DNA from: a virus
Length of the DNA: 35,026 nucleotides
IMG/VR virus record: IMGVR_UViG_3300045988_156067
Strand: one strand, 5' to 3'
This document shows, in pieces, positions 1 through 35,026 of the stretch. How positions within the stretch are numbered: the first letter of the stretch is position 1; every line of letters starts with the position of its first letter. Made by a program: the position numbers and the translations under genes. The notes under the pieces were generated by a model. The model saw only the letters and a list, made by a program, of their open reading frames with translations, searched no databases and was not told where the DNA came from.

Positions 1-141
1 GCCTGCATGGACACATTGCAAAGTGCGGCAATTTCTTTCGCTGTGGTAGCATGCAACGCCCACAGCACACAAGCCGGCATCAGGCAACCCACTGCAAAAC
101 GGTCAGCTTCTTGCTCCTCTTCGGTGCGACCGCTGTCCCGA
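1..141. repeat. Left copy of the 141-bp exact terminal direct repeat (identical to 34886..35026)
   Basis: Compared base by base: gcctgcatggacacattgcaaagtgcgg...gcgaccgctgtcccga occurs at both window ends. Confidence 0.95.
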
Positions 142-413
142 AAACGTGGGTCACTGCCAACATGACCTAATAGATAGTGTCCCAGTTCATGCATGACAGT
201 AAAACGCTGCCGTTGCACAGATTGGCTCTTGTTTAGCAAGATAATACCATTATTGGTCACTTTCCCAGCCTGTTCGATGTCATCATAAACACATTGCAGC
301 TGGTATTGTACGGCAATCTGCACGGGTTTCAGCGGCAGTTCCGTCACGTGGCAATCAATCAGGCATTGCCAGCTTGCATTCCTGACATGTTGATATTTTC
401 CATAATTCAGCAT
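1..413 (-). CDS. immA: ImmA/IrrE-family zinc metallopeptidase, N-terminal 137 codons; the ORF runs off the left edge and continues at 34885..34771 after circularisation (175 aa in total)
   Basis: My own minus-strand translation from the ATG at 413 gives MLNYGKYQHVRNASW...QRQRFTVMHELGHYLLGHVGSDPRF...EEEQEADRFAVGCLMPA, with an HEXXH zinc site. There is no stop before position 1. 413+115 nt = 528 nt, which is in frame. The gene lies directly downstream of the XRE repressor. It is absent from the supplied ORF track because it has no in-window stop. Confidence 0.85.
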   Translation of the reverse strand, partial: MLNYGKYQHVRNASWQCLIDCHVTELPLKPVQIAVQYQLQCVYDDIEQAGKVTNNGIILLNKSQSVQRQRFTVMHELGHYLLGHVGSDPRFRDSGRTEEEQEADRFAVGCLMPACVLWALHATTAKEIAALCNVSMQ

Positions 414-458
414 AATTCACCCTTGTGTTATTGTAACACGAGGGCGTTTTTTTATGCA

Positions 459-980
459 TTACAAATCATCCGGCACACGTGGCAGGTTCGCAATTCGTTC
501 TCGCTCTGCCTGCGTCATCTCTTCGGTATGCGGCGGTTCTCCGCCACGGGCTGCGACTTTTACCGTATAAACCATAGATTCTTTTAGATTGATTGGCTGG
601 TCTGCTTGATGGTTTTCTACAATCTTCTGCACAAATCGGTCAATCACCTGCTTGTCGTTTTCTTCTAAGCCGATATACGTTTCCAGGACCTTTCGGGCGG
701 TATCACTCAGCTTGTACTGCTTAACCAGCTGGTCAATTACAGATAACGCATTTGCATCATACATTTCGCCCGTTCCATGTTCCAACCATTCCCGGTTGAT
801 GCCGTATTCTTTGCAAATGATACCTATAATCAGTGGTTTTTCTGCAGCATTCGTTTCATTTCTGTCCCAGTTTCTCACAACATGACCAGATACTCCGATT
901 TTTGCACCAAATGCGTCACGAGACAAATGCAAACTCTTTCGCAACTCTAATATTCTTGCGTTTACACTCATTTCGTCCAT
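459..980 (-). CDS. immR: XRE/Cro-C1-family HTH repressor (ImmR-like, no S24 autocleavage domain)
   Basis: 173-aa track ORF. The N-terminal HTH reads ARILELRKSLHLSRDAFGAKIGVSGHVVRNWDRNE. An AGGAGGTGA SD sits at 993..985. The gene is divergent from the early operon and followed by immA. Confidence 0.85.
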   Translation of the reverse strand: MDEMSVNARILELRKSLHLSRDAFGAKIGVSGHVVRNWDRNETNAAEKPLIIGIICKEYGINREWLEHGTGEMYDANALSVIDQLVKQYKLSDTARKVLETYIGLEENDKQVIDRFVQKIVENHQADQPINLKESMVYTVKVAARGGEPPHTEEMTQAERERIANLPRVPDDL

Positions 981-1004
981 ACTATCACCTCCTATCTGCT
1001 ATTT

Positions 1005-1033
1005 ATTATATCACACAAAAAAGTGGCTGTCAA
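1005..1033 (-). promoter_or_regulatory. Repressor promoter: TTGACA-17 bp-TATAAT on the minus strand
   Basis: The + strand reads attata at 1005..1010 and tgtcaa at 1028..1033 with a 17-bp spacer, so both hexamers match consensus. It lies just upstream of the repressor SD and start. Confidence 0.7.
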
Positions 1034-1037
1034 CCAA
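1023..1037. promoter_or_regulatory. Operator-like 15-bp palindrome O1 (GTGGCT-GTC-AACCAA, imperfect)
   Basis: It shares the half-site TTGG(C/T)T with O2 and O3 and overlaps the -35 of the repressor promoter. Confidence 0.55.
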
Positions 1038-1067
1038 AAATAAAAAATATTTTTTTGGAAAAAGGGG

Positions 1068-1096
1068 TTGACAAACAGAAAAAAGTGTGTTATAAT
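1068..1096 (+). promoter_or_regulatory. Early rightward promoter: TTGACA-17 bp-TGtTATAAT (extended -10)
   Basis: TTGACA at 1068..1073 and TATAAT at 1091..1096 with a 17-bp spacer; a TG sits at 1088..1089. Confidence 0.75.
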
Positions 1097-1110
1097 TGGC
1101 TCACAGCCAA
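1096..1110. promoter_or_regulatory. Operator-like perfect palindrome O2 (TTGGCT-CAC-AGCCAA)
   Basis: Perfect 6-3-6 dyad that starts on the last base of the -10 hexamer and covers the expected transcription start. Confidence 0.65.
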
Positions 1111-1127
1111 AACAAAGGAAACGAAAA

Positions 1128-1142
1128 TTGGTTGTAAACCAA
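1128..1142. promoter_or_regulatory. Operator-like perfect palindrome O3 (TTGGTT-GTA-AACCAA)
   Basis: Perfect 6-3-6 dyad whose centre is 32 bp from the O2 centre, about three helical turns. Confidence 0.6.
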
Positions 1143-1233
1143 ATCAGCCAAGACCAGCAGAAAACTTAAACGGGAAGTAAACCGCAGGAGAAAACTGAAA
1201 GCCGGACTGAAATTAAATCAGAAAGGTGGTGAG

Positions 1234-1410
1234 ATGATGAAAATCGAAATCACAACTTGCAACGCAATCACCTGCGAAGAACTGAAAGACTTCATGATGT
1301 TCTTAAGCTTTGCTGAAAAAAGATACCCCAGCTTAGAGGTTTCCCTGAAAGCTGAGGTACTTGAGAAAAGTGTTAAGCCTAAGAAAATTGTTAAGGCTAA
1401 AGAAGTTTAA
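1234..1410 (+). CDS. Small hypothetical protein (58 aa, MMKIEITTCNAITCEELKDF...)
   Basis: My own translation; the ORF is below the track size cut-off. A GAAAGGTGGTGA SD precedes ATG 1234/1237. It is the first ORF after the early promoter. Its stop overlaps the stop of the convergent gene at 1407. Confidence 0.4.
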   Translation: MMKIEITTCNAITCEELKDFMMFLSFAEKRYPSLEVSLKAEVLEKSVKPKKIVKAKEV

Positions 1411-1652
1411 AATGGAATAGGCGTGCATTGCACTTCGACGTAGAAGATTTCATTACTTGAAAAAGTCACATTCAAGCCATTGCCTATAATGTGGTACAAA
1501 TTATACCCCGTTCCAAACATGTGTGTGGCTAAAGCAGCACCTTCTACTCTTTTCAAGCCACTTTCGGGAGTTCCATATTCCACAAATGAAACATTTTCAA
1601 ATGTAACTTCTCCAATGTCAGTTCCCTTGAACATAATGCTTATCGTTTCCAT
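1407..1652 (-). CDS. Hypothetical protein, reverse-oriented moron (81 aa from the ATG at 1652; the track extends to a GTG at 1661)
   Basis: Track ORF METISIMFKGTDIGEVTFENVSF.... A GGAAGGGAGG SD at 1670..1661 lies about 8 nt upstream of the ATG at 1652. The gene has its own near-consensus promoter. I recognise no family. Confidence 0.65.
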   Translation of the reverse strand: METISIMFKGTDIGEVTFENVSFVEYGTPESGLKRVEGAALATHMFGTGYNLYHIIGNGLNVTFSSNEIFYVEVQCTPIPF

Positions 1653-1675
1653 TCTATTCACCTCCCTTCCATACT

Positions 1676-1704
1676 ACTATACCACGCTTTGCATATTTTG
1701 TCAA
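1676..1704 (-). promoter_or_regulatory. Promoter of the reverse moron: TTGACA-17 bp-TATAGT on the minus strand
   Basis: The + strand reads actata at 1676..1681 and tgtcaa at 1699..1704 with a 17-bp spacer. Confidence 0.55.
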
Positions 1705-1717
1705 CTTAACATATAAA
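1689..1717 (+). promoter_or_regulatory. Candidate promoter TTGCAT-17 bp-TATAAA for the gene at 1742
   Basis: TTGCAT at 1689..1694 and TATAAA at 1712..1717. It sits back-to-back with, and overlaps, the minus-strand promoter. Confidence 0.45.
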
Positions 1718-1741
1718 AAAACATCGAAAGGTGGTGATGGC

Positions 1742-1960
1742 ATGAAGAGAGATGGAACAGCCTATTATCCGGTGCTGGAATCTGAAATCATACTGCGGAA
1801 GATTTCAAAAAAGGATATCTACCAGCTTTTAGATGTGCAGGCAAACACATTTACACTGAAGCTGAATGGAAACCTGCGTTTTTCACTGGATGAAGCAATC
1901 CGTATTCAGGAAACATTCTTTTCGGATGTTTCTGTAAACCAGCTATTTCAACATGAATGA
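1742..1960 (+). CDS. Small putative HTH DNA-binding protein (Cro/excisionase-like candidate)
   Basis: 72-aa ORF with a GAAAGGTGGTGA SD. The candidate HTH is KKDIYQLLDVQANTFTLKLNG. It occupies the first position of the rightward early genes. Confidence 0.55.
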   Translation: MKRDGTAYYPVLESEIILRKISKKDIYQLLDVQANTFTLKLNGNLRFSLDEAIRIQETFFSDVSVNQLFQHE

Positions 1961-1990
1961 ATGCTTAACACTTGTTTTTAACACTCGCCT

Positions 1991-2056
1991 GAGCATTAAA
2001 CGAGCGTTAAGCGAGCGTAAAGAGAGCGTAAAGAGAGCGTAAAGAGAGGGAACGAA
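1991..2056. repeat. Six tandem 11-bp units (gagcattaaac, gagcgttaagc, 3x gagcgtaaaga, gagggaacgaa)
   Basis: Read directly from the sequence. Three central units are identical. The last unit doubles as the SD of the ORF at 2058. Confidence 0.9.
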
Positions 2057-2057
2057 A

Positions 2058-2309
2058 ATGGAAAAATACAAGTTGACAATAAGAAATAATACCTATGTAA
2101 GCCTTTATTATGGAGAACAATTTATTCATTGCTATGATAATTGCACGGAATATGGCGAGGAAATCATGGCAGAAATTGAAAAAAGAACAGGAATGAATTT
2201 CTATGATATTCCTGTCGAAATGCCACGTGATTTTACCGGATTCCGTTTTTTAGGCTTGAGAGGTTGGCACTCGTTTTATTCCGATGAAGTAAAAGCCTTG
2301 AAAAGATAA
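2058..2309 (+). CDS. Hypothetical protein (83 aa)
   Basis: Track ORF with a GAGGGAACGAAA SD region upstream. I recognise no family. Confidence 0.6.
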   Translation: MEKYKLTIRNNTYVSLYYGEQFIHCYDNCTEYGEEIMAEIEKRTGMNFYDIPVEMPRDFTGFRFLGLRGWHSFYSDEVKALKR

Positions 2310-2354
2310 CATCCTGATGCCCTATCGGCAATATGGAGAGAAAGGAAACGAAAA

Positions 2355-2543
2355 ATGACAAAAGCAGAAATCAAACAGCTTGCAAAAGATGCAGGCGTGT
2401 ACATGTGGCAAATCGCTGAAAAGCTGGGAATTAATGATGGCAATTTCAGCCGTAAGCTACGCCGCCCACTGTCAGAAACGGACACTGCAAAAGTGCTTGC
2501 AGCCATTGAGCAGCTGAAAGCAGAACAGGCAAACATAAGATAA
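2355..2543 (+). CDS. Small HTH DNA-binding protein (62 aa)
   Basis: MWQIAEKLGINDGNFSRKLR is a typical helix-turn-helix. An AGAGAAAGGAAA SD region lies upstream. Confidence 0.6.
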   Translation: MTKAEIKQLAKDAGVYMWQIAEKLGINDGNFSRKLRRPLSETDTAKVLAAIEQLKAEQANIR

Positions 2544-2695
2544 GCACTTGCTTAAATAACGATGTGGCAGCATCGTAGCCATTGGCAAACACCTCATTCT
2601 TTGCCTAATGCTAACAACGCCCGTCGGGAGCGTATCCCGACCCACTGCCCGTAAGGGTAAATTGCAACGGCGAAAGCCAGAAAGGAAGTATCATT

Positions 2696-3427
2696 ATGGA
2701 CGAACTCATTAAAGTCAACTACGAGAACGTAGACCGCCCGACCGTATCGGGTCGGGAACTGTGGGAGGCTCTGGAAGTGAAAACCGATTACCCACATTGG
2801 TTTGAGCGGATGACAGAGTACGGATTTTCAGAAGAAAAAGACTATCAGACATTTTTGTCCGATAGGGTTGATGGCAAAGCAGGTAAGCCACGCACTGACC
2901 ACCAAATCACCATCCCCATGGCGAAAGAGTTGTGTATGCTCCAGCGAACCGAAAAGGGAAAGTTCTGGCGGCAGTATTTCATCAACGTCGAAGAGAAGTG
3001 GAACAGCCCCGAAGCCATCATGGCAAGAGCGTTGCAGCTGTCGAACGTAAAGATGAAGCAGCTGGAAACGACCGTCAACGACCTGCAAAAGCAGATGGAG
3101 CAGGACAAGCCAAAGGTCTTATTTGCCGACAGCGTGACCGCATCGAGCAGCAGCATCCTGATTGGTGAGCTTGCAAAGCTGATTAAGCAAAACGGCGTGG
3201 ACATCGGGCAACGGCGGTTGTTTGAGTGGATGCGGGTAAATGGCTATCTGATTAAGCGGAAAGGTTCTGAATACAATCTACCGACGCAACGAAGCATGGA
3301 ACAGGGCTTAATGGAAATCAAAGAAACCAGCGTGGTACATACTGGGTACACAACCATCAGTAAGACACCGAAAGTTACCGGAAAAGGACAGGTTTACTTC
3401 ATCAATCTGTTTCTGGGACAGGCTTGA
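2696..3427 (+). CDS. Phage antirepressor with an AntA/AntB N-terminal domain and a KilAC (ANT) C-terminal domain
   Basis: The N-terminus VSGRELWEALEVKTDYPHWFERMTEYGFSEEKDY matches the AntA pattern. The C-terminus LFEWMRVNGYLIKRKG..NLPTQRSMEQGLMEIKE....TPKVTGKGQVYF matches the KilAC pattern. Confidence 0.88.
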   Translation: MDELIKVNYENVDRPTVSGRELWEALEVKTDYPHWFERMTEYGFSEEKDYQTFLSDRVDGKAGKPRTDHQITIPMAKELCMLQRTEKGKFWRQYFINVEEKWNSPEAIMARALQLSNVKMKQLETTVNDLQKQMEQDKPKVLFADSVTASSSSILIGELAKLIKQNGVDIGQRRLFEWMRVNGYLIKRKGSEYNLPTQRSMEQGLMEIKETSVVHTGYTTISKTPKVTGKGQVYFINLFLGQA

Positions 3428-3441
3428 AAGGGGGTGACTTT

Positions 3442-3561
3442 ATGAAAGAACTGGAACTGATTGCTTATTGCTTGTCTTTGATGAGCGAAGAAGACTACAA
3501 TCTGATGCTGGCGTTTATGGCTGGTGCAACATTCAAGCGGCTGGAAACAGCGAACAAGTAA
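3442..3561 (+). CDS. Very small hypothetical ORF (39 aa)
   Basis: My own translation MKELELIAYCLSLMSEEDYNLMLAFMAGATFKRLETANK, preceded by an AAGGGGGTGA SD. Confidence 0.35.
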   Translation: MKELELIAYCLSLMSEEDYNLMLAFMAGATFKRLETANK

Positions 3562-3573
3562 GGAGGAAATGGC

Positions 3574-3732
3574 ATGGAAAAGCCGATGAAAGCAAGCGTT
3601 GTGCCTGCAAAGGAGCAGGCAGACCGTTCGGTCTATGAAGCACTGGCGATGATGATTGTGGAGTTCTACAAACGGAATCCGGAGTTCGTAGAACATCCAG
3701 AACGGATGGCAGAGCATGAGCCGGAAAGTTGA
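3574..3732 (+). CDS. Small hypothetical protein (52 aa)
   Basis: My own translation MEKPMKASVVPAKEQ.... AGGAGG at 3562..3567 lies 6 nt from the ATG. Confidence 0.5.
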   Translation: MEKPMKASVVPAKEQADRSVYEALAMMIVEFYKRNPEFVEHPERMAEHEPES

Positions 3733-3931
3733 GTATCGGAACGGGTTCAAATACATGTACTGCGAGCAGTGTGACTTGGATTTTAACGTTCCGATTCAGA
3801 AAACAGGTTTTTTCATCTGTCCATGGTGCGAGATGAAGAACCGAAAGAAGGAAAAGGAGTGTGAAGCTAATGGCGAAACCTGTCGTTCGGAGCGTCCGTG
3901 TGAATCCGGAAATGCAGTTCACAACGGATGA
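3716..3931 (+). CDS. Small zinc-ribbon protein (CxxC...CxxC)
   Basis: CEQCDLDFNVPIQKTGFFICPWC. The start overlaps the previous stop. The C-terminal tail overlaps the next ORF. Confidence 0.5.
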   Translation: MSRKVEYRNGFKYMYCEQCDLDFNVPIQKTGFFICPWCEMKNRKKEKECEANGETCRSERPCESGNAVHNG

Positions 3932-4097
3932 CTTGCTACGGATGCTCTTCGGCGTGAATGCTTGCGGATTTGCAGACAAGGTTCGGAATGATACTTCTGG
4001 GGAGTATGATTTTCTCCTGGAAGATGATAGAGAGGAGCGAAAAGATGGGAAAAATCGTTATCAAGACAAACCCGAAGGGCGATACAGTCGGCATTGA
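3870..4097 (+). CDS. Hypothetical protein
   Basis: Internal ATG of track ORF 3861..4097, with an AAGGAG SD about 11 nt upstream. Confidence 0.45.
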   Translation: MAKPVVRSVRVNPEMQFTTDDLLRMLFGVNACGFADKVRNDTSGEYDFLLEDDREERKDGKNRYQDKPEGRYSRH

Positions 4098-4287
4098 GGT
4101 GAGAGGTTTTGAAGAAATTGATGCTGCTATAATGACCATTTGTGCATTTGTCAAAATCATAAGCGGGCTCAATCGAGAGAGTAAAAAGAGTGCCTTTTAT
4201 GCAGCTGGCATCATTCTTAAAAGCATTGCAGACAAGGTGGACTCTGAACCAGAGGAGGAACGGGAAAATGGGAACAACAGCGATTGA
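4045..4287 (+). CDS. Hypothetical protein (80 aa)
   Basis: Internal ATG of track ORF 3958..4287, preceded by GAGAGGAGCGAAAAG. Confidence 0.5.
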   Translation: MGKIVIKTNPKGDTVGIEVRGFEEIDAAIMTICAFVKIISGLNRESKKSAFYAAGIILKSIADKVDSEPEEERENGNNSD

Positions 4288-4480
4288 ACCCGGTAAAGGA
4301 AGCTGGCGTGTTGAGGAACTGGAGAACATGGATTCTTTACAAGCTGCCAAAATATCGCTTGCAATGTTTGCAGGCACAACAATGGCTCTTGCTAAGCAAG
4401 GAAGATGTGTAGAATGTGCGATTGTGATGGACGCAGCACGCCAGATTTTGGACAAATTAAGCAAGGATGTGAGCAAATGA
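4268..4480 (+). CDS. Hypothetical protein (70 aa)
   Basis: Internal ATG of track ORF 4190..4480, preceded by a GAGGAGGA SD. Confidence 0.5.
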   Translation: MGTTAIEPGKGSWRVEELENMDSLQAAKISLAMFAGTTMALAKQGRCVECAIVMDAARQILDKLSKDVSK

Positions 4481-4806
4481 CCCCAGAAGAACAACGGCAG
4501 AAGAAGAACCAAGAATTGCTGGAAAGCTACAACTGGTATAAAGCCCACCATGTTTGTGTGCGATGCCGTAACGCTTCCGCAACGGACGGGTTTGTCACTT
4601 GCCCGAAATGCCGGGAAGCAATCAACGCAGGGCATCGCTTCTGGTACGCTGCATTAACGTCCGAGCAGAAGAAGAAAGGACAGGCGAAAACAAAAGCCAT
4701 TCGGGCTAAGTGGCGAGCAGACGGGCTTTGCACCCGATGTGGCAGAGAGCGAGAAGACAAGCAGTTTTTAACATGCAGGCGATGCAGGAAAGGAAAGCAC
4801 AAATGA
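4477..4806 (+). CDS. Tandem zinc-ribbon protein, paralogue of the gene at 9812..10330
   Basis: ATGA start/stop overlap with the previous gene. Two CxxC-x(9-12)-CxxC units flank a basic helix: WYKAHHVCVRC...CPKC...SEQKKK...CTRCG...CRRC. Confidence 0.6.
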   Translation: MTPEEQRQKKNQELLESYNWYKAHHVCVRCRNASATDGFVTCPKCREAINAGHRFWYAALTSEQKKKGQAKTKAIRAKWRADGLCTRCGREREDKQFLTCRRCRKGKHK

Positions 4807-5105
4807 CTAAATTTAAGGTTGGAAAAACCTACAGCATTAAAAACGAAATCGGAAAAAGCTGGTTTAAGTCTTATGAGATTGTGGCAAGAACCGCTTGTAC
4901 GCTTACCCTAAAAGACGAGAGTGGCAAAATCATCAGATGCAGAATCAGCAAAAAGTTTTCCGCTTTTAACAAGGCAGAAACAGCTTTTCCGGAAGGTATT
5001 CGTTCTGGAAACTATCCAATCAGAGCAGACATGCCGTATCAAACGTTTAGCTTTAAGCCAGTGGCGGAAGCGATAAGCGAGATACTTTTTAAAAGGATGG
5101 GGTGA
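4803..5105 (+). CDS. Hypothetical protein (100 aa)
   Basis: ATGA overlap with the previous gene. I recognise no family. Confidence 0.55.
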   Translation: MTKFKVGKTYSIKNEIGKSWFKSYEIVARTACTLTLKDESGKIIRCRISKKFSAFNKAETAFPEGIRSGNYPIRADMPYQTFSFKPVAEAISEILFKRMG

Positions 5106-5112
5106 TGGTTAC

Positions 5113-5508
5113 ATGCAAACGATGATTTTAGGCGGCATTGCTGCCGCTATCTGCTGGGTTGCCTGGCGGCGACACAATCACCTATTGGACAAGCAAGCAG
5201 CGGATTCCGGCAGAGCATTGAAACCCGTTCCAGCTGGATTTGACTACCAAGCAGCACGAGAGGAAGCAGACCGCATGGAAAGCAATCTCCGGCAGTACGA
5301 GCAGTGCAATCAGTTGATAAATGATAGTGTTGTGGCGATTCAGACGGGCGAGAGTATGCCGATTGAGATTACTCATTTTGACAACAGAGGGCGGCGAGTA
5401 CATACCACACTGACTGACATTCCGCCGGAGGTCGTCAACGACTTTGCACATCGGCTGCTGGAGGTTTGCACAGAGCGATGCAGCACTTCCCCACCTACCG
5501 ATGAATGA
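5113..5508 (+). CDS. Hypothetical protein with an N-terminal transmembrane anchor
   Basis: MQTMILGGIAAAICWVAW is a hydrophobic helix followed by a soluble domain. Confidence 0.6.
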   Translation: MQTMILGGIAAAICWVAWRRHNHLLDKQAADSGRALKPVPAGFDYQAAREEADRMESNLRQYEQCNQLINDSVVAIQTGESMPIEITHFDNRGRRVHTTLTDIPPEVVNDFAHRLLEVCTERCSTSPPTDE

Positions 5509-5577
5509 CGGAAAAACCCGTCTTTTTGGGTAGAAAAGCAGGAGAAAAACAGGAAGAAAAACGCAGTAGGGGAGCGG

Positions 5578-5934
5578 ATGCAAATGCAAGTTATCAAGTA
5601 TTGCCTGCGATGCAACGAACCAATCAGCGACATCTACCACAACAGCTATCACAGCCACATTGCGTTGAAATACTGTGAAGCATGCAGAAAAGTGGTGAAA
5701 AAAGAACAGGATGCACAGGCGAAAGAGCGTTATCGAAAACGCAAAATGAATCAGAAATTATCGGAAAGATGGTCAGAAGAAGAAACGTACAACACCATCA
5801 AAATTACAGTTGGAGAACTTGGAAACGCCATGAAGAAACAACTGAAACTGACAGAAGAGAAATGCGAGGCTCTGGAAAAAGAGTTACTGCAGGAACGGGC
5901 AAAAAAGAACCCTCGCACCGGCGGCAACCAGTGA
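5578..5934 (+). CDS. Zinc-ribbon plus coiled-coil protein, third member of the Cys-rich family
   Basis: CLRC...H.H...CEAC is followed by the basic segment KERYRKRK and a predicted coiled coil. Confidence 0.55.
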   Translation: MQMQVIKYCLRCNEPISDIYHNSYHSHIALKYCEACRKVVKKEQDAQAKERYRKRKMNQKLSERWSEEETYNTIKITVGELGNAMKKQLKLTEEKCEALEKELLQERAKKNPRTGGNQ

Positions 5935-5995
5935 CGAGGGATGATAAAAAAACTAACACATCCCAATCTTAACACAGGGAGAAAGGAAAGTCAAG

Positions 5996-6283
5996 ATGCA
6001 AAAAGGAGAAGTTTTTTTAAGACAGAACGCAATGAAGGTTGCAATCATGTGCGTGGAAGCAATGCATGCAGATAATACCACGCTCGACCCGATGCAAGAG
6101 GCTGACCATTTCGATGTCATGAAGCCGCTGTATCGGATTCTTGGCGAACTGGATGCAGCTGCACAGGCGTTCGTAGATGCAGACTTGCAAACGCTGGCAA
6201 AACAGGTCGAGGATGAATCAGACCTGAATCTCAGCCAGCTGGACTTCTTGGAAAGCGATGTGGTGACGGATGATAAAGATTGA
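5996..6283 (+). CDS. Acidic hypothetical protein
   Basis: 95-aa track ORF with an AGGGAGAAAGGAAAG SD region and an Asp/Glu-rich C-terminus. Confidence 0.55.
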   Translation: MQKGEVFLRQNAMKVAIMCVEAMHADNTTLDPMQEADHFDVMKPLYRILGELDAAAQAFVDADLQTLAKQVEDESDLNLSQLDFLESDVVTDDKD

Positions 6284-6515
6284 AAATGATTGCAGCTGCT
6301 GCGAACGGTGCGGAAATTGCGGTGCAAAGCGTGTGCCGCATGTTTACTGTGATGGATGCGGTGCGGAAGTGTCCGGCGACAGCAAACTGATTCGGATTGT
6401 CGGTAACGATGATGCTTGGCTTTGCGAGGATTGCCTTGCAGAATGGGTGGAAAGCGTCACAGTCACGACCTATGCCGCCGACCTTGTAAGGGAGATGAAC
6501 GCAGAAGATGTTTGA
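6270..6515 (+). CDS. Cys-rich hypothetical protein
   Basis: CSCCERCGNCG...CDGCG...CEDC, several CxxC pairs. It overlaps both neighbouring genes. Confidence 0.5.
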   Translation: MIKIENDCSCCERCGNCGAKRVPHVYCDGCGAEVSGDSKLIRIVGNDDAWLCEDCLAEWVESVTVTTYAADLVREMNAEDV

Positions 6516-6765
6516 ATCCGGCGTGAAAAAGTATGTTTTCGTGCGGGTCAACTATGAATTCGGCTTTCCGGTGACGTTTCACGATGTCGCACACATCGAA
6601 TGTGCATATTGTCAGATGTATGACAAGTACAAGAATCGCTGCAACATCACCGGAGAGTACATTGTAGAGCCAACCCGTTATGTGGGCTTTGAATGCCCGT
6701 TGGAATTAGCAGAAGGAGGAAGTGAAGAGCATGGACGAACAGAAGATGGAACAGAAACCCGATGA
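6508..6765 (+). CDS. Hypothetical protein
   Basis: Track ORF. Its start overlaps the previous stop and its tail overlaps the erf start. Confidence 0.45.
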   Translation: MFESGVKKYVFVRVNYEFGFPVTFHDVAHIECAYCQMYDKYKNRCNITGEYIVEPTRYVGFECPLELAEGGSEEHGRTEDGTETR

Positions 6766-7348
6766 ACGGCGGCTGCCGGAACGGTTGCTGGCAATCCAGA
6801 ACGAACTAAAAGCCCCGAAAGGACAGTACAACAGCTTCGGAAAGTATAAATATCGCAGTGCTGAGGACATCTTAGAGGCGGTCAAACCGCTTGCAGAGCA
6901 GCACAGCGTTTTAATTTACTGTTCGGATGATATTGTCATGGTTGGCAATCGCATCTATGTAAAGGCAACCGCAACGGCGGAGGATGCCACTGGCAGATGC
7001 AGTGCTATTACAGTGACCGCCTTTGCGAGAGAGCCGGACGACAAGAAAGGCATGGATGCCAGTCAGATTACTGGCACGGCATCCAGCTATGCCCGAAAGT
7101 ATGCGTTAAATGGTCTGCTCTGCATTGACGATGCAAAGGATGCAGATACAGACGCTTACCAGACCGCCGGAAATGCTCCCACAGCGAAGCAACAGCAACC
7201 CCGTCAAATTTACTGTAGCAACTGCAAAAAGCCCATACAAGCCGTAAAGGGCAAGGATGGGCGATTGTATCAGCCGATTGACATTTACAAGCAATGCAGA
7301 GGGCTTTGCATTAACTGTTTTCAGGCATCTAAGGGGGCAGGAAAATGA
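6731..7348 (+). CDS. erf: ERF-family single-strand annealing recombinase with a C-terminal CxxC...CxxC tail
   Basis: SFGKYKYRSAEDILEAVKP...ITGTASSYARKYALNGLLCIDD is the ERF signature. The ATG at 6731 has GGAGGA about 9 nt upstream; the track starts at a GTG at 6722. Confidence 0.88.
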   Translation: MDEQKMEQKPDERRLPERLLAIQNELKAPKGQYNSFGKYKYRSAEDILEAVKPLAEQHSVLIYCSDDIVMVGNRIYVKATATAEDATGRCSAITVTAFAREPDDKKGMDASQITGTASSYARKYALNGLLCIDDAKDADTDAYQTAGNAPTAKQQQPRQIYCSNCKKPIQAVKGKDGRLYQPIDIYKQCRGLCINCFQASKGAGK

Positions 7349-7902
7349 CAGACAGAAAAGCATTTGCAAAGAAAGTGAAAGTCCTCTGCGACACCCGAGA
7401 GCAATGCAATCAGCACATCATTCAGTACTTACATGCAAATGGGATTGCTACAGAAAGCCGCAAGCTGGACTTCGGAGATTATTCCTTTGAAATCAATGGG
7501 AAGTGCTTCGAGCGTTCCTGCATCGTTGAACGGAAAGGCAGCGTGGACGAACTCTTCGGGAACTTCGTCCACGACCGGGAACGCATTCAGAAAGAGTTCG
7601 ATGCAGCTGCAAAGAATGCCCAGCACATGGAATTGATTTTAGAGGGCGTAACATCAGAAGAAGAACTAAAGGCGTTTGAAATCCCAGAAAAGCAGATGAT
7701 TGCCCAGAACCGGAAGGTGCAGCGTATCGGCGAAACCGTCTATTTCGCTCTGCGGTCGCTGCGATCAGGCAATCGGTGCGGCTTGCAGGTGTCATTTGTC
7801 CGGAAAGAAGATACAGCCAAAAAGCTGCTGGAAATCTTTTACTATTACTATCGGAACTACGAAAGAGCGGTTGCACCGCTGCGAAAGGAGCAAAAACAAT
7901 GA
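7345..7902 (+). CDS. ERCC4/XPF-type nuclease-domain protein (candidate junction or flap endonuclease)
   Basis: CDTRE...FGDYSF...VERKGSVDELFGNF fits the D.RE / GDY / ERK..D motif order of ERCC4 nucleases. ATGA overlaps occur on both sides. Confidence 0.65.
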   Translation: MTDRKAFAKKVKVLCDTREQCNQHIIQYLHANGIATESRKLDFGDYSFEINGKCFERSCIVERKGSVDELFGNFVHDRERIQKEFDAAAKNAQHMELILEGVTSEEELKAFEIPEKQMIAQNRKVQRIGETVYFALRSLRSGNRCGLQVSFVRKEDTAKKLLEIFYYYYRNYERAVAPLRKEQKQ

Positions 7903-8468
7903 TAAACAAGGTAATTTTAATGGGTCGGTTGTGTGCAGACCCGGAACTCAGAAACACACAAAGCGGCATTGCTGTTTGCAGTTTTCGGATTGCCGTCAAT
8001 CGGCAGTACAGCAAAAACAGTGACCAGAAAGCGGATTTTATCAACATCGTCAGCTGGCGGCAGCAAGCGGAATTTGTCAACCGGTATTTCCGTAAGGGGT
8101 CGATGATTATCGTAGAGGGCAAGTTGCAAAACGCTGATTACACGGACAACAACGGGGTTAAACATTATGCTATGAATGTACAAGCGGACAATGTGACTTT
8201 CGGCGAGAGTAAGACAGTCCAGAACGCCGCACATAGCGATTATAACAGCCAACCGCAAAACTACCAGCCCACACCGCAAACGGCTTACAGTGAGCCGCAG
8301 ACGCCGTCTTACAGCAATCCGATGCAGGACGTTGTCAATCAGTCACAAAATGTCGTACATACCTATGAGGCAGATGTCAAAAATGCTGGTAAGTCAACGC
8401 CGGAAATTGACCTCGACGACCTTAGCGACTTCCAAACGATTCTCGGGGATGGGGACGTACCGTTTTAA
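7899..8468 (+). CDS. ssb: Single-stranded DNA-binding protein
   Basis: The OB-fold N-terminus is MINKVILMGRLCADPELRNTQSGIAVCSFRIAVNR...FINIVSWRQQAEFV. It has a Q/P-rich linker and an acidic tip DLSDFQTILGDGDVPF. The start is an internal ATG of track ORF 7776..8468. Confidence 0.92.
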   Translation: MINKVILMGRLCADPELRNTQSGIAVCSFRIAVNRQYSKNSDQKADFINIVSWRQQAEFVNRYFRKGSMIIVEGKLQNADYTDNNGVKHYAMNVQADNVTFGESKTVQNAAHSDYNSQPQNYQPTPQTAYSEPQTPSYSNPMQDVVNQSQNVVHTYEADVKNAGKSTPEIDLDDLSDFQTILGDGDVPF

Positions 8469-8484
8469 AAGGAGATGATTCCAG

Positions 8485-9195
8485 ATGCTGGAAAGCGGTT
8501 ATATTAAGCTATATCGGTCACTTTTAAACTGGGAGTGGTACGATGACATCAACACAAAAACGGTCTTTCTGCATCTGCTGTTGACCGTCAACATAGCAAA
8601 AAGACAATGGCACGGAATCAGCGTGCCTTGTGGCGGTCGGGTTTCCAGCTATGCGGTTCTGGCAGAGGAAACGAAGCTGACAGAAAGGCAAGTCCGAACT
8701 GCAATAAAGCACCTAGAAACGACAGGCGAAGTGACAAGGTACAAATACCACAAATTTACCGTATTTGCTATAAATAATTACGACAAGTATCAATTAGTGA
8801 CAGGCAAAGCGACAGAGTGGCGACAGGGTGATGACAAGGTAGCGACAGGGCAGCGACAACAGAATAAGAAGATAGAAGAAGATAAAGAAGATATCTATCT
8901 ATCTATCTTAGATGCAGAAAGCCAAAATTTTCCTCCAACGCTGGAAGAAATCCGGTTATTTGCAGAGCAAGAGAAAATCCGGATTGACGTGCAAAAGTTT
9001 TATGACTATTACACGGAAAGAGATTGGAAGACGAAAAACGGGAATTTTATCCGAAATTGGAAAAAGACACTGCAATATTGGGGTGAAACAGAGGGAACGC
9101 CACACAAAGGAAAAAAGCAGCAACAAGAAACACCAGTATCAGAAAACGCTGAAGCTTATGCAAGCCTGATTTTAAACTTGGATGAGCCGATATAA
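8485..9195 (+). CDS. Replication initiator/replisome-organiser-like protein (winged-helix N-terminal domain)
   Basis: GYIKLYRSLLNWEWY...LTERQVRTAIKHLETTGEV, and at the C-terminus FYDYYTERDWKTKNGNFIRNWKKTLQYW, resemble phage replication organisers. It lies after ssb and contains an internal iteron array. Confidence 0.65.
   Translation: MLESGYIKLYRSLLNWEWYDDINTKTVFLHLLLTVNIAKRQWHGISVPCGGRVSSYAVLAEETKLTERQVRTAIKHLETTGEVTRYKYHKFTVFAINNYDKYQLVTGKATEWRQGDDKVATGQRQQNKKIEEDKEDIYLSILDAESQNFPPTLEEIRLFAEQEKIRIDVQKFYDYYTERDWKTKNGNFIRNWKKTLQYWGETEGTPHKGKKQQQETPVSENAEAYASLILNLDEPI
8797..8865. repeat. Six phased iterons with core GCGACAG at 11-bp spacing
   Basis: GACA cores begin at 8799, 8811, 8822, 8833, 8844 and 8855. 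The units are gtGACAggcaaa, gcGACAgagtg, gcGACAgggtg, atGACAaggta, gcGACAgggca and gcGACAacaga. Confidence 0.85.
8893..8908. repeat. (ATCT)4 microsatellite following a purine/A-rich tract
   Basis: atctatctatctatct is read directly. It is preceded by aataagaagatagaagaagataaagaagat. Confidence 0.9.
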
Positions 9196-9206
9196 TGGAG
9201 GTTATT

Positions 9207-9809
9207 ATGAAATATTCTGAAGATTTGCAAATGCAGATTGCATTTGAACACTATGTAGATTGTGAGAGCATCGCCAAGCTGGGCGACCGGTATGAAATTC
9301 CGTCCGATACGGTTTACAGATTCTGTAGAGAACATCGGGGCGAGTTTCGGGACGCTATCGTGCGGAACTGGAAGCGGAGCGAGAAGCGAATGAGAAGAGC
9401 AGTTGCCGACTATCGAAACGGGGAAACCGTGGACTTTATCCGATGCAAGTATCACATCGGCACGACTTCCCTATATCGGGCACTCAGTGCAAAAAGTGCC
9501 TCTTATCTTACGAACCCGCCAGTATTCACAGAAGAAGAGCTTACAAAGGCGAAAGCGGTCTCCTACTTTGGAGATTGGAAAACGGAAATTTTGTCGATGG
9601 ATGCACAGAAAAAGCCCTTGTATGGCATCTATAACCCTGGGAATGGAACATGGTTGCAACGGCTCTGTCATGGTGGAATCATGCGACCATGGCTATATTC
9701 AACGATGTATGGGGCGAATGCGAAGCTGGCACAAGTGAAAAAGCTACGGGGATTACATAACATCGGAGCGGCTGAACTGAAAGTGCAGTGGTATGGATGG
9801 AAGCAGTGA
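9207..9809 (+). CDS. Hypothetical DNA-binding protein with two HTH-like segments
   Basis: ESIAKLGDRYEIPSDTVYRF and VDFIRCKYHIGTTSLYRAL are the HTH-like segments. The C-terminus GIYNPGNGTWLQRLCHGG is vaguely AP2-like. GGAGG lies 5 nt upstream of the ATG at 9207. Confidence 0.5.
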   Translation: MKYSEDLQMQIAFEHYVDCESIAKLGDRYEIPSDTVYRFCREHRGEFRDAIVRNWKRSEKRMRRAVADYRNGETVDFIRCKYHIGTTSLYRALSAKSASYLTNPPVFTEEELTKAKAVSYFGDWKTEILSMDAQKKPLYGIYNPGNGTWLQRLCHGGIMRPWLYSTMYGANAKLAQVKKLRGLHNIGAAELKVQWYGWKQ

Positions 9810-9811
9810 CG

Positions 9812-10330
9812 ATGGGAAAAGAATTGAAAGATTGGTATGCCCAGCATGGGATTTGTGTAAGTTGTGGGCAAGAAAAAGCTGCACCCAACAGAAAGGAATG
9901 CTTTGCATGCTTAGAAAAAAGAGTTGAACGAAATATGAAATACTATCACAGTATGTCAGAAGAACAAAAGCAAGCACGGAACGAAAAGCTAAGAAAACAA
10001 TATGCAGAGCGAAAAGCTGCTGGAAAATGCACACGCTGCGGAAAAAAGCCGGCAGCATCTGGAAGAGCCATGTGCGTGATGTGTGCAAAGCAGGATGCAA
10101 ACAGGCATATGGAAAAGAGACGGGAAAACGGGGTTTTGCCAAGATATATGTTTGGCGATGGCTACCACTGTGTAACCTGTGGCAAGGATATTGATAACGG
10201 CAAAAAGCAGTGTGATGAGTGCTATAGCAAATCTGTACATGCAATGGAGATTGCAAGAGGAAAAATAAAAGGTGGTTTTAGAAGCCAGAGGCTTGTGCTT
10301 GGTAAAACGGGAAGGAAGACAGGAACATGA
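9812..10330 (+). CDS. Triple zinc-ribbon protein, paralogue of the gene at 4477..4806
   Basis: WYAQHGICVSCG...CFAC...SEEQKQ...CTRCGKK...CVMC...CVTCG...CDEC. The start is uncertain (9788 or 9812). Confidence 0.6.
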   Translation: MGKELKDWYAQHGICVSCGQEKAAPNRKECFACLEKRVERNMKYYHSMSEEQKQARNEKLRKQYAERKAAGKCTRCGKKPAASGRAMCVMCAKQDANRHMEKRRENGVLPRYMFGDGYHCVTCGKDIDNGKKQCDECYSKSVHAMEIARGKIKGGFRSQRLVLGKTGRKTGT

Positions 10331-10476
10331 GCAAAATCAATGCCACGCAAATCCTACCCATTGCCATGATACTGCTGGATGTTGGTGCAGCGGTAGTGTG
10401 TTTGTGGCATAGAGACCACAGACGAGCGGTTTATTGGTTGGCTGCGGCAGTTTTAAATTTGACCGTTACGTTTTAA
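10327..10476 (+). CDS. Small two-helix membrane protein (49 aa)
   Basis: My own translation MSKINATQILPIAMILLDVGAAVVCLWHRDHRRAVYWLAAAVLNLTVTF, with an ATGA overlap to the previous gene. Confidence 0.45.
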   Translation: MSKINATQILPIAMILLDVGAAVVCLWHRDHRRAVYWLAAAVLNLTVTF

Positions 10477-10528
10477 TCGCAGCGAAAGAAACGAAAGAAT
10501 CTGAAAGAAAGAGAAAGGAAGAAAGCCT

Positions 10529-10726
10529 ATGAAAGTCCAATCAAGATTGAAGCCATGCCCGTTCTGCGGCAATAAGAATGTAAAGCAGGTGACAGCACCT
10601 TTGAGAGGTACACAGATGTTTATCTGTAACGTGTGCGGTGCGGATGTTTGCTTTTTTGGAGCGGAATATGATGTGAAAGCAAGAATCGCATGGAATCGGA
10701 GAAGTGAAACGGAGGAATCAGAATGA
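10529..10726 (+). CDS. Lar-family restriction-alleviation-like zinc-ribbon protein
   Basis: LKPCPFCGNKNV......FICNVCGADV......ARIAWNRR matches the Lar-family pattern CPFCG...C..CG...A...WNRR. Confidence 0.7.
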   Translation: MKVQSRLKPCPFCGNKNVKQVTAPLRGTQMFICNVCGADVCFFGAEYDVKARIAWNRRSETEESE

Positions 10727-11229
10727 ACGACATCGAAAAGAAACTGGAAGCCCTGAAAGCGAAATTTTTGGAAAAGCTGGAAGAACTGCAAAAAGAAGCA
10801 GAGGCACAGAAGGAACAGGAAGAGTTGAAGCCGTGGAAGCCGGAAACTGAAGAACAATACTTTTTTGTCAAAGATAGCTTTTATGCGAGCGGCTATTGGA
10901 ACGAAAATGACGAAGTGGATAATCATAATTTTGAAATTGGAAACTGTTTTCGCACAAAAGAACGTGCCGAGGAAGTCGCAAAGAAAATGCGGTTGCTGTT
11001 ACGGTTGGAACAATTGCATGATATGCTCTGCCCAGACTATGTGCCGGATTTTGGAAGCGGAGAAGCAACGTATTGCCTTTATTATGATTACAGTAGCAGC
11101 CGCTGGGCTGTTGAAGGCTGGTATGATTGCAATTGCCGCGTTAATGGCCCTTATTTCGACACCGAAGAAAACGCTGAAAAAGCAGCGGAAATCCTAAACA
11201 AAGAATTGACTTCACGAAGATTCGGCTGA
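10723..11229 (+). CDS. Hypothetical protein with an N-terminal coiled coil
   Basis: 168-aa track ORF with an ATGA overlap to the previous gene. I recognise no family. Confidence 0.6.
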   Translation: MNDIEKKLEALKAKFLEKLEELQKEAEAQKEQEELKPWKPETEEQYFFVKDSFYASGYWNENDEVDNHNFEIGNCFRTKERAEEVAKKMRLLLRLEQLHDMLCPDYVPDFGSGEATYCLYYDYSSSRWAVEGWYDCNCRVNGPYFDTEENAEKAAEILNKELTSRRFG

Positions 11230-11242
11230 AAACAAAGGAGAA

Positions 11243-11653
11243 ATGAGGATGACTTTAGAAACATTACAGCAATGCCGTAACGCTGCACATGCACTACAGA
11301 AAGCACAGAAAGCAATTAACATGCATGAATCTGGTGCCGGCTGCATTAGCGGTATGCACTACGGTGACATGCCAAGAGGGCGAGGCGAGCCAATTTCTTC
11401 CCAAGAAGCCTACGTAGAGAAGAAGGAACGTCTGGAAGAAGAACTGAATCAGAAAAAGACAATGTATCAGAATCTGAAATGTGAAGTCTTGCATGCAGTA
11501 TCCAGCCTGACAAGGTTACAACGGCAATTGATTTGCGGATACTATGTGCATGGGCACTCCTGGGATACTGTCAACAGAATCTGTGGAGTAAAGCGGCAGC
11601 AGTCCATCTATCAAGTTCGAAAAGCCTTTGATAAAATTTTGGAAAGGGCTTGA
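11243..11653 (+). CDS. Late-gene regulator candidate with a sigma-70 region-4-like HTH (ArpU/RinA/DUF1492-type position)
   Basis: The C-terminus LTRLQRQLICGYYVHGHSWDTVNRICGVKRQQSIYQVRKAFDKI resembles sigma region 4. It is the last gene before terS. The ATG at 11249 is better spaced from the AAGGAG SD. Confidence 0.6.
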   Translation: MRMTLETLQQCRNAAHALQKAQKAINMHESGAGCISGMHYGDMPRGRGEPISSQEAYVEKKERLEEELNQKKTMYQNLKCEVLHAVSSLTRLQRQLICGYYVHGHSWDTVNRICGVKRQQSIYQVRKAFDKILERA

Positions 11654-11678
11654 CATTCAACATCGTTTGTGCTATAAT
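11650..11678 (+). promoter_or_regulatory. Consensus promoter TTGACA-17 bp-TGcTATAAT upstream of the packaging genes
   Basis: TTGACA at 11650..11655 overlaps the regulator stop codon. TATAAT is at 11673..11678 and a TG at 11670..11671. Confidence 0.7.
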
Positions 11679-11697
11679 TGCTAACATAGATTATTGT

Positions 11698-11729
11698 GCC
11701 TGATGGTGTAACGCCATCGGGCATTTTTT
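11698..11729 (+). terminator. Intrinsic terminator in the late leader (9-bp stem with one G.U pair, followed by a U6 run)
   Basis: GCCTGATGG at 11698..11706 pairs with CCATCGGGC at 11714..11722, followed by ATTTTTTA. Confidence 0.7.
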
Positions 11730-11754
11730 ATACCTGAAAAACGGAGGGAGGACG

Positions 11755-12240
11755 TTGGCAAATGAAGAAAACCTGATTCCGATGGACGAACGAACAGAGA
11801 ACGAACAAAGAGAAATTGCAAGAAAAGGTGGCAAAAAGTCCGGAGAAGCACGCCGCAGAAAAAAAGACATGAAAGCCAAAATGAAGTTGCTGCTTTCCCT
11901 GCAGCCGACCGCCAGCCAAACAGAATTGTTGAAAGCACTTGGCATTCCGGAAGAGGACGCAGATAATGAAATGCTGCTGCTGGTTGCCATGTTTCAGGCT
12001 GCCACGGAAGACCGAGATACCAAAGCATTTGATAAGGTCATGGACGTACTTGGAAAGACCGTACAACGGGAAGAACTGACCTTGAAAAAGCGGCAGGCGG
12101 CGAAGCAAGACAAGCCGAGCAACGGCATGACGGAACAGCTGATTGCAGGAATGCAGGAACAGGGGGCGGAAGATGATTTACACGAAGAAGCAGCGGCAAT
12201 TGATGGAACTGTGGCGAACAAAGAAGTTGCAGCGGATTAA
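11755..12240 (+). CDS. terS: Terminase small subunit (TTG start)
   Basis: It lies immediately upstream of, and overlapping, terL. The N-terminus is NLIPMDERTENEQREIARKGGKKSGEARRRKK. A GGAGGGAGGA SD lies 2 nt before the TTG at 11755. No in-frame ATG alternative exists near the SD. Confidence 0.7.
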   Translation: MANEENLIPMDERTENEQREIARKGGKKSGEARRRKKDMKAKMKLLLSLQPTASQTELLKALGIPEEDADNEMLLLVAMFQAATEDRDTKAFDKVMDVLGKTVQREELTLKKRQAAKQDKPSNGMTEQLIAGMQEQGAEDDLHEEAAAIDGTVANKEVAAD

Positions 12241-13375
12241 CTTGCTGGAAGGGTCTGTTTCTTCTGGGAAGACGTGGATTTCATTGGTATGCTGGGGGTT
12301 CTGGCTGGCTACCATGCCGCAAAATCAGCTGTATCTGATGTGCGGAAAGTCGTTGACCACGTTGAAACGAAACTGTTTGATTCCGCTGGAAGCCATGTTC
12401 GGGCAAAGTAATTTTTCTTTTTCAACCTCTGCCAAAGAAGCCTATCTGTTCGGCAGGCGGGTCCTGCTGGAAGGTGCAAACGATGCACGCAGCGAAGGAA
12501 AAATTCGAGGGCTGACCCTGCAGGGTGCGTATTGCGATGAATTGACACTGTTCCCAAAGGATTTCTTTGTTATGCTGCTATCCCGTTTGCGTGTACCTGG
12601 TGCAAAGCTGATTGCAACGACCAATCCCGACAGCCCCCAACACTGGTTGAAAAGAGAATACATTGACCGCATGGCTGAACTGGATATGTTGACCATGCGT
12701 TTTTTATTGGAAGACAATACAACGCTTGACCCACAGTATGTGGCTGCGGTAAAAGCAGAATATACAGGCGTGTTTTATCGCCGCTTTATCTTGGGCGAAT
12801 GGTGCGTTGCAGAAGGGCTGATTTACCCGATGTTTGACAAGGCGGTGCATGTCAAATCTTTGCCGCATCCGCAGGGAGAATGGTATGTTTCCGTTGACTA
12901 CGGCACACTAAACGCCTTTTCTGCAGGGCTGTGGTGCTATGATGGAACAACTGCCTATCGGGTCGCTGAGTATTATTACAGCGGCAGAGAACAAAAGCGA
13001 CAGCGTACCAATACGCAATATTTGCAGAGCATTCAGCAGTTGACCGCTGGGAAGTCCATTTCGGCAGTCATTGTTGACCCGTCCGCTGCCAGCTTTATTG
13101 CAGAACTGCGGCAGGCAGGCTTTTTGGTGCGAAAAGGAAAAAATGATGTGGTCGAGGGCATCCGGCGAACGGCGGCTGCTCTGGAACAAGGAAAGCTGCT
13201 GTTTTCTCCGGATTGCAAAAACAGCTTTCGGGAGTTCGCCCTTTATCGCTGGGACGAATCCAGCAGCCAAGATCGCCCCATTAAAGAAAATGACCATGCC
13301 ATGGATGACATCCGTTATTTTGTATCCACCATCCTGCGAGAGCAGCCAAAACCAACCAGAGTTGGAAAATTTTAA
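12173..13375 (+). CDS. terL: Terminase large subunit (PBSX/Terminase_3-like)
   Basis: Walker A LLEGSVSSGKTW and Walker B-like GAYCDELT. The nuclease half includes YVSVDYG...VIVDPSAA...ENDHAMDDIRY. The start is an internal ATG of track ORF 12143 and overlaps terS by 68 nt. Confidence 0.93.
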   Translation: MIYTKKQRQLMELWRTKKLQRINLLEGSVSSGKTWISLVCWGFWLATMPQNQLYLMCGKSLTTLKRNCLIPLEAMFGQSNFSFSTSAKEAYLFGRRVLLEGANDARSEGKIRGLTLQGAYCDELTLFPKDFFVMLLSRLRVPGAKLIATTNPDSPQHWLKREYIDRMAELDMLTMRFLLEDNTTLDPQYVAAVKAEYTGVFYRRFILGEWCVAEGLIYPMFDKAVHVKSLPHPQGEWYVSVDYGTLNAFSAGLWCYDGTTAYRVAEYYYSGREQKRQRTNTQYLQSIQQLTAGKSISAVIVDPSAASFIAELRQAGFLVRKGKNDVVEGIRRTAAALEQGKLLFSPDCKNSFREFALYRWDESSSQDRPIKENDHAMDDIRYFVSTILREQPKPTRVGKF

Positions 13376-13390
13376 CCGGAAAGAAGGAAC

Positions 13391-14728
13391 ATGATGTATC
13401 GGCGACCTTTTTACTACATCCAGTCCCCTGATGAACCAATGACCATCGAAAAGCTGCAATACTGGTTACAGCAACACACAGTGGACTGCAAACGGCTGCA
13501 ATATCTGAAAGATTTGTACGAGGGACGGCATCCCATTCAGCTGCAGCCAAAGAAAGAACCGTGGAAGCCGGACAACCGCATTATCTGCAACTTTGCAAAA
13601 TACATTGTCGATACCTTCAACGGCTATTTTATCGGGATTCCTGTCAAAACCATGCACCCAGATGCAGCCGTTGCAGAAACATTGGAAGCCATTCAGCAGT
13701 ACAACGACCAAGACGACAACAACTATGAACTTGCAAAATATTGCAGCATTTACGGGAACGGGTTTGAATTGCTTTACACAGACGAAACCGCCCACATTTG
13801 CACAACCTATCTTTCCCCGCTGGAATGCTTTGTTGTCTATGATGATTCCGTTGCAAGAAAACCTTTGTACGGGGTGCGATACTGCCGGGCAACGGATAAC
13901 ATCCTGATGGGCAGTGTTTACAGCCAAACGGAAGAAATTCCGTTCTCAGATGCGGGGGACGGACTGCGGTTTGATGACCCGAAGCCGCATTACTTCGGCG
14001 GCGTTCCGCTGATTGAATATATTGAAAATGAAGAGCGGCAGGGAACATTTGAACAGGTGGAAAGTGCTATCACGGCGTATGAAAAGGCAATCTCAGAAAA
14101 AGCCAACGATGTGGATTACTTTGCGGATGCGTATTTGCTGCTGATGGGGCTGCAGGTGGACGAAGAAAATCTGCATACCATTCGCAGCGACCGTGTGATT
14201 CACGTGCCGCCGATGGATGCGGACGATATAAACGCCATTCGGGTCGAATTCCTGCAAAAGCCTGCCGCGGACGCTACGCAGGAAAACTTGCTGAACCGGC
14301 TGGAAGACCAGATTTTTGCACAGTCCATGGTTGCAAATATTTCGGATGAATCCTTCGGCAGCAGTTCCGGCACGGCGTTGGCGTACAAACTACAGCCGAT
14401 GAAAAACCAAGCAGCTGCAAAAAGCCGAAAGTTTGCCAGTGCCATGAATCAGCGTTGGCGACTGATTGCCGCCCATCCAGCCAGCAAACTGGCGACTGAT
14501 GACTGGATGCAAATTACTTACCGCTTTACGCAAAACGCCCCGAAGAACCTGCTGGAGGAAGCCCAGACTGCTGCACAGATGGCAGGGATCACATCCAAGG
14601 AAACACAGCTTTCTGTCATTTCTGCGGTGGATGACCCACAGACAGAACTGGAGAAAATCGACTTGGAGAACGGCGGTGAGGCGGCGGATGCGTTACAGGC
14701 GGAGCGGGTGACAGGCGATGCAGAGTGA
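13391..14728 (+). CDS. Portal protein (SPP1 gp6-like)
   Basis: 445 aa, positioned after terL. YLKDLYEGRHPI...PDNRIICNFAKYIVDTFNGYFIGIPV fits the SPP1-type portal pattern. Confidence 0.9.
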   Translation: MMYRRPFYYIQSPDEPMTIEKLQYWLQQHTVDCKRLQYLKDLYEGRHPIQLQPKKEPWKPDNRIICNFAKYIVDTFNGYFIGIPVKTMHPDAAVAETLEAIQQYNDQDDNNYELAKYCSIYGNGFELLYTDETAHICTTYLSPLECFVVYDDSVARKPLYGVRYCRATDNILMGSVYSQTEEIPFSDAGDGLRFDDPKPHYFGGVPLIEYIENEERQGTFEQVESAITAYEKAISEKANDVDYFADAYLLLMGLQVDEENLHTIRSDRVIHVPPMDADDINAIRVEFLQKPAADATQENLLNRLEDQIFAQSMVANISDESFGSSSGTALAYKLQPMKNQAAAKSRKFASAMNQRWRLIAAHPASKLATDDWMQITYRFTQNAPKNLLEEAQTAAQMAGITSKETQLSVISAVDDPQTELEKIDLENGGEAADALQAERVTGDAE

Positions 14729-16034
14729 TACCTACTGGAGCAAGCGGCTGCAAGAATTGGATGCCTCTTTAAGCAAAGACGAAAAGCAGCTCTTCTCGGA
14801 GTTATCAAAATACTATGAACAGGAATATGCAGCACTGGACAAAGAAATCGCAGCGTACTATGCAAAATATGGTGAAGAGAATGTGATTGCCTTCCGAACA
14901 TTGCTGCTAGAATTACCGGATGCAGACAAGCAACTGCTGCTGCAAAACATGGATGAATTTGCAAAGCAATATCCAGAGTTTGCCGAACTGCTCCCTGTTC
15001 GGGAAAGCATTTACAAACTGAACCGCTTGGAAGGCTTACAAACTTCCAGCGTGTTGCAGCAGTTGAAAATCGGAGCGATTGAGCAAACGAAATTTCGAGA
15101 ACACTTTGAGAAACAGGTGTTGAAATATGCAAACTATGCAGCGGAGAAGTTGGGATTCGGGACGAATTTTTACCGGATTGATAGCGAGATGCTGCAAGTT
15201 GTGATTGGAAATCCTTGGTGTAATGGCAAAGATTTTTCTGAACGGATTTGGGCAAACCGAGAAGCCTTAGCACAGACTTTACAAAACGAGATTGCAAACG
15301 GTCTGATTCGTGGTGAAGATTATAGGACCATGTCAAGAATCTTGCAGCAGAAGTTTGAAAATACATCGCAGAAGCAAGCAGAACGGCTGGTTTTTACAGA
15401 AGATACGTACTTATCCAATGAAGCGAAAATTCGACCATTTGAACGGAATGCAGCTTATACGCATTATGAATATCTCTGTGTAGAAGACCACCGCACCTGT
15501 GAAACTTGCCGTGCGTTGAGTGGACAGACATTTGAAATCAGCAAACGGAATGCCGGCTTGAATTTCCCACCGATGCACCCTTGGTGCAGATGTACCGTTA
15601 TGCCGGTGGTCGAGGATTTGGCGACGATAAAGAGGCGGTTGAACGCCGATTCTGGAAGTGGAAAATCAGATGCAATTTTATTGACAGATACGCAGAAAGA
15701 TGGTATAATAAAAACAGATGAAAGATTTGAGATTCATCCAGATAAAATAAAAAAGTTTTTGTTGAAACCAGGTGCGAAGCATTCAAAAGAATTTTTTGAT
15801 GTTGGCTATACACCTGATGATTATGAGTTGCTTTTCGATGACATCGCATTGAATTTCAATATGGAAACAGCTTTTGCACGCATAGAAAAGCCAGATGGTT
15901 CTATTGATTTTTGTATGTATATGGATTTGGGAGTAACAAAAAAGAGAAATTTTAAAGTAGTTTGGAAAAAAGATAATTCAGAAAGTAAGCCACGATTGAT
16001 TACAGCTCATCGAGAAGGGAAAAAACATGTTTGA
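14718..16034 (+). CDS. MuF/SPP1 gp7-family head morphogenesis protein fused to an extra ~124-aa C-terminal domain (DUF6883-like by recollection)
   Basis: The MuF core signature is CVEDHRTCETCRALSGQTFE...NFPPMHPWCRCTVMPV, ending near 15610. A linker ADSGSGKS follows, then an AT-rich extension: HPDKIKKFLLKPGAKHSKEFFDVGYTPDDYELL...VVWKKDNSESKPRLITAHRE. Confidence 0.88.
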   Translation: MQSDTYWSKRLQELDASLSKDEKQLFSELSKYYEQEYAALDKEIAAYYAKYGEENVIAFRTLLLELPDADKQLLLQNMDEFAKQYPEFAELLPVRESIYKLNRLEGLQTSSVLQQLKIGAIEQTKFREHFEKQVLKYANYAAEKLGFGTNFYRIDSEMLQVVIGNPWCNGKDFSERIWANREALAQTLQNEIANGLIRGEDYRTMSRILQQKFENTSQKQAERLVFTEDTYLSNEAKIRPFERNAAYTHYEYLCVEDHRTCETCRALSGQTFEISKRNAGLNFPPMHPWCRCTVMPVVEDLATIKRRLNADSGSGKSDAILLTDTQKDGIIKTDERFEIHPDKIKKFLLKPGAKHSKEFFDVGYTPDDYELLFDDIALNFNMETAFARIEKPDGSIDFCMYMDLGVTKKRNFKVVWKKDNSESKPRLITAHREGKKHV

Positions 16035-16230
16035 ATTATTTGAAAAAGTTTTAATAAAAGAAAAGAATATTCCTGGCACAATTGTGGACATTACAACGAT
16101 AAAAGGTAAGAAAATAATTACAGTTGAAAGTGATATAGAAGGAAAACAAGAAGGCGGTTATGGCGAGCGTTTTCCTTTGTTTACATGCTATGAAAATCAA
16201 CTGCAACGCTTAACCACAAACAAGAAGTAA
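16027..16230 (+). CDS. Small protein translationally coupled to the MuF C-terminal domain (DUF4926-like SH3-type fold by recollection); candidate immunity/partner protein
   Basis: 67 aa, MFELFEKVLIKEKNIPGTIVDITTIKGKKIITVESD.... Its ATG lies 8 nt before the MuF stop. It has the same very low G+C as the MuF extension. Confidence 0.7.
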   Translation: MFELFEKVLIKEKNIPGTIVDITTIKGKKIITVESDIEGKQEGGYGERFPLFTCYENQLQRLTTNKK

Positions 16231-16247
16231 AATTTTGAGGTGATTAT

Positions 16248-16601
16248 ATGGCGAAAGATGATATGGAAATTATCATGTACAAAATTCTCAAATATCTATA
16301 TGAGTGCCTGAAATCCGGAAGAAAAACATCGATTGCAGATGTTGCATGGGAATGTCGCCTGTTCCATATTACAAGAACATACTGGCTTGTAATTATGCGA
16401 GAATTGATTGAATCCGGATATGTTTCTGGCATTCAGTACATTGCCGCAAAGGATATGGAACAGATTTTAGAAGTCGGTACGTTTTCAATTACGAAAGCAG
16501 GCAGAGAATATTTGTCCCAAAACAGCATGATGCAGAAAGCAAAGGAATTTCTTGGGAAACCATTTGAGATTCTTCTTGGTGCTGTAATTGGAAGACTATA
16601 A
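16248..16601 (+). CDS. YjcQ-like winged-helix protein
   Basis: IIMYKILKYLYE...LIESGYVSGI...ITKAGREYLSQNS resembles the Bacillus prophage YjcQ family layout. A TGAGGTGA SD is present. Confidence 0.6.
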   Translation: MAKDDMEIIMYKILKYLYECLKSGRKTSIADVAWECRLFHITRTYWLVIMRELIESGYVSGIQYIAAKDMEQILEVGTFSITKAGREYLSQNSMMQKAKEFLGKPFEILLGAVIGRL

Positions 16602-16638
16602 GAACAGAATATTTACAAAAAAGAATCATTTTTATAAA

Positions 16639-16662
16639 AGCATCTCTCTGAGGTGCTTTTTT
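16639..16662 (+). terminator. Intrinsic terminator (7-bp stem, T6 run); copy 1 of the repeated terminator cassette
   Basis: AGCATCT-ctctg-AGGTGCT followed by TTTTT. The sequence aggtgcttttttcatgcccgaaa recurs at 17055..17077 with one mismatch. Confidence 0.65.
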
Positions 16663-16683
16663 CATGCCCGAAAGGAGAAAAAT

Positions 16684-16947
16684 ATGGAAACAAGCAAACC
16701 AGCAGAATTGAAAGATACAGTAAGTATGATGGGCAGCACAGACTATAAGGAACGCTTTAAGGCGGAGTATATACAGGTGGCTATCCGGTATCGAAAGCTG
16801 AAATGCATGCTTGCCAGATGGGACAAGGGAAAGCTAAACTTTTATCCAACTTGCCCGAGAAGCATTTATGATTTGCAGATTAGAGCGATGGCAGACTATA
16901 TCACCGCTCTGGAAGCCCGTGCAGCAATCGAAAATATCATACTTTAA
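16684..16947 (+). CDS. Conserved small phage protein of unknown function (87 aa)
   Basis: Internal ATG of track ORF 16588, with an AAAGGAGAAAAAT SD. ERFKAEYIQVAIRYRKLKCMLARWDKGKLNF.P.CP...L..Q...M..Y...LE.RA is a pattern I recall from many Firmicutes/crAss-like phage hypotheticals. Confidence 0.65.
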   Translation: METSKPAELKDTVSMMGSTDYKERFKAEYIQVAIRYRKLKCMLARWDKGKLNFYPTCPRSIYDLQIRAMADYITALEARAAIENIIL

Positions 16948-17039
16948 TCACCGCCCCGACCATGGGCAAAAACTGGCGGAGGGACGGAAACCAAGAACAA
17001 ACAAGCCTGTGGGTACGGCGTTCTTTCTATCAACAAATC

Positions 17040-17066
17040 AGCATCTGAGCAATCAGGTGCTTTTTT
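17040..17066 (+). terminator. Intrinsic terminator (9-bp stem, GCAA tetraloop, T6 run); copy 2 of the repeated cassette
   Basis: AGCATCTGA-gcaa-TCAGGTGCT followed by TTTTT. Confidence 0.7.
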
Positions 17067-17095
17067 CATACCCGAAAACAGAAAGGAGCAATCTT

Positions 17096-17365
17096 ATGCA
17101 GCTTCTCTTTTTTCATGCGAACTACTGCCCGCCCTGCAAGCAAATGCAGCCGGTGGCAGAGCAATATGCAGCCCAGACCGGCATTCCGTTGTACACCTTC
17201 CGATCAGATGATGTGTACGGCGGAAATGCCATGGCACGGCAGCACCATGTGAAACGCCTTCCCTGCTTGATTCTTCTGGATGATGATGGCAGAGAACAGG
17301 CTAGAACCGAAGCCGTCCAAACGCTGGAAGGGTTGCGGAAGGTATTTGAAAGGAGTGAATCATAA
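17096..17365 (+). CDS. Thioredoxin-fold protein with a CPPC active site (89 aa)
   Basis: MQLLFFHANYCPPCKQMQPV...VKRLPCLILLDDDG shows a thioredoxin-like beta-alpha-beta start, a CxxC motif and a cis-Pro region. An AAAGGAG SD is present. Its stop overlaps the scaffold start (TAATG). Confidence 0.8.
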   Translation: MQLLFFHANYCPPCKQMQPVAEQYAAQTGIPLYTFRSDDVYGGNAMARQHHVKRLPCLILLDDDGREQARTEAVQTLEGLRKVFERSES

Positions 17366-17901
17366 TGGCAGACAGTACAGAACAGGTTACAACAACCGAA
17401 ACGCCTGTTACGCCGACAGAACCGGCAACGGAGCCTTCTACTTTGACCGCAGAAGCGGTTTCGCAGATGATTGCGGAAGCGTTCCAAGGCTTTGAGCAGC
17501 GGCAGTCAGAAGCAAAGAAACTATCAGAAATGACCGACCAGCAGCGAGCAGAAACGGAGCGGGATTCCTACAAGCAGCAGCTCCATGCCCTGCAAAAGCA
17601 GGTGGAAGCGGCACAAATGCAGAAAACCGCACGGGAAATGCTATCCGAAAAAGGCATTCATTTGCCGGATTCTCTGGTAGCTGCCGTGGTTGCAGAGGAC
17701 GCAAAGACCACCAAAACACAGGTGGAAGCTTTTGCAACGCTGTTTACAGAAGCGGTAGAAAACGCCGTCAAGGAACGCTTAAAGGGCGAACCGCCCAAGA
17801 CCGGAGCGTCAGGACGCATGACGAAAGAACAGATTTTCGCCATTCCTGATGAAGGAAAACGGTTACAGGCGATTCGGGACAACATGAATTTATTTGAGTA
17901 A
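17365..17901 (+). CDS. Capsid scaffolding protein (DUF4355-like)
   Basis: It lies before the capsid gene. It has a low-complexity T/E/P N-terminus, is predicted to be coiled-coil rich, and ends MTKEQIFAIPDEGKRLQAIRDNMNLFE. Confidence 0.85.
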   Translation: MADSTEQVTTTETPVTPTEPATEPSTLTAEAVSQMIAEAFQGFEQRQSEAKKLSEMTDQQRAETERDSYKQQLHALQKQVEAAQMQKTAREMLSEKGIHLPDSLVAAVVAEDAKTTKTQVEAFATLFTEAVENAVKERLKGEPPKTGASGRMTKEQIFAIPDEGKRLQAIRDNMNLFE

Positions 17902-17916
17902 AGGAGTTAATTTATT

Positions 17917-18792
17917 ATGGCAGTACAAGCAAATACCAATTTGACCACCGATTTTGCCAAGGCACAGTCGATTGATTTTACCAATCGCTTTGTCGATGGC
18001 ATCCAGAAATTGCAGGAACTTCTCGGCATTACCAGACGTACGGCAATGGCGAACGGTTCTATCATCAAAGTATACAAAAACAAGGTAACCATGGCGAATG
18101 GAGACGTTGCAGAAGGCGACTTGATTCCGCTGTCCAAGGTGGAAGTAGAGCTGGCAAATACCTATGAACTGGCTTACAAGAAGTACCGGAAGGCAGTAAC
18201 GCTGGAAGCCATCCAACGCAGCGGCTTTGACCTTGCGGTTTCGCAGGCAGACAATGAGTTGTTGAAACAGATTCAGAGCAACATTCGCTCCTCTTTGGTG
18301 ACGTTTTTGGCAACTGGTACTGGTACAGCAACCGGCACTGGCTTTCAAGCCGCCGTAGCAGATGCTTGGGGAAAGTTGCAGGTACTCTTTGAGAATGATG
18401 CAACCGATGGCGTGATTGTGATTGCAAATCCGCAGGATATTTCAAAATATCTTGGGGAGCAGACCAACATTACCACGCAGACTGCTTTTGGCATGACGTA
18501 TTTCCAGACATTTTTGGATGTCAAAGTCATGTCGAACTCCAGTGTTCCGGCAGGAACATTCTATGCAACCGTTGCCGATAACCTGAATCTGGCATATCCG
18601 GCAATCTCCGGCGGGGAAATCAACAAGGCATTCAGCTTTACAACAGATGCAACAGGACTGGTTGGCATTACCCACACCGCAGATTATACGCGTGCAAACT
18701 ATGAGACCACGATTTTAACGGGGTCTGTACTGTTTGCAGAGCGGCTGGACGGCGTCATTGTTGGCACGATTGCTGGCACGACTGGAGCGTAA
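17917..18792 (+). CDS. Major capsid protein
   Basis: 291 aa, immediately after the scaffold gene, with a strong AAGGAG SD. The call rests on synteny; I cannot verify the fold by eye. Confidence 0.82.
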   Translation: MAVQANTNLTTDFAKAQSIDFTNRFVDGIQKLQELLGITRRTAMANGSIIKVYKNKVTMANGDVAEGDLIPLSKVEVELANTYELAYKKYRKAVTLEAIQRSGFDLAVSQADNELLKQIQSNIRSSLVTFLATGTGTATGTGFQAAVADAWGKLQVLFENDATDGVIVIANPQDISKYLGEQTNITTQTAFGMTYFQTFLDVKVMSNSSVPAGTFYATVADNLNLAYPAISGGEINKAFSFTTDATGLVGITHTADYTRANYETTILTGSVLFAERLDGVIVGTIAGTTGA

Positions 18793-18794
18793 GC

Positions 18795-19127
18795 ATGACG
18801 CTACTGGAGCGGGTACAGATTCGATTGCAGGATGAACCGAAAGCGGAGAACACACCGCAATTGCTAGAGCTTTGCGATATTGCAAGCTTGCGAATCTGCT
18901 TGCGAGTGCGAGAAACAACGCTGCCGGAAATGTTAGAACCGATTGCAGCGGAAGTCGTGGTCAAGCTGTTTCGACGTTGGAATTATGAGGGCATTCGTTC
19001 TGAAGGAGCGGATACAATTTCCACTACGTTTGTGGAAGATGTTCTGGCGGAATACGAAGATGAGTTTACCGCTTATCGAGAAACCAAGGCGGCGGAAAAC
19101 GGCAGCGGCACGGTTCATTTTTTGTGA
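18795..19127 (+). CDS. Head-tail connector (gp6-like DNA-packaging/adaptor protein)
   Basis: Called from size, position and the N-terminal pattern MTLLERVQIRLQD......LLELCDIASLRICL. Confidence 0.6.
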   Translation: MTLLERVQIRLQDEPKAENTPQLLELCDIASLRICLRVRETTLPEMLEPIAAEVVVKLFRRWNYEGIRSEGADTISTTFVEDVLAEYEDEFTAYRETKAAENGSGTVHFL

Positions 19128-19142
19128 TAGGAGGCAGCAACC

Positions 19143-19490
19143 ATGCACTATTTCCCCATTCATCTCTTAAAAGCCATCCAGACCGGAACAGATATTTTAG
19201 GCAATCCTATTACTACATTACAAGAGCCTTGTGCAGCTTGTAATGGGTATACAGGACGATTCACAGAATGGACGGCAGAGGATGCGGAGCTAGTCGGGCG
19301 AGATGTTACCCAAACGCAGCGAAAACTGTTGACAGATGCTCCGCTGGCACGCTGTAAAGAAGCAGATGTGGTGCGTGCTGGTTCGGAAGACTATCGGATT
19401 ACTTCCATCAAAGATTTGCATGGGCGGTGGCGGATGTTGTATCTGGAACGATGGTATCAAACCCTCCCAGAACGGAGATGCACAACGTGA
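19143..19490 (+). CDS. Head closure / head-tail joining protein
   Basis: Called from synteny only. Confidence 0.5.
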   Translation: MHYFPIHLLKAIQTGTDILGNPITTLQEPCAACNGYTGRFTEWTAEDAELVGRDVTQTQRKLLTDAPLARCKEADVVRAGSEDYRITSIKDLHGRWRMLYLERWYQTLPERRCTT

Positions 19491-19888
19491 AAATCAAAAT
19501 CATTCTAAACGGAACAGAAGAGTTAGTTGCTGCACTGGAGCAAAAATCAAAATCGGATTTCGTTGCAGTTTGTAACCGAACCGTTGGCTTGTTGACACGG
19601 GAAGCAACGAGAAACACGCCTGCTGATACAGGAAAGCTGCGGCAGAGCATCCGAACTGAATTGCCGAAAGAATCGGATACTACCATCAATGGAGCGGTCG
19701 GCTACACGCTGCACTATGCACCCCATGTAGAATATGGGCATCGGCAGCAGCCGGGACGATTCGTTCCACAGATTGGGAAACGACTGAAAGCCTCCTATGT
19801 TCCGGGGCAACGGTTTTTGCAGCGTTCTGTAGAAGCCGTTCGCCCTCAATTTGAACAGATGCTAAAAGATGAGCTAAAGGAGGACTGA
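19478..19888 (+). CDS. HK97 gp10-family tail-completion protein
   Basis: TRNTPADTGKLRQSIRTE...VGYTLHYAPHVEYGH is the gp10 signature. The alternative GTG start at 19487 forms a GTGA overlap with the previous stop. Confidence 0.75.
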   Translation: MHNVKIKIILNGTEELVAALEQKSKSDFVAVCNRTVGLLTREATRNTPADTGKLRQSIRTELPKESDTTINGAVGYTLHYAPHVEYGHRQQPGRFVPQIGKRLKASYVPGQRFLQRSVEAVRPQFEQMLKDELKED

Positions 19889-19895
19889 GGTCAGA

Positions 19896-20309
19896 ATGAT
19901 GCTGCGAAAAGCCGGCTTTGCGGAGATTGCCGCTGCTGTGCTGCAAAATCTCCGGAAAAATACCGGTTATGCTTGTTATGATGCTGTGGAGAAGGACACC
20001 CCTTCTCCATTTCTATTTGTAGAGATGGTCGGAAAACGGGATGCTTCCAGTAAAACGATGTTCAAGGAAATTTTTACCGTACAGATTCATGCGATTGCAA
20101 CACCGAGCGATGCCAGAACAGAAATTTACAGCATGATACAGTCGGTAGAAGAATCGTTGACGGAATCCATCATGCTTCCGGACGGAATTACACTGGTGCT
20201 GCAAACAGAAACCGGTGTGCAGTCTTTGCAGCAGGACGAAACAAACGAATATCATGCCGTGATTTCCTATGAAATCATGGTGAGTTATGGATTGAAATGT
20301 AAGATTTAG
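19896..20309 (+). CDS. Tail terminator / tail-completion protein candidate
   Basis: Called from synteny, between the gp10-like gene and the major tail protein gene. Confidence 0.5.
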   Translation: MMLRKAGFAEIAAAVLQNLRKNTGYACYDAVEKDTPSPFLFVEMVGKRDASSKTMFKEIFTVQIHAIATPSDARTEIYSMIQSVEESLTESIMLPDGITLVLQTETGVQSLQQDETNEYHAVISYEIMVSYGLKCKI

Positions 20310-20320
20310 GAGGAAATACG

Positions 20321-20836
20321 ATGTCAAGTTATGATAACAATTTTTACTGTGATTTTTCAGAAGATGCGGCAAAAGCCGGGAAGGACATTCTGCTTTGCAT
20401 CTACAACGCAGACGGTTCCAAGCTGCTTGCAATTTCAGGGCAGCAGAATTTAACCATTAACCGCAGTGCTGACACGGTGGAAGTGTCCAGCAAAGACACA
20501 AAAGGCGGCTGGAAAAAACAGATTCCCGGCATGAAAGAATGGTCGATTGACAACGATGGTATTTACATTCTGAATGCAGAATCGCACAAGCTGCTCGGGC
20601 AATATTTTGAGAACGGCGATATGGTCTGCTTGAAGGTCATTGATGCCAAGGAGAAAAAGCCGCTGTTTGGCGGTCTGGCTTGCATTACAGACTATTCGCT
20701 GGAAGCTCCATACGATGACAGCATGACCTATTCTTTGAGCTTTTCTGGCAACGGTGCTTTAACAGACTTAACAAATCTCTCCACGGAAGATGCTACAAAG
20801 GTAACGGATATGCCGGAAGATTTGACAACGGAATAA
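20321..20836 (+). CDS. Major tail protein (phi13/Phage_tail_2-like)
   Basis: GQQNLTINRSADTVEVSSKDTKGGWKKQIPGMKEWSIDNDGIY....FGGLACITDYSLEAPYDDSMTYSLSFSGNGAL fits the family pattern. Confidence 0.85.
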   Translation: MSSYDNNFYCDFSEDAAKAGKDILLCIYNADGSKLLAISGQQNLTINRSADTVEVSSKDTKGGWKKQIPGMKEWSIDNDGIYILNAESHKLLGQYFENGDMVCLKVIDAKEKKPLFGGLACITDYSLEAPYDDSMTYSLSFSGNGALTDLTNLSTEDATKVTDMPEDLTTE

Positions 20837-20846
20837 GGAGGAACTT

Positions 20847-21158
20847 ATGCAAACCTATTTTATCAAAGACAAAGAATATCACTTGCATTACACCATCGGC
20901 AGAATGGAGCAGTTGGAAAAGATACTTGGAAATGCCATTACTGGCGTGATGGTTTCCATCACAAATGGAAAATATCCAACCATTTCCGAACTCTGCACGC
21001 TGTTTGCTTACGGCTTGTCAGATGACCGAGGGGACTATGCTCCTATCAAGAAGGCTCTGGAATTTGCCCAGCAGCAGGTACAGGATGTTGGATATGGTAC
21101 ACTGTTTACAGCAACGCTGGAACAGATTCAGGAGGACTGCGGTTTTTTATTCCGGTAA
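20847..21158 (+). CDS. Tail assembly chaperone (gpG-like)
   Basis: It lies after the major tail gene and has a slippery heptamer 7 nt before its stop. Confidence 0.75.
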   Translation: MQTYFIKDKEYHLHYTIGRMEQLEKILGNAITGVMVSITNGKYPTISELCTLFAYGLSDDRGDYAPIKKALEFAQQQVQDVGYGTLFTATLEQIQEDCGFLFR

Positions 21159-21571
21159 GGCTGGTGGAATGGGAATATTTTCCGACCAGTAAAGAAAAGC
21201 CTGACCTAGAAGCGGAACAGTTCCGAAAAAGCCAAGATTTCGCTTTTTTTGCGGTACAATTCGGCTATTCCAAAGCAGATTACAACGCCCTGACCGAAAC
21301 GGAACGGGCGTTGATTTTAAAAGCGTATGAAAACAAAGTCGTAGCAGATACCAACCTTTTGGCAGGTGCGGTTCTAAATGCAGTTTCCAATGCGTTCCGG
21401 AAAAAGGGTAAAAAGCCGCAGAAGCTCTGGAAAAAGCAGCCGAAGCATACCAACAAAGAACGACAGCAACAGCTCGTGCAGCAGGTTCTGGAAGCCGATG
21501 CAGCACAAGGAACGGCATGGGTAGAAGCGATTTACAAAGCAAACGGGCGGAAACGAAAGAAGGTGTCGTGA
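20847..21571 (+). CDS. Frameshifted chaperone fusion (gpGT-like), joined at 21143..21149
   Basis: Track ORF 21164..21571 lies in the -1 frame relative to 20847..21158 (20847 mod 3 = 0, 21164 mod 3 = 2). No stop separates the slip site from it. Confidence 0.65.
21143..21149 (+). promoter_or_regulatory. -1 programmed ribosomal frameshift site T_TTT_TTA
   Basis: The zero-frame codons are ggT TTT TTA (G F L). The -1 frame is open from 21143 through 21571. Confidence 0.7.
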
Positions 21572-22402
21572 TTGGAGTTTTATGGTATCGAGGAACGAAA
21601 AACCGGAATTCGGTGGATTCAATCCCATCAATTACAATATATCAGTGCAGAACAGCCTTATGCAGAAGCGAACGTTGGCATCTACACTGGAAGAACCAAT
21701 GGTGGCTATGGATTGGGGCTATATTGGACGGATTTTTCTGCCACTGCCCCAGAAGTAGAAACATTTACCGTAGATATTCCAGGGCGAAACGGGTTACTGG
21801 ATTATTCTGAAGCTTTGACTGGCTCTCCGGTTTACAAGAATGCAACGCTATTTGCAACATTTGTGGCAGCTTGTACGATGGCAGAATGGCACAAGCTCTA
21901 TCAAAACATCCGGCAAGAGTTGCACGGGCAAGTTTGTACCATTGTTGCAGACAGCAATTCCAGCTATGCCTATCGTGGACGCTGCACCGTAGATTCCACC
22001 ATGGAAGATGCCAAGCATGCTGTTTTCACCATTTCCGCCGATATAGAGCCGTATTGCTATGATAATTTTCCATTGCAAAAGGGATTCCTTTGGGATGCGA
22101 CCGATTTTTCCGGAAGCCTTCCGGATGCACTGACACTGAGCGAATCTGGAGAAATTACAGAAACACTGTATGCTCCGAATGGCAGGGTTGGTGGACTTTA
22201 TGGAGAGGTTACAGTCATTGCAGAATTTCCTTGCACGGTAACCATCAACGGAACTGCTAAAGAAATCGAAGAAGCAAACGGGAAAGCGGTGTTTTCTATC
22301 AGCTCTTATTTACAGCACAACAGCAGCGTGACGGTTACAATCACCGGAGGCACTGCCGGAAGCCAAATTGCAATTCTATGCAGATGCAGGAGGTTGTTAT
22401 AA
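21572..22402 (+). CDS. Distal tail protein (Dit/Sipho_tail-like), TTG start
   Basis: VDIPGRNGLLDYSEALTG..VYKNATLFATFV......IVADSNSSYAYRGRC resembles Dit N-terminal domains. A GAAGGTG SD lies about 8 nt upstream of the TTG. Confidence 0.65.
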   Translation: MEFYGIEERKTGIRWIQSHQLQYISAEQPYAEANVGIYTGRTNGGYGLGLYWTDFSATAPEVETFTVDIPGRNGLLDYSEALTGSPVYKNATLFATFVAACTMAEWHKLYQNIRQELHGQVCTIVADSNSSYAYRGRCTVDSTMEDAKHAVFTISADIEPYCYDNFPLQKGFLWDATDFSGSLPDALTLSESGEITETLYAPNGRVGGLYGEVTVIAEFPCTVTINGTAKEIEEANGKAVFSISSYLQHNSSVTVTITGGTAGSQIAILCRCRRLL

Positions 22403-23967
22403 TGTATACAGCCTATTACTTTCCATTTGAAAATTGCAGGGACGGAATTATTCCGAGATTGCCACTGTTTGACCCGAAGAATGGCTATTTTCTGAAAGAT
22501 GCGGTTTTGAAAACGAGTGCAACCAAAGCAGGCAAATTTACTTTTACCATCCCAGTAGACGATGAACGAGTACTACAGGTTTTACAGTGCTGGGTTACTG
22601 TCGTATCTGATAATGTGCGGCGGCACGATGAAGACACTGTGGGTGAAAATGTGATATGGGTTGGACGACCGACACAAGTAGAGCGAGATTTGTATGGGAA
22701 TCGAACATACACCTGCGAAGGCGTTCTGGGAATGCTAAATGATACGGTATGCGTTGCAAAGCCATATCCCTCTATTTATAACAGTATCCCAGATTTTATC
22801 AATTTTCTTGTATTCTCCCTCTGGACGGATTATCAATGCTATACAGCAGCAGTAGATGCAAACACAGACGCAAGCACCGTGTTCCGAAACGGAACATGGT
22901 ACAGCTATGACGGCAAAAAAATTCTCTACAAAGAAACGAAAATTCCAGAAGGTGCTAAAGTTTGCGTCCCGCAGGTGGACTACAATAACGGATATTATCT
23001 GAGTAGCGTGGTCTATGAAGATTCTGCCTGCAAAACAAAAGTTTTGAAACCAGATGGCAACGGATTTTACTACATAGACAACATTTCTTTTGTACGATAT
23101 TGGACACAAGCAGAAACAGCAATGGAGCTATTACAGTCTCGAATTATCGACTATTTTGGCGGCAATTTTCAAGCAGAAGTTGTAGACCCATACACGCAAA
23201 AAGAACCACTGACAGACGTTCTGCACACTGGCTGCATTCGGTACGCTTATCGAGACCCAAGCAATCATACAATTAAGACACAAAAGCTGGAACTTGGCGG
23301 CAATATCACAGATGTTTCTTCTTCTTATATAGCAGAAGATTTTTATACTGGAATTGTTCCAGTGTCGAGTTCTAATGCGGATAACACTACTGGAGAATCG
23401 GACGCTACGGAAACAATGATTTATCCAGAGGCGACGGAATCCGACTTCGATAGTGATGGCAACCGAAAAATAGATATAAAGCCATACGCAGCATTCAGTT
23501 TTTATGGTGGAAATGATACGGAAATTACACCGAGCAATCTCGTTGTTTGGTTCACCGGCGGGAAGTTCGGAGATTATTATATGTCAAATCGTGAATATCC
23601 AGCATCACGAGCTTTCAATCAATATTTGCTGAACAAATACGGACCAATTGTCCGAAAAGTGAACTTCTCGTTTAGCGAGAATAACCCAGATAAATATACC
23701 AAACGAGAAGCCGTGGTTGCCCATGTACTGGCGTTGGAAGAACCCAAAGCAACTTTTTCCGTATCCGCAGTAGATTTGGGACTAGTGGAAGATGGTGTGG
23801 AGTGCTTGCAGGCTGGTTTTCAAGTGGAAGTGGTTTATACGCCACTTGGGATTGACGAACGGATGACGATTGAAGAATTGGAAATCCATCTGGATGACCC
23901 AACGCAGTGCAAGGTAACACTGAACGGCTCTTTGGATTCGATTGCAAAAATAGTAGCGAGGGGGTGA
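22402..23967 (+). CDS. Tail-associated protein (Tal / prophage-tail N-terminal domain-like)
   Basis: The N-terminus LKDAVLKTSATKAGKFTFTIPVDDERVLQVLQCWVTVV...VERDLYGNRTYTCEGVLGML resembles Tal/gp27-like N-termini. A GCAGGAGG SD and a TAATG overlap are present. Confidence 0.6.
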   Translation: MYTAYYFPFENCRDGIIPRLPLFDPKNGYFLKDAVLKTSATKAGKFTFTIPVDDERVLQVLQCWVTVVSDNVRRHDEDTVGENVIWVGRPTQVERDLYGNRTYTCEGVLGMLNDTVCVAKPYPSIYNSIPDFINFLVFSLWTDYQCYTAAVDANTDASTVFRNGTWYSYDGKKILYKETKIPEGAKVCVPQVDYNNGYYLSSVVYEDSACKTKVLKPDGNGFYYIDNISFVRYWTQAETAMELLQSRIIDYFGGNFQAEVVDPYTQKEPLTDVLHTGCIRYAYRDPSNHTIKTQKLELGGNITDVSSSYIAEDFYTGIVPVSSSNADNTTGESDATETMIYPEATESDFDSDGNRKIDIKPYAAFSFYGGNDTEITPSNLVVWFTGGKFGDYYMSNREYPASRAFNQYLLNKYGPIVRKVNFSFSENNPDKYTKREAVVAHVLALEEPKATFSVSAVDLGLVEDGVECLQAGFQVEVVYTPLGIDERMTIEELEIHLDDPTQCKVTLNGSLDSIAKIVARG

Positions 23968-23971
23968 GTGT

Positions 23972-26900
23972 ATGGCAGATTATACGCTGTCTGCGAAAAT
24001 TACAGCGGACATCAAAGGTTTTGTAAGCAATATCAATACCGTAACAAAAAAAGCGGAAAGCATGGCAGAAAAGCTTAGCAGCAGCATGCAACCTGTGAAA
24101 ACGGCAGCAGCATCCGCAAAGGAAGATATTGCCGCTCTTGCTGATGGATTTCAACAATGGACAGCAGCATCTCCTACTATTCAAAAAATAAAAACGCAAA
24201 TAGAGCAGATGATGCAAGCATTCCAAAACAGTGCTGCCGGAACTGCTTTGCAAAATCTGGAAACGAAAATGAAAGAGCTGATTTCGCCAATTCAGTCTGC
24301 TGCATCTCAGATGAAGTCACTAGCAGAAGCGGCAAAAGATAAGGCTCTTGGAATCTTATCTTCAACAGCAGAAAAGGCGAAAACGGGAATAGAAGCTCTC
24401 AAAAATTCCATTCAGCGAACGGTTTCTGAATCCAAGGCATTCCAGACTATTTCAGCAGAAATTAACGCCATTAAGCCGTTTGCATCTGCGGTAGCCGGAA
24501 CTGTAGAACACGTGTTCCAATCCGCATTTTCTGCAATTCAATCAGCGGCTTCTAAAGTCCCTGATGCGATAAAAAGCATTGTTTCTACTGCCAAAAGCAC
24601 ATTAAATACCATCTCTGACCTTTCCGATAAGGCAAGTAAGGCGTTGGAATCTGTTGGAAAATCGGCAGAATCCATTGGCAGCGGATTGCAATCGGCTGGA
24701 GATAATCTGAGCAGCCTTGGCGGAAAAATTACCGCCGTAGAAACGGCAGCCGCTGGATTGGCAACAGTTGGACTAAAAAAAGCAACGGATTCTGCGATTG
24801 ACTTTGACACGCAAATGCGAAAAGTTGGAGCAATTTCCAGTTCAACGGATGAAGAACTGCAAGCCCTTCGGGGATCTGCATTGGAACTGGGTGCAAGCAC
24901 TTCACTTTCCAGCTCCGAAGTAGCAGAAGCCATGACAGAAATGGCAGCAAAGGGCAGCGATGCAAACCAGATTATCGCTGATATGCCTGGGATTATCTCT
25001 GCTGCGGAAGCTTCTGGAGAAGATTTGTCTTTGGTAGCGGATACTGTTTCCAACGCAATGAACGCATTTGGAGACAGTGCTGGTGATGCGACCCATGTAG
25101 CAGATGTGTTGGCACAGTCTGCGAATCAATCTGCCGCTGGCGTATCCGACTTGCAATATGCGTTCAAATATGCTGCACCGTTAGCATCTTCTTTGGGAAT
25201 TAGCATGGAGGAATTAGCAGCCGCAACCGGTGTTATGACAGATGCTGGGTTAGAAGGTTCTCAAGCCGGTACAACCTTGCGTGCAATGTTTGTTTCTATG
25301 TCCAAACCAACAGACGAAGCACGAGAAGCGATGGAGCAGCTCGGTATTTCTTTTTACGATTCCGAAGGCAAAATGAAATCCATTAGTACGATTGTATCTG
25401 ATTTACAGACAGCCACTGCGGATTTGACCGATGAAGAAAAAGAACAGGCACTCGCAACGATGTTTGGCACAGAATCTCTTTCCGGACTGCAAGCAATGAT
25501 GAACGCAACGCCGGGAACGATTGACAAAATGGCAGATAGCCTGAAAAATTGTGACGGTGCATCGGAAGAAGCAGCGGCAAAGATGAAAGATGGCGTTGGC
25601 GGTGCAATTGAGAATATGCAGGGTGCGATTGAATCTTTTCAAATTACCATTGGGACTGCTTTACTTCCGATGATTCAAACGGCGGCAAATACAATTTCAG
25701 ATTTATTTGCAGACATGACCGCTGGGTTCAATGAAAACGGAATCACTGGCGTGGTAGATGCCATTATTGGAAAGCTGCAAGAGTTAACGCAGCCAGAGCT
25801 GTTCAGCCCTATTTCTGAAAACGTTACAACAGTACAGACAACGATAGGCAAAGTCGTGGATAAGGTGGATGACCTTTGGCAGAAATTTCAAGAGCTACAA
25901 GATGCCGGCGTACCATTCGGGAAAATTGCAGCGGCAGCAGCGGCAGTTGGTCCTTCTTTGATGGTTGCCGGAAAGGCAGTTTCTGCTGTCGGCACAGCAA
26001 TTTCCGGAATCGGGAAAGTTGCTTCCACTTTAAGCAGCGGCTTTGGAATGCTTTCTAAACTTTCTGCTGTTCTTGGCGGATTGTCTACGCCAGTTTTCCT
26101 TGTTGTAGCAGCAATTGCAGCTTTAGCAGCCGGATTCATTTATTGCTATACAACCAGTGAAGATTTTCGGAATACCGTTTCCGATTTTTTTTCTGGAATT
26201 TTGCCTGCTATACAAACGGTAATCGATACGTTAAAACCGCTGTTTCAAGAGTTTGGAACAAAGCTCGGTGAGCTGTTTCAAGCAATTTCCCCTACGATTG
26301 AAACCCTGATGACAGCTGTTACAAAGATTGTGGGCGTTATCGCAGAAAATCTCATTCCAATCATTGGGAAAATTATTGAAGTGGTAATGGAAGTTGTGAA
26401 TGCTTTACTTCCCATCATAACGCCTATCATCAATTGGATTCTGCAATTTGTCAGCGACCTCATAACAGCATTGACGCCAATCGTAGAATGGATTTTGAAA
26501 GCAGCACTTTCTATTGTGGAGTGGATTCAATCTGCAATCGAATGGATTGGAAATGCAGTTGTAACTGTAAAAGATTGGATTGTAAATACTGTAGAAGAGA
26601 CCAAAGAGAAAATTGATTTGGCAATTGCAATTGTTTCTGCCCTATTTGAAAGCCTCAAAGAAACGATTCAAAACATTGTTTCTGCAATTAAAGACTGGAT
26701 TTCCGAAAAAGTAGAAGCTGCAAAAGAAATCATTTCCAATGTCGTCGATGCCGTCTCCGGTTTCTTCTCCAACTTAAAAGAGACGATTTCCGGTATTTTT
26801 GACAGCATTGCTGATAAAATCCGAAGTGTCATGGATACGGTAAAGGGTATTTTTGAAAACGTTCTGGACAGCATTGAAAACCTCTGGAACGGCTTATCTG

Positions 26901-27385
26901 ACTTTGTCGGTGGCATATTTGACGGCATTGGAACGGCTTTTGACAATTTAATCAGCGGAGCAAAAAGCTTAATCAATAATTTCATTGACGGCTTGAATTT
27001 TGCAATTGATATTATCAACGCCATCCCAGGCGTATCCATTGGATATGTCGATTATCTGGCACACGGTACTGACGATTGGCCAGGTGGCTTTGCTATCATG
27101 AACGAAGGTGGACGAGGGGAACTGGTCAACCTGCCGAATGGTTCTCAGGTCATTCCGCATGACATTAGCAAAAAATATGCACAGGAAGCCGCACGAGTAA
27201 ACGCAACGGAAGTGATGTTCATTGATTATGACCGCCTGATTACAGGCATTGCATCCGCTATGCAAGGGGTGTCTGTGAATAGCACTGTCAATCTGGACGG
27301 GAAAGCAGTGTCCAAAGGCATTGCACCCTATATGGATACCGATTTGGGGCGGTTACAAGGAGCAGCAAAACGATATGCAACGTAA
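23972..27385 (+). CDS. Tape measure protein (TP901-family core)
   Basis: 1137 aa. The core reads AIDFDTQMRKVGAISSST...LGASTSLSSSEVAEAMTEMAAKGSD...HVADVLAQSANQSAAGVSDLQYAFKYAAPLA...GTTLRAMF. It has transmembrane-like glycine/alanine stretches and long W/F-periodic repeats. Confidence 0.95.
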   Translation: MADYTLSAKITADIKGFVSNINTVTKKAESMAEKLSSSMQPVKTAAASAKEDIAALADGFQQWTAASPTIQKIKTQIEQMMQAFQNSAAGTALQNLETKMKELISPIQSAASQMKSLAEAAKDKALGILSSTAEKAKTGIEALKNSIQRTVSESKAFQTISAEINAIKPFASAVAGTVEHVFQSAFSAIQSAASKVPDAIKSIVSTAKSTLNTISDLSDKASKALESVGKSAESIGSGLQSAGDNLSSLGGKITAVETAAAGLATVGLKKATDSAIDFDTQMRKVGAISSSTDEELQALRGSALELGASTSLSSSEVAEAMTEMAAKGSDANQIIADMPGIISAAEASGEDLSLVADTVSNAMNAFGDSAGDATHVADVLAQSANQSAAGVSDLQYAFKYAAPLASSLGISMEELAAATGVMTDAGLEGSQAGTTLRAMFVSMSKPTDEAREAMEQLGISFYDSEGKMKSISTIVSDLQTATADLTDEEKEQALATMFGTESLSGLQAMMNATPGTIDKMADSLKNCDGASEEAAAKMKDGVGGAIENMQGAIESFQITIGTALLPMIQTAANTISDLFADMTAGFNENGITGVVDAIIGKLQELTQPELFSPISENVTTVQTTIGKVVDKVDDLWQKFQELQDAGVPFGKIAAAAAAVGPSLMVAGKAVSAVGTAISGIGKVASTLSSGFGMLSKLSAVLGGLSTPVFLVVAAIAALAAGFIYCYTTSEDFRNTVSDFFSGILPAIQTVIDTLKPLFQEFGTKLGELFQAISPTIETLMTAVTKIVGVIAENLIPIIGKIIEVVMEVVNALLPIITPIINWILQFVSDLITALTPIVEWILKAALSIVEWIQSAIEWIGNAVVTVKDWIVNTVEETKEKIDLAIAIVSALFESLKETIQNIVSAIKDWISEKVEAAKEIISNVVDAVSGFFSNLKETISGIFDSIADKIRSVMDTVKGIFENVLDSIENLWNGLSDFVGGIFDGIGTAFDNLISGAKSLINNFIDGLNFAIDIINAIPGVSIGYVDYLAHGTDDWPGGFAIMNEGGRGELVNLPNGSQVIPHDISKKYAQEAARVNATEVMFIDYDRLITGIASAMQGVSVNSTVNLDGKAVSKGIAPYMDTDLGRLQGAAKRYAT

Positions 27386-27397
27386 AGGAGCGATTCT

Positions 27398-27691
27398 ATG
27401 ATTGATATTTCCAGTAATATTGCAGTCATTCGAGAAACCAGCAGCGGTTCAGAACTGCGAACCAACATTGCAAGCGGCATGGAAACGCTGGCAGGCAAGG
27501 CAGCATCCAGCGATGATGTCACCGCCGCAAACGAATCGGTTGCTGCAATGGAAACCAAAATTACAGAAACAAATACAGCAATCCAAGAAGTTTATGATGC
27601 CCAAACGGCGTTGAACGATAAAATGAAAGAACTTGAAGAACAGTGTTCTGCATTGCAAAAAATTGCAAATAAGTGGGTGGTGCATGCTTAA
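27398..27691 (+). CDS. Small putative coiled-coil tail protein sharing an N-terminal motif with the next gene
   Basis: 97 aa. IAVIRETSSGSELRTNIASGMETL aligns with LQEIQNNLWGTNVRENIALALEKL of the next protein. Confidence 0.55.
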   Translation: MIDISSNIAVIRETSSGSELRTNIASGMETLAGKAASSDDVTAANESVAAMETKITETNTAIQEVYDAQTALNDKMKELEEQCSALQKIANKWVVHA

Positions 27692-28716
27692 TGGCAGATA
27701 TTGCAATTACAACCGAATTACAGGAAATTCAAAACAATCTTTGGGGTACGAATGTGCGAGAAAATATTGCTCTTGCTCTGGAAAAATTGCAGAATCTTCC
27801 GGAAGAGCCAAATACCATTCAAGGAAGCCTGAAAAATTCAAAATTATCTCTTCTAAAAGTATCCATACAAAATATGGAAAATACATTGCAATCCAGAAAA
27901 GACCAACTCGACAGAATCAAAGCCAGATTGGAACAGGCTTCCGGCAGAACCATTTTGCAGTATGGAAAATGCGGCAACGATGTGTATTATACAATTTGCG
28001 ATGACGGAGAAGCGGCTTTGTATGGCACAGGTGCAACGTATGATTACAGAACAGGGATTATCTTTGTAACAGATGTGTCAAGCGAACGCTCCGTTTTTTA
28101 TAAGAATATCAATATTAAGAAAATCACGATTTCAGATGGTATTACAAGAGTTGGAAACGGGCTGTTTGAAGATTGCCCAAACGCAGAAGCAGTTTCCTTA
28201 CCATCTTCTTTGACGGAAATTGGAATTGGAGCATTCTTTATTTCCGTGAATACATCTGATATTGGACACGGATTGCAGCAATTGACAATTCCTAGCACTG
28301 TAAAATCCCTTGAAGCATATGCATTTTGCGATACTGCAATTACAGACGTTATCATTCCATTCAACGTAACAACATGGGAAAGCTATGTTTTTAGTGAATG
28401 TAAAAAATTGACTACCGTGCGAGTAGAAAGCAGCCTGATTGGTGGATTTGCTTTTACGAGTTGCACTGCTCTAACCAGTTTAACCATTTCTGCCAACTGC
28501 ACGAAAATTGGAACATGCATGCTCACTTACTGCTCCAGCCTGACCGAAATCACCTACGAAGGCACAAAAGCACAGTGGGATGCAATTGAAAAAGGCACGA
28601 ATTGGGATTCAAGGCACGGTGCTGACCATGAGGACGTGCTATCCAAAATCATTTGCAGCGATGGGAACTGGATTTTCAACGAAGAAACGAAAACTTGGGA
28701 GGAGGAAACCGCATGA
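27691..28716 (+). CDS. BspA-type leucine-rich-repeat (LRR_5-like) tail/receptor-binding protein
   Basis: Repeats read ITISDGITRVGNGLFEDCPNAEAVSLPSSLTEIGIGAFF...IPSTVKSLEAYAFCDTAITDVIIP...ITYEGTKAQWDAIEKGTNW. TAATG overlap with the previous gene. Confidence 0.78.
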   Translation: MADIAITTELQEIQNNLWGTNVRENIALALEKLQNLPEEPNTIQGSLKNSKLSLLKVSIQNMENTLQSRKDQLDRIKARLEQASGRTILQYGKCGNDVYYTICDDGEAALYGTGATYDYRTGIIFVTDVSSERSVFYKNINIKKITISDGITRVGNGLFEDCPNAEAVSLPSSLTEIGIGAFFISVNTSDIGHGLQQLTIPSTVKSLEAYAFCDTAITDVIIPFNVTTWESYVFSECKKLTTVRVESSLIGGFAFTSCTALTSLTISANCTKIGTCMLTYCSSLTEITYEGTKAQWDAIEKGTNWDSRHGADHEDVLSKIICSDGNWIFNEETKTWEEETA

Positions 28717-31151
28717 AATTTTTGGTAAAAAAGCAGCAGATTGATTGCATCGAGCGGGACAAATTGGCAGATGGACAGATTGCCTTTGTATCCTTTCGAT
28801 TCGTGTTTGACAATGAATGGGAAGGCTTGTATAAGGTTGTACAATTTATGCAAGGCGAAAATACCTATAATATCTCGCTTGGTGTAGATGGCTATTCCTG
28901 CAAAATGCCGTCAGAATTGCAGGCAGGTTGTGCGGAAATGAGCCTGTTTGGCTATGCTCCAGACGATGAAACGGCTCTGCGAGCAACGACAGCTCCTATT
29001 AAGCTGCGGATTGAGCAATCCGGATTCAGCAGTTCCGGTTCTGAAATCGTTCCGCCAACGCCGGACTTGTATCAGCAATTGATTGCAAAAATTGATGAAA
29101 AGATTGCTTCGGTACACGATGGAGCGGATGGAGCATCTGCCTATGAAATCGCTGTTGAGAACGGCTATACCGGCACGGAAGCCGAATGGCTGACATCTCT
29201 AAAGGGACAAAAAGGCGAACGTGGTGAAAAGGGCGAGAAAGGCGATACTGGAGAACAGGGCTTGCAGGGCATCCAAGGTGAAAAAGGTGAAAAAGGTGAA
29301 AAAGGCGATACTGGAGCAGCCGGAAAAGATGGCATGAATGGAACGGATGGAAGAGATGGGGCAAATGGTTTCTCTCCAACGGTAATCGTAACGGAAACCA
29401 GTACAGGAGCAACCATTACCGCTACAGACAAAAATGGCACAACGACAGCAACCATCAAAAATGGAACAAGCGGAGAGACCGCCTCTTGGGGCGATTATAC
29501 GCCGGGATGTGAAGAGGGTGAATCAGCGAAATACTGCACCGCAAAGCTGGTTACAGTAACAGGCAAGCAAACATGGCAGGTATTGCCGTCCATCAGCACG
29601 GTATCTCACAACGCTCTGGATATTGTACCGGACGGGTTGTTTGTGCTGGATTTGTCGCCGGATGTGGATACGCTAAAAGCCTCTGCACATACGCACGATA
29701 ACAAGAGTGTACTTGATGATATTGACGCTACAAAGTGGAGCGTCATCAAAAACACACATCATTCTCATAACAACATGGCAATTTTAAACAGCCTTTCGCC
29801 AGCCGACTTGCAACACATTCAAGCTTTACAAAATGTCATTGGCGAGTTGACTGTTCTGCATTCCAACTTTGATGATACTTGCAGCACTAAAACAGTTTAC
29901 GTTAATGCCACTGTTGGTTCAGACACACAAGACGGCAGCACCGCAGCAAAAGCCCTGCAAACACTCAGAACGGCTTTACAGTTTACACAATACGCAAAGA
30001 AAGCTGTCATTTATTTGGCAGCTGGAACTTATCCCATTCCAGACAAAACATTGACCCTGCTTGGTCGAGATGTTCGGATTTATGGCAATGCCGCAGCGAC
30101 AACAACCATTCAAGGGAATTTTGTCTGTGAAAATGGATTTTTGCATCTGTCCAAAGTCACCATTGACAACACCGACAGCGATACTGCAAACACATCCACA
30201 ACCGCAATCCTTGCACAGTATAATGGAACGGTTCGGATTTCTGATTGTGTGGTGAATGCCAACTCTAAAAATGCAGTTGGTGTCTCTGATATGTCGAACA
30301 TTTGCTGTTCTGGTACGGAATTTAAAGGCAATGCACAGTATGCTGTTTATGTAACCGGACAAGGTGACGCAAAAATTTACAGCTGCACCAATAGTACTAC
30401 AAAAAGCATTTATTCTGGTGCAAATAGTATGGTTCGGATTACACAGAGTAACGAAAGTGATTTCCCTTACACAAATGCAAATAATGGCATGGTATTTGTA
30501 AATGGGCAGCAAGTCCTGCCACTGTCAGGCAGTATCCAATTTCGGCATGGAAAAGGAACGTTTACTGCAACCGCAACTGGTACAAATGTTGTGTGGCAGT
30601 ACGGCGGACAACAGGTGCAAAACGACAAATGCACGTTTGATGTAAAATCAGACAATGGGCTGATTTGCATGGATTTTGACAGTATTACATCCTTATCAAT
30701 CCAAAACGACGCTGAAAACAAGATGGATTTATCCGATTTAGGCGGTAAAATTACAAGCTCGCTAAACTTAAACAGCTGTTCAAACATTACAGGAGATTTA
30801 TCCGATTTAGGCGGTAAAATTACAAGCTCGCTAAACTTAAACAACTGCCCAAACATCACAGGAGATTTATCCGATTTAGGTGGTAAAATTACAAGCTTGC
30901 TGAGCTTATACAACTGTTCAAACATCACAGGCGTCTATTCTGGTACAAAATATCCTAAAAATGTTAACATATCCAAAACAGCTATCACGTCAGCCGATAT
31001 GGACGCAAATTTGATAAATTTTGCCGCAAGTGGTGTCAAATCAGGCAAGTTTACAGCAACCGGAATGAAACGGACGGCTGCATCCGATGATGTTGTTGCA
31101 ACATTGGTTGCAAACGGATGGACAGTATCAGGTCTTACAAAGGAGAGTTAA
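28713..31151 (+). CDS. Tail fibre / receptor-binding protein with a collagen-like Gly-X-Y tract, a beta-helix (pectin-lyase-like) region and C-terminal LRR-like repeats
   Basis: ATGA overlap with the previous gene. It has 18 GXY triplets. The beta-helix onset motif is VYVNATVGSDTQDGSTAAKALQTLRTAL...AAGTYPI. Three DLSDLGGKITSSLNLNxCxNITG repeats follow. Confidence 0.85.
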   Translation: MKFLVKKQQIDCIERDKLADGQIAFVSFRFVFDNEWEGLYKVVQFMQGENTYNISLGVDGYSCKMPSELQAGCAEMSLFGYAPDDETALRATTAPIKLRIEQSGFSSSGSEIVPPTPDLYQQLIAKIDEKIASVHDGADGASAYEIAVENGYTGTEAEWLTSLKGQKGERGEKGEKGDTGEQGLQGIQGEKGEKGEKGDTGAAGKDGMNGTDGRDGANGFSPTVIVTETSTGATITATDKNGTTTATIKNGTSGETASWGDYTPGCEEGESAKYCTAKLVTVTGKQTWQVLPSISTVSHNALDIVPDGLFVLDLSPDVDTLKASAHTHDNKSVLDDIDATKWSVIKNTHHSHNNMAILNSLSPADLQHIQALQNVIGELTVLHSNFDDTCSTKTVYVNATVGSDTQDGSTAAKALQTLRTALQFTQYAKKAVIYLAAGTYPIPDKTLTLLGRDVRIYGNAAATTTIQGNFVCENGFLHLSKVTIDNTDSDTANTSTTAILAQYNGTVRISDCVVNANSKNAVGVSDMSNICCSGTEFKGNAQYAVYVTGQGDAKIYSCTNSTTKSIYSGANSMVRITQSNESDFPYTNANNGMVFVNGQQVLPLSGSIQFRHGKGTFTATATGTNVVWQYGGQQVQNDKCTFDVKSDNGLICMDFDSITSLSIQNDAENKMDLSDLGGKITSSLNLNSCSNITGDLSDLGGKITSSLNLNNCPNITGDLSDLGGKITSLLSLYNCSNITGVYSGTKYPKNVNISKTAITSADMDANLINFAASGVKSGKFTATGMKRTAASDDVVATLVANGWTVSGLTKES
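29205..29369 (+). repeat. Collagen-like coding repeat (18 Gly-X-Y triplets)
   Basis: GQKGERGEKGEKGDTGEQGLQGIQGEKGEKGEKGDTGAAGKDGMNGTDGRDGANG. Confidence 0.95.
30726..30932 (+). repeat. Three tandem 69-bp near-identical coding repeats (23-aa LRR-like units)
   Basis: Units at 30726..30794, 30795..30863 and 30864..30932 each begin gatttatccgatttagg(c/t)ggtaaaattacaagct. Confidence 0.95.
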
Positions 31152-31155
31152 GCTT

Positions 31156-31353
31156 ATGTACATAAGATATACAAATTATAAAACAGGAATGCAACTCGGA
31201 GAAAATGACAGCGTTTTGATGTCATTGCAAGAATTTTTAGACGGCGGAAAAGATTTGGAGGACGTGCCGGTTACGATTACGCCGGACGGAGAACCACCGA
31301 CGGAAGAAACGGAAGAAGAACCTGATGTCAGTGAAGAGGAGGCGGCCGAATGA
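31156..31353 (+). CDS. Small acidic hypothetical protein upstream of the holin
   Basis: Internal ATG of track ORF 31087, with an AAGGAGAG SD. The C-terminus is EPPTEETEEEPDVSEEEAAE. Confidence 0.55.
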   Translation: MYIRYTNYKTGMQLGENDSVLMSLQEFLDGGKDLEDVPVTITPDGEPPTEETEEEPDVSEEEAAE

Positions 31354-31760
31354 AAGAATGGATTTGTGCAGCAGCCGGAACGGTCGGCGGTCTGATTGCT
31401 GGACTGTTTGGGGGATGGGATGCGGCGATCAGAGCCTTACTGGTTTTTATGGCGATTGATTACCTGATGGGGTTAGCTTGTGCAGGGATTTTTCAAAAAT
31501 CCCCGAAAACAGAATCAGGCGGCTTACAATCTAAAGTTGGCTGGAAAGGTTTGTGCCGTAAGGTTGCAACGCTTGCACTTGTTGTGGTTGCCGTGCAGGT
31601 GGACGCTGTCCTGCATACGTCCTACGTGAGAGATGGCGTTTGTATCGCATTTATGGCAAACGAGTTGATTTCAATGGTTGAAAACGTGGGATTGATGGGT
31701 GTGCAGTTCCCCGAACCACTCCGAAAAGCGATTGATTTGTTACAGAAAAAGGACAAATAA
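31350..31760 (+). CDS. Holin (Phage_holin_4_1 / TcdE-like family)
   Basis: It has three hydrophobic helices, the conserved MAIDYLMG...S.VGWKGL.RKV and MANELISMVENVGLMGV motifs, and sits directly upstream of the endolysin. Confidence 0.9.
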   Translation: MKEWICAAAGTVGGLIAGLFGGWDAAIRALLVFMAIDYLMGLACAGIFQKSPKTESGGLQSKVGWKGLCRKVATLALVVVAVQVDAVLHTSYVRDGVCIAFMANELISMVENVGLMGVQFPEPLRKAIDLLQKKDK

Positions 31761-31774
31761 GAAAGGGTGATAGG

Positions 31775-32962
31775 ATGTCAGTGAATCATTATGATTATAA
31801 CGATAATACCCAGCTTTCCCCGCATTTCAATGCACGTGAATTCCGGTGTCAGTGTGGACAATCACACGAAACTTTGATTGCATCTGAATTGGTCGACAAG
31901 CTGGAAGCCCTCTATACTGCCCTGAATTGCAGTAAAATCATCGTGACAAGTGGCTACCGCTGCCCAGAGCATGACAAGGCGGTTGGCGGTACGAGCAGCG
32001 GTCAGCATACCAAAGGCACTGCTGCAGATGTCTGCTGTTACGGGCAGGACGGGCAGCCGATCAGCAGCAAAACGGTATGCTGCAAGGCTCAGGATTTAGG
32101 CTTTGGCGGTATTGCCAACATCACAAGTAGTTACCAGTACACGCATCTGGATGTCCGCACAGGATACCGCTGGCTGGGTGACGAGACAAAAGGCAATGGC
32201 ACGGTTACAGATGACTTTTACAAGTACTTTGGCATTGCAAAAACACAGCGGTCATCTGGAAGCATGGCAAAAGGCATTGATGTATCCTATGCACAAGGTG
32301 TGATTGCCTGGGAAAAAGTAAAAGCATCCGGATTGGTGGATTTTGCGATTCTTCGGGCAGGCTATGGCAAAGAAACTTCTCAGATTGATGACCAATTCAG
32401 TCGAAACTATGCTGCCTGCAAGCGGTTGGGCATTCCGGTCGGTGTTTACTGGTATAGTTATGCTACCACTGCTGCCGAAGCAGAACAGGAAGCAAAGGTT
32501 TGCCTGCAAACAATTCGGGGGAAACAGTTTGAATATCCAGTTGCATTCGACATCGAAGAGGCTCGCTGCCTTCCACAAGCAGATGAGTTATGCACTGCCT
32601 TTTGCACTGCGTTGGAAAATGCCGGTTATTATACGGCAATTTATACATTCAAATCTGCCTTGGAAAGTAATTTCAGTGCAGCGGTCAAAAATCGCTATGA
32701 TATTTTTCTGTCCCATATTGGCGTACAGCAAACAGATTATGCTGGGTCTTATGGACTATGGCAGTATAGCTGGACGGGCTGTATTTTGGGCATTTCTGGC
32801 GATGTGGATTTGGATTATGCCTACAAAGATTATCCAACCATGATACAGAATGCCGGATTAAACGGATTCACGAAAGCAACGCAGACGACTGAACCGGACA
32901 CCGAAGAATCCACGCTACAGCAAATTCTGAAGCATGTGGCTTCTCTGGATGCAAAGCTATAA
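31775..32962 (+). CDS. Bifunctional endolysin: N-terminal M15-type zinc peptidase plus GH25 muramidase
   Basis: The N-terminus is FNAREFRCQCG...VTSGYRCPEHDKAVGGTSSGQHTKGTAADV...YTHLDVR. The C-terminus is KGIDVSYAQGVIAWEKVKASGLVDFAILRAGYG...GVYWYSYA...WQYS..G...GISGDVDLDYAY. Confidence 0.92.
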   Translation: MSVNHYDYNDNTQLSPHFNAREFRCQCGQSHETLIASELVDKLEALYTALNCSKIIVTSGYRCPEHDKAVGGTSSGQHTKGTAADVCCYGQDGQPISSKTVCCKAQDLGFGGIANITSSYQYTHLDVRTGYRWLGDETKGNGTVTDDFYKYFGIAKTQRSSGSMAKGIDVSYAQGVIAWEKVKASGLVDFAILRAGYGKETSQIDDQFSRNYAACKRLGIPVGVYWYSYATTAAEAEQEAKVCLQTIRGKQFEYPVAFDIEEARCLPQADELCTAFCTALENAGYYTAIYTFKSALESNFSAAVKNRYDIFLSHIGVQQTDYAGSYGLWQYSWTGCILGISGDVDLDYAYKDYPTMIQNAGLNGFTKATQTTEPDTEESTLQQILKHVASLDAKL

Positions 32963-32994
32963 TTTTCATCGACAAAATTCGACAAGCAACTTTA

Positions 32995-33024
32995 TTGACA
33001 AATCATGAAAAAGTATGGTATACT
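32995..33024 (+). promoter_or_regulatory. Candidate promoter TTGACA-18 bp-TGgTATACT
   Basis: TTGACA at 32995..33000 and TATACT at 33019..33024, with a TG at 33016..33017. Only about 70 nt separate it from the next terminator and there is no ORF in between. Confidence 0.45.
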
Positions 33025-33058
33025 GTACTTGTCGCAAATTTTACTTTATTCTAATGCA

Positions 33059-33103
33059 AAACCGCCCTATCGGATTCATCCGGTAAGGCGGTTTCATTTT
33101 TTT
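33059..33103. terminator. Long hairpin plus T7 run: terminator of the late/lysis operon, shared with the convergent int gene
   Basis: AAACCGCC at 33059..33066 pairs with GGCGGTTT at 33087..33094. An inner stem is ATCGGA/TCCGGT. CATTTTTTT follows. Confidence 0.75.
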
Positions 33104-33115
33104 ATGCGTCCCCTA

Positions 33116-34612
33116 TTATACTATTTTCTTTTTGCAAAAATAATGAAATGTTGTACATAAAATAGTTTGCCGGCTCCCGCAACCCGAAATATGTACGCCT
33201 ACTTCCAAATCACAATCACCGTTTGGATGGGCATATATTTTCACCATAGATTTGCAAATCTGCTTTGTATCTGTGTCTAACTGCTTAACTGCATTCTGAA
33301 AAAGTTGTTCCAGCTTCTCCACACTGACCGGCTTTTTCTCTTCTCCACGCCGAATAATATCTTCTAATTCCGATTTCCGCACACGCAGCCGAAACATTTC
33401 TTCTTGTAATTCTGGGTAGTCAATCCCCTTTAAAATCGCCTTTGTACCATTGTTCAGCTGAAAAATAATGTCTGCCAGTTCTTTTCGTTCTGCTTTAAGG
33501 TCAACAGATGCACCATTAATTTCATCTGCAACCTGCTGTGCCATTTGAGAAAAATCCAAATCAGATAGATATTGTTTCAAGTTCTGTACCACAAATACTT
33601 CCAATTCTTCTGCGTTCAGATTTTTCGCATAGCAGGTATGATTCCGGTACTTGTTCCCACAGCAATAATATCTGGTAGAATATCCCTTCTTATTTGTAGA
33701 CGTATGCCCAACATAATTTGCACCGCATTCTGTGCACTCAATCAATCCAGACAGTAAATAGCTGCGTTTTGCTTTGTTACAAGCACGCTGTTTTTTATCA
33801 TTCATTCGTATTTGCACCGCTTCCCATGTATCTTTATCAATAATCGCCGGTATACTGTCTTCAATCCGGACAGCGTTTTCATTCGGGATGTTTCCAGCAT
33901 ACTTCCCCATGATTTTATGATGATACTTGCACCAGCTATAAACACCAATATATCGTTCATTTCGCAGCAGATAGTGTAAACTATTCTTTCCGATAACCCT
34001 TCCACGTTTGCCACGTACTTCCCCAATCTCTGCTAAAATTTCGCCATAGCTCTTCCCTGCTGCATACATCCGATAAATTTTCTGAACAATCTCCGCTTCT
34101 GCTGGATTGATGACATATCTTCCATTCACAACATTATAGCCGAAATTTGGCGTACCGCCTAAGAATTGCCCGGTCTTCGCTTTAGTGGCAATGCTATCCA
34201 TAGATTTTTGGCGACTGGTCAACACATGATGCTGCCCCAACCCAACCGTGATTAATTCTGTTAAGTAATCAGAGGGGTTCAAAATATCCCCAATGCGGTC
34301 TTCCACGGATATTACTTGAATCCCTAAAATCGCCATTTGTTTCCGGAAGCCGAACCAGTCCGACACATCACGGCTTCCCCGGCTGATGTCGTAAATCACA
34401 ACGGCATCAAACTTTCGCTGTGCAGCATCTTTGCAGAGTTGTTGGAATGCTGGTCGCTGGGTATTCGTGCCGCTCTTGGCTTCGTCCGTGTACCGGGCTA
34501 TTACTGTGATACTGTGGTCATTGCAGTACTCCTCAATTTTCCGCATCTGGTAAGCAATACTGCTCTCTGTCTGATGCTCTGTGCTGTATCTTGCATATGC
34601 TGCTGCTTGCAT
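33116..34612 (-). CDS. int: Large serine recombinase (phage integrase)
   Basis: The resolvase-type N-terminus AAYARYSTEHQ..SI..Q carries the catalytic Ser. The recombinase domain includes YLLRNERYIGVY. A zinc ribbon reads LIECTECGANY...YYCCGNKYRNHTC. The C-terminal region is predicted to form a coiled coil. Confidence 0.95.
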   Translation of the reverse strand: MQAAAYARYSTEHQTESSIAYQMRKIEEYCNDHSITVIARYTDEAKSGTNTQRPAFQQLCKDAAQRKFDAVVIYDISRGSRDVSDWFGFRKQMAILGIQVISVEDRIGDILNPSDYLTELITVGLGQHHVLTSRQKSMDSIATKAKTGQFLGGTPNFGYNVVNGRYVINPAEAEIVQKIYRMYAAGKSYGEILAEIGEVRGKRGRVIGKNSLHYLLRNERYIGVYSWCKYHHKIMGKYAGNIPNENAVRIEDSIPAIIDKDTWEAVQIRMNDKKQRACNKAKRSYLLSGLIECTECGANYVGHTSTNKKGYSTRYYCCGNKYRNHTCYAKNLNAEELEVFVVQNLKQYLSDLDFSQMAQQVADEINGASVDLKAERKELADIIFQLNNGTKAILKGIDYPELQEEMFRLRVRKSELEDIIRRGEEKKPVSVEKLEQLFQNAVKQLDTDTKQICKSMVKIYAHPNGDCDLEVGVHISGCGSRQTILCTTFHYFCKKKIV

Positions 34613-34626
34613 TTTGCACTTCCTCC

Positions 34627-34655
34627 TTGCATTTTTTGAGAGAATGTGCTATAAT
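34627..34655 (+). promoter_or_regulatory. Candidate promoter TTGCAT-17 bp-TGcTATAAT, divergent from int; its -10 lies inside the palindrome
   Basis: TTGCAT at 34627..34632 and TATAAT at 34650..34655. The same palindrome also provides TGcTATAAT on the minus strand (34685..34677), facing int. Confidence 0.4.
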
Positions 34656-34684
34656 AGTACCGTTCTGGTTTGGACTATTATAGC
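34648..34684. repeat. Perfect 11-bp inverted repeat GCTATAATAGT-N15-ACTATTATAGC (attP-core or operator candidate)
   Basis: Arms at 34648..34658 and 34674..34684 are exact reverse complements. The spacer is accgttctggtttgg. Confidence 0.9.
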
Positions 34685-34712
34685 AATAGTTCCCTCTTGC
34701 CGCTTCACGGTT

Positions 34713-34737
34713 GCCGCCGTGGGGCGGCTTTTTTTTT
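34713..34737 (+). terminator. Strong + strand intrinsic terminator (GCCGCC-gtgg-GGCGGC followed by T9)
   Basis: Read directly. On the minus strand the hairpin is preceded rather than followed by the homopolymer run, so it should not stop immA-to-int read-through. Confidence 0.75.
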
Positions 34738-34770
34738 CATTTTCGTGACCTCACGAGAATGATTGCTTTT

Positions 34771-35026
34771 TCACTGATTGTTGATAAACTGTTGAAACTG
34801 TTCAAATACCTGCCGTTCCAGCGGATGCGTCAGAAATTTATTTCTTGCAAGCAAGATTTGCATCCTTCTGGAGCGAATTTCTGCCGCCTGCATGGACACA
34901 TTGCAAAGTGCGGCAATTTCTTTCGCTGTGGTAGCATGCAACGCCCACAGCACACAAGCCGGCATCAGGCAACCCACTGCAAAACGGTCAGCTTCTTGCT
35001 CCTCTTCGGTGCGACCGCTGTCCCGA
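34771..35026 (-). CDS. immA: ImmA/IrrE metallopeptidase C-terminal part; 34886..35026 duplicates 1..141
   Basis: The track ORF 34771..34977 fragment ...GCLMPACVLWALHATTAKEIAALCNVSMQAAEIRSRRMQILLARNKF... is contiguous in frame with the 1..413 part. Confidence 0.85.
   Translation of the reverse strand, partial: RDSGRTEEEQEADRFAVGCLMPACVLWALHATTAKEIAALCNVSMQAAEIRSRRMQILLARNKFLTHPLERQVFEQFQQFINNQ
34886..35026. repeat. Right copy of the 141-bp terminal direct repeat
   Basis: Identical to 1..141. Confidence 0.95.

Follow-up and report, generated by a model that had tools for sequence, protein, structure and literature searches.

Control of the late genes sets when a prophage packages its DNA and lyses its host. 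The mechanism has been worked out for the lambdoid phages and their Q proteins; for phages of Gram-positive bacteria, late control has been described only phenomenologically, in terms of the Ltr 'activators'. The prophage of gut Clostridia considered here is contained in a 35,026-nt stretch of viral DNA (IMG/VR record IMGVR_UViG_3300045988_156067; hereafter the window). It raises the question of how a late operon of ~21 kb (11755-32962, terminase through lysis genes) can be transcribed when the promoter in front of it is followed directly by an apparent intrinsic terminator. A preliminary description of this DNA, made from its letters, had suggested that the promoter is constitutive and that the terminator acts as the gate. 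The features that bear on this question are collected in Table 1.

Table 1. Features of the late-control region and internal terminators of the late operon (positions in the window).
Feature	Position	Strand	Basis or remark
Late regulator gene, 134 aa, pI 9.2	11249..11653	+	phrog_36, sigma-4 profile, fold; alternative upstream ATG 11243
-35 hexamer TTGACA	11650..11655	+	Regulator TGA stop (11651-11653) inside
Extended -10 TGcTATAAT	11670..11678	+	TGnTATAAT in 42/42 distinct homologous intergenic sequences
Predicted transcription start and short A/U-rich leader	11684..11695	+	Distance to -10, conserved Y-A-T motif (alignment)
Terminator hairpin, 13-bp stem (7 G-C, 3 G.U), loop UAA	11696..11724	+	Folding; compensatory changes in relatives
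Terminator T6 tract	11724..11729	+	T-runs of 5-8 in 41/42 homologous sequences
Shine-Dalgarno GGAGGGAGG of first late gene	11743..11751	+	13 nt past T-tract
First late gene, 161 aa, TTG start	11755..12240	+	phrog_2412 at 2.8e-24; then TerL (matches Terminase_6N)
Internal intergenic terminator (hairpin + T6)	16638..16664	+	-10 to -11.8 kcal/mol, z -5.8; then SD, ATG 16684
Second internal intergenic terminator (hairpin + T6)	17040..17067	+	-12.2 kcal/mol, z -4.6; then SD, ATG 17096 (thioredoxin-like)

The late promoter consists of TTGACA (11650-11655), a 17-nt spacer ending in TGC (11670-11672) and TATAAT (11673-11678). At the sequence level, it matches the consensus at 12 of 12 hexamer positions and has an extended -10 in addition. 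The preliminary description had reported this perfect promoter and its overlap with the regulator stop codon, and both were borne out. The pattern TTGACA-N14-TGnTATAAT occurs at four sites in the window against 0.00 expected from 100 shuffles; two of the other sites, 1005-1033(-) and 1068-1096(+), are the divergent switch promoters, and the fourth is an internal promoter at 15681-15709(+). Because a consensus -35, a 17-nt spacer and a TGn -10 need no activator, the adjacent regulator more likely acts after initiation. The transcription start is predicted at A11686 or, alternatively, at A11684, so the terminated RNA is predicted to be ~42-47 nt long. The leader carries a pattern conserved in the family (TA-NN-AT-NNN-A-NN-A-N-T-G), which weakly suggests a sigma-dependent pause element: the conserved A and T positions are compatible with a -10-like hexamer ~11-16 nt past the -10, in a leader that is A/T-rich and whose hexamer in the window is a poor match.

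The hairpin that follows folds at -20.6 kcal/mol (z = -6.5), and none of 200 shuffled sequences folded as well; the complementary strand reaches only -12.4 kcal/mol. A GC-rich stem, a short loop and an adjoining U-tract on the transcribed strand (11696-11729) mark it as an intrinsic terminator. Such a hairpin with a U6 tail had been described before, with a stem of 9 bp; the stem has 13 bp, and the T6 tract lies at 11724-11729. The Shine-Dalgarno sequence and TTG start at 11755 were as previously reported, and relatives with ATG at the same position support this start. The label terS attached to this gene is positional only, as its match is to phrog_2412 (function unknown) and it lies directly upstream of TerL. 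Between the hairpin and this gene, we found neither room for a second promoter nor a conserved -10 in the window and the homologous intergenic sequences. As the Shine-Dalgarno sequence lies only 13 nt past the T-tract, late transcripts must cross the terminator. The layout is that expected of a lambda-type Q system: directly 3' of the regulator gene lies a promoter that, judged by sequence, is strong and activator-independent, and the terminator separates this promoter from the first late gene and has no further promoter behind it.

To see which parts of this arrangement are conserved, we compared 53 loci with 42 distinct intergenic sequences, whose regulators form 12 clusters at 70% identity and share 26-96% identity with the window protein. 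A broad alignment of 28 sequences was too divergent for locus finding, and clade-specific alignments were used instead; a search of genome contigs returned one near-identical MAG contig. The order promoter, terminator, first late gene is kept in all 42 sequences and all 12 clusters. TGnTATAAT lies 15-46 nt past the regulator stop in every distinct sequence, and the hairpin (-14 to -22 kcal/mol) begins 16-25 nt past the -10, separated from it by an A/T-rich leader. The Shine-Dalgarno sequence follows the computed 3' end of the hairpin by 14-20 nt in 37 of the 42 and by 30 nt in one, and its core is unmatched in four. The order stays the same while the -35, the sequence of the hairpin and the gene downstream all vary; the first late gene may be a phrog_2412 terS-like gene, Terminase_2, HNH or a 184-aa ORF. 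The regulator gene adjoins the cassette throughout, both in loci retrieved with the protein and in those retrieved with the hairpin alone. By this comparison, the cassette moves with the regulator rather than with the downstream gene. Clostridium phage Saumur, which is cultured in Enterocloster clostridioformis YL32 (OMM12), has the same promoter-terminator layout, with the hairpin ~50 nt from the -10.

Among the relatives, the hairpin occurs in 22 sequence variants that fall into at least five classes and show compensatory pairs. A MAFFT/RNAalifold consensus retained only 6 pairs because stem lengths differ, and we used a register-based pair count instead. Wobbles of the U(5')-G(3') type outnumbered the reverse orientation by 24 to 6, indicating that the structure is formed by RNA of the + strand. 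The comparison thus indicates that the hairpin is maintained as a structure rather than as a sequence; closely related regulators can be accompanied by different upper stems and loops, as expected of a generic terminator. We rejected a DNA palindrome or operator because the G.U pairs would be A.C mismatches in the opposite strand, variation in the upper stem and loop is unconstrained and the T-tract is conserved. Attenuation by a riboswitch or an alternative structure was rejected because the leader is only ~10-17 nt long and no competing structure is predicted. The TGTAAC within the hairpin resembles a sigma-X -35, but a CGTC-type -10 is lacking at the appropriate distance and the other hairpin classes do not contain the motif; an ECF-type promoter was rejected on these grounds. 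A permissive Rfam scan of 11600-11800 gave only sub-threshold, terminator-like matches (PyrR site, 26 bits against a threshold of 54; Qrr, 24 against 50), which were taken as chance.

A hairpin near a 5' end might also serve as a stabilizer, protecting the late mRNA from the 5'-end-dependent decay of Firmicutes without any terminator function. 5' stem-loops stabilize Bacillus mRNAs, and in every family member the hairpin lies within ~10-17 nt of the predicted 5' terminus. However, the T5-T8 run directly after the stem in 41 of 42 sequences is a hallmark of terminators that a stabilizer would not need, and the Saumur hairpin lies ~50 nt from the -10. We regard this explanation as very improbable.

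The short RNA could instead be the point of the cassette, as a ~45-nt prophage small RNA produced constitutively in lysogens; such a role would be compatible with a gate. A strong promoter followed by a terminator is the anatomy of a small RNA gene, the leader has conserved positions, and the window clade keeps a nearly unchanged hairpin sequence although its regulators are only 51-57% identical. There is also a precedent in StxS, a by-product RNA of the PR'-tR' region of Shiga-toxin phages, in which transcription from the constitutive late promoter is terminated at once in lysogeny (PMC7547250). The RNA predicted here would likewise be a by-product of a late promoter terminated just downstream, but it would be shorter than StxS and mostly hairpin. 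Its single-stranded part would comprise only ~10-17 A/U-rich nucleotides, in the other clades even close relatives differ freely in the upper stem and loop, and the whole window matched no Rfam family at the gathering threshold. Since a small RNA role alone would leave the transcription of the late genes unexplained, we think it improbable that this RNA is the main product.

The gene ending at the promoter is preceded by a Shine-Dalgarno sequence (AAGGAG, 11235-11240) and encodes a small, basic protein (15.4 kDa, pI 9.16). It had been described as a 136-aa sigma-region-4-like regulator; the fold supports the sigma-4 part, and the length is most likely 134 aa, because all homologues begin with MT(L/I)ETL and the 96%-identical cluster P0001 has 134 aa, which places the start at ATG 11249. 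The N-terminal part of the protein is a helical hairpin whose tip loop is conserved (GxISGMxYGDxPxGRGEP), and the C-terminal part is a sigma region 4 domain. The protein matches phrog_36 ('transcriptional regulator') at 2.5e-14. Searches of Pfam and NCBIfam with the window regulator alone gave nothing significant, and the link to sigma region 4 came from profiles, relatives and the fold. A profile of the family matched chains of sigma-factor region 4 and no others in the PDB (E=1e-4), an AF2 model (pLDDT 83) matched sigma-4 domains in Foldseek at an rmsd of 1.3-1.9 Å, and 18 of 28 family members match Sigma70_r4_2 (PF08281) and 5 of 28 match DUF1492 (PF07374). Membership in a Q family (Q lambda, Q21 or Q82) was rejected, as there was no Pfam Q match, the PDB profile matches were to sigma-4 only and no Q structure was among the Foldseek top matches.

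Further into the operon, the internal terminators at 16638 and 17040 precede the genes for the scaffold (17365) and the major capsid protein (17917), and no promoter scoring at least 10/12 was found on the + strand between 17066 and 25521. Two internal terminators ahead of the capsid genes indirectly favor processive read-through as the mode of late transcription. The late operon of Saumur also has internal terminators. Against this, internal terminators are common in phage late operons and can be partial attenuators.

The Ltr superfamily of Gram-positive phages comprises RinA, ArpU, LtrA/Sigma70_r4, LtrB/DUF1492 and LtrC (PMC3152322, PMC3753634). By its similarity to sigma-70 region 4 and DUF1492, and as a small basic protein encoded by the last early gene directly 5' of the packaging genes, the window regulator belongs to this superfamily of late activators. 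The loci are also alike in having a terminator in the gap between ltr and terS and, in several of the relatives studied here, direct repeats near the promoter. For LtrA/Sigma70_r4 and LtrB/DUF1492, activation was reported, with binding to DNA repeats 5' of a terS promoter that itself has a terminator on its upstream side (PMC3753634). The published order is therefore ltr, terminator, Ltr-dependent promoter, terS, whereas the promoter comes first in all 42 sequences of our set. In addition, the published mechanism is activation, whereas the promoter of the window clade is a full sigma-A consensus.

Given this kinship, the regulator may bind the -35 or upstream DNA and boost initiation, with the hairpin serving mainly as an early terminator and late expression arising as leak-through amplified by strong initiation and genome replication. 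The description of Ltr proteins as activators is in keeping with such a role, as are the sigma-4 fold, which is a -35-binding module, and the many relatives with a poor -35 (e.g., TTGTTT-18, or none) amid direct repeats ~10 bp apart. Nevertheless, the perfect -35, 17-nt spacer and TGn -10 of the window clade should need no activation. A strong terminator 16-25 nt after the only late promoter would waste most initiations, and this order is invariant; the two internal terminators would add to the loss before the capsid genes are reached. For these reasons, we consider activation of this kind unlikely. Another suggestion, also made in the preliminary description, was that the hairpin is merely the terminator of the early operon. 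It probably does stop early transcripts as well, but this leaves unexplained the constant placement of the sole late promoter upstream of the hairpin.

We propose, with a probability of roughly 0.55, that the late operon is run by a promoter-loaded antitermination switch that resembles those of Q and AlpA and uses an unrelated protein. The elements of the cassette, their order and conservation, and the lack of an alternative promoter can be read from the DNA; from these we infer constitutive initiation, termination at the hairpin, the identity of the antiterminator and its loading site. Host sigma-A RNA polymerase would initiate constitutively at the extended -10 promoter (11650-11678) and, without a phage factor, would terminate ~45 nt on at the hairpin and T6 tract (11696-11729). 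Transcripts of the early operon would end at the same hairpin, and the late genes would stay silent. The product of the last early gene, the 134-aa basic protein with its sigma-region-4 fold and helical hairpin, would meanwhile accumulate and be loaded onto polymerase at or near the late promoter, probably through the -35/spacer DNA together with a polymerase contact. The obvious candidate for this contact is the beta-flap, where sigma region 4 naturally docks, and the sigma-4 fold would make the protein suited to contacts with both promoter DNA and the beta-flap. Direct repeats over the -35 region in several relatives are candidate loading sites; none is obvious in the window. Candidate motifs in the promoter spacer also occur among the relatives. 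The modified polymerase would then pass the hairpin and both internal terminators (16.6 and 17.0 kb) unaffected and transcribe 11755-32962. The earlier idea of an apparently constitutive promoter gated by a terminator is strongly supported on comparative grounds by the invariant order in 42 sequences and 12 clusters, the lack of room for a later promoter and the two further terminators, and its mechanistic part stays at the level of a proposal.

The preliminary description had also named the upstream protein as one possible antiterminator. It is a reasonable candidate, being syntenic everywhere and having a fold that could dock on DNA or the beta-flap, but it is not a Q homologue, and the characterized proteins closest to it, those of the Ltr group, have been described as activators. 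The gate might instead be opened by another early phage protein or by a host factor, with the sigma-4-like protein having a different role. No sequence feature ties the 134-aa protein physically to the terminator, and several uncharacterized early genes lie upstream, among them those for zinc-ribbon and Lar-like proteins. That a product other than the regulator opens the gate is nonetheless improbable, as the regulator abuts the cassette in every locus whereas the neighbors on its upstream side change from locus to locus. The order terminator then promoter was seen only in more distant homologues, those of C. difficile and Terrisporobacter phages, so the proposed mechanism cannot be generalized to all homologues.

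The proposed antitermination switch shares with Q-PR'-tR' of lambda, 21 and 82 a regulator encoded by the last early gene, a strong and apparently constitutive promoter right after it and a terminator ahead of the first late gene. Lysogens would likewise make a short abortive RNA, and further terminators and moron-like units lie within one long late operon. Unlike the lambdoid systems, the protein has a sigma-4 fold unrelated to any Q family, and the host is a Gram-positive anaerobe. The terminator is also much closer to the start here, giving a predicted RNA of ~45 nt, whereas lambda 6S RNA is 194 nt long. A precedent is AlpA of P. aeruginosa, which was for a long time classed as an activator before it proved to be an antiterminator, loaded at the promoter, that overcomes a terminator lying just 5' of the first gene it controls (PMC7969949). 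This small DNA-binding protein recognizes an element within the promoter, binds polymerase at the beta-flap and acts processively (PMC7969949, PMC9371919). The window has the same placement of an intrinsic terminator immediately upstream of the first target gene; AlpA differs in that no sequence relationship was found or expected and in that the present system is a genuine late operon of a phage.

Antitermination in the style of lambda Q has not yet been described for phages of Gram-positive bacteria. If the proposal is correct, a new protein family would join the few promoter-loaded antiterminators (Q lambda, Q21, Q82 and AlpA). The promoter-then-terminator cassette constitutes a concrete, testable switch for phages of gut Clostridia, and Saumur, being cultured and having the same layout, offers a test system. 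The switch predicts an abundant ~45-nt RNA that would mark lysogens in gut metatranscriptomes, and the cassette could serve as a compact and tight genetic switch for engineering anaerobic Firmicutes.

A broader and more tentative reading is that free-standing Ltr proteins with a sigma region 4, regarded since 2011-2013 as activators of late genes in Gram-positive phages, may be promoter-loaded processive antiterminators, which would replace region 4 of sigma-A on the beta-flap and keep polymerase terminator-resistant. This would be a structurally new solution of the Q type and the first in Gram-positive phages, although we consider it unlikely. It could explain why RinA binds far upstream of the mapped late 5' end. 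In S. aureus phage 80alpha, rinA is followed immediately by RinA-box repeats and a promoter-like site, terS is preceded at ~40 nt by a strong terminator, and RinA binds >155 bp upstream of where the 5' end was mapped. This rinA-terS geometry is compatible with antitermination by an Ltr protein.

The window is an almost complete genome of a temperate phage of a gut Firmicute. The gene for its sigma-region-4-like regulator sits at the exact early/late junction and is followed by a promoter, a terminator and a Shine-Dalgarno (SD) sequence, which together are here called the cassette (see table). Lar-like genes again lie upstream of the regulator in two relatives (L006 and L025). The divergent pair comprises two perfect TTGACA-N14-TGnTATAAT promoters pointing apart, at 1033-1005 (minus strand) and 1068-1096 (plus strand), with partly symmetrical spacers (…ACTTTTTTGTGTG / …CAGAAAAAAGTGTG). 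It is presumably the lysis-lysogeny switch, and a 173-aa ORF beside it (459-980, minus strand) had no Pfam match.

Features of the phage genome, grouped by region
Feature	Position	Strand	Remarks
Divergent pair of perfect promoters	~1.0-1.1 kb		
Early region	up to 11653	+	long
DnaD-like helicase loader	8485-9195		early gene, upstream of regulator
Double zinc-ribbon protein	9788-10330		early gene, upstream of regulator
Lar-like restriction-alleviation protein	10529-10726		early gene, upstream of regulator
DUF7336/AP2-like protein	10723-11229		early gene just 5' of regulator
-35, TTGACA	11650-11655	+	17-nt spacer with TGC at 3' end
-10, TATAAT	11673-11678	+	
Terminator hairpin	11696-11708 paired with 11712-11724	+	UAA loop, -20.6 kcal/mol
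T6 run	11724-11729	+	
SD, GGAGGGAGG	11743-11751	+	13 nt past T-tract
Terminase, portal, head-morphogenesis genes	from 11755		
AT-rich moron-like block	15675-17365		38-40% GC; between head-morphogenesis and scaffold genes
Internal perfect promoter, TTGACA-17-TGgTATAAT	15681-15709		within head gene; block's own
DUF6883 domain			in block; fused to minor head protein C-terminus
67-aa ORF			in block
YjcQ-family gene	16248-16601		in block
Internal intergenic terminator 1	16638-16658 + T6	+	then SD, ATG 16684
crAss001_48-like gene	16684-16947		in block
Internal intergenic terminator 2	17040-17061 + T6	+	then SD, ATG 17096
Thioredoxin-like gene	17096-17365		in block
Holin	31350-31760		
Endolysin	31775-32962		
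Serine recombinase	33116-34612	-	

The preliminary description had noted a perfect promoter overlapping the regulator stop codon, and both points held: TTGACA, a 17-nt spacer ending in TGC and TATAAT span 11650-11678, and the TGA (11651-11653) lies within the -35. The pattern TTGACA-N14-TGnTATAAT occurs at four sites in 35 kb and at none in 100 dinucleotide-preserving shuffles, and full sigma-A consensus promoters thus serve this phage at a small number of key positions. The hairpin with its T6 tail was also found, although its stem, described as 9 bp, folds with 13 pairs and is stronger than stated (z-score -6.5; equalled by 0 of 200 shuffles). The complementary strand reaches only -12.4 kcal/mol because three G·U pairs turn into A·C mismatches. 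An SD and the TTG start at 11755 follow the terminator as described, with ATG at the same position in relatives. The gene they serve does lie upstream of the packaging genes, but its label, terS, is positional only, phrog_2412 being of unknown function.

The regulator, previously given as 136 aa, most likely starts at ATG 11249 and has 134 aa, because all homologues open with MT(L/I)ETL and a good SD lies 5' of this codon. It is a basic protein of only 15.4 kDa (pI 9.2) whose family profile matches sigma-factor region 4 in the PDB (E=1e-4); Pfam assigned Sigma70_r4_2 to 18 and DUF1492 to 5 of 28 family members. In the AlphaFold model (pLDDT 83), long antiparallel helices (3-32 and 51-84) precede a three-helix domain that superimposes on sigma-4 domains at 1.3-1.9 Å over about 55 residues, and the loop joining the long helices (GxISGMxYGDxPxGRGEP) is conserved and modelled with low confidence. 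No Q protein was among its sequence or fold matches. The narrow family is uncommon: 1.84 billion proteins yielded 24 clusters at 50% identity. Judged by sequence, size, charge and position, the regulator is a member of the Ltr superfamily of Quiles-Puchalt et al., in which LtrA corresponds to Sigma70_r4 and LtrB to DUF1492; Ltr proteins were shown to be both necessary and sufficient for the expression of terS and were read as activators, and the published order runs from the ltr gene through a terminator and then a promoter to terS (PMC3753634, PMC3152322). In contrast, promoter and terminator are reversed in the window and its cassette-bearing relatives.

To assess conservation, we drew loci from viral contigs with close homologues of the regulator, contigs encoding homologues of falling identity, a hairpin-only scan, protein alignments made clade by clade, and annotated phage genomes. 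One locus with a frameshifted regulator (L041) was left out. The analysed set held 53 loci with 42 distinct intergenic sequences and 12 regulator clusters at 70% identity, the regulators being 26-96% identical to the window protein. Apart from the T-run and SD exceptions given here, element order was identical in 42/42: regulator stop, TGnTATAAT, leader, hairpin, T-run, SD, first late gene. TGnTATAAT begins 15-46 nt past the stop and reads TGCTATAAT in 37 of the 42; the leader is A/T-rich (16-25 nt), the hairpin GC-rich (-14 to -22 kcal/mol), and the T-run has 5-8 residues in 41. The SD lies 14-20 nt from the computed hairpin end in 37 sequences and 30 nt in one, and four have no SD-core match. 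The -35 varies: it is TTGACA or TTGACT in the window clade, others have TTGTTT or TTGAAT with an 18-nt spacer, and some sequences lack it. The first late gene is likewise variable (phrog_2412 terS-like, Terminase_2, HNH then Terminase_4, or a 184-aa ORF), as is the hairpin, with 22 variants in at least five unrelated classes.

Double changes preserve stem pairing, both at core positions 5 and 6 (A-U/U-G vs U-G/A-U) and between the window and L006 (U-A to C-G), and wobble pairs are oriented U(5')-G(3') in 24 cases vs 6 in reverse. Together with the variability, these patterns indicate that the hairpin is an RNA structure of the plus-strand transcript, apparently selected as a generic terminator. 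A DNA operator and a sequence-specific RNA ligand are both ruled out by the double changes, wobble bias and variant stems, and a role as 5' stabiliser is very improbable, being contradicted by the conserved T-tract.

Homologues at 25-35% identity show two layouts. Promoter precedes terminator in the cultured Clostridium phage Saumur (leader ~50 nt), an Acutalibacteraceae phage (three TGGCAC repeats over the -35 region) and Streptococcus uberis phage Javan630. C. difficile phiCDKH01 and Terrisporobacter TVCOM_ph1 have the classical terminator-then-promoter order, and phiMMP02, which lacks the cassette, has a terminator apparently directly 3' of the regulator gene. The promoter-then-terminator layout therefore characterises a family of phages, mostly of Lachnospiraceae/Oscillospiraceae type, and does not extend to all sigma-4-like late regulators.

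In the window and its relatives alike, the interval between the hairpin and the first late gene is too short to hold a promoter, and no -10 is conserved there. All late transcripts, those of the consensus promoter and those of the early operon alike, must therefore begin upstream of a canonical terminator and run across it. The likeliest mechanism, at somewhat better than even odds (about 0.55), is promoter-loaded antitermination by the sigma-4-like protein. The elements, their order and conservation, and the lack of an alternative promoter are read from the sequence; we infer the remaining steps. Sigma-A polymerase would initiate constitutively at about A11686 and, without a phage factor, release a 42-47-nt RNA at the T-tract, where early transcripts would also end. 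The regulator, as the last product of the early operon, would be loaded onto polymerase at or near the late promoter and make it resistant to this and downstream terminators. Plausibly, the beta-flap tip, vacated by sigma-A region 4 at promoter escape, would serve as docking site for the sigma-4 domain, with the helical hairpin extending toward the RNA exit channel. The logic resembles that of lambdoid Q, although the protein differs. A precedent is AlpA, a small DNA-binding protein regarded as an 'activator' until it was shown to be an antiterminator that is loaded at the promoter and binds the beta-flap; the terminator it targets lies directly 5' of its first target gene (PMC7969949).

Activation combined with leaky termination would agree with the role published for the family and with the weak -35 of many members; we consider it unlikely, as it leaves unexplained both the full-consensus promoter of the window clade and why the only late promoter always lies upstream of a strong terminator. 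That a factor other than the regulator is the antiterminator seems improbable, since no gene but that of the regulator always accompanies the cassette. It is equally doubtful that the short RNA acts as a functional sRNA, a role compatible with the terminator gate, as with StxS (PMC7547250).

Antitermination would also bear on the two internal terminators, both of which precede the scaffold (17365) and major capsid (17917) genes; no plus-strand promoter matching at least 10/12 positions was found from 17066 to 25521. Saumur's late operon has internal intergenic terminators too. The AT-rich block, bracketed by the terminators at 16638 and 17040, looks like lysogen-expressed morons. In lambdoid phages, late transcription is not known to tolerate moron-like inserts unless it is Q-modified.

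Candidate regulator sites are direct repeats with ~10-bp spacing over or before the -35 region of several relatives (L082, the Acutalibacteraceae phage NatCom_11578, 1912-1960; L048-L058; L031-L040; L029), such as TGGCAC x3, AAGCCC x3-4, GGAC x2 and TTGGT x2. One clade carries TTTGRYACAG in the upstream spacer, a candidate loading determinant, and the window shows no obvious counterpart of any of these. Invariant leader positions (TA-NN-AT-NNN-A-NN-A-N-T-G) could include a sigma-dependent pause element, for which the evidence is weak because the leader is A/T-rich.

In literature of incomplete coverage, we found no description of a promoter-proximal terminator gate before a Gram-positive phage late operon, or of any Ltr or sigma-4-like protein acting as an antiterminator; related papers concerned lambdoid Q, AlpA, conAn, Tn916 and Ltr activators. 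The finding bears, testably, on the working mode of the whole Ltr superfamily. In S. aureus phage 80alpha (L075, DQ517338), the rinA-terS region (221-408) contains TGGCAG..TGGCAG repeats, a promoter-like TTGATA-18-GATAGT directly 3' of rinA (245-274) and a strong terminator (336-359 + T6), with the ATG of terS following ~40 nt later. The published 5' end that depends on RinA lies just past this terminator, and RinA needs sequence >155 bp upstream of that end (PMC3152322). Promoter-loaded antitermination would be compatible with this arrangement as well.

The post-terminator stretch TTTTTTATACCTGAAAAACGGAGGGAGGA (11730-11751) is near-identical in L045-L047, L061-L072, L029 and L044, clades with regulators only 26-33% identical and different downstream genes; either a common leader for translation initiation or a recombination junction could account for it. 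Tails of the similar form 'TTTTTTCATRCCCGAAA..GGAG' occur after both internal terminators and one of Saumur's. Window 11724-11849, which covers the T-tract, the SD and about 95 nt from the start of the terS-like gene, has 72-73% DNA identity to otherwise unrelated Streptococcus phages (Javan447/460/476/486/488/492/506/178; S. pyogenes and S. equi prophages), and Javan447 has a terminator-like hairpin + T8 directly 5' of its terS-like gene (L023, ~2483-2505). Beyond the recombinase gene, at the element's end, 34699-34767 holds a very strong plus-strand terminator (13-bp stem with 9 G-C, -23.6 kcal/mol, T9) and, directly after it, a second hairpin. One report describes long-stem terminators of this kind as resistant to processive antitermination (PMC10325885).

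Follow-up and report, generated by a model that had tools for sequence, protein, structure and literature searches.

The MuF polymorphic toxins described by Jamet et al. (2017; PMC5576092) are encoded by temperate phages of Firmicutes, in which muF lies right after the portal gene. They have a variable C-terminal toxin domain followed by a small ORF (<150 aa) that is presumed to encode the immunity protein, and are abundant in the gut microbiome (PMC5576092). The characterised MuF toxin/immunity pairs are Apk2 and Bxa only, and their toxins are a (p)ppApp synthetase and an ADP-ribosyltransferase, with no RNase-type toxin between them (PMC12226406, PMC11699363). DUF6883 has been reclassified as a colicin-like BECR RNase, BECR-Tox3, an assignment that comes from a single preprint (bioRxiv 10.64898/2026.08.28.747851), where DUF6883 is already described as often fused to the C-terminus of Phage_Mu_F and as followed by a small, conserved partner. 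Phage polyvalent proteins, too, have BECR-fold domains linked to MuF-type head proteins, the PBECR domains, for which delivery and RNase activity are predicted (that preprint, citing Iyer et al. 2017).

The window, which is the whole 35,026-nucleotide stretch of viral DNA analysed here, belongs to a temperate siphovirus of gut Clostridia-type hosts, with lysogeny genes for a large serine recombinase (33116..34612, - strand), an antirepressor, and a CI-like HTH repressor with divergent promoters. The features by which Jamet et al. recognised MuF toxins are found in it, these being the MuF-superfamily domain (PF04233/PF06152-type), the post-portal position, the temperate phage, polymorphic C-termini with some shared toxin domains, and the small downstream ORF, although its DUF6883 cargo would in 2017 have been classed as an "extension without known domain". 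With BECR-Tox3 as described in the preprint it shares the toxin family, the predicted BECR grouping, the Phage_Mu_F fusion, and the presence of a small downstream partner. The locus has the following features.

14718..15647, + strand: MuF / SPP1 gp7-type core of the minor head protein, residues 1-310, which is the carrier and is conserved
15648..15716, + strand: linker/junction (…ADSGSGKSDAILLTDTQKDGII…), left edge of the exchangeable cassette, predicted to be disordered
15681..15709, + strand: predicted sigma-A/sigma-70 consensus promoter, TTGACA-17 nt-TATAAT, inside muF, a 12/12 match
15702..16034, + strand: C-terminal cargo of the DUF6883 / BECR-Tox3 type (MuF residues 329-438), a predicted RNase toxin
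16016..16020, + strand: Shine-Dalgarno sequence AAGGG of the partner gene, read from the sequence, inside the end of muF and 6 nt upstream of the ATG
16027..16230, + strand: 67-aa partner, the predicted cognate immunity protein, a predicted SH3-like five-stranded beta-barrel of an uncurated family
16248..16601, + strand: YjcQ-family gene (Pfam YjcQ, E 6e-17; GC 0.376), within the low-GC variable island
16681..16947, + strand: crAss001_48-related small gene (Pfam PF21825, E 1e-16), the last gene of the variable island
17040..17066, + strand: intrinsic-terminator-like hairpin (17040-17061) and T-run, from a terminator scan, at the right edge of the variable island

The MuF carrier and its C-terminal domain

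The muF ORF (14718..16034, + strand, 438 aa) lies directly 3' of the SPP1-type portal gene (13391..14728; Pfam SPP1_portal, E 1.5e-118) and starts 11 nt inside its end. The N-terminus had been predicted to be that of a MuF/gp7 protein, which is borne out by this position and by matches to Pfam Phage_Mu_F (PF04233; residues 186-295, E 8e-20), TIGR01641 phageSPP1_gp7 (E 3e-22), and the phrog_115 minor head protein (E 1e-79). The core ends with NFPPMHPWCRCTVMPV at 15608, after which come the linker ADSGSGKSD and about 124 more residues. In the AF2 model of this C-terminal domain (CTD), residues 1-14, at the junction, have a pLDDT below 50.

The extension had been likened to DUF6883-type proteins, and the searches agree. 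Against Pfam DUF6883 (PF21814, gathering threshold 27) the CTD alone scores 26.9 bits and full-length MuF 24.6 bits; close relatives of the CTD score 28–50 bits, and most of its 53 homologs are labelled PF21814. In hhalign, the toxin profile (A1) aligns with canonical DUF6883 proteins of Anabaena and Allocoleopsis at probabilities of 80% and 71% (E 1.5e-5 and 3.9e-5) over 87–97 columns. A match of the toxin profile to a SpoIID-domain protein (L026, 22.6 bits) was discounted as false. By its homology to canonical members the cargo is a distant but real member of DUF6883, with a Pfam score just short of the threshold, on a branch at about 27 bits to the Pfam model as against 57–65 bits for canonical members, which places such gut-phage domains at the edge of the current model and is a point for annotation.

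The AF2 model of the CTD (pLDDT 86) has helices followed by four antiparallel strands (H42-47, H55-65, E72-76, E82-90, E96-104, E112-118), with an extra N-terminal helix at 27-34; in MuF numbering the helices are H356-361 and H369-379. This topology, seen in the model only, is that given in the preprint for the colicin-like BECR fold: pre-alpha, alpha, and an antiparallel sheet of beta1 to beta4. The original prediction held that the cargo had no assigned biochemical function. That is out of date, given the placement of DUF6883 among the colicin-like BECR RNases in 2026, and the predicted fold fits that topology, so the activity of the cargo cannot be called unassigned. The novelty originally claimed was likewise overstated, as the RNase class, the Phage_Mu_F fusion, and the partner are all covered by the preprint.

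Within the clade of the window's CTD the invariant residues are K343, K354, H355, E358, D361, Y364, W416, R426, H431, and R432. Of these, K354-H355 lie to either side of the short helix, while the last strand bears R426, H431(Y), and R432. The domain is predicted to be a metal-independent, colicin-like BECR endoribonuclease, most likely a tRNase, whose likely active site would comprise K354-H355 at the "pre-alpha" helix and R426...H431-R432. The canonical cyanobacterial DUF6883 proteins share only K343, W416, and some hydrophobic positions with this clade. K354, H355, R426, H431, and R432 are not conserved in those that were compared, so that the catalytic assignment is valid for the window clade only, and could be wrong. 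The K-H/EFFDVGY/PR..HR signature is the clade's own, and is absent from canonical members.

Structure searches with the toxin model found no match in the PDB at E<=1e-3 with Foldseek. Among its weak matches were HigB2, RelE, and a Salmonella TA toxin (E 0.25–0.7, TM 0.35–0.52). Sequence and profile searches of the PDB with the CTD gave nothing usable, and no PBECR family of Pfam is listed for it at E<=1. Compared with the PBECR polyvalent proteins, the window's MuF is a simple two-domain fusion and not a giant polyvalent protein. The domain is fused in-frame to three capsid-internal carriers (Phage_Mu_F, Phage_min_cap2, and VG15), and similar domains are present on other viral minor capsid proteins.

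A low-GC cassette exchanged behind a conserved core

The CTD and the partner (15648-16230) have a GC content of 0.321, where the mean of the window is 0.453 (sd 0.039), and are the lowest-GC stretch in the 35 kb; only 0.3% of equal-length segments are as low, every one of them overlapping 15648-16230. GC3 is 0.22 in the CTD and 0.27 in the partner, against 0.48–0.58 in the flanking head genes. The hand counts of G+C on which a foreign origin had been proposed (32/60, 18/60, and 16/60) are exact on recount. The suggestion that the CTD and the next gene are one low-GC unit stands as far as the dip itself is concerned, but not for its right-hand limit, as the low-GC island runs past 16230 and through the YjcQ-like gene to about 16700.

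The MuF core is 95–100% identical in about 20 IMG/VR phages with differing tails. At least six unrelated C-terminal cargos are found on such cores at the same junction, giving MuF lengths of 411, 438, 446, 459, 474, and 477 aa, and each alternative cargo has its own abutting small downstream ORF. An Ntox50 domain is among them (59 bits), and more distant MuF relatives carry a DUF4258 cargo (25.6 bits, gathering threshold 25). The cargos are mutually unrelated (hhalign probability <2%), though this comparison, of the toxin profile with single alternative tails, is uninformative as to deep homology. Sister phages that carry other cargos lose their DNA homology to the window at 15642 (L039, L045, and L066) or at 15713-15716 (L027, L029, and L030). 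In the tightest cases homology stops between 15642 and 15716 and returns at 16190, in agreement with the proposal that the CTD and partner are a single exchangeable unit.

Could the extension instead be structural and native to this MuF lineage, its base composition having dipped by chance? There are many MuF proteins with C-terminal extensions that lack a known role, and a high-GC MuF clade (L067-L099) keeps a conserved 206-aa extension of native composition. In the window, however, the extension lies in the stretch of lowest GC, the closest annotated MuF relatives align over residues 1-300 only, six unrelated tails are seen on near-identical cores, and the domain occurs alone and on unrelated carriers. 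A native structural extension is contradicted by the alignments of the relatives, the polymorphism of the tails, and the homology breakpoints. It was rejected as highly improbable.

The YjcQ gene was considered as a further member of the cassette and rejected, since it stays put behind several different cargos in the sister phages. For the crAss001_48-related gene the probable start is the ATG at 16681, with an 87-aa version beginning METSKPAELKD in L027, L058, and L060. PADLOC found no defence-system match for any of the island genes.

The 67-aa partner as a putative immunity protein

The partner gene begins inside the end of muF, with an overlap of 8 nt from its ATG to the muF stop (ATGTTTGA); this overlap and the gene coordinates given in the original prediction check out on the sequence. 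Wherever the partner ATG was located in a DUF6883 module, a Shine-Dalgarno sequence stands before it. Clustered at 50% identity, the family comprises 83 representatives, and the partner is directly downstream of the toxin in all 18 of the genome loci that could be assessed. It is present at 9/9 MuF loci with a DUF6883 tail and at 0/71 with other tails. One ORF (P0051) reads through from toxin into partner. Elsewhere, the toxin and partner pair is found between TerS and TerL in another phage, and an orphan partner adjoins an 87%-identical copy of the post-MuF ORF of another sister phage, in an array of immunity-type genes.

The AF2 model of the partner (pLDDT 94) has its best PDB matches among CAP-Gly, KapB, chromo, and MutS2-SH3 barrels (TM 0.6–0.7), while sequence and profile searches of the PDB gave nothing usable. 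The partner had been likened to the small DUF4926-type proteins, an identification that is not upheld. Pfam gives no DUF4926 (PF16277) match to the window's 67-aa protein at E<=1, and only 5 of 73 members of the partner family have any match, all sub-threshold (best E 0.032). Ten further partners had none, and the PF16277 label is on 0/80 of the partner-profile matches. Two genuine DUF4926 proteins, run as positive controls, score 28.5 and 39 bits on Pfam. The hhalign probabilities of the partner profile (A3) against two PGAP-annotated DUF4926 proteins are 0.6% and 0.2%, the single-sequence targets limiting the sensitivity of this comparison. An SH3-like fold class common to the two families is possible, but the partner belongs to an uncurated SH3-like family that is not DUF4926. 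It should be annotated as an uncurated, putative immunity family and not given that label. In this the window clade differs from canonical BECR-Tox3, for which DUF6883-DUF4926 pairs were confirmed on two cyanobacterial plasmids.

The strict co-occurrence, the translational coupling, and the orphan in an immunity array fit the effector/immunity reading that was originally proposed, and the 67-aa protein would probably block the toxin through direct binding. A different role for the pair would have the CTD as an injected effector that promotes infection, for example an RNase or RNA-binding domain disabling a host defence or remodelling translation early in the infection, and not a growth-inhibiting toxin, with the partner as only its inhibitor or chaperone during assembly in the producing cell. 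Delivery of this kind has a basis in SPP1, where MuF/gp7 proteins exit the capsid together with the DNA. A possible influence of MuF toxins on the lysogeny decision has also been put forward (PMC5576092), and their biological role is called unknown in the literature. MuF-linked BECR domains are treated as phage effectors by Iyer et al. (2017, as relayed in bioRxiv 10.64898/2026.08.28.747851). Orphan partners, however, sit in immunity-type gene arrays remote from any toxin, which is a signature of protection against incoming toxins and not of an assembly chaperone, and the hyper-polymorphism of the cargo among near-identical phages is typical of antagonism and kin discrimination. An infection-promoting role is therefore considered unlikely, although it and the toxin model are not mutually exclusive.

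A predicted promoter at the junction and the proposed working of the module

The predicted promoter lies within the muF coding sequence at the left edge of the cassette, with an extended -10 TG at 15701-15702 and a predicted transcription start near 15716. There are four perfect sites of this kind in the 35 kb, against 0.00 expected from 100 shuffles, the rest being found either at the CI-like repressor switch or in front of the small terminase. The hexamers and their spacing are kept in 29 non-redundant junctions, and the element recurs, conserved in its DNA, with more than 10 cargos and on several carriers. It is absent from the canonical-type DUF6883 fusions L020 and L021, and so is not universal in the family.

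The conserved TTGACA-N17-TGnTATAAT might be kept for the peptide that it encodes (…LT…GII…), as a processing site like the VENN motif of CdiA, or purely as a recombination hotspot. In polymorphic toxins the variable C-terminus usually comes right after a peptide motif that is conserved, as Zhang et al. reportedly described in 2012, and homology between cassettes stops right after the TATAAT-bearing sequence. A peptide motif is hard to reconcile with the preservation of the -35 hexamer in two codon phases that give different peptides (L-T-D/S versus V/I-D/E-K/N), the spacer being 16 or 17 nt long, adjusted with the codon phase, and free in sequence. TATAAT survives amino-acid changes (SGII, SDII, NDII, SSIM, SAII), and the first Ile codon at the junction is ATA in 28 of 29 cases, compared with 16% ATA usage in the carriers. 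The other perfect matches in the genome are only at bona fide promoter positions, and a role in recombination is compatible with promoter function and no true alternative to it. That the element is something other than a promoter thus has a low probability.

At the other end of the island, the hairpin at 17040 is predicted to fold at -12.9 kcal/mol (z -4.07), with none of 200 shuffles as stable. It lies in a true intergenic gap, as the thioredoxin-like gene that follows starts at ATG 17096 after AAAGGAG, and homology to L029, L039, and L066 returns at 17040. Expression of the capsid genes would require that a terminator placed amid the head-gene operon be leaky or overcome by antitermination. 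There is no mention of an embedded junction promoter or a closing terminator in the MuF-toxin literature (the Jamet, Apk2, and Bxa papers). What appears to be new here is the putative sigma-A promoter inside muF at the cassette edge, conserved at the DNA level, together with the terminator-like hairpin that would close the island.

Internal promoters have precedents. In nuclease-colicin operons, a constitutive promoter for the immunity gene lies within the colicin gene itself. In Salmonella Rhs an internal promoter transcribes the CT/immunity region independently of delivery, and the toxin is made from a CTG start (PMC7043789). As in both of these, the window's predicted promoter is inside the structural gene of the toxin, upstream of the toxic C-terminal region, but here it is a perfect consensus at a recombination junction that travels with the cassette across carriers. 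Unlike in Rhs, the predicted internal transcript has no plausible toxin start: there is no in-frame ATG or GTG between the predicted transcription start and the KH motif. Phage morons, of the type described by Hendrix, are units of promoter, gene, and terminator of deviant composition, inserted into a late operon. The window's unit is like these in having its own predicted promoter and terminator-like hairpin, in its GC content (0.31–0.40 against 0.45–0.51), and in lying between head genes where it varies among otherwise near-identical phages. It differs in having its predicted promoter and first stretch of coding sequence joined in-frame to the structural gene upstream; one piece of DNA would thereby form both the 3' end of a late gene and the 5' leader of a unit that is putatively expressed in the lysogen.

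A predicted promoter of its own would also suit an intracellular toxin-antitoxin, addiction, or abortive-infection module serving the prophage, in which fusion to MuF was incidental and no delivery by the virion took place. The toxin and partner pair does stand alone as a two-gene unit in a Ruminiclostridium chromosome (L002, L003, L011), the canonical DUF6883-DUF4926 pairs are TA-like operons, one of them within a type I R-M operon, and Salmonella Rhs CT/immunity modules read from internal promoters act as TA systems (PMC7043789). Against this, no SD-led in-frame ATG or GTG for a free toxin follows the predicted transcription start, and the repeated in-frame fusion to the three capsid-internal carriers argues for selected attachment to a packaged protein. 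The stand-alone chromosomal copy keeps a remnant of the MuF-type N-terminal linker (P0011 compared with P0014), and so looks like an orphaned fragment. A purely intracellular role is considered improbable.

The locus is probably a MuF polymorphic toxin module, with a DUF6883/BECR-Tox3 RNase cargo, an SH3-like immunity protein, and an embedded promoter that would provide toxin-free immunity in lysogens. By analogy with gp7, the MuF core would be built into the capsid at the portal and leave it with the DNA, taking with it the exchangeable 110-residue domain on its disordered linker. The promoter in the linker codons would start a transcript at about 15716 that carries no usable toxin start, and on which the SD-led immunity gene would follow about 310 nt downstream, then the two accessory genes, up to the hairpin terminator. 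Such a transcript would have lysogens make the immunity protein constitutively without toxin, while in lytic growth read-through of the late operon would yield the MuF-toxin and the immunity protein together. The promoter-bearing junction would also be the sequence shared between phages for the exchange of cargos.

More tentatively, and with somewhat less than an even chance of being right, the cargos may be self-contained plug-in modules that put the promoter first, each opening with a sigma-A promoter in the codons of a disordered linker, so that one element of about 30 nt would have three roles. It would allow in-frame fusion to any capsid-internal carrier (MuF, min_cap2, or VG15), supply the shared homology by which unrelated toxin/immunity cassettes are swapped, and guarantee constitutive expression of immunity in lysogens.

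Gut prophages have MuF toxins in abundance, of which the two named above alone have been characterised. Modules of this type were known before; the present locus shows one in a clean and compact form, in which the cargo is a predicted RNase and the immunity family is a distinct one, and sister phages that differ only in the cassette are available as natural isogenic controls. Judged from the DNA, the consensus promoter with which the module begins, set within the coding sequence, should enable lysogens to produce the protector but not the toxin, and this conserved element suggests both how they stay immune and where cassettes recombine. If the cargos are indeed plug-in modules, MuF toxins would be a form of virion-borne kin discrimination, in which lysogens with the same cassette are immune and others are intoxicated, and this would be a concrete and testable answer to the question of what MuF toxins are for.

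The muF locus and its exchangeable cargo

The window is a complete temperate siphovirus. It has a CI-like HTH gene whose start is flanked by divergent promoters, an antirepressor and a large serine recombinase, together with genes for both terminase subunits (small and large), portal, MuF, DUF4355 scaffold, major capsid protein, tape measure, holin and endolysin. Relatives are found among viral contigs of gut metagenomes and in Ruminococcus, Oscillospiraceae and Clostridia MAGs. The genes of the locus are:

13391..14728, + strand, SPP1-type portal gene, directly 5' of muF
14718..16034, + strand, muF, 438 aa, starting inside the 3' end of the portal gene
16027..16230, + strand, partner ORF, 67 aa, its ATG overlapping the muF stop by 8 nt (ATGTTTGA)

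By profile matches (PF04233, E 8e-20; TIGR01641, E 3e-22; phrog_115, E 1e-79), residues 1–310 are a MuF/SPP1-gp7 minor head protein. The core ends with NFPPMHPWCRCTVMPV at 15608, as originally described, and an AAGGG Shine-Dalgarno can be read 6 nt 5' of the partner ATG. The three 60-nt G+C counts first made by hand were exact on recounting (32, 18 and 16). The C-terminal domain (CTD) and partner (15648–16230) form the lowest-GC stretch of the entire 35 kb (0.321 versus a window mean of 0.453, sd 0.039), with GC3 of 0.22–0.27 versus 0.48–0.58 in neighbouring head genes, and the low-GC island runs on beyond its originally proposed extent, to about 16700.

In a set of 50,697 annotated phage genomes, Streptococcus Javan prophages have the nearest MuF relatives (~40% identity), which align with residues 1–300 only, and the CTD is found in just one record. 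About 20 IMG/VR phages have a MuF core 95–100% identical to that of the window, carrying unrelated tails that give six ORF lengths (411, 438, 446, 459, 474 and 477 aa). Ntox50 is one such tail (59 bits), and a more distant MuF core carries a DUF4258 tail (25.6 bits versus a cutoff of 25); the remaining tails have no identified domain or are weakly zincin-like. Each tail type is paired with a small ORF of its own, which overlaps or abuts the muF stop; in hhalign comparisons, neither the tails nor the small ORFs show any relationship to one another (all <2% probability). Every tail in the window's clade has a lower GC than its core, whereas the extension in a high-GC MuF clade is native, conserved and 206 aa long.

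DNA homology between the window and its sister phages breaks at 15642 or at 15713–15716, and restarts at 16190 (L039, L045), ~16625–16650 (L027, L030) or 17040 (L029, L066). Since homology stops and resumes at these edges, the CTD and partner have been exchanged as a unit, which bears out their proposed acquisition as one. A near-constant core with exchangeable tails and small ORFs is what defines the MuF polymorphic toxin family (Jamet et al. 2017, PMC5576092), and the window locus behaves in this way. The architecture in the original prediction, a MuF core with a foreign CTD and an overlapping small ORF, is largely right, the coordinates, overlap and G+C counts all being confirmed.

In phages with the 411-aa MuF (L039, 2646–2860) there is no small ORF after muF, yet the final ~40 nt of the window partner gene (16190–16230) still have a homologous counterpart; judged from sequence, this remnant looks like the scar of a former DUF6883/partner cassette.

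The DUF6883 domain and its partner

On the Pfam DUF6883 model the CTD falls just short of the cutoff, at 26.9 bits versus 27. Its homologs at E≤1e-3 number 53, the majority already bearing the PF21814 label, and relatives from genome contigs reach scores of up to 50 bits. Two cyanobacterial DUF6883 proteins annotated by PGAP, which themselves score 57–65 bits on Pfam, align end-to-end with the CTD-family profile (hhalign 80% and 71% probability). The near-cutoff score, labelled homologs and end-to-end alignment together argue that the CTD is a real but peripheral DUF6883 member, which supports the family named in the original prediction.

DUF6883 has been renamed "BECR-Tox3" and placed in the colicin-like BECR RNase group in an August 2026 preprint, which defines the group by a pre-alpha + alpha + beta1–4 topology in which the pre-alpha element and beta4 carry a catalytic His and basic residues, and gives tRNAs as the usual targets of characterised members (bioRxiv 10.64898/2026.08.28.747851). 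The preprint further describes DUF6883 as often fused C-terminally to Phage_Mu_F and as having a conserved downstream partner, and its prediction of RNase activity means that the cargo is not, as had been stated, one with no assigned biochemical function. The AlphaFold2 model of the CTD (pLDDT 86 overall, >90 for residues 21–120) has helices at 27–34, 42–47 and 55–65 followed by four antiparallel strands, and this predicted fold matches the colicin-like BECR topology. In the model, clade-invariant residues lie at a short helix (K354-H355, KH) and on the final strand (R426, H431, R432); these are putative catalytic residues, located where the BECR definition predicts. The cyanobacterial DUF6883 proteins do not conserve them. 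Foldseek of the model against PDB gave no significant match (RelE/HigB2-type toxins at TM 0.35–0.52), and PDB sequence and profile searches were empty. The significant structural matches in BFVD are other viral "minor capsid proteins" and one metallopeptidase-labelled protein, each with a similar domain.

The 67-aa partner has no matches in Pfam, NCBIfam or PADLOC. Its family has 14 close homologs and 83 representatives at 50% identity, with no Pfam labels bar one unrelated match among 80 profile matches. It had been likened to DUF4926, an assignment that fails: per-member scans give only sub-threshold matches, to families of small beta-barrels (MSSS SH3 in 19/73, DUF4926 in 5/73, best E 0.032), and hhalign of the family against two genuine DUF4926 proteins gives <1% probability, while these controls score 28.5 and 39 bits on PF16277. 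The AF2 model (pLDDT 94) is a five-stranded SH3-like barrel, with CAP-Gly, KapB, chromo and MutS2-SH3 domains as best PDB matches (TM 0.6–0.7). Canonical DUF6883-DUF4926 pairs are present on cyanobacterial plasmids (L115, 1498–2072; L116, 1492–2147), and in Anabaena cylindrica such a pair separates the S-subunit gene of a type I restriction system from its R-subunit gene.

The partner family directly follows the toxin in 18/18 assessable genome loci, and follows 9/9 DUF6883-tailed MuF loci versus 0/71 loci with other tails; the gap is −8 to +11 nt in modules with both coordinates mapped. The pair is carried by Phage_Mu_F, Phage_min_cap2 and VG15 proteins and behind a DUF7211 N-terminal motif, as separate genes between TerS and TerL in another phage (L001), and stand-alone in a Ruminiclostridium chromosome. 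This gene-order evidence argues strongly for functional linkage of the two, the cargo being a predicted RNase toxin and the partner a predicted immunity protein.

Several loci show further arrangements. In L004 (3487–4219; also L005 and L006), an array of small genes with no toxin nearby lies between two serine recombinase genes, where a 72-aa homolog of the window partner adjoins a 94-aa gene that shares 87% identity with the ORF after muF in sister phage L029; from its sequence this would be an orphan immunity array, matching two cargos of the window's phage lineage. L001 has two toxin modules in one packaging region, DUF6883 with its partner and a portal protein with a C-terminal Ntox50 domain (3011–4944). 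The latter is followed by a 65-aa ORF ending …IKSIEILD, which resembles the small ORFs after the Ntox50-tailed MuF of L066 and the MuF of L055. In Firmicutes bacterium M10-2 (L020, 997–3285), a 762-aa MuF-DUF6883 fusion has an intein splicing domain (PF14890, E 4e-11) directly after the MuF domain and before the toxin domain. Short DUF6883 proteins (P0031, P0039, P0042, P0049, P0052) start with a DUF7211 motif (…WHHGVKGxKWGVRRTPEELG…) in place of MuF, which may be another carrier or targeting tag. P0051 (155 aa) has DUF6883 continuous with partner-family sequence in one ORF, as a natural fusion or a sequencing frameshift, and could be used as a single-chain proxy for co-folding.

A candidate promoter at the junction

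The window contains four perfect TTGACA-N16-18-TATAAT sites, versus 0 in 100 shuffles, each with a 17-nt spacer and extended −10 TG:

1005–1033, − strand, flanking the start of the CI-like HTH gene (459..980, −)
1068–1096, + strand, flanking the same start, divergent from 1005–1033
11650–11678, + strand, in the gap between a late-regulator-like gene (11243..11653) and small terminase (11755..12240)
15681–15709, + strand, candidate sigma-70-type promoter within muF (TTGACA, 17 nt, TGG TATAAT; 12/12 match)

The first three probably mark the lysogeny switch and the packaging/late operon. The fourth is exactly at the left edge of the cassette. Sister phages with different cargos share the junction sequence until 4–8 nt past the −10 box and diverge beyond it. 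Across cores of 55–100% identity and at least 10 cargo types, the junction reads TTGAC(A/T)-17-TGGTATAAT, with TAAAAT in one group; the sole exceptions are a truncated contig, another that ends soon after the junction and a third in which bases are masked. The sequence is absent from the high-GC clade with the native extension and from the canonical-type fusions L020 and L021, so it is not universal.

On other carriers, too, DUF6883 modules contain the element, in most loci 89–98 nt 5' of the KH codons (92–96 nt in the majority), with the −35 in a different codon phase (gTT GAC AAa, V-D-K, 16-nt spacer) from that of MuF junctions (TTG ACA, L-T, 17-nt spacer). In 29 non-redundant junctions TGnTATAAT is essentially invariant and the spacer variable, TATAAT being preserved by the peptide variants SGII, SDII, NDII, SSIM and SAII. 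The first Ile codon is ATA in 28/29 junctions; ATA makes up 16% of the carriers' Ile codons and 1/15 in the window's own MuF core. The retention of the −35 in two codon phases and of TATAAT across peptides, with this ATA bias, argues that the element is conserved at the DNA level and not the peptide level.

The predicted TSS is at about 15716. Between it and the KH motif there is no in-frame ATG or GTG, only TTG codons without a Shine-Dalgarno, and the partner ATG lies ~305–322 nt past it, preceded by a Shine-Dalgarno wherever it was located. A 10-codon out-of-frame ORF (15719–15751, MKDLRFIQIK*) has its ATG 10 nt past the −10 box, near the predicted TSS.

A proposed transcript unit and its significance

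The right edge of the variable island is marked by one further feature:

17040–17066, + strand, terminator-like hairpin with T-run (−12.9 kcal/mol, z −4.1)

A 165-aa ORF was mechanically called at 16868–17365, but it is probably an 89-aa thioredoxin-like gene with its ATG at 17096 after AAAGGAG, since sister phages encode exactly the 89-aa version; the hairpin would therefore lie in a true intergenic gap. The whole phage group keeps a thioredoxin-like gene in this place, between the muF and scaffold genes.

The proposed order is promoter, toxin CTD, immunity gene, YjcQ, crAss001_48-like gene and terminator. This order and the island edges would give the unit the anatomy of a phage moron, from which it differs in that its 5' end is fused in-frame into muF. 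The junction promoter would supply toxin-free immunity in lysogens, and the promoter-bearing junction would provide homology for cassette exchange. Nuclease-colicin genes contain constitutive immunity-gene promoters, a precedent for a promoter within muF. Another is found in Salmonella rhs genes, where internal promoters occur (PMC7043789). In the MuF literature covered by the analysis, no such junction promoter is mentioned.

The novelty claimed in the original prediction was overstated, as the class of MuF toxins was already established in 2017 (Jamet et al. 2017, PMC5576092), and the association of DUF6883, MuF and partner, with the predicted RNase activity, was published in 2026. The parts that appear worth following up are the distinct candidate immunity family and the predicted junction promoter, conserved at the DNA level.
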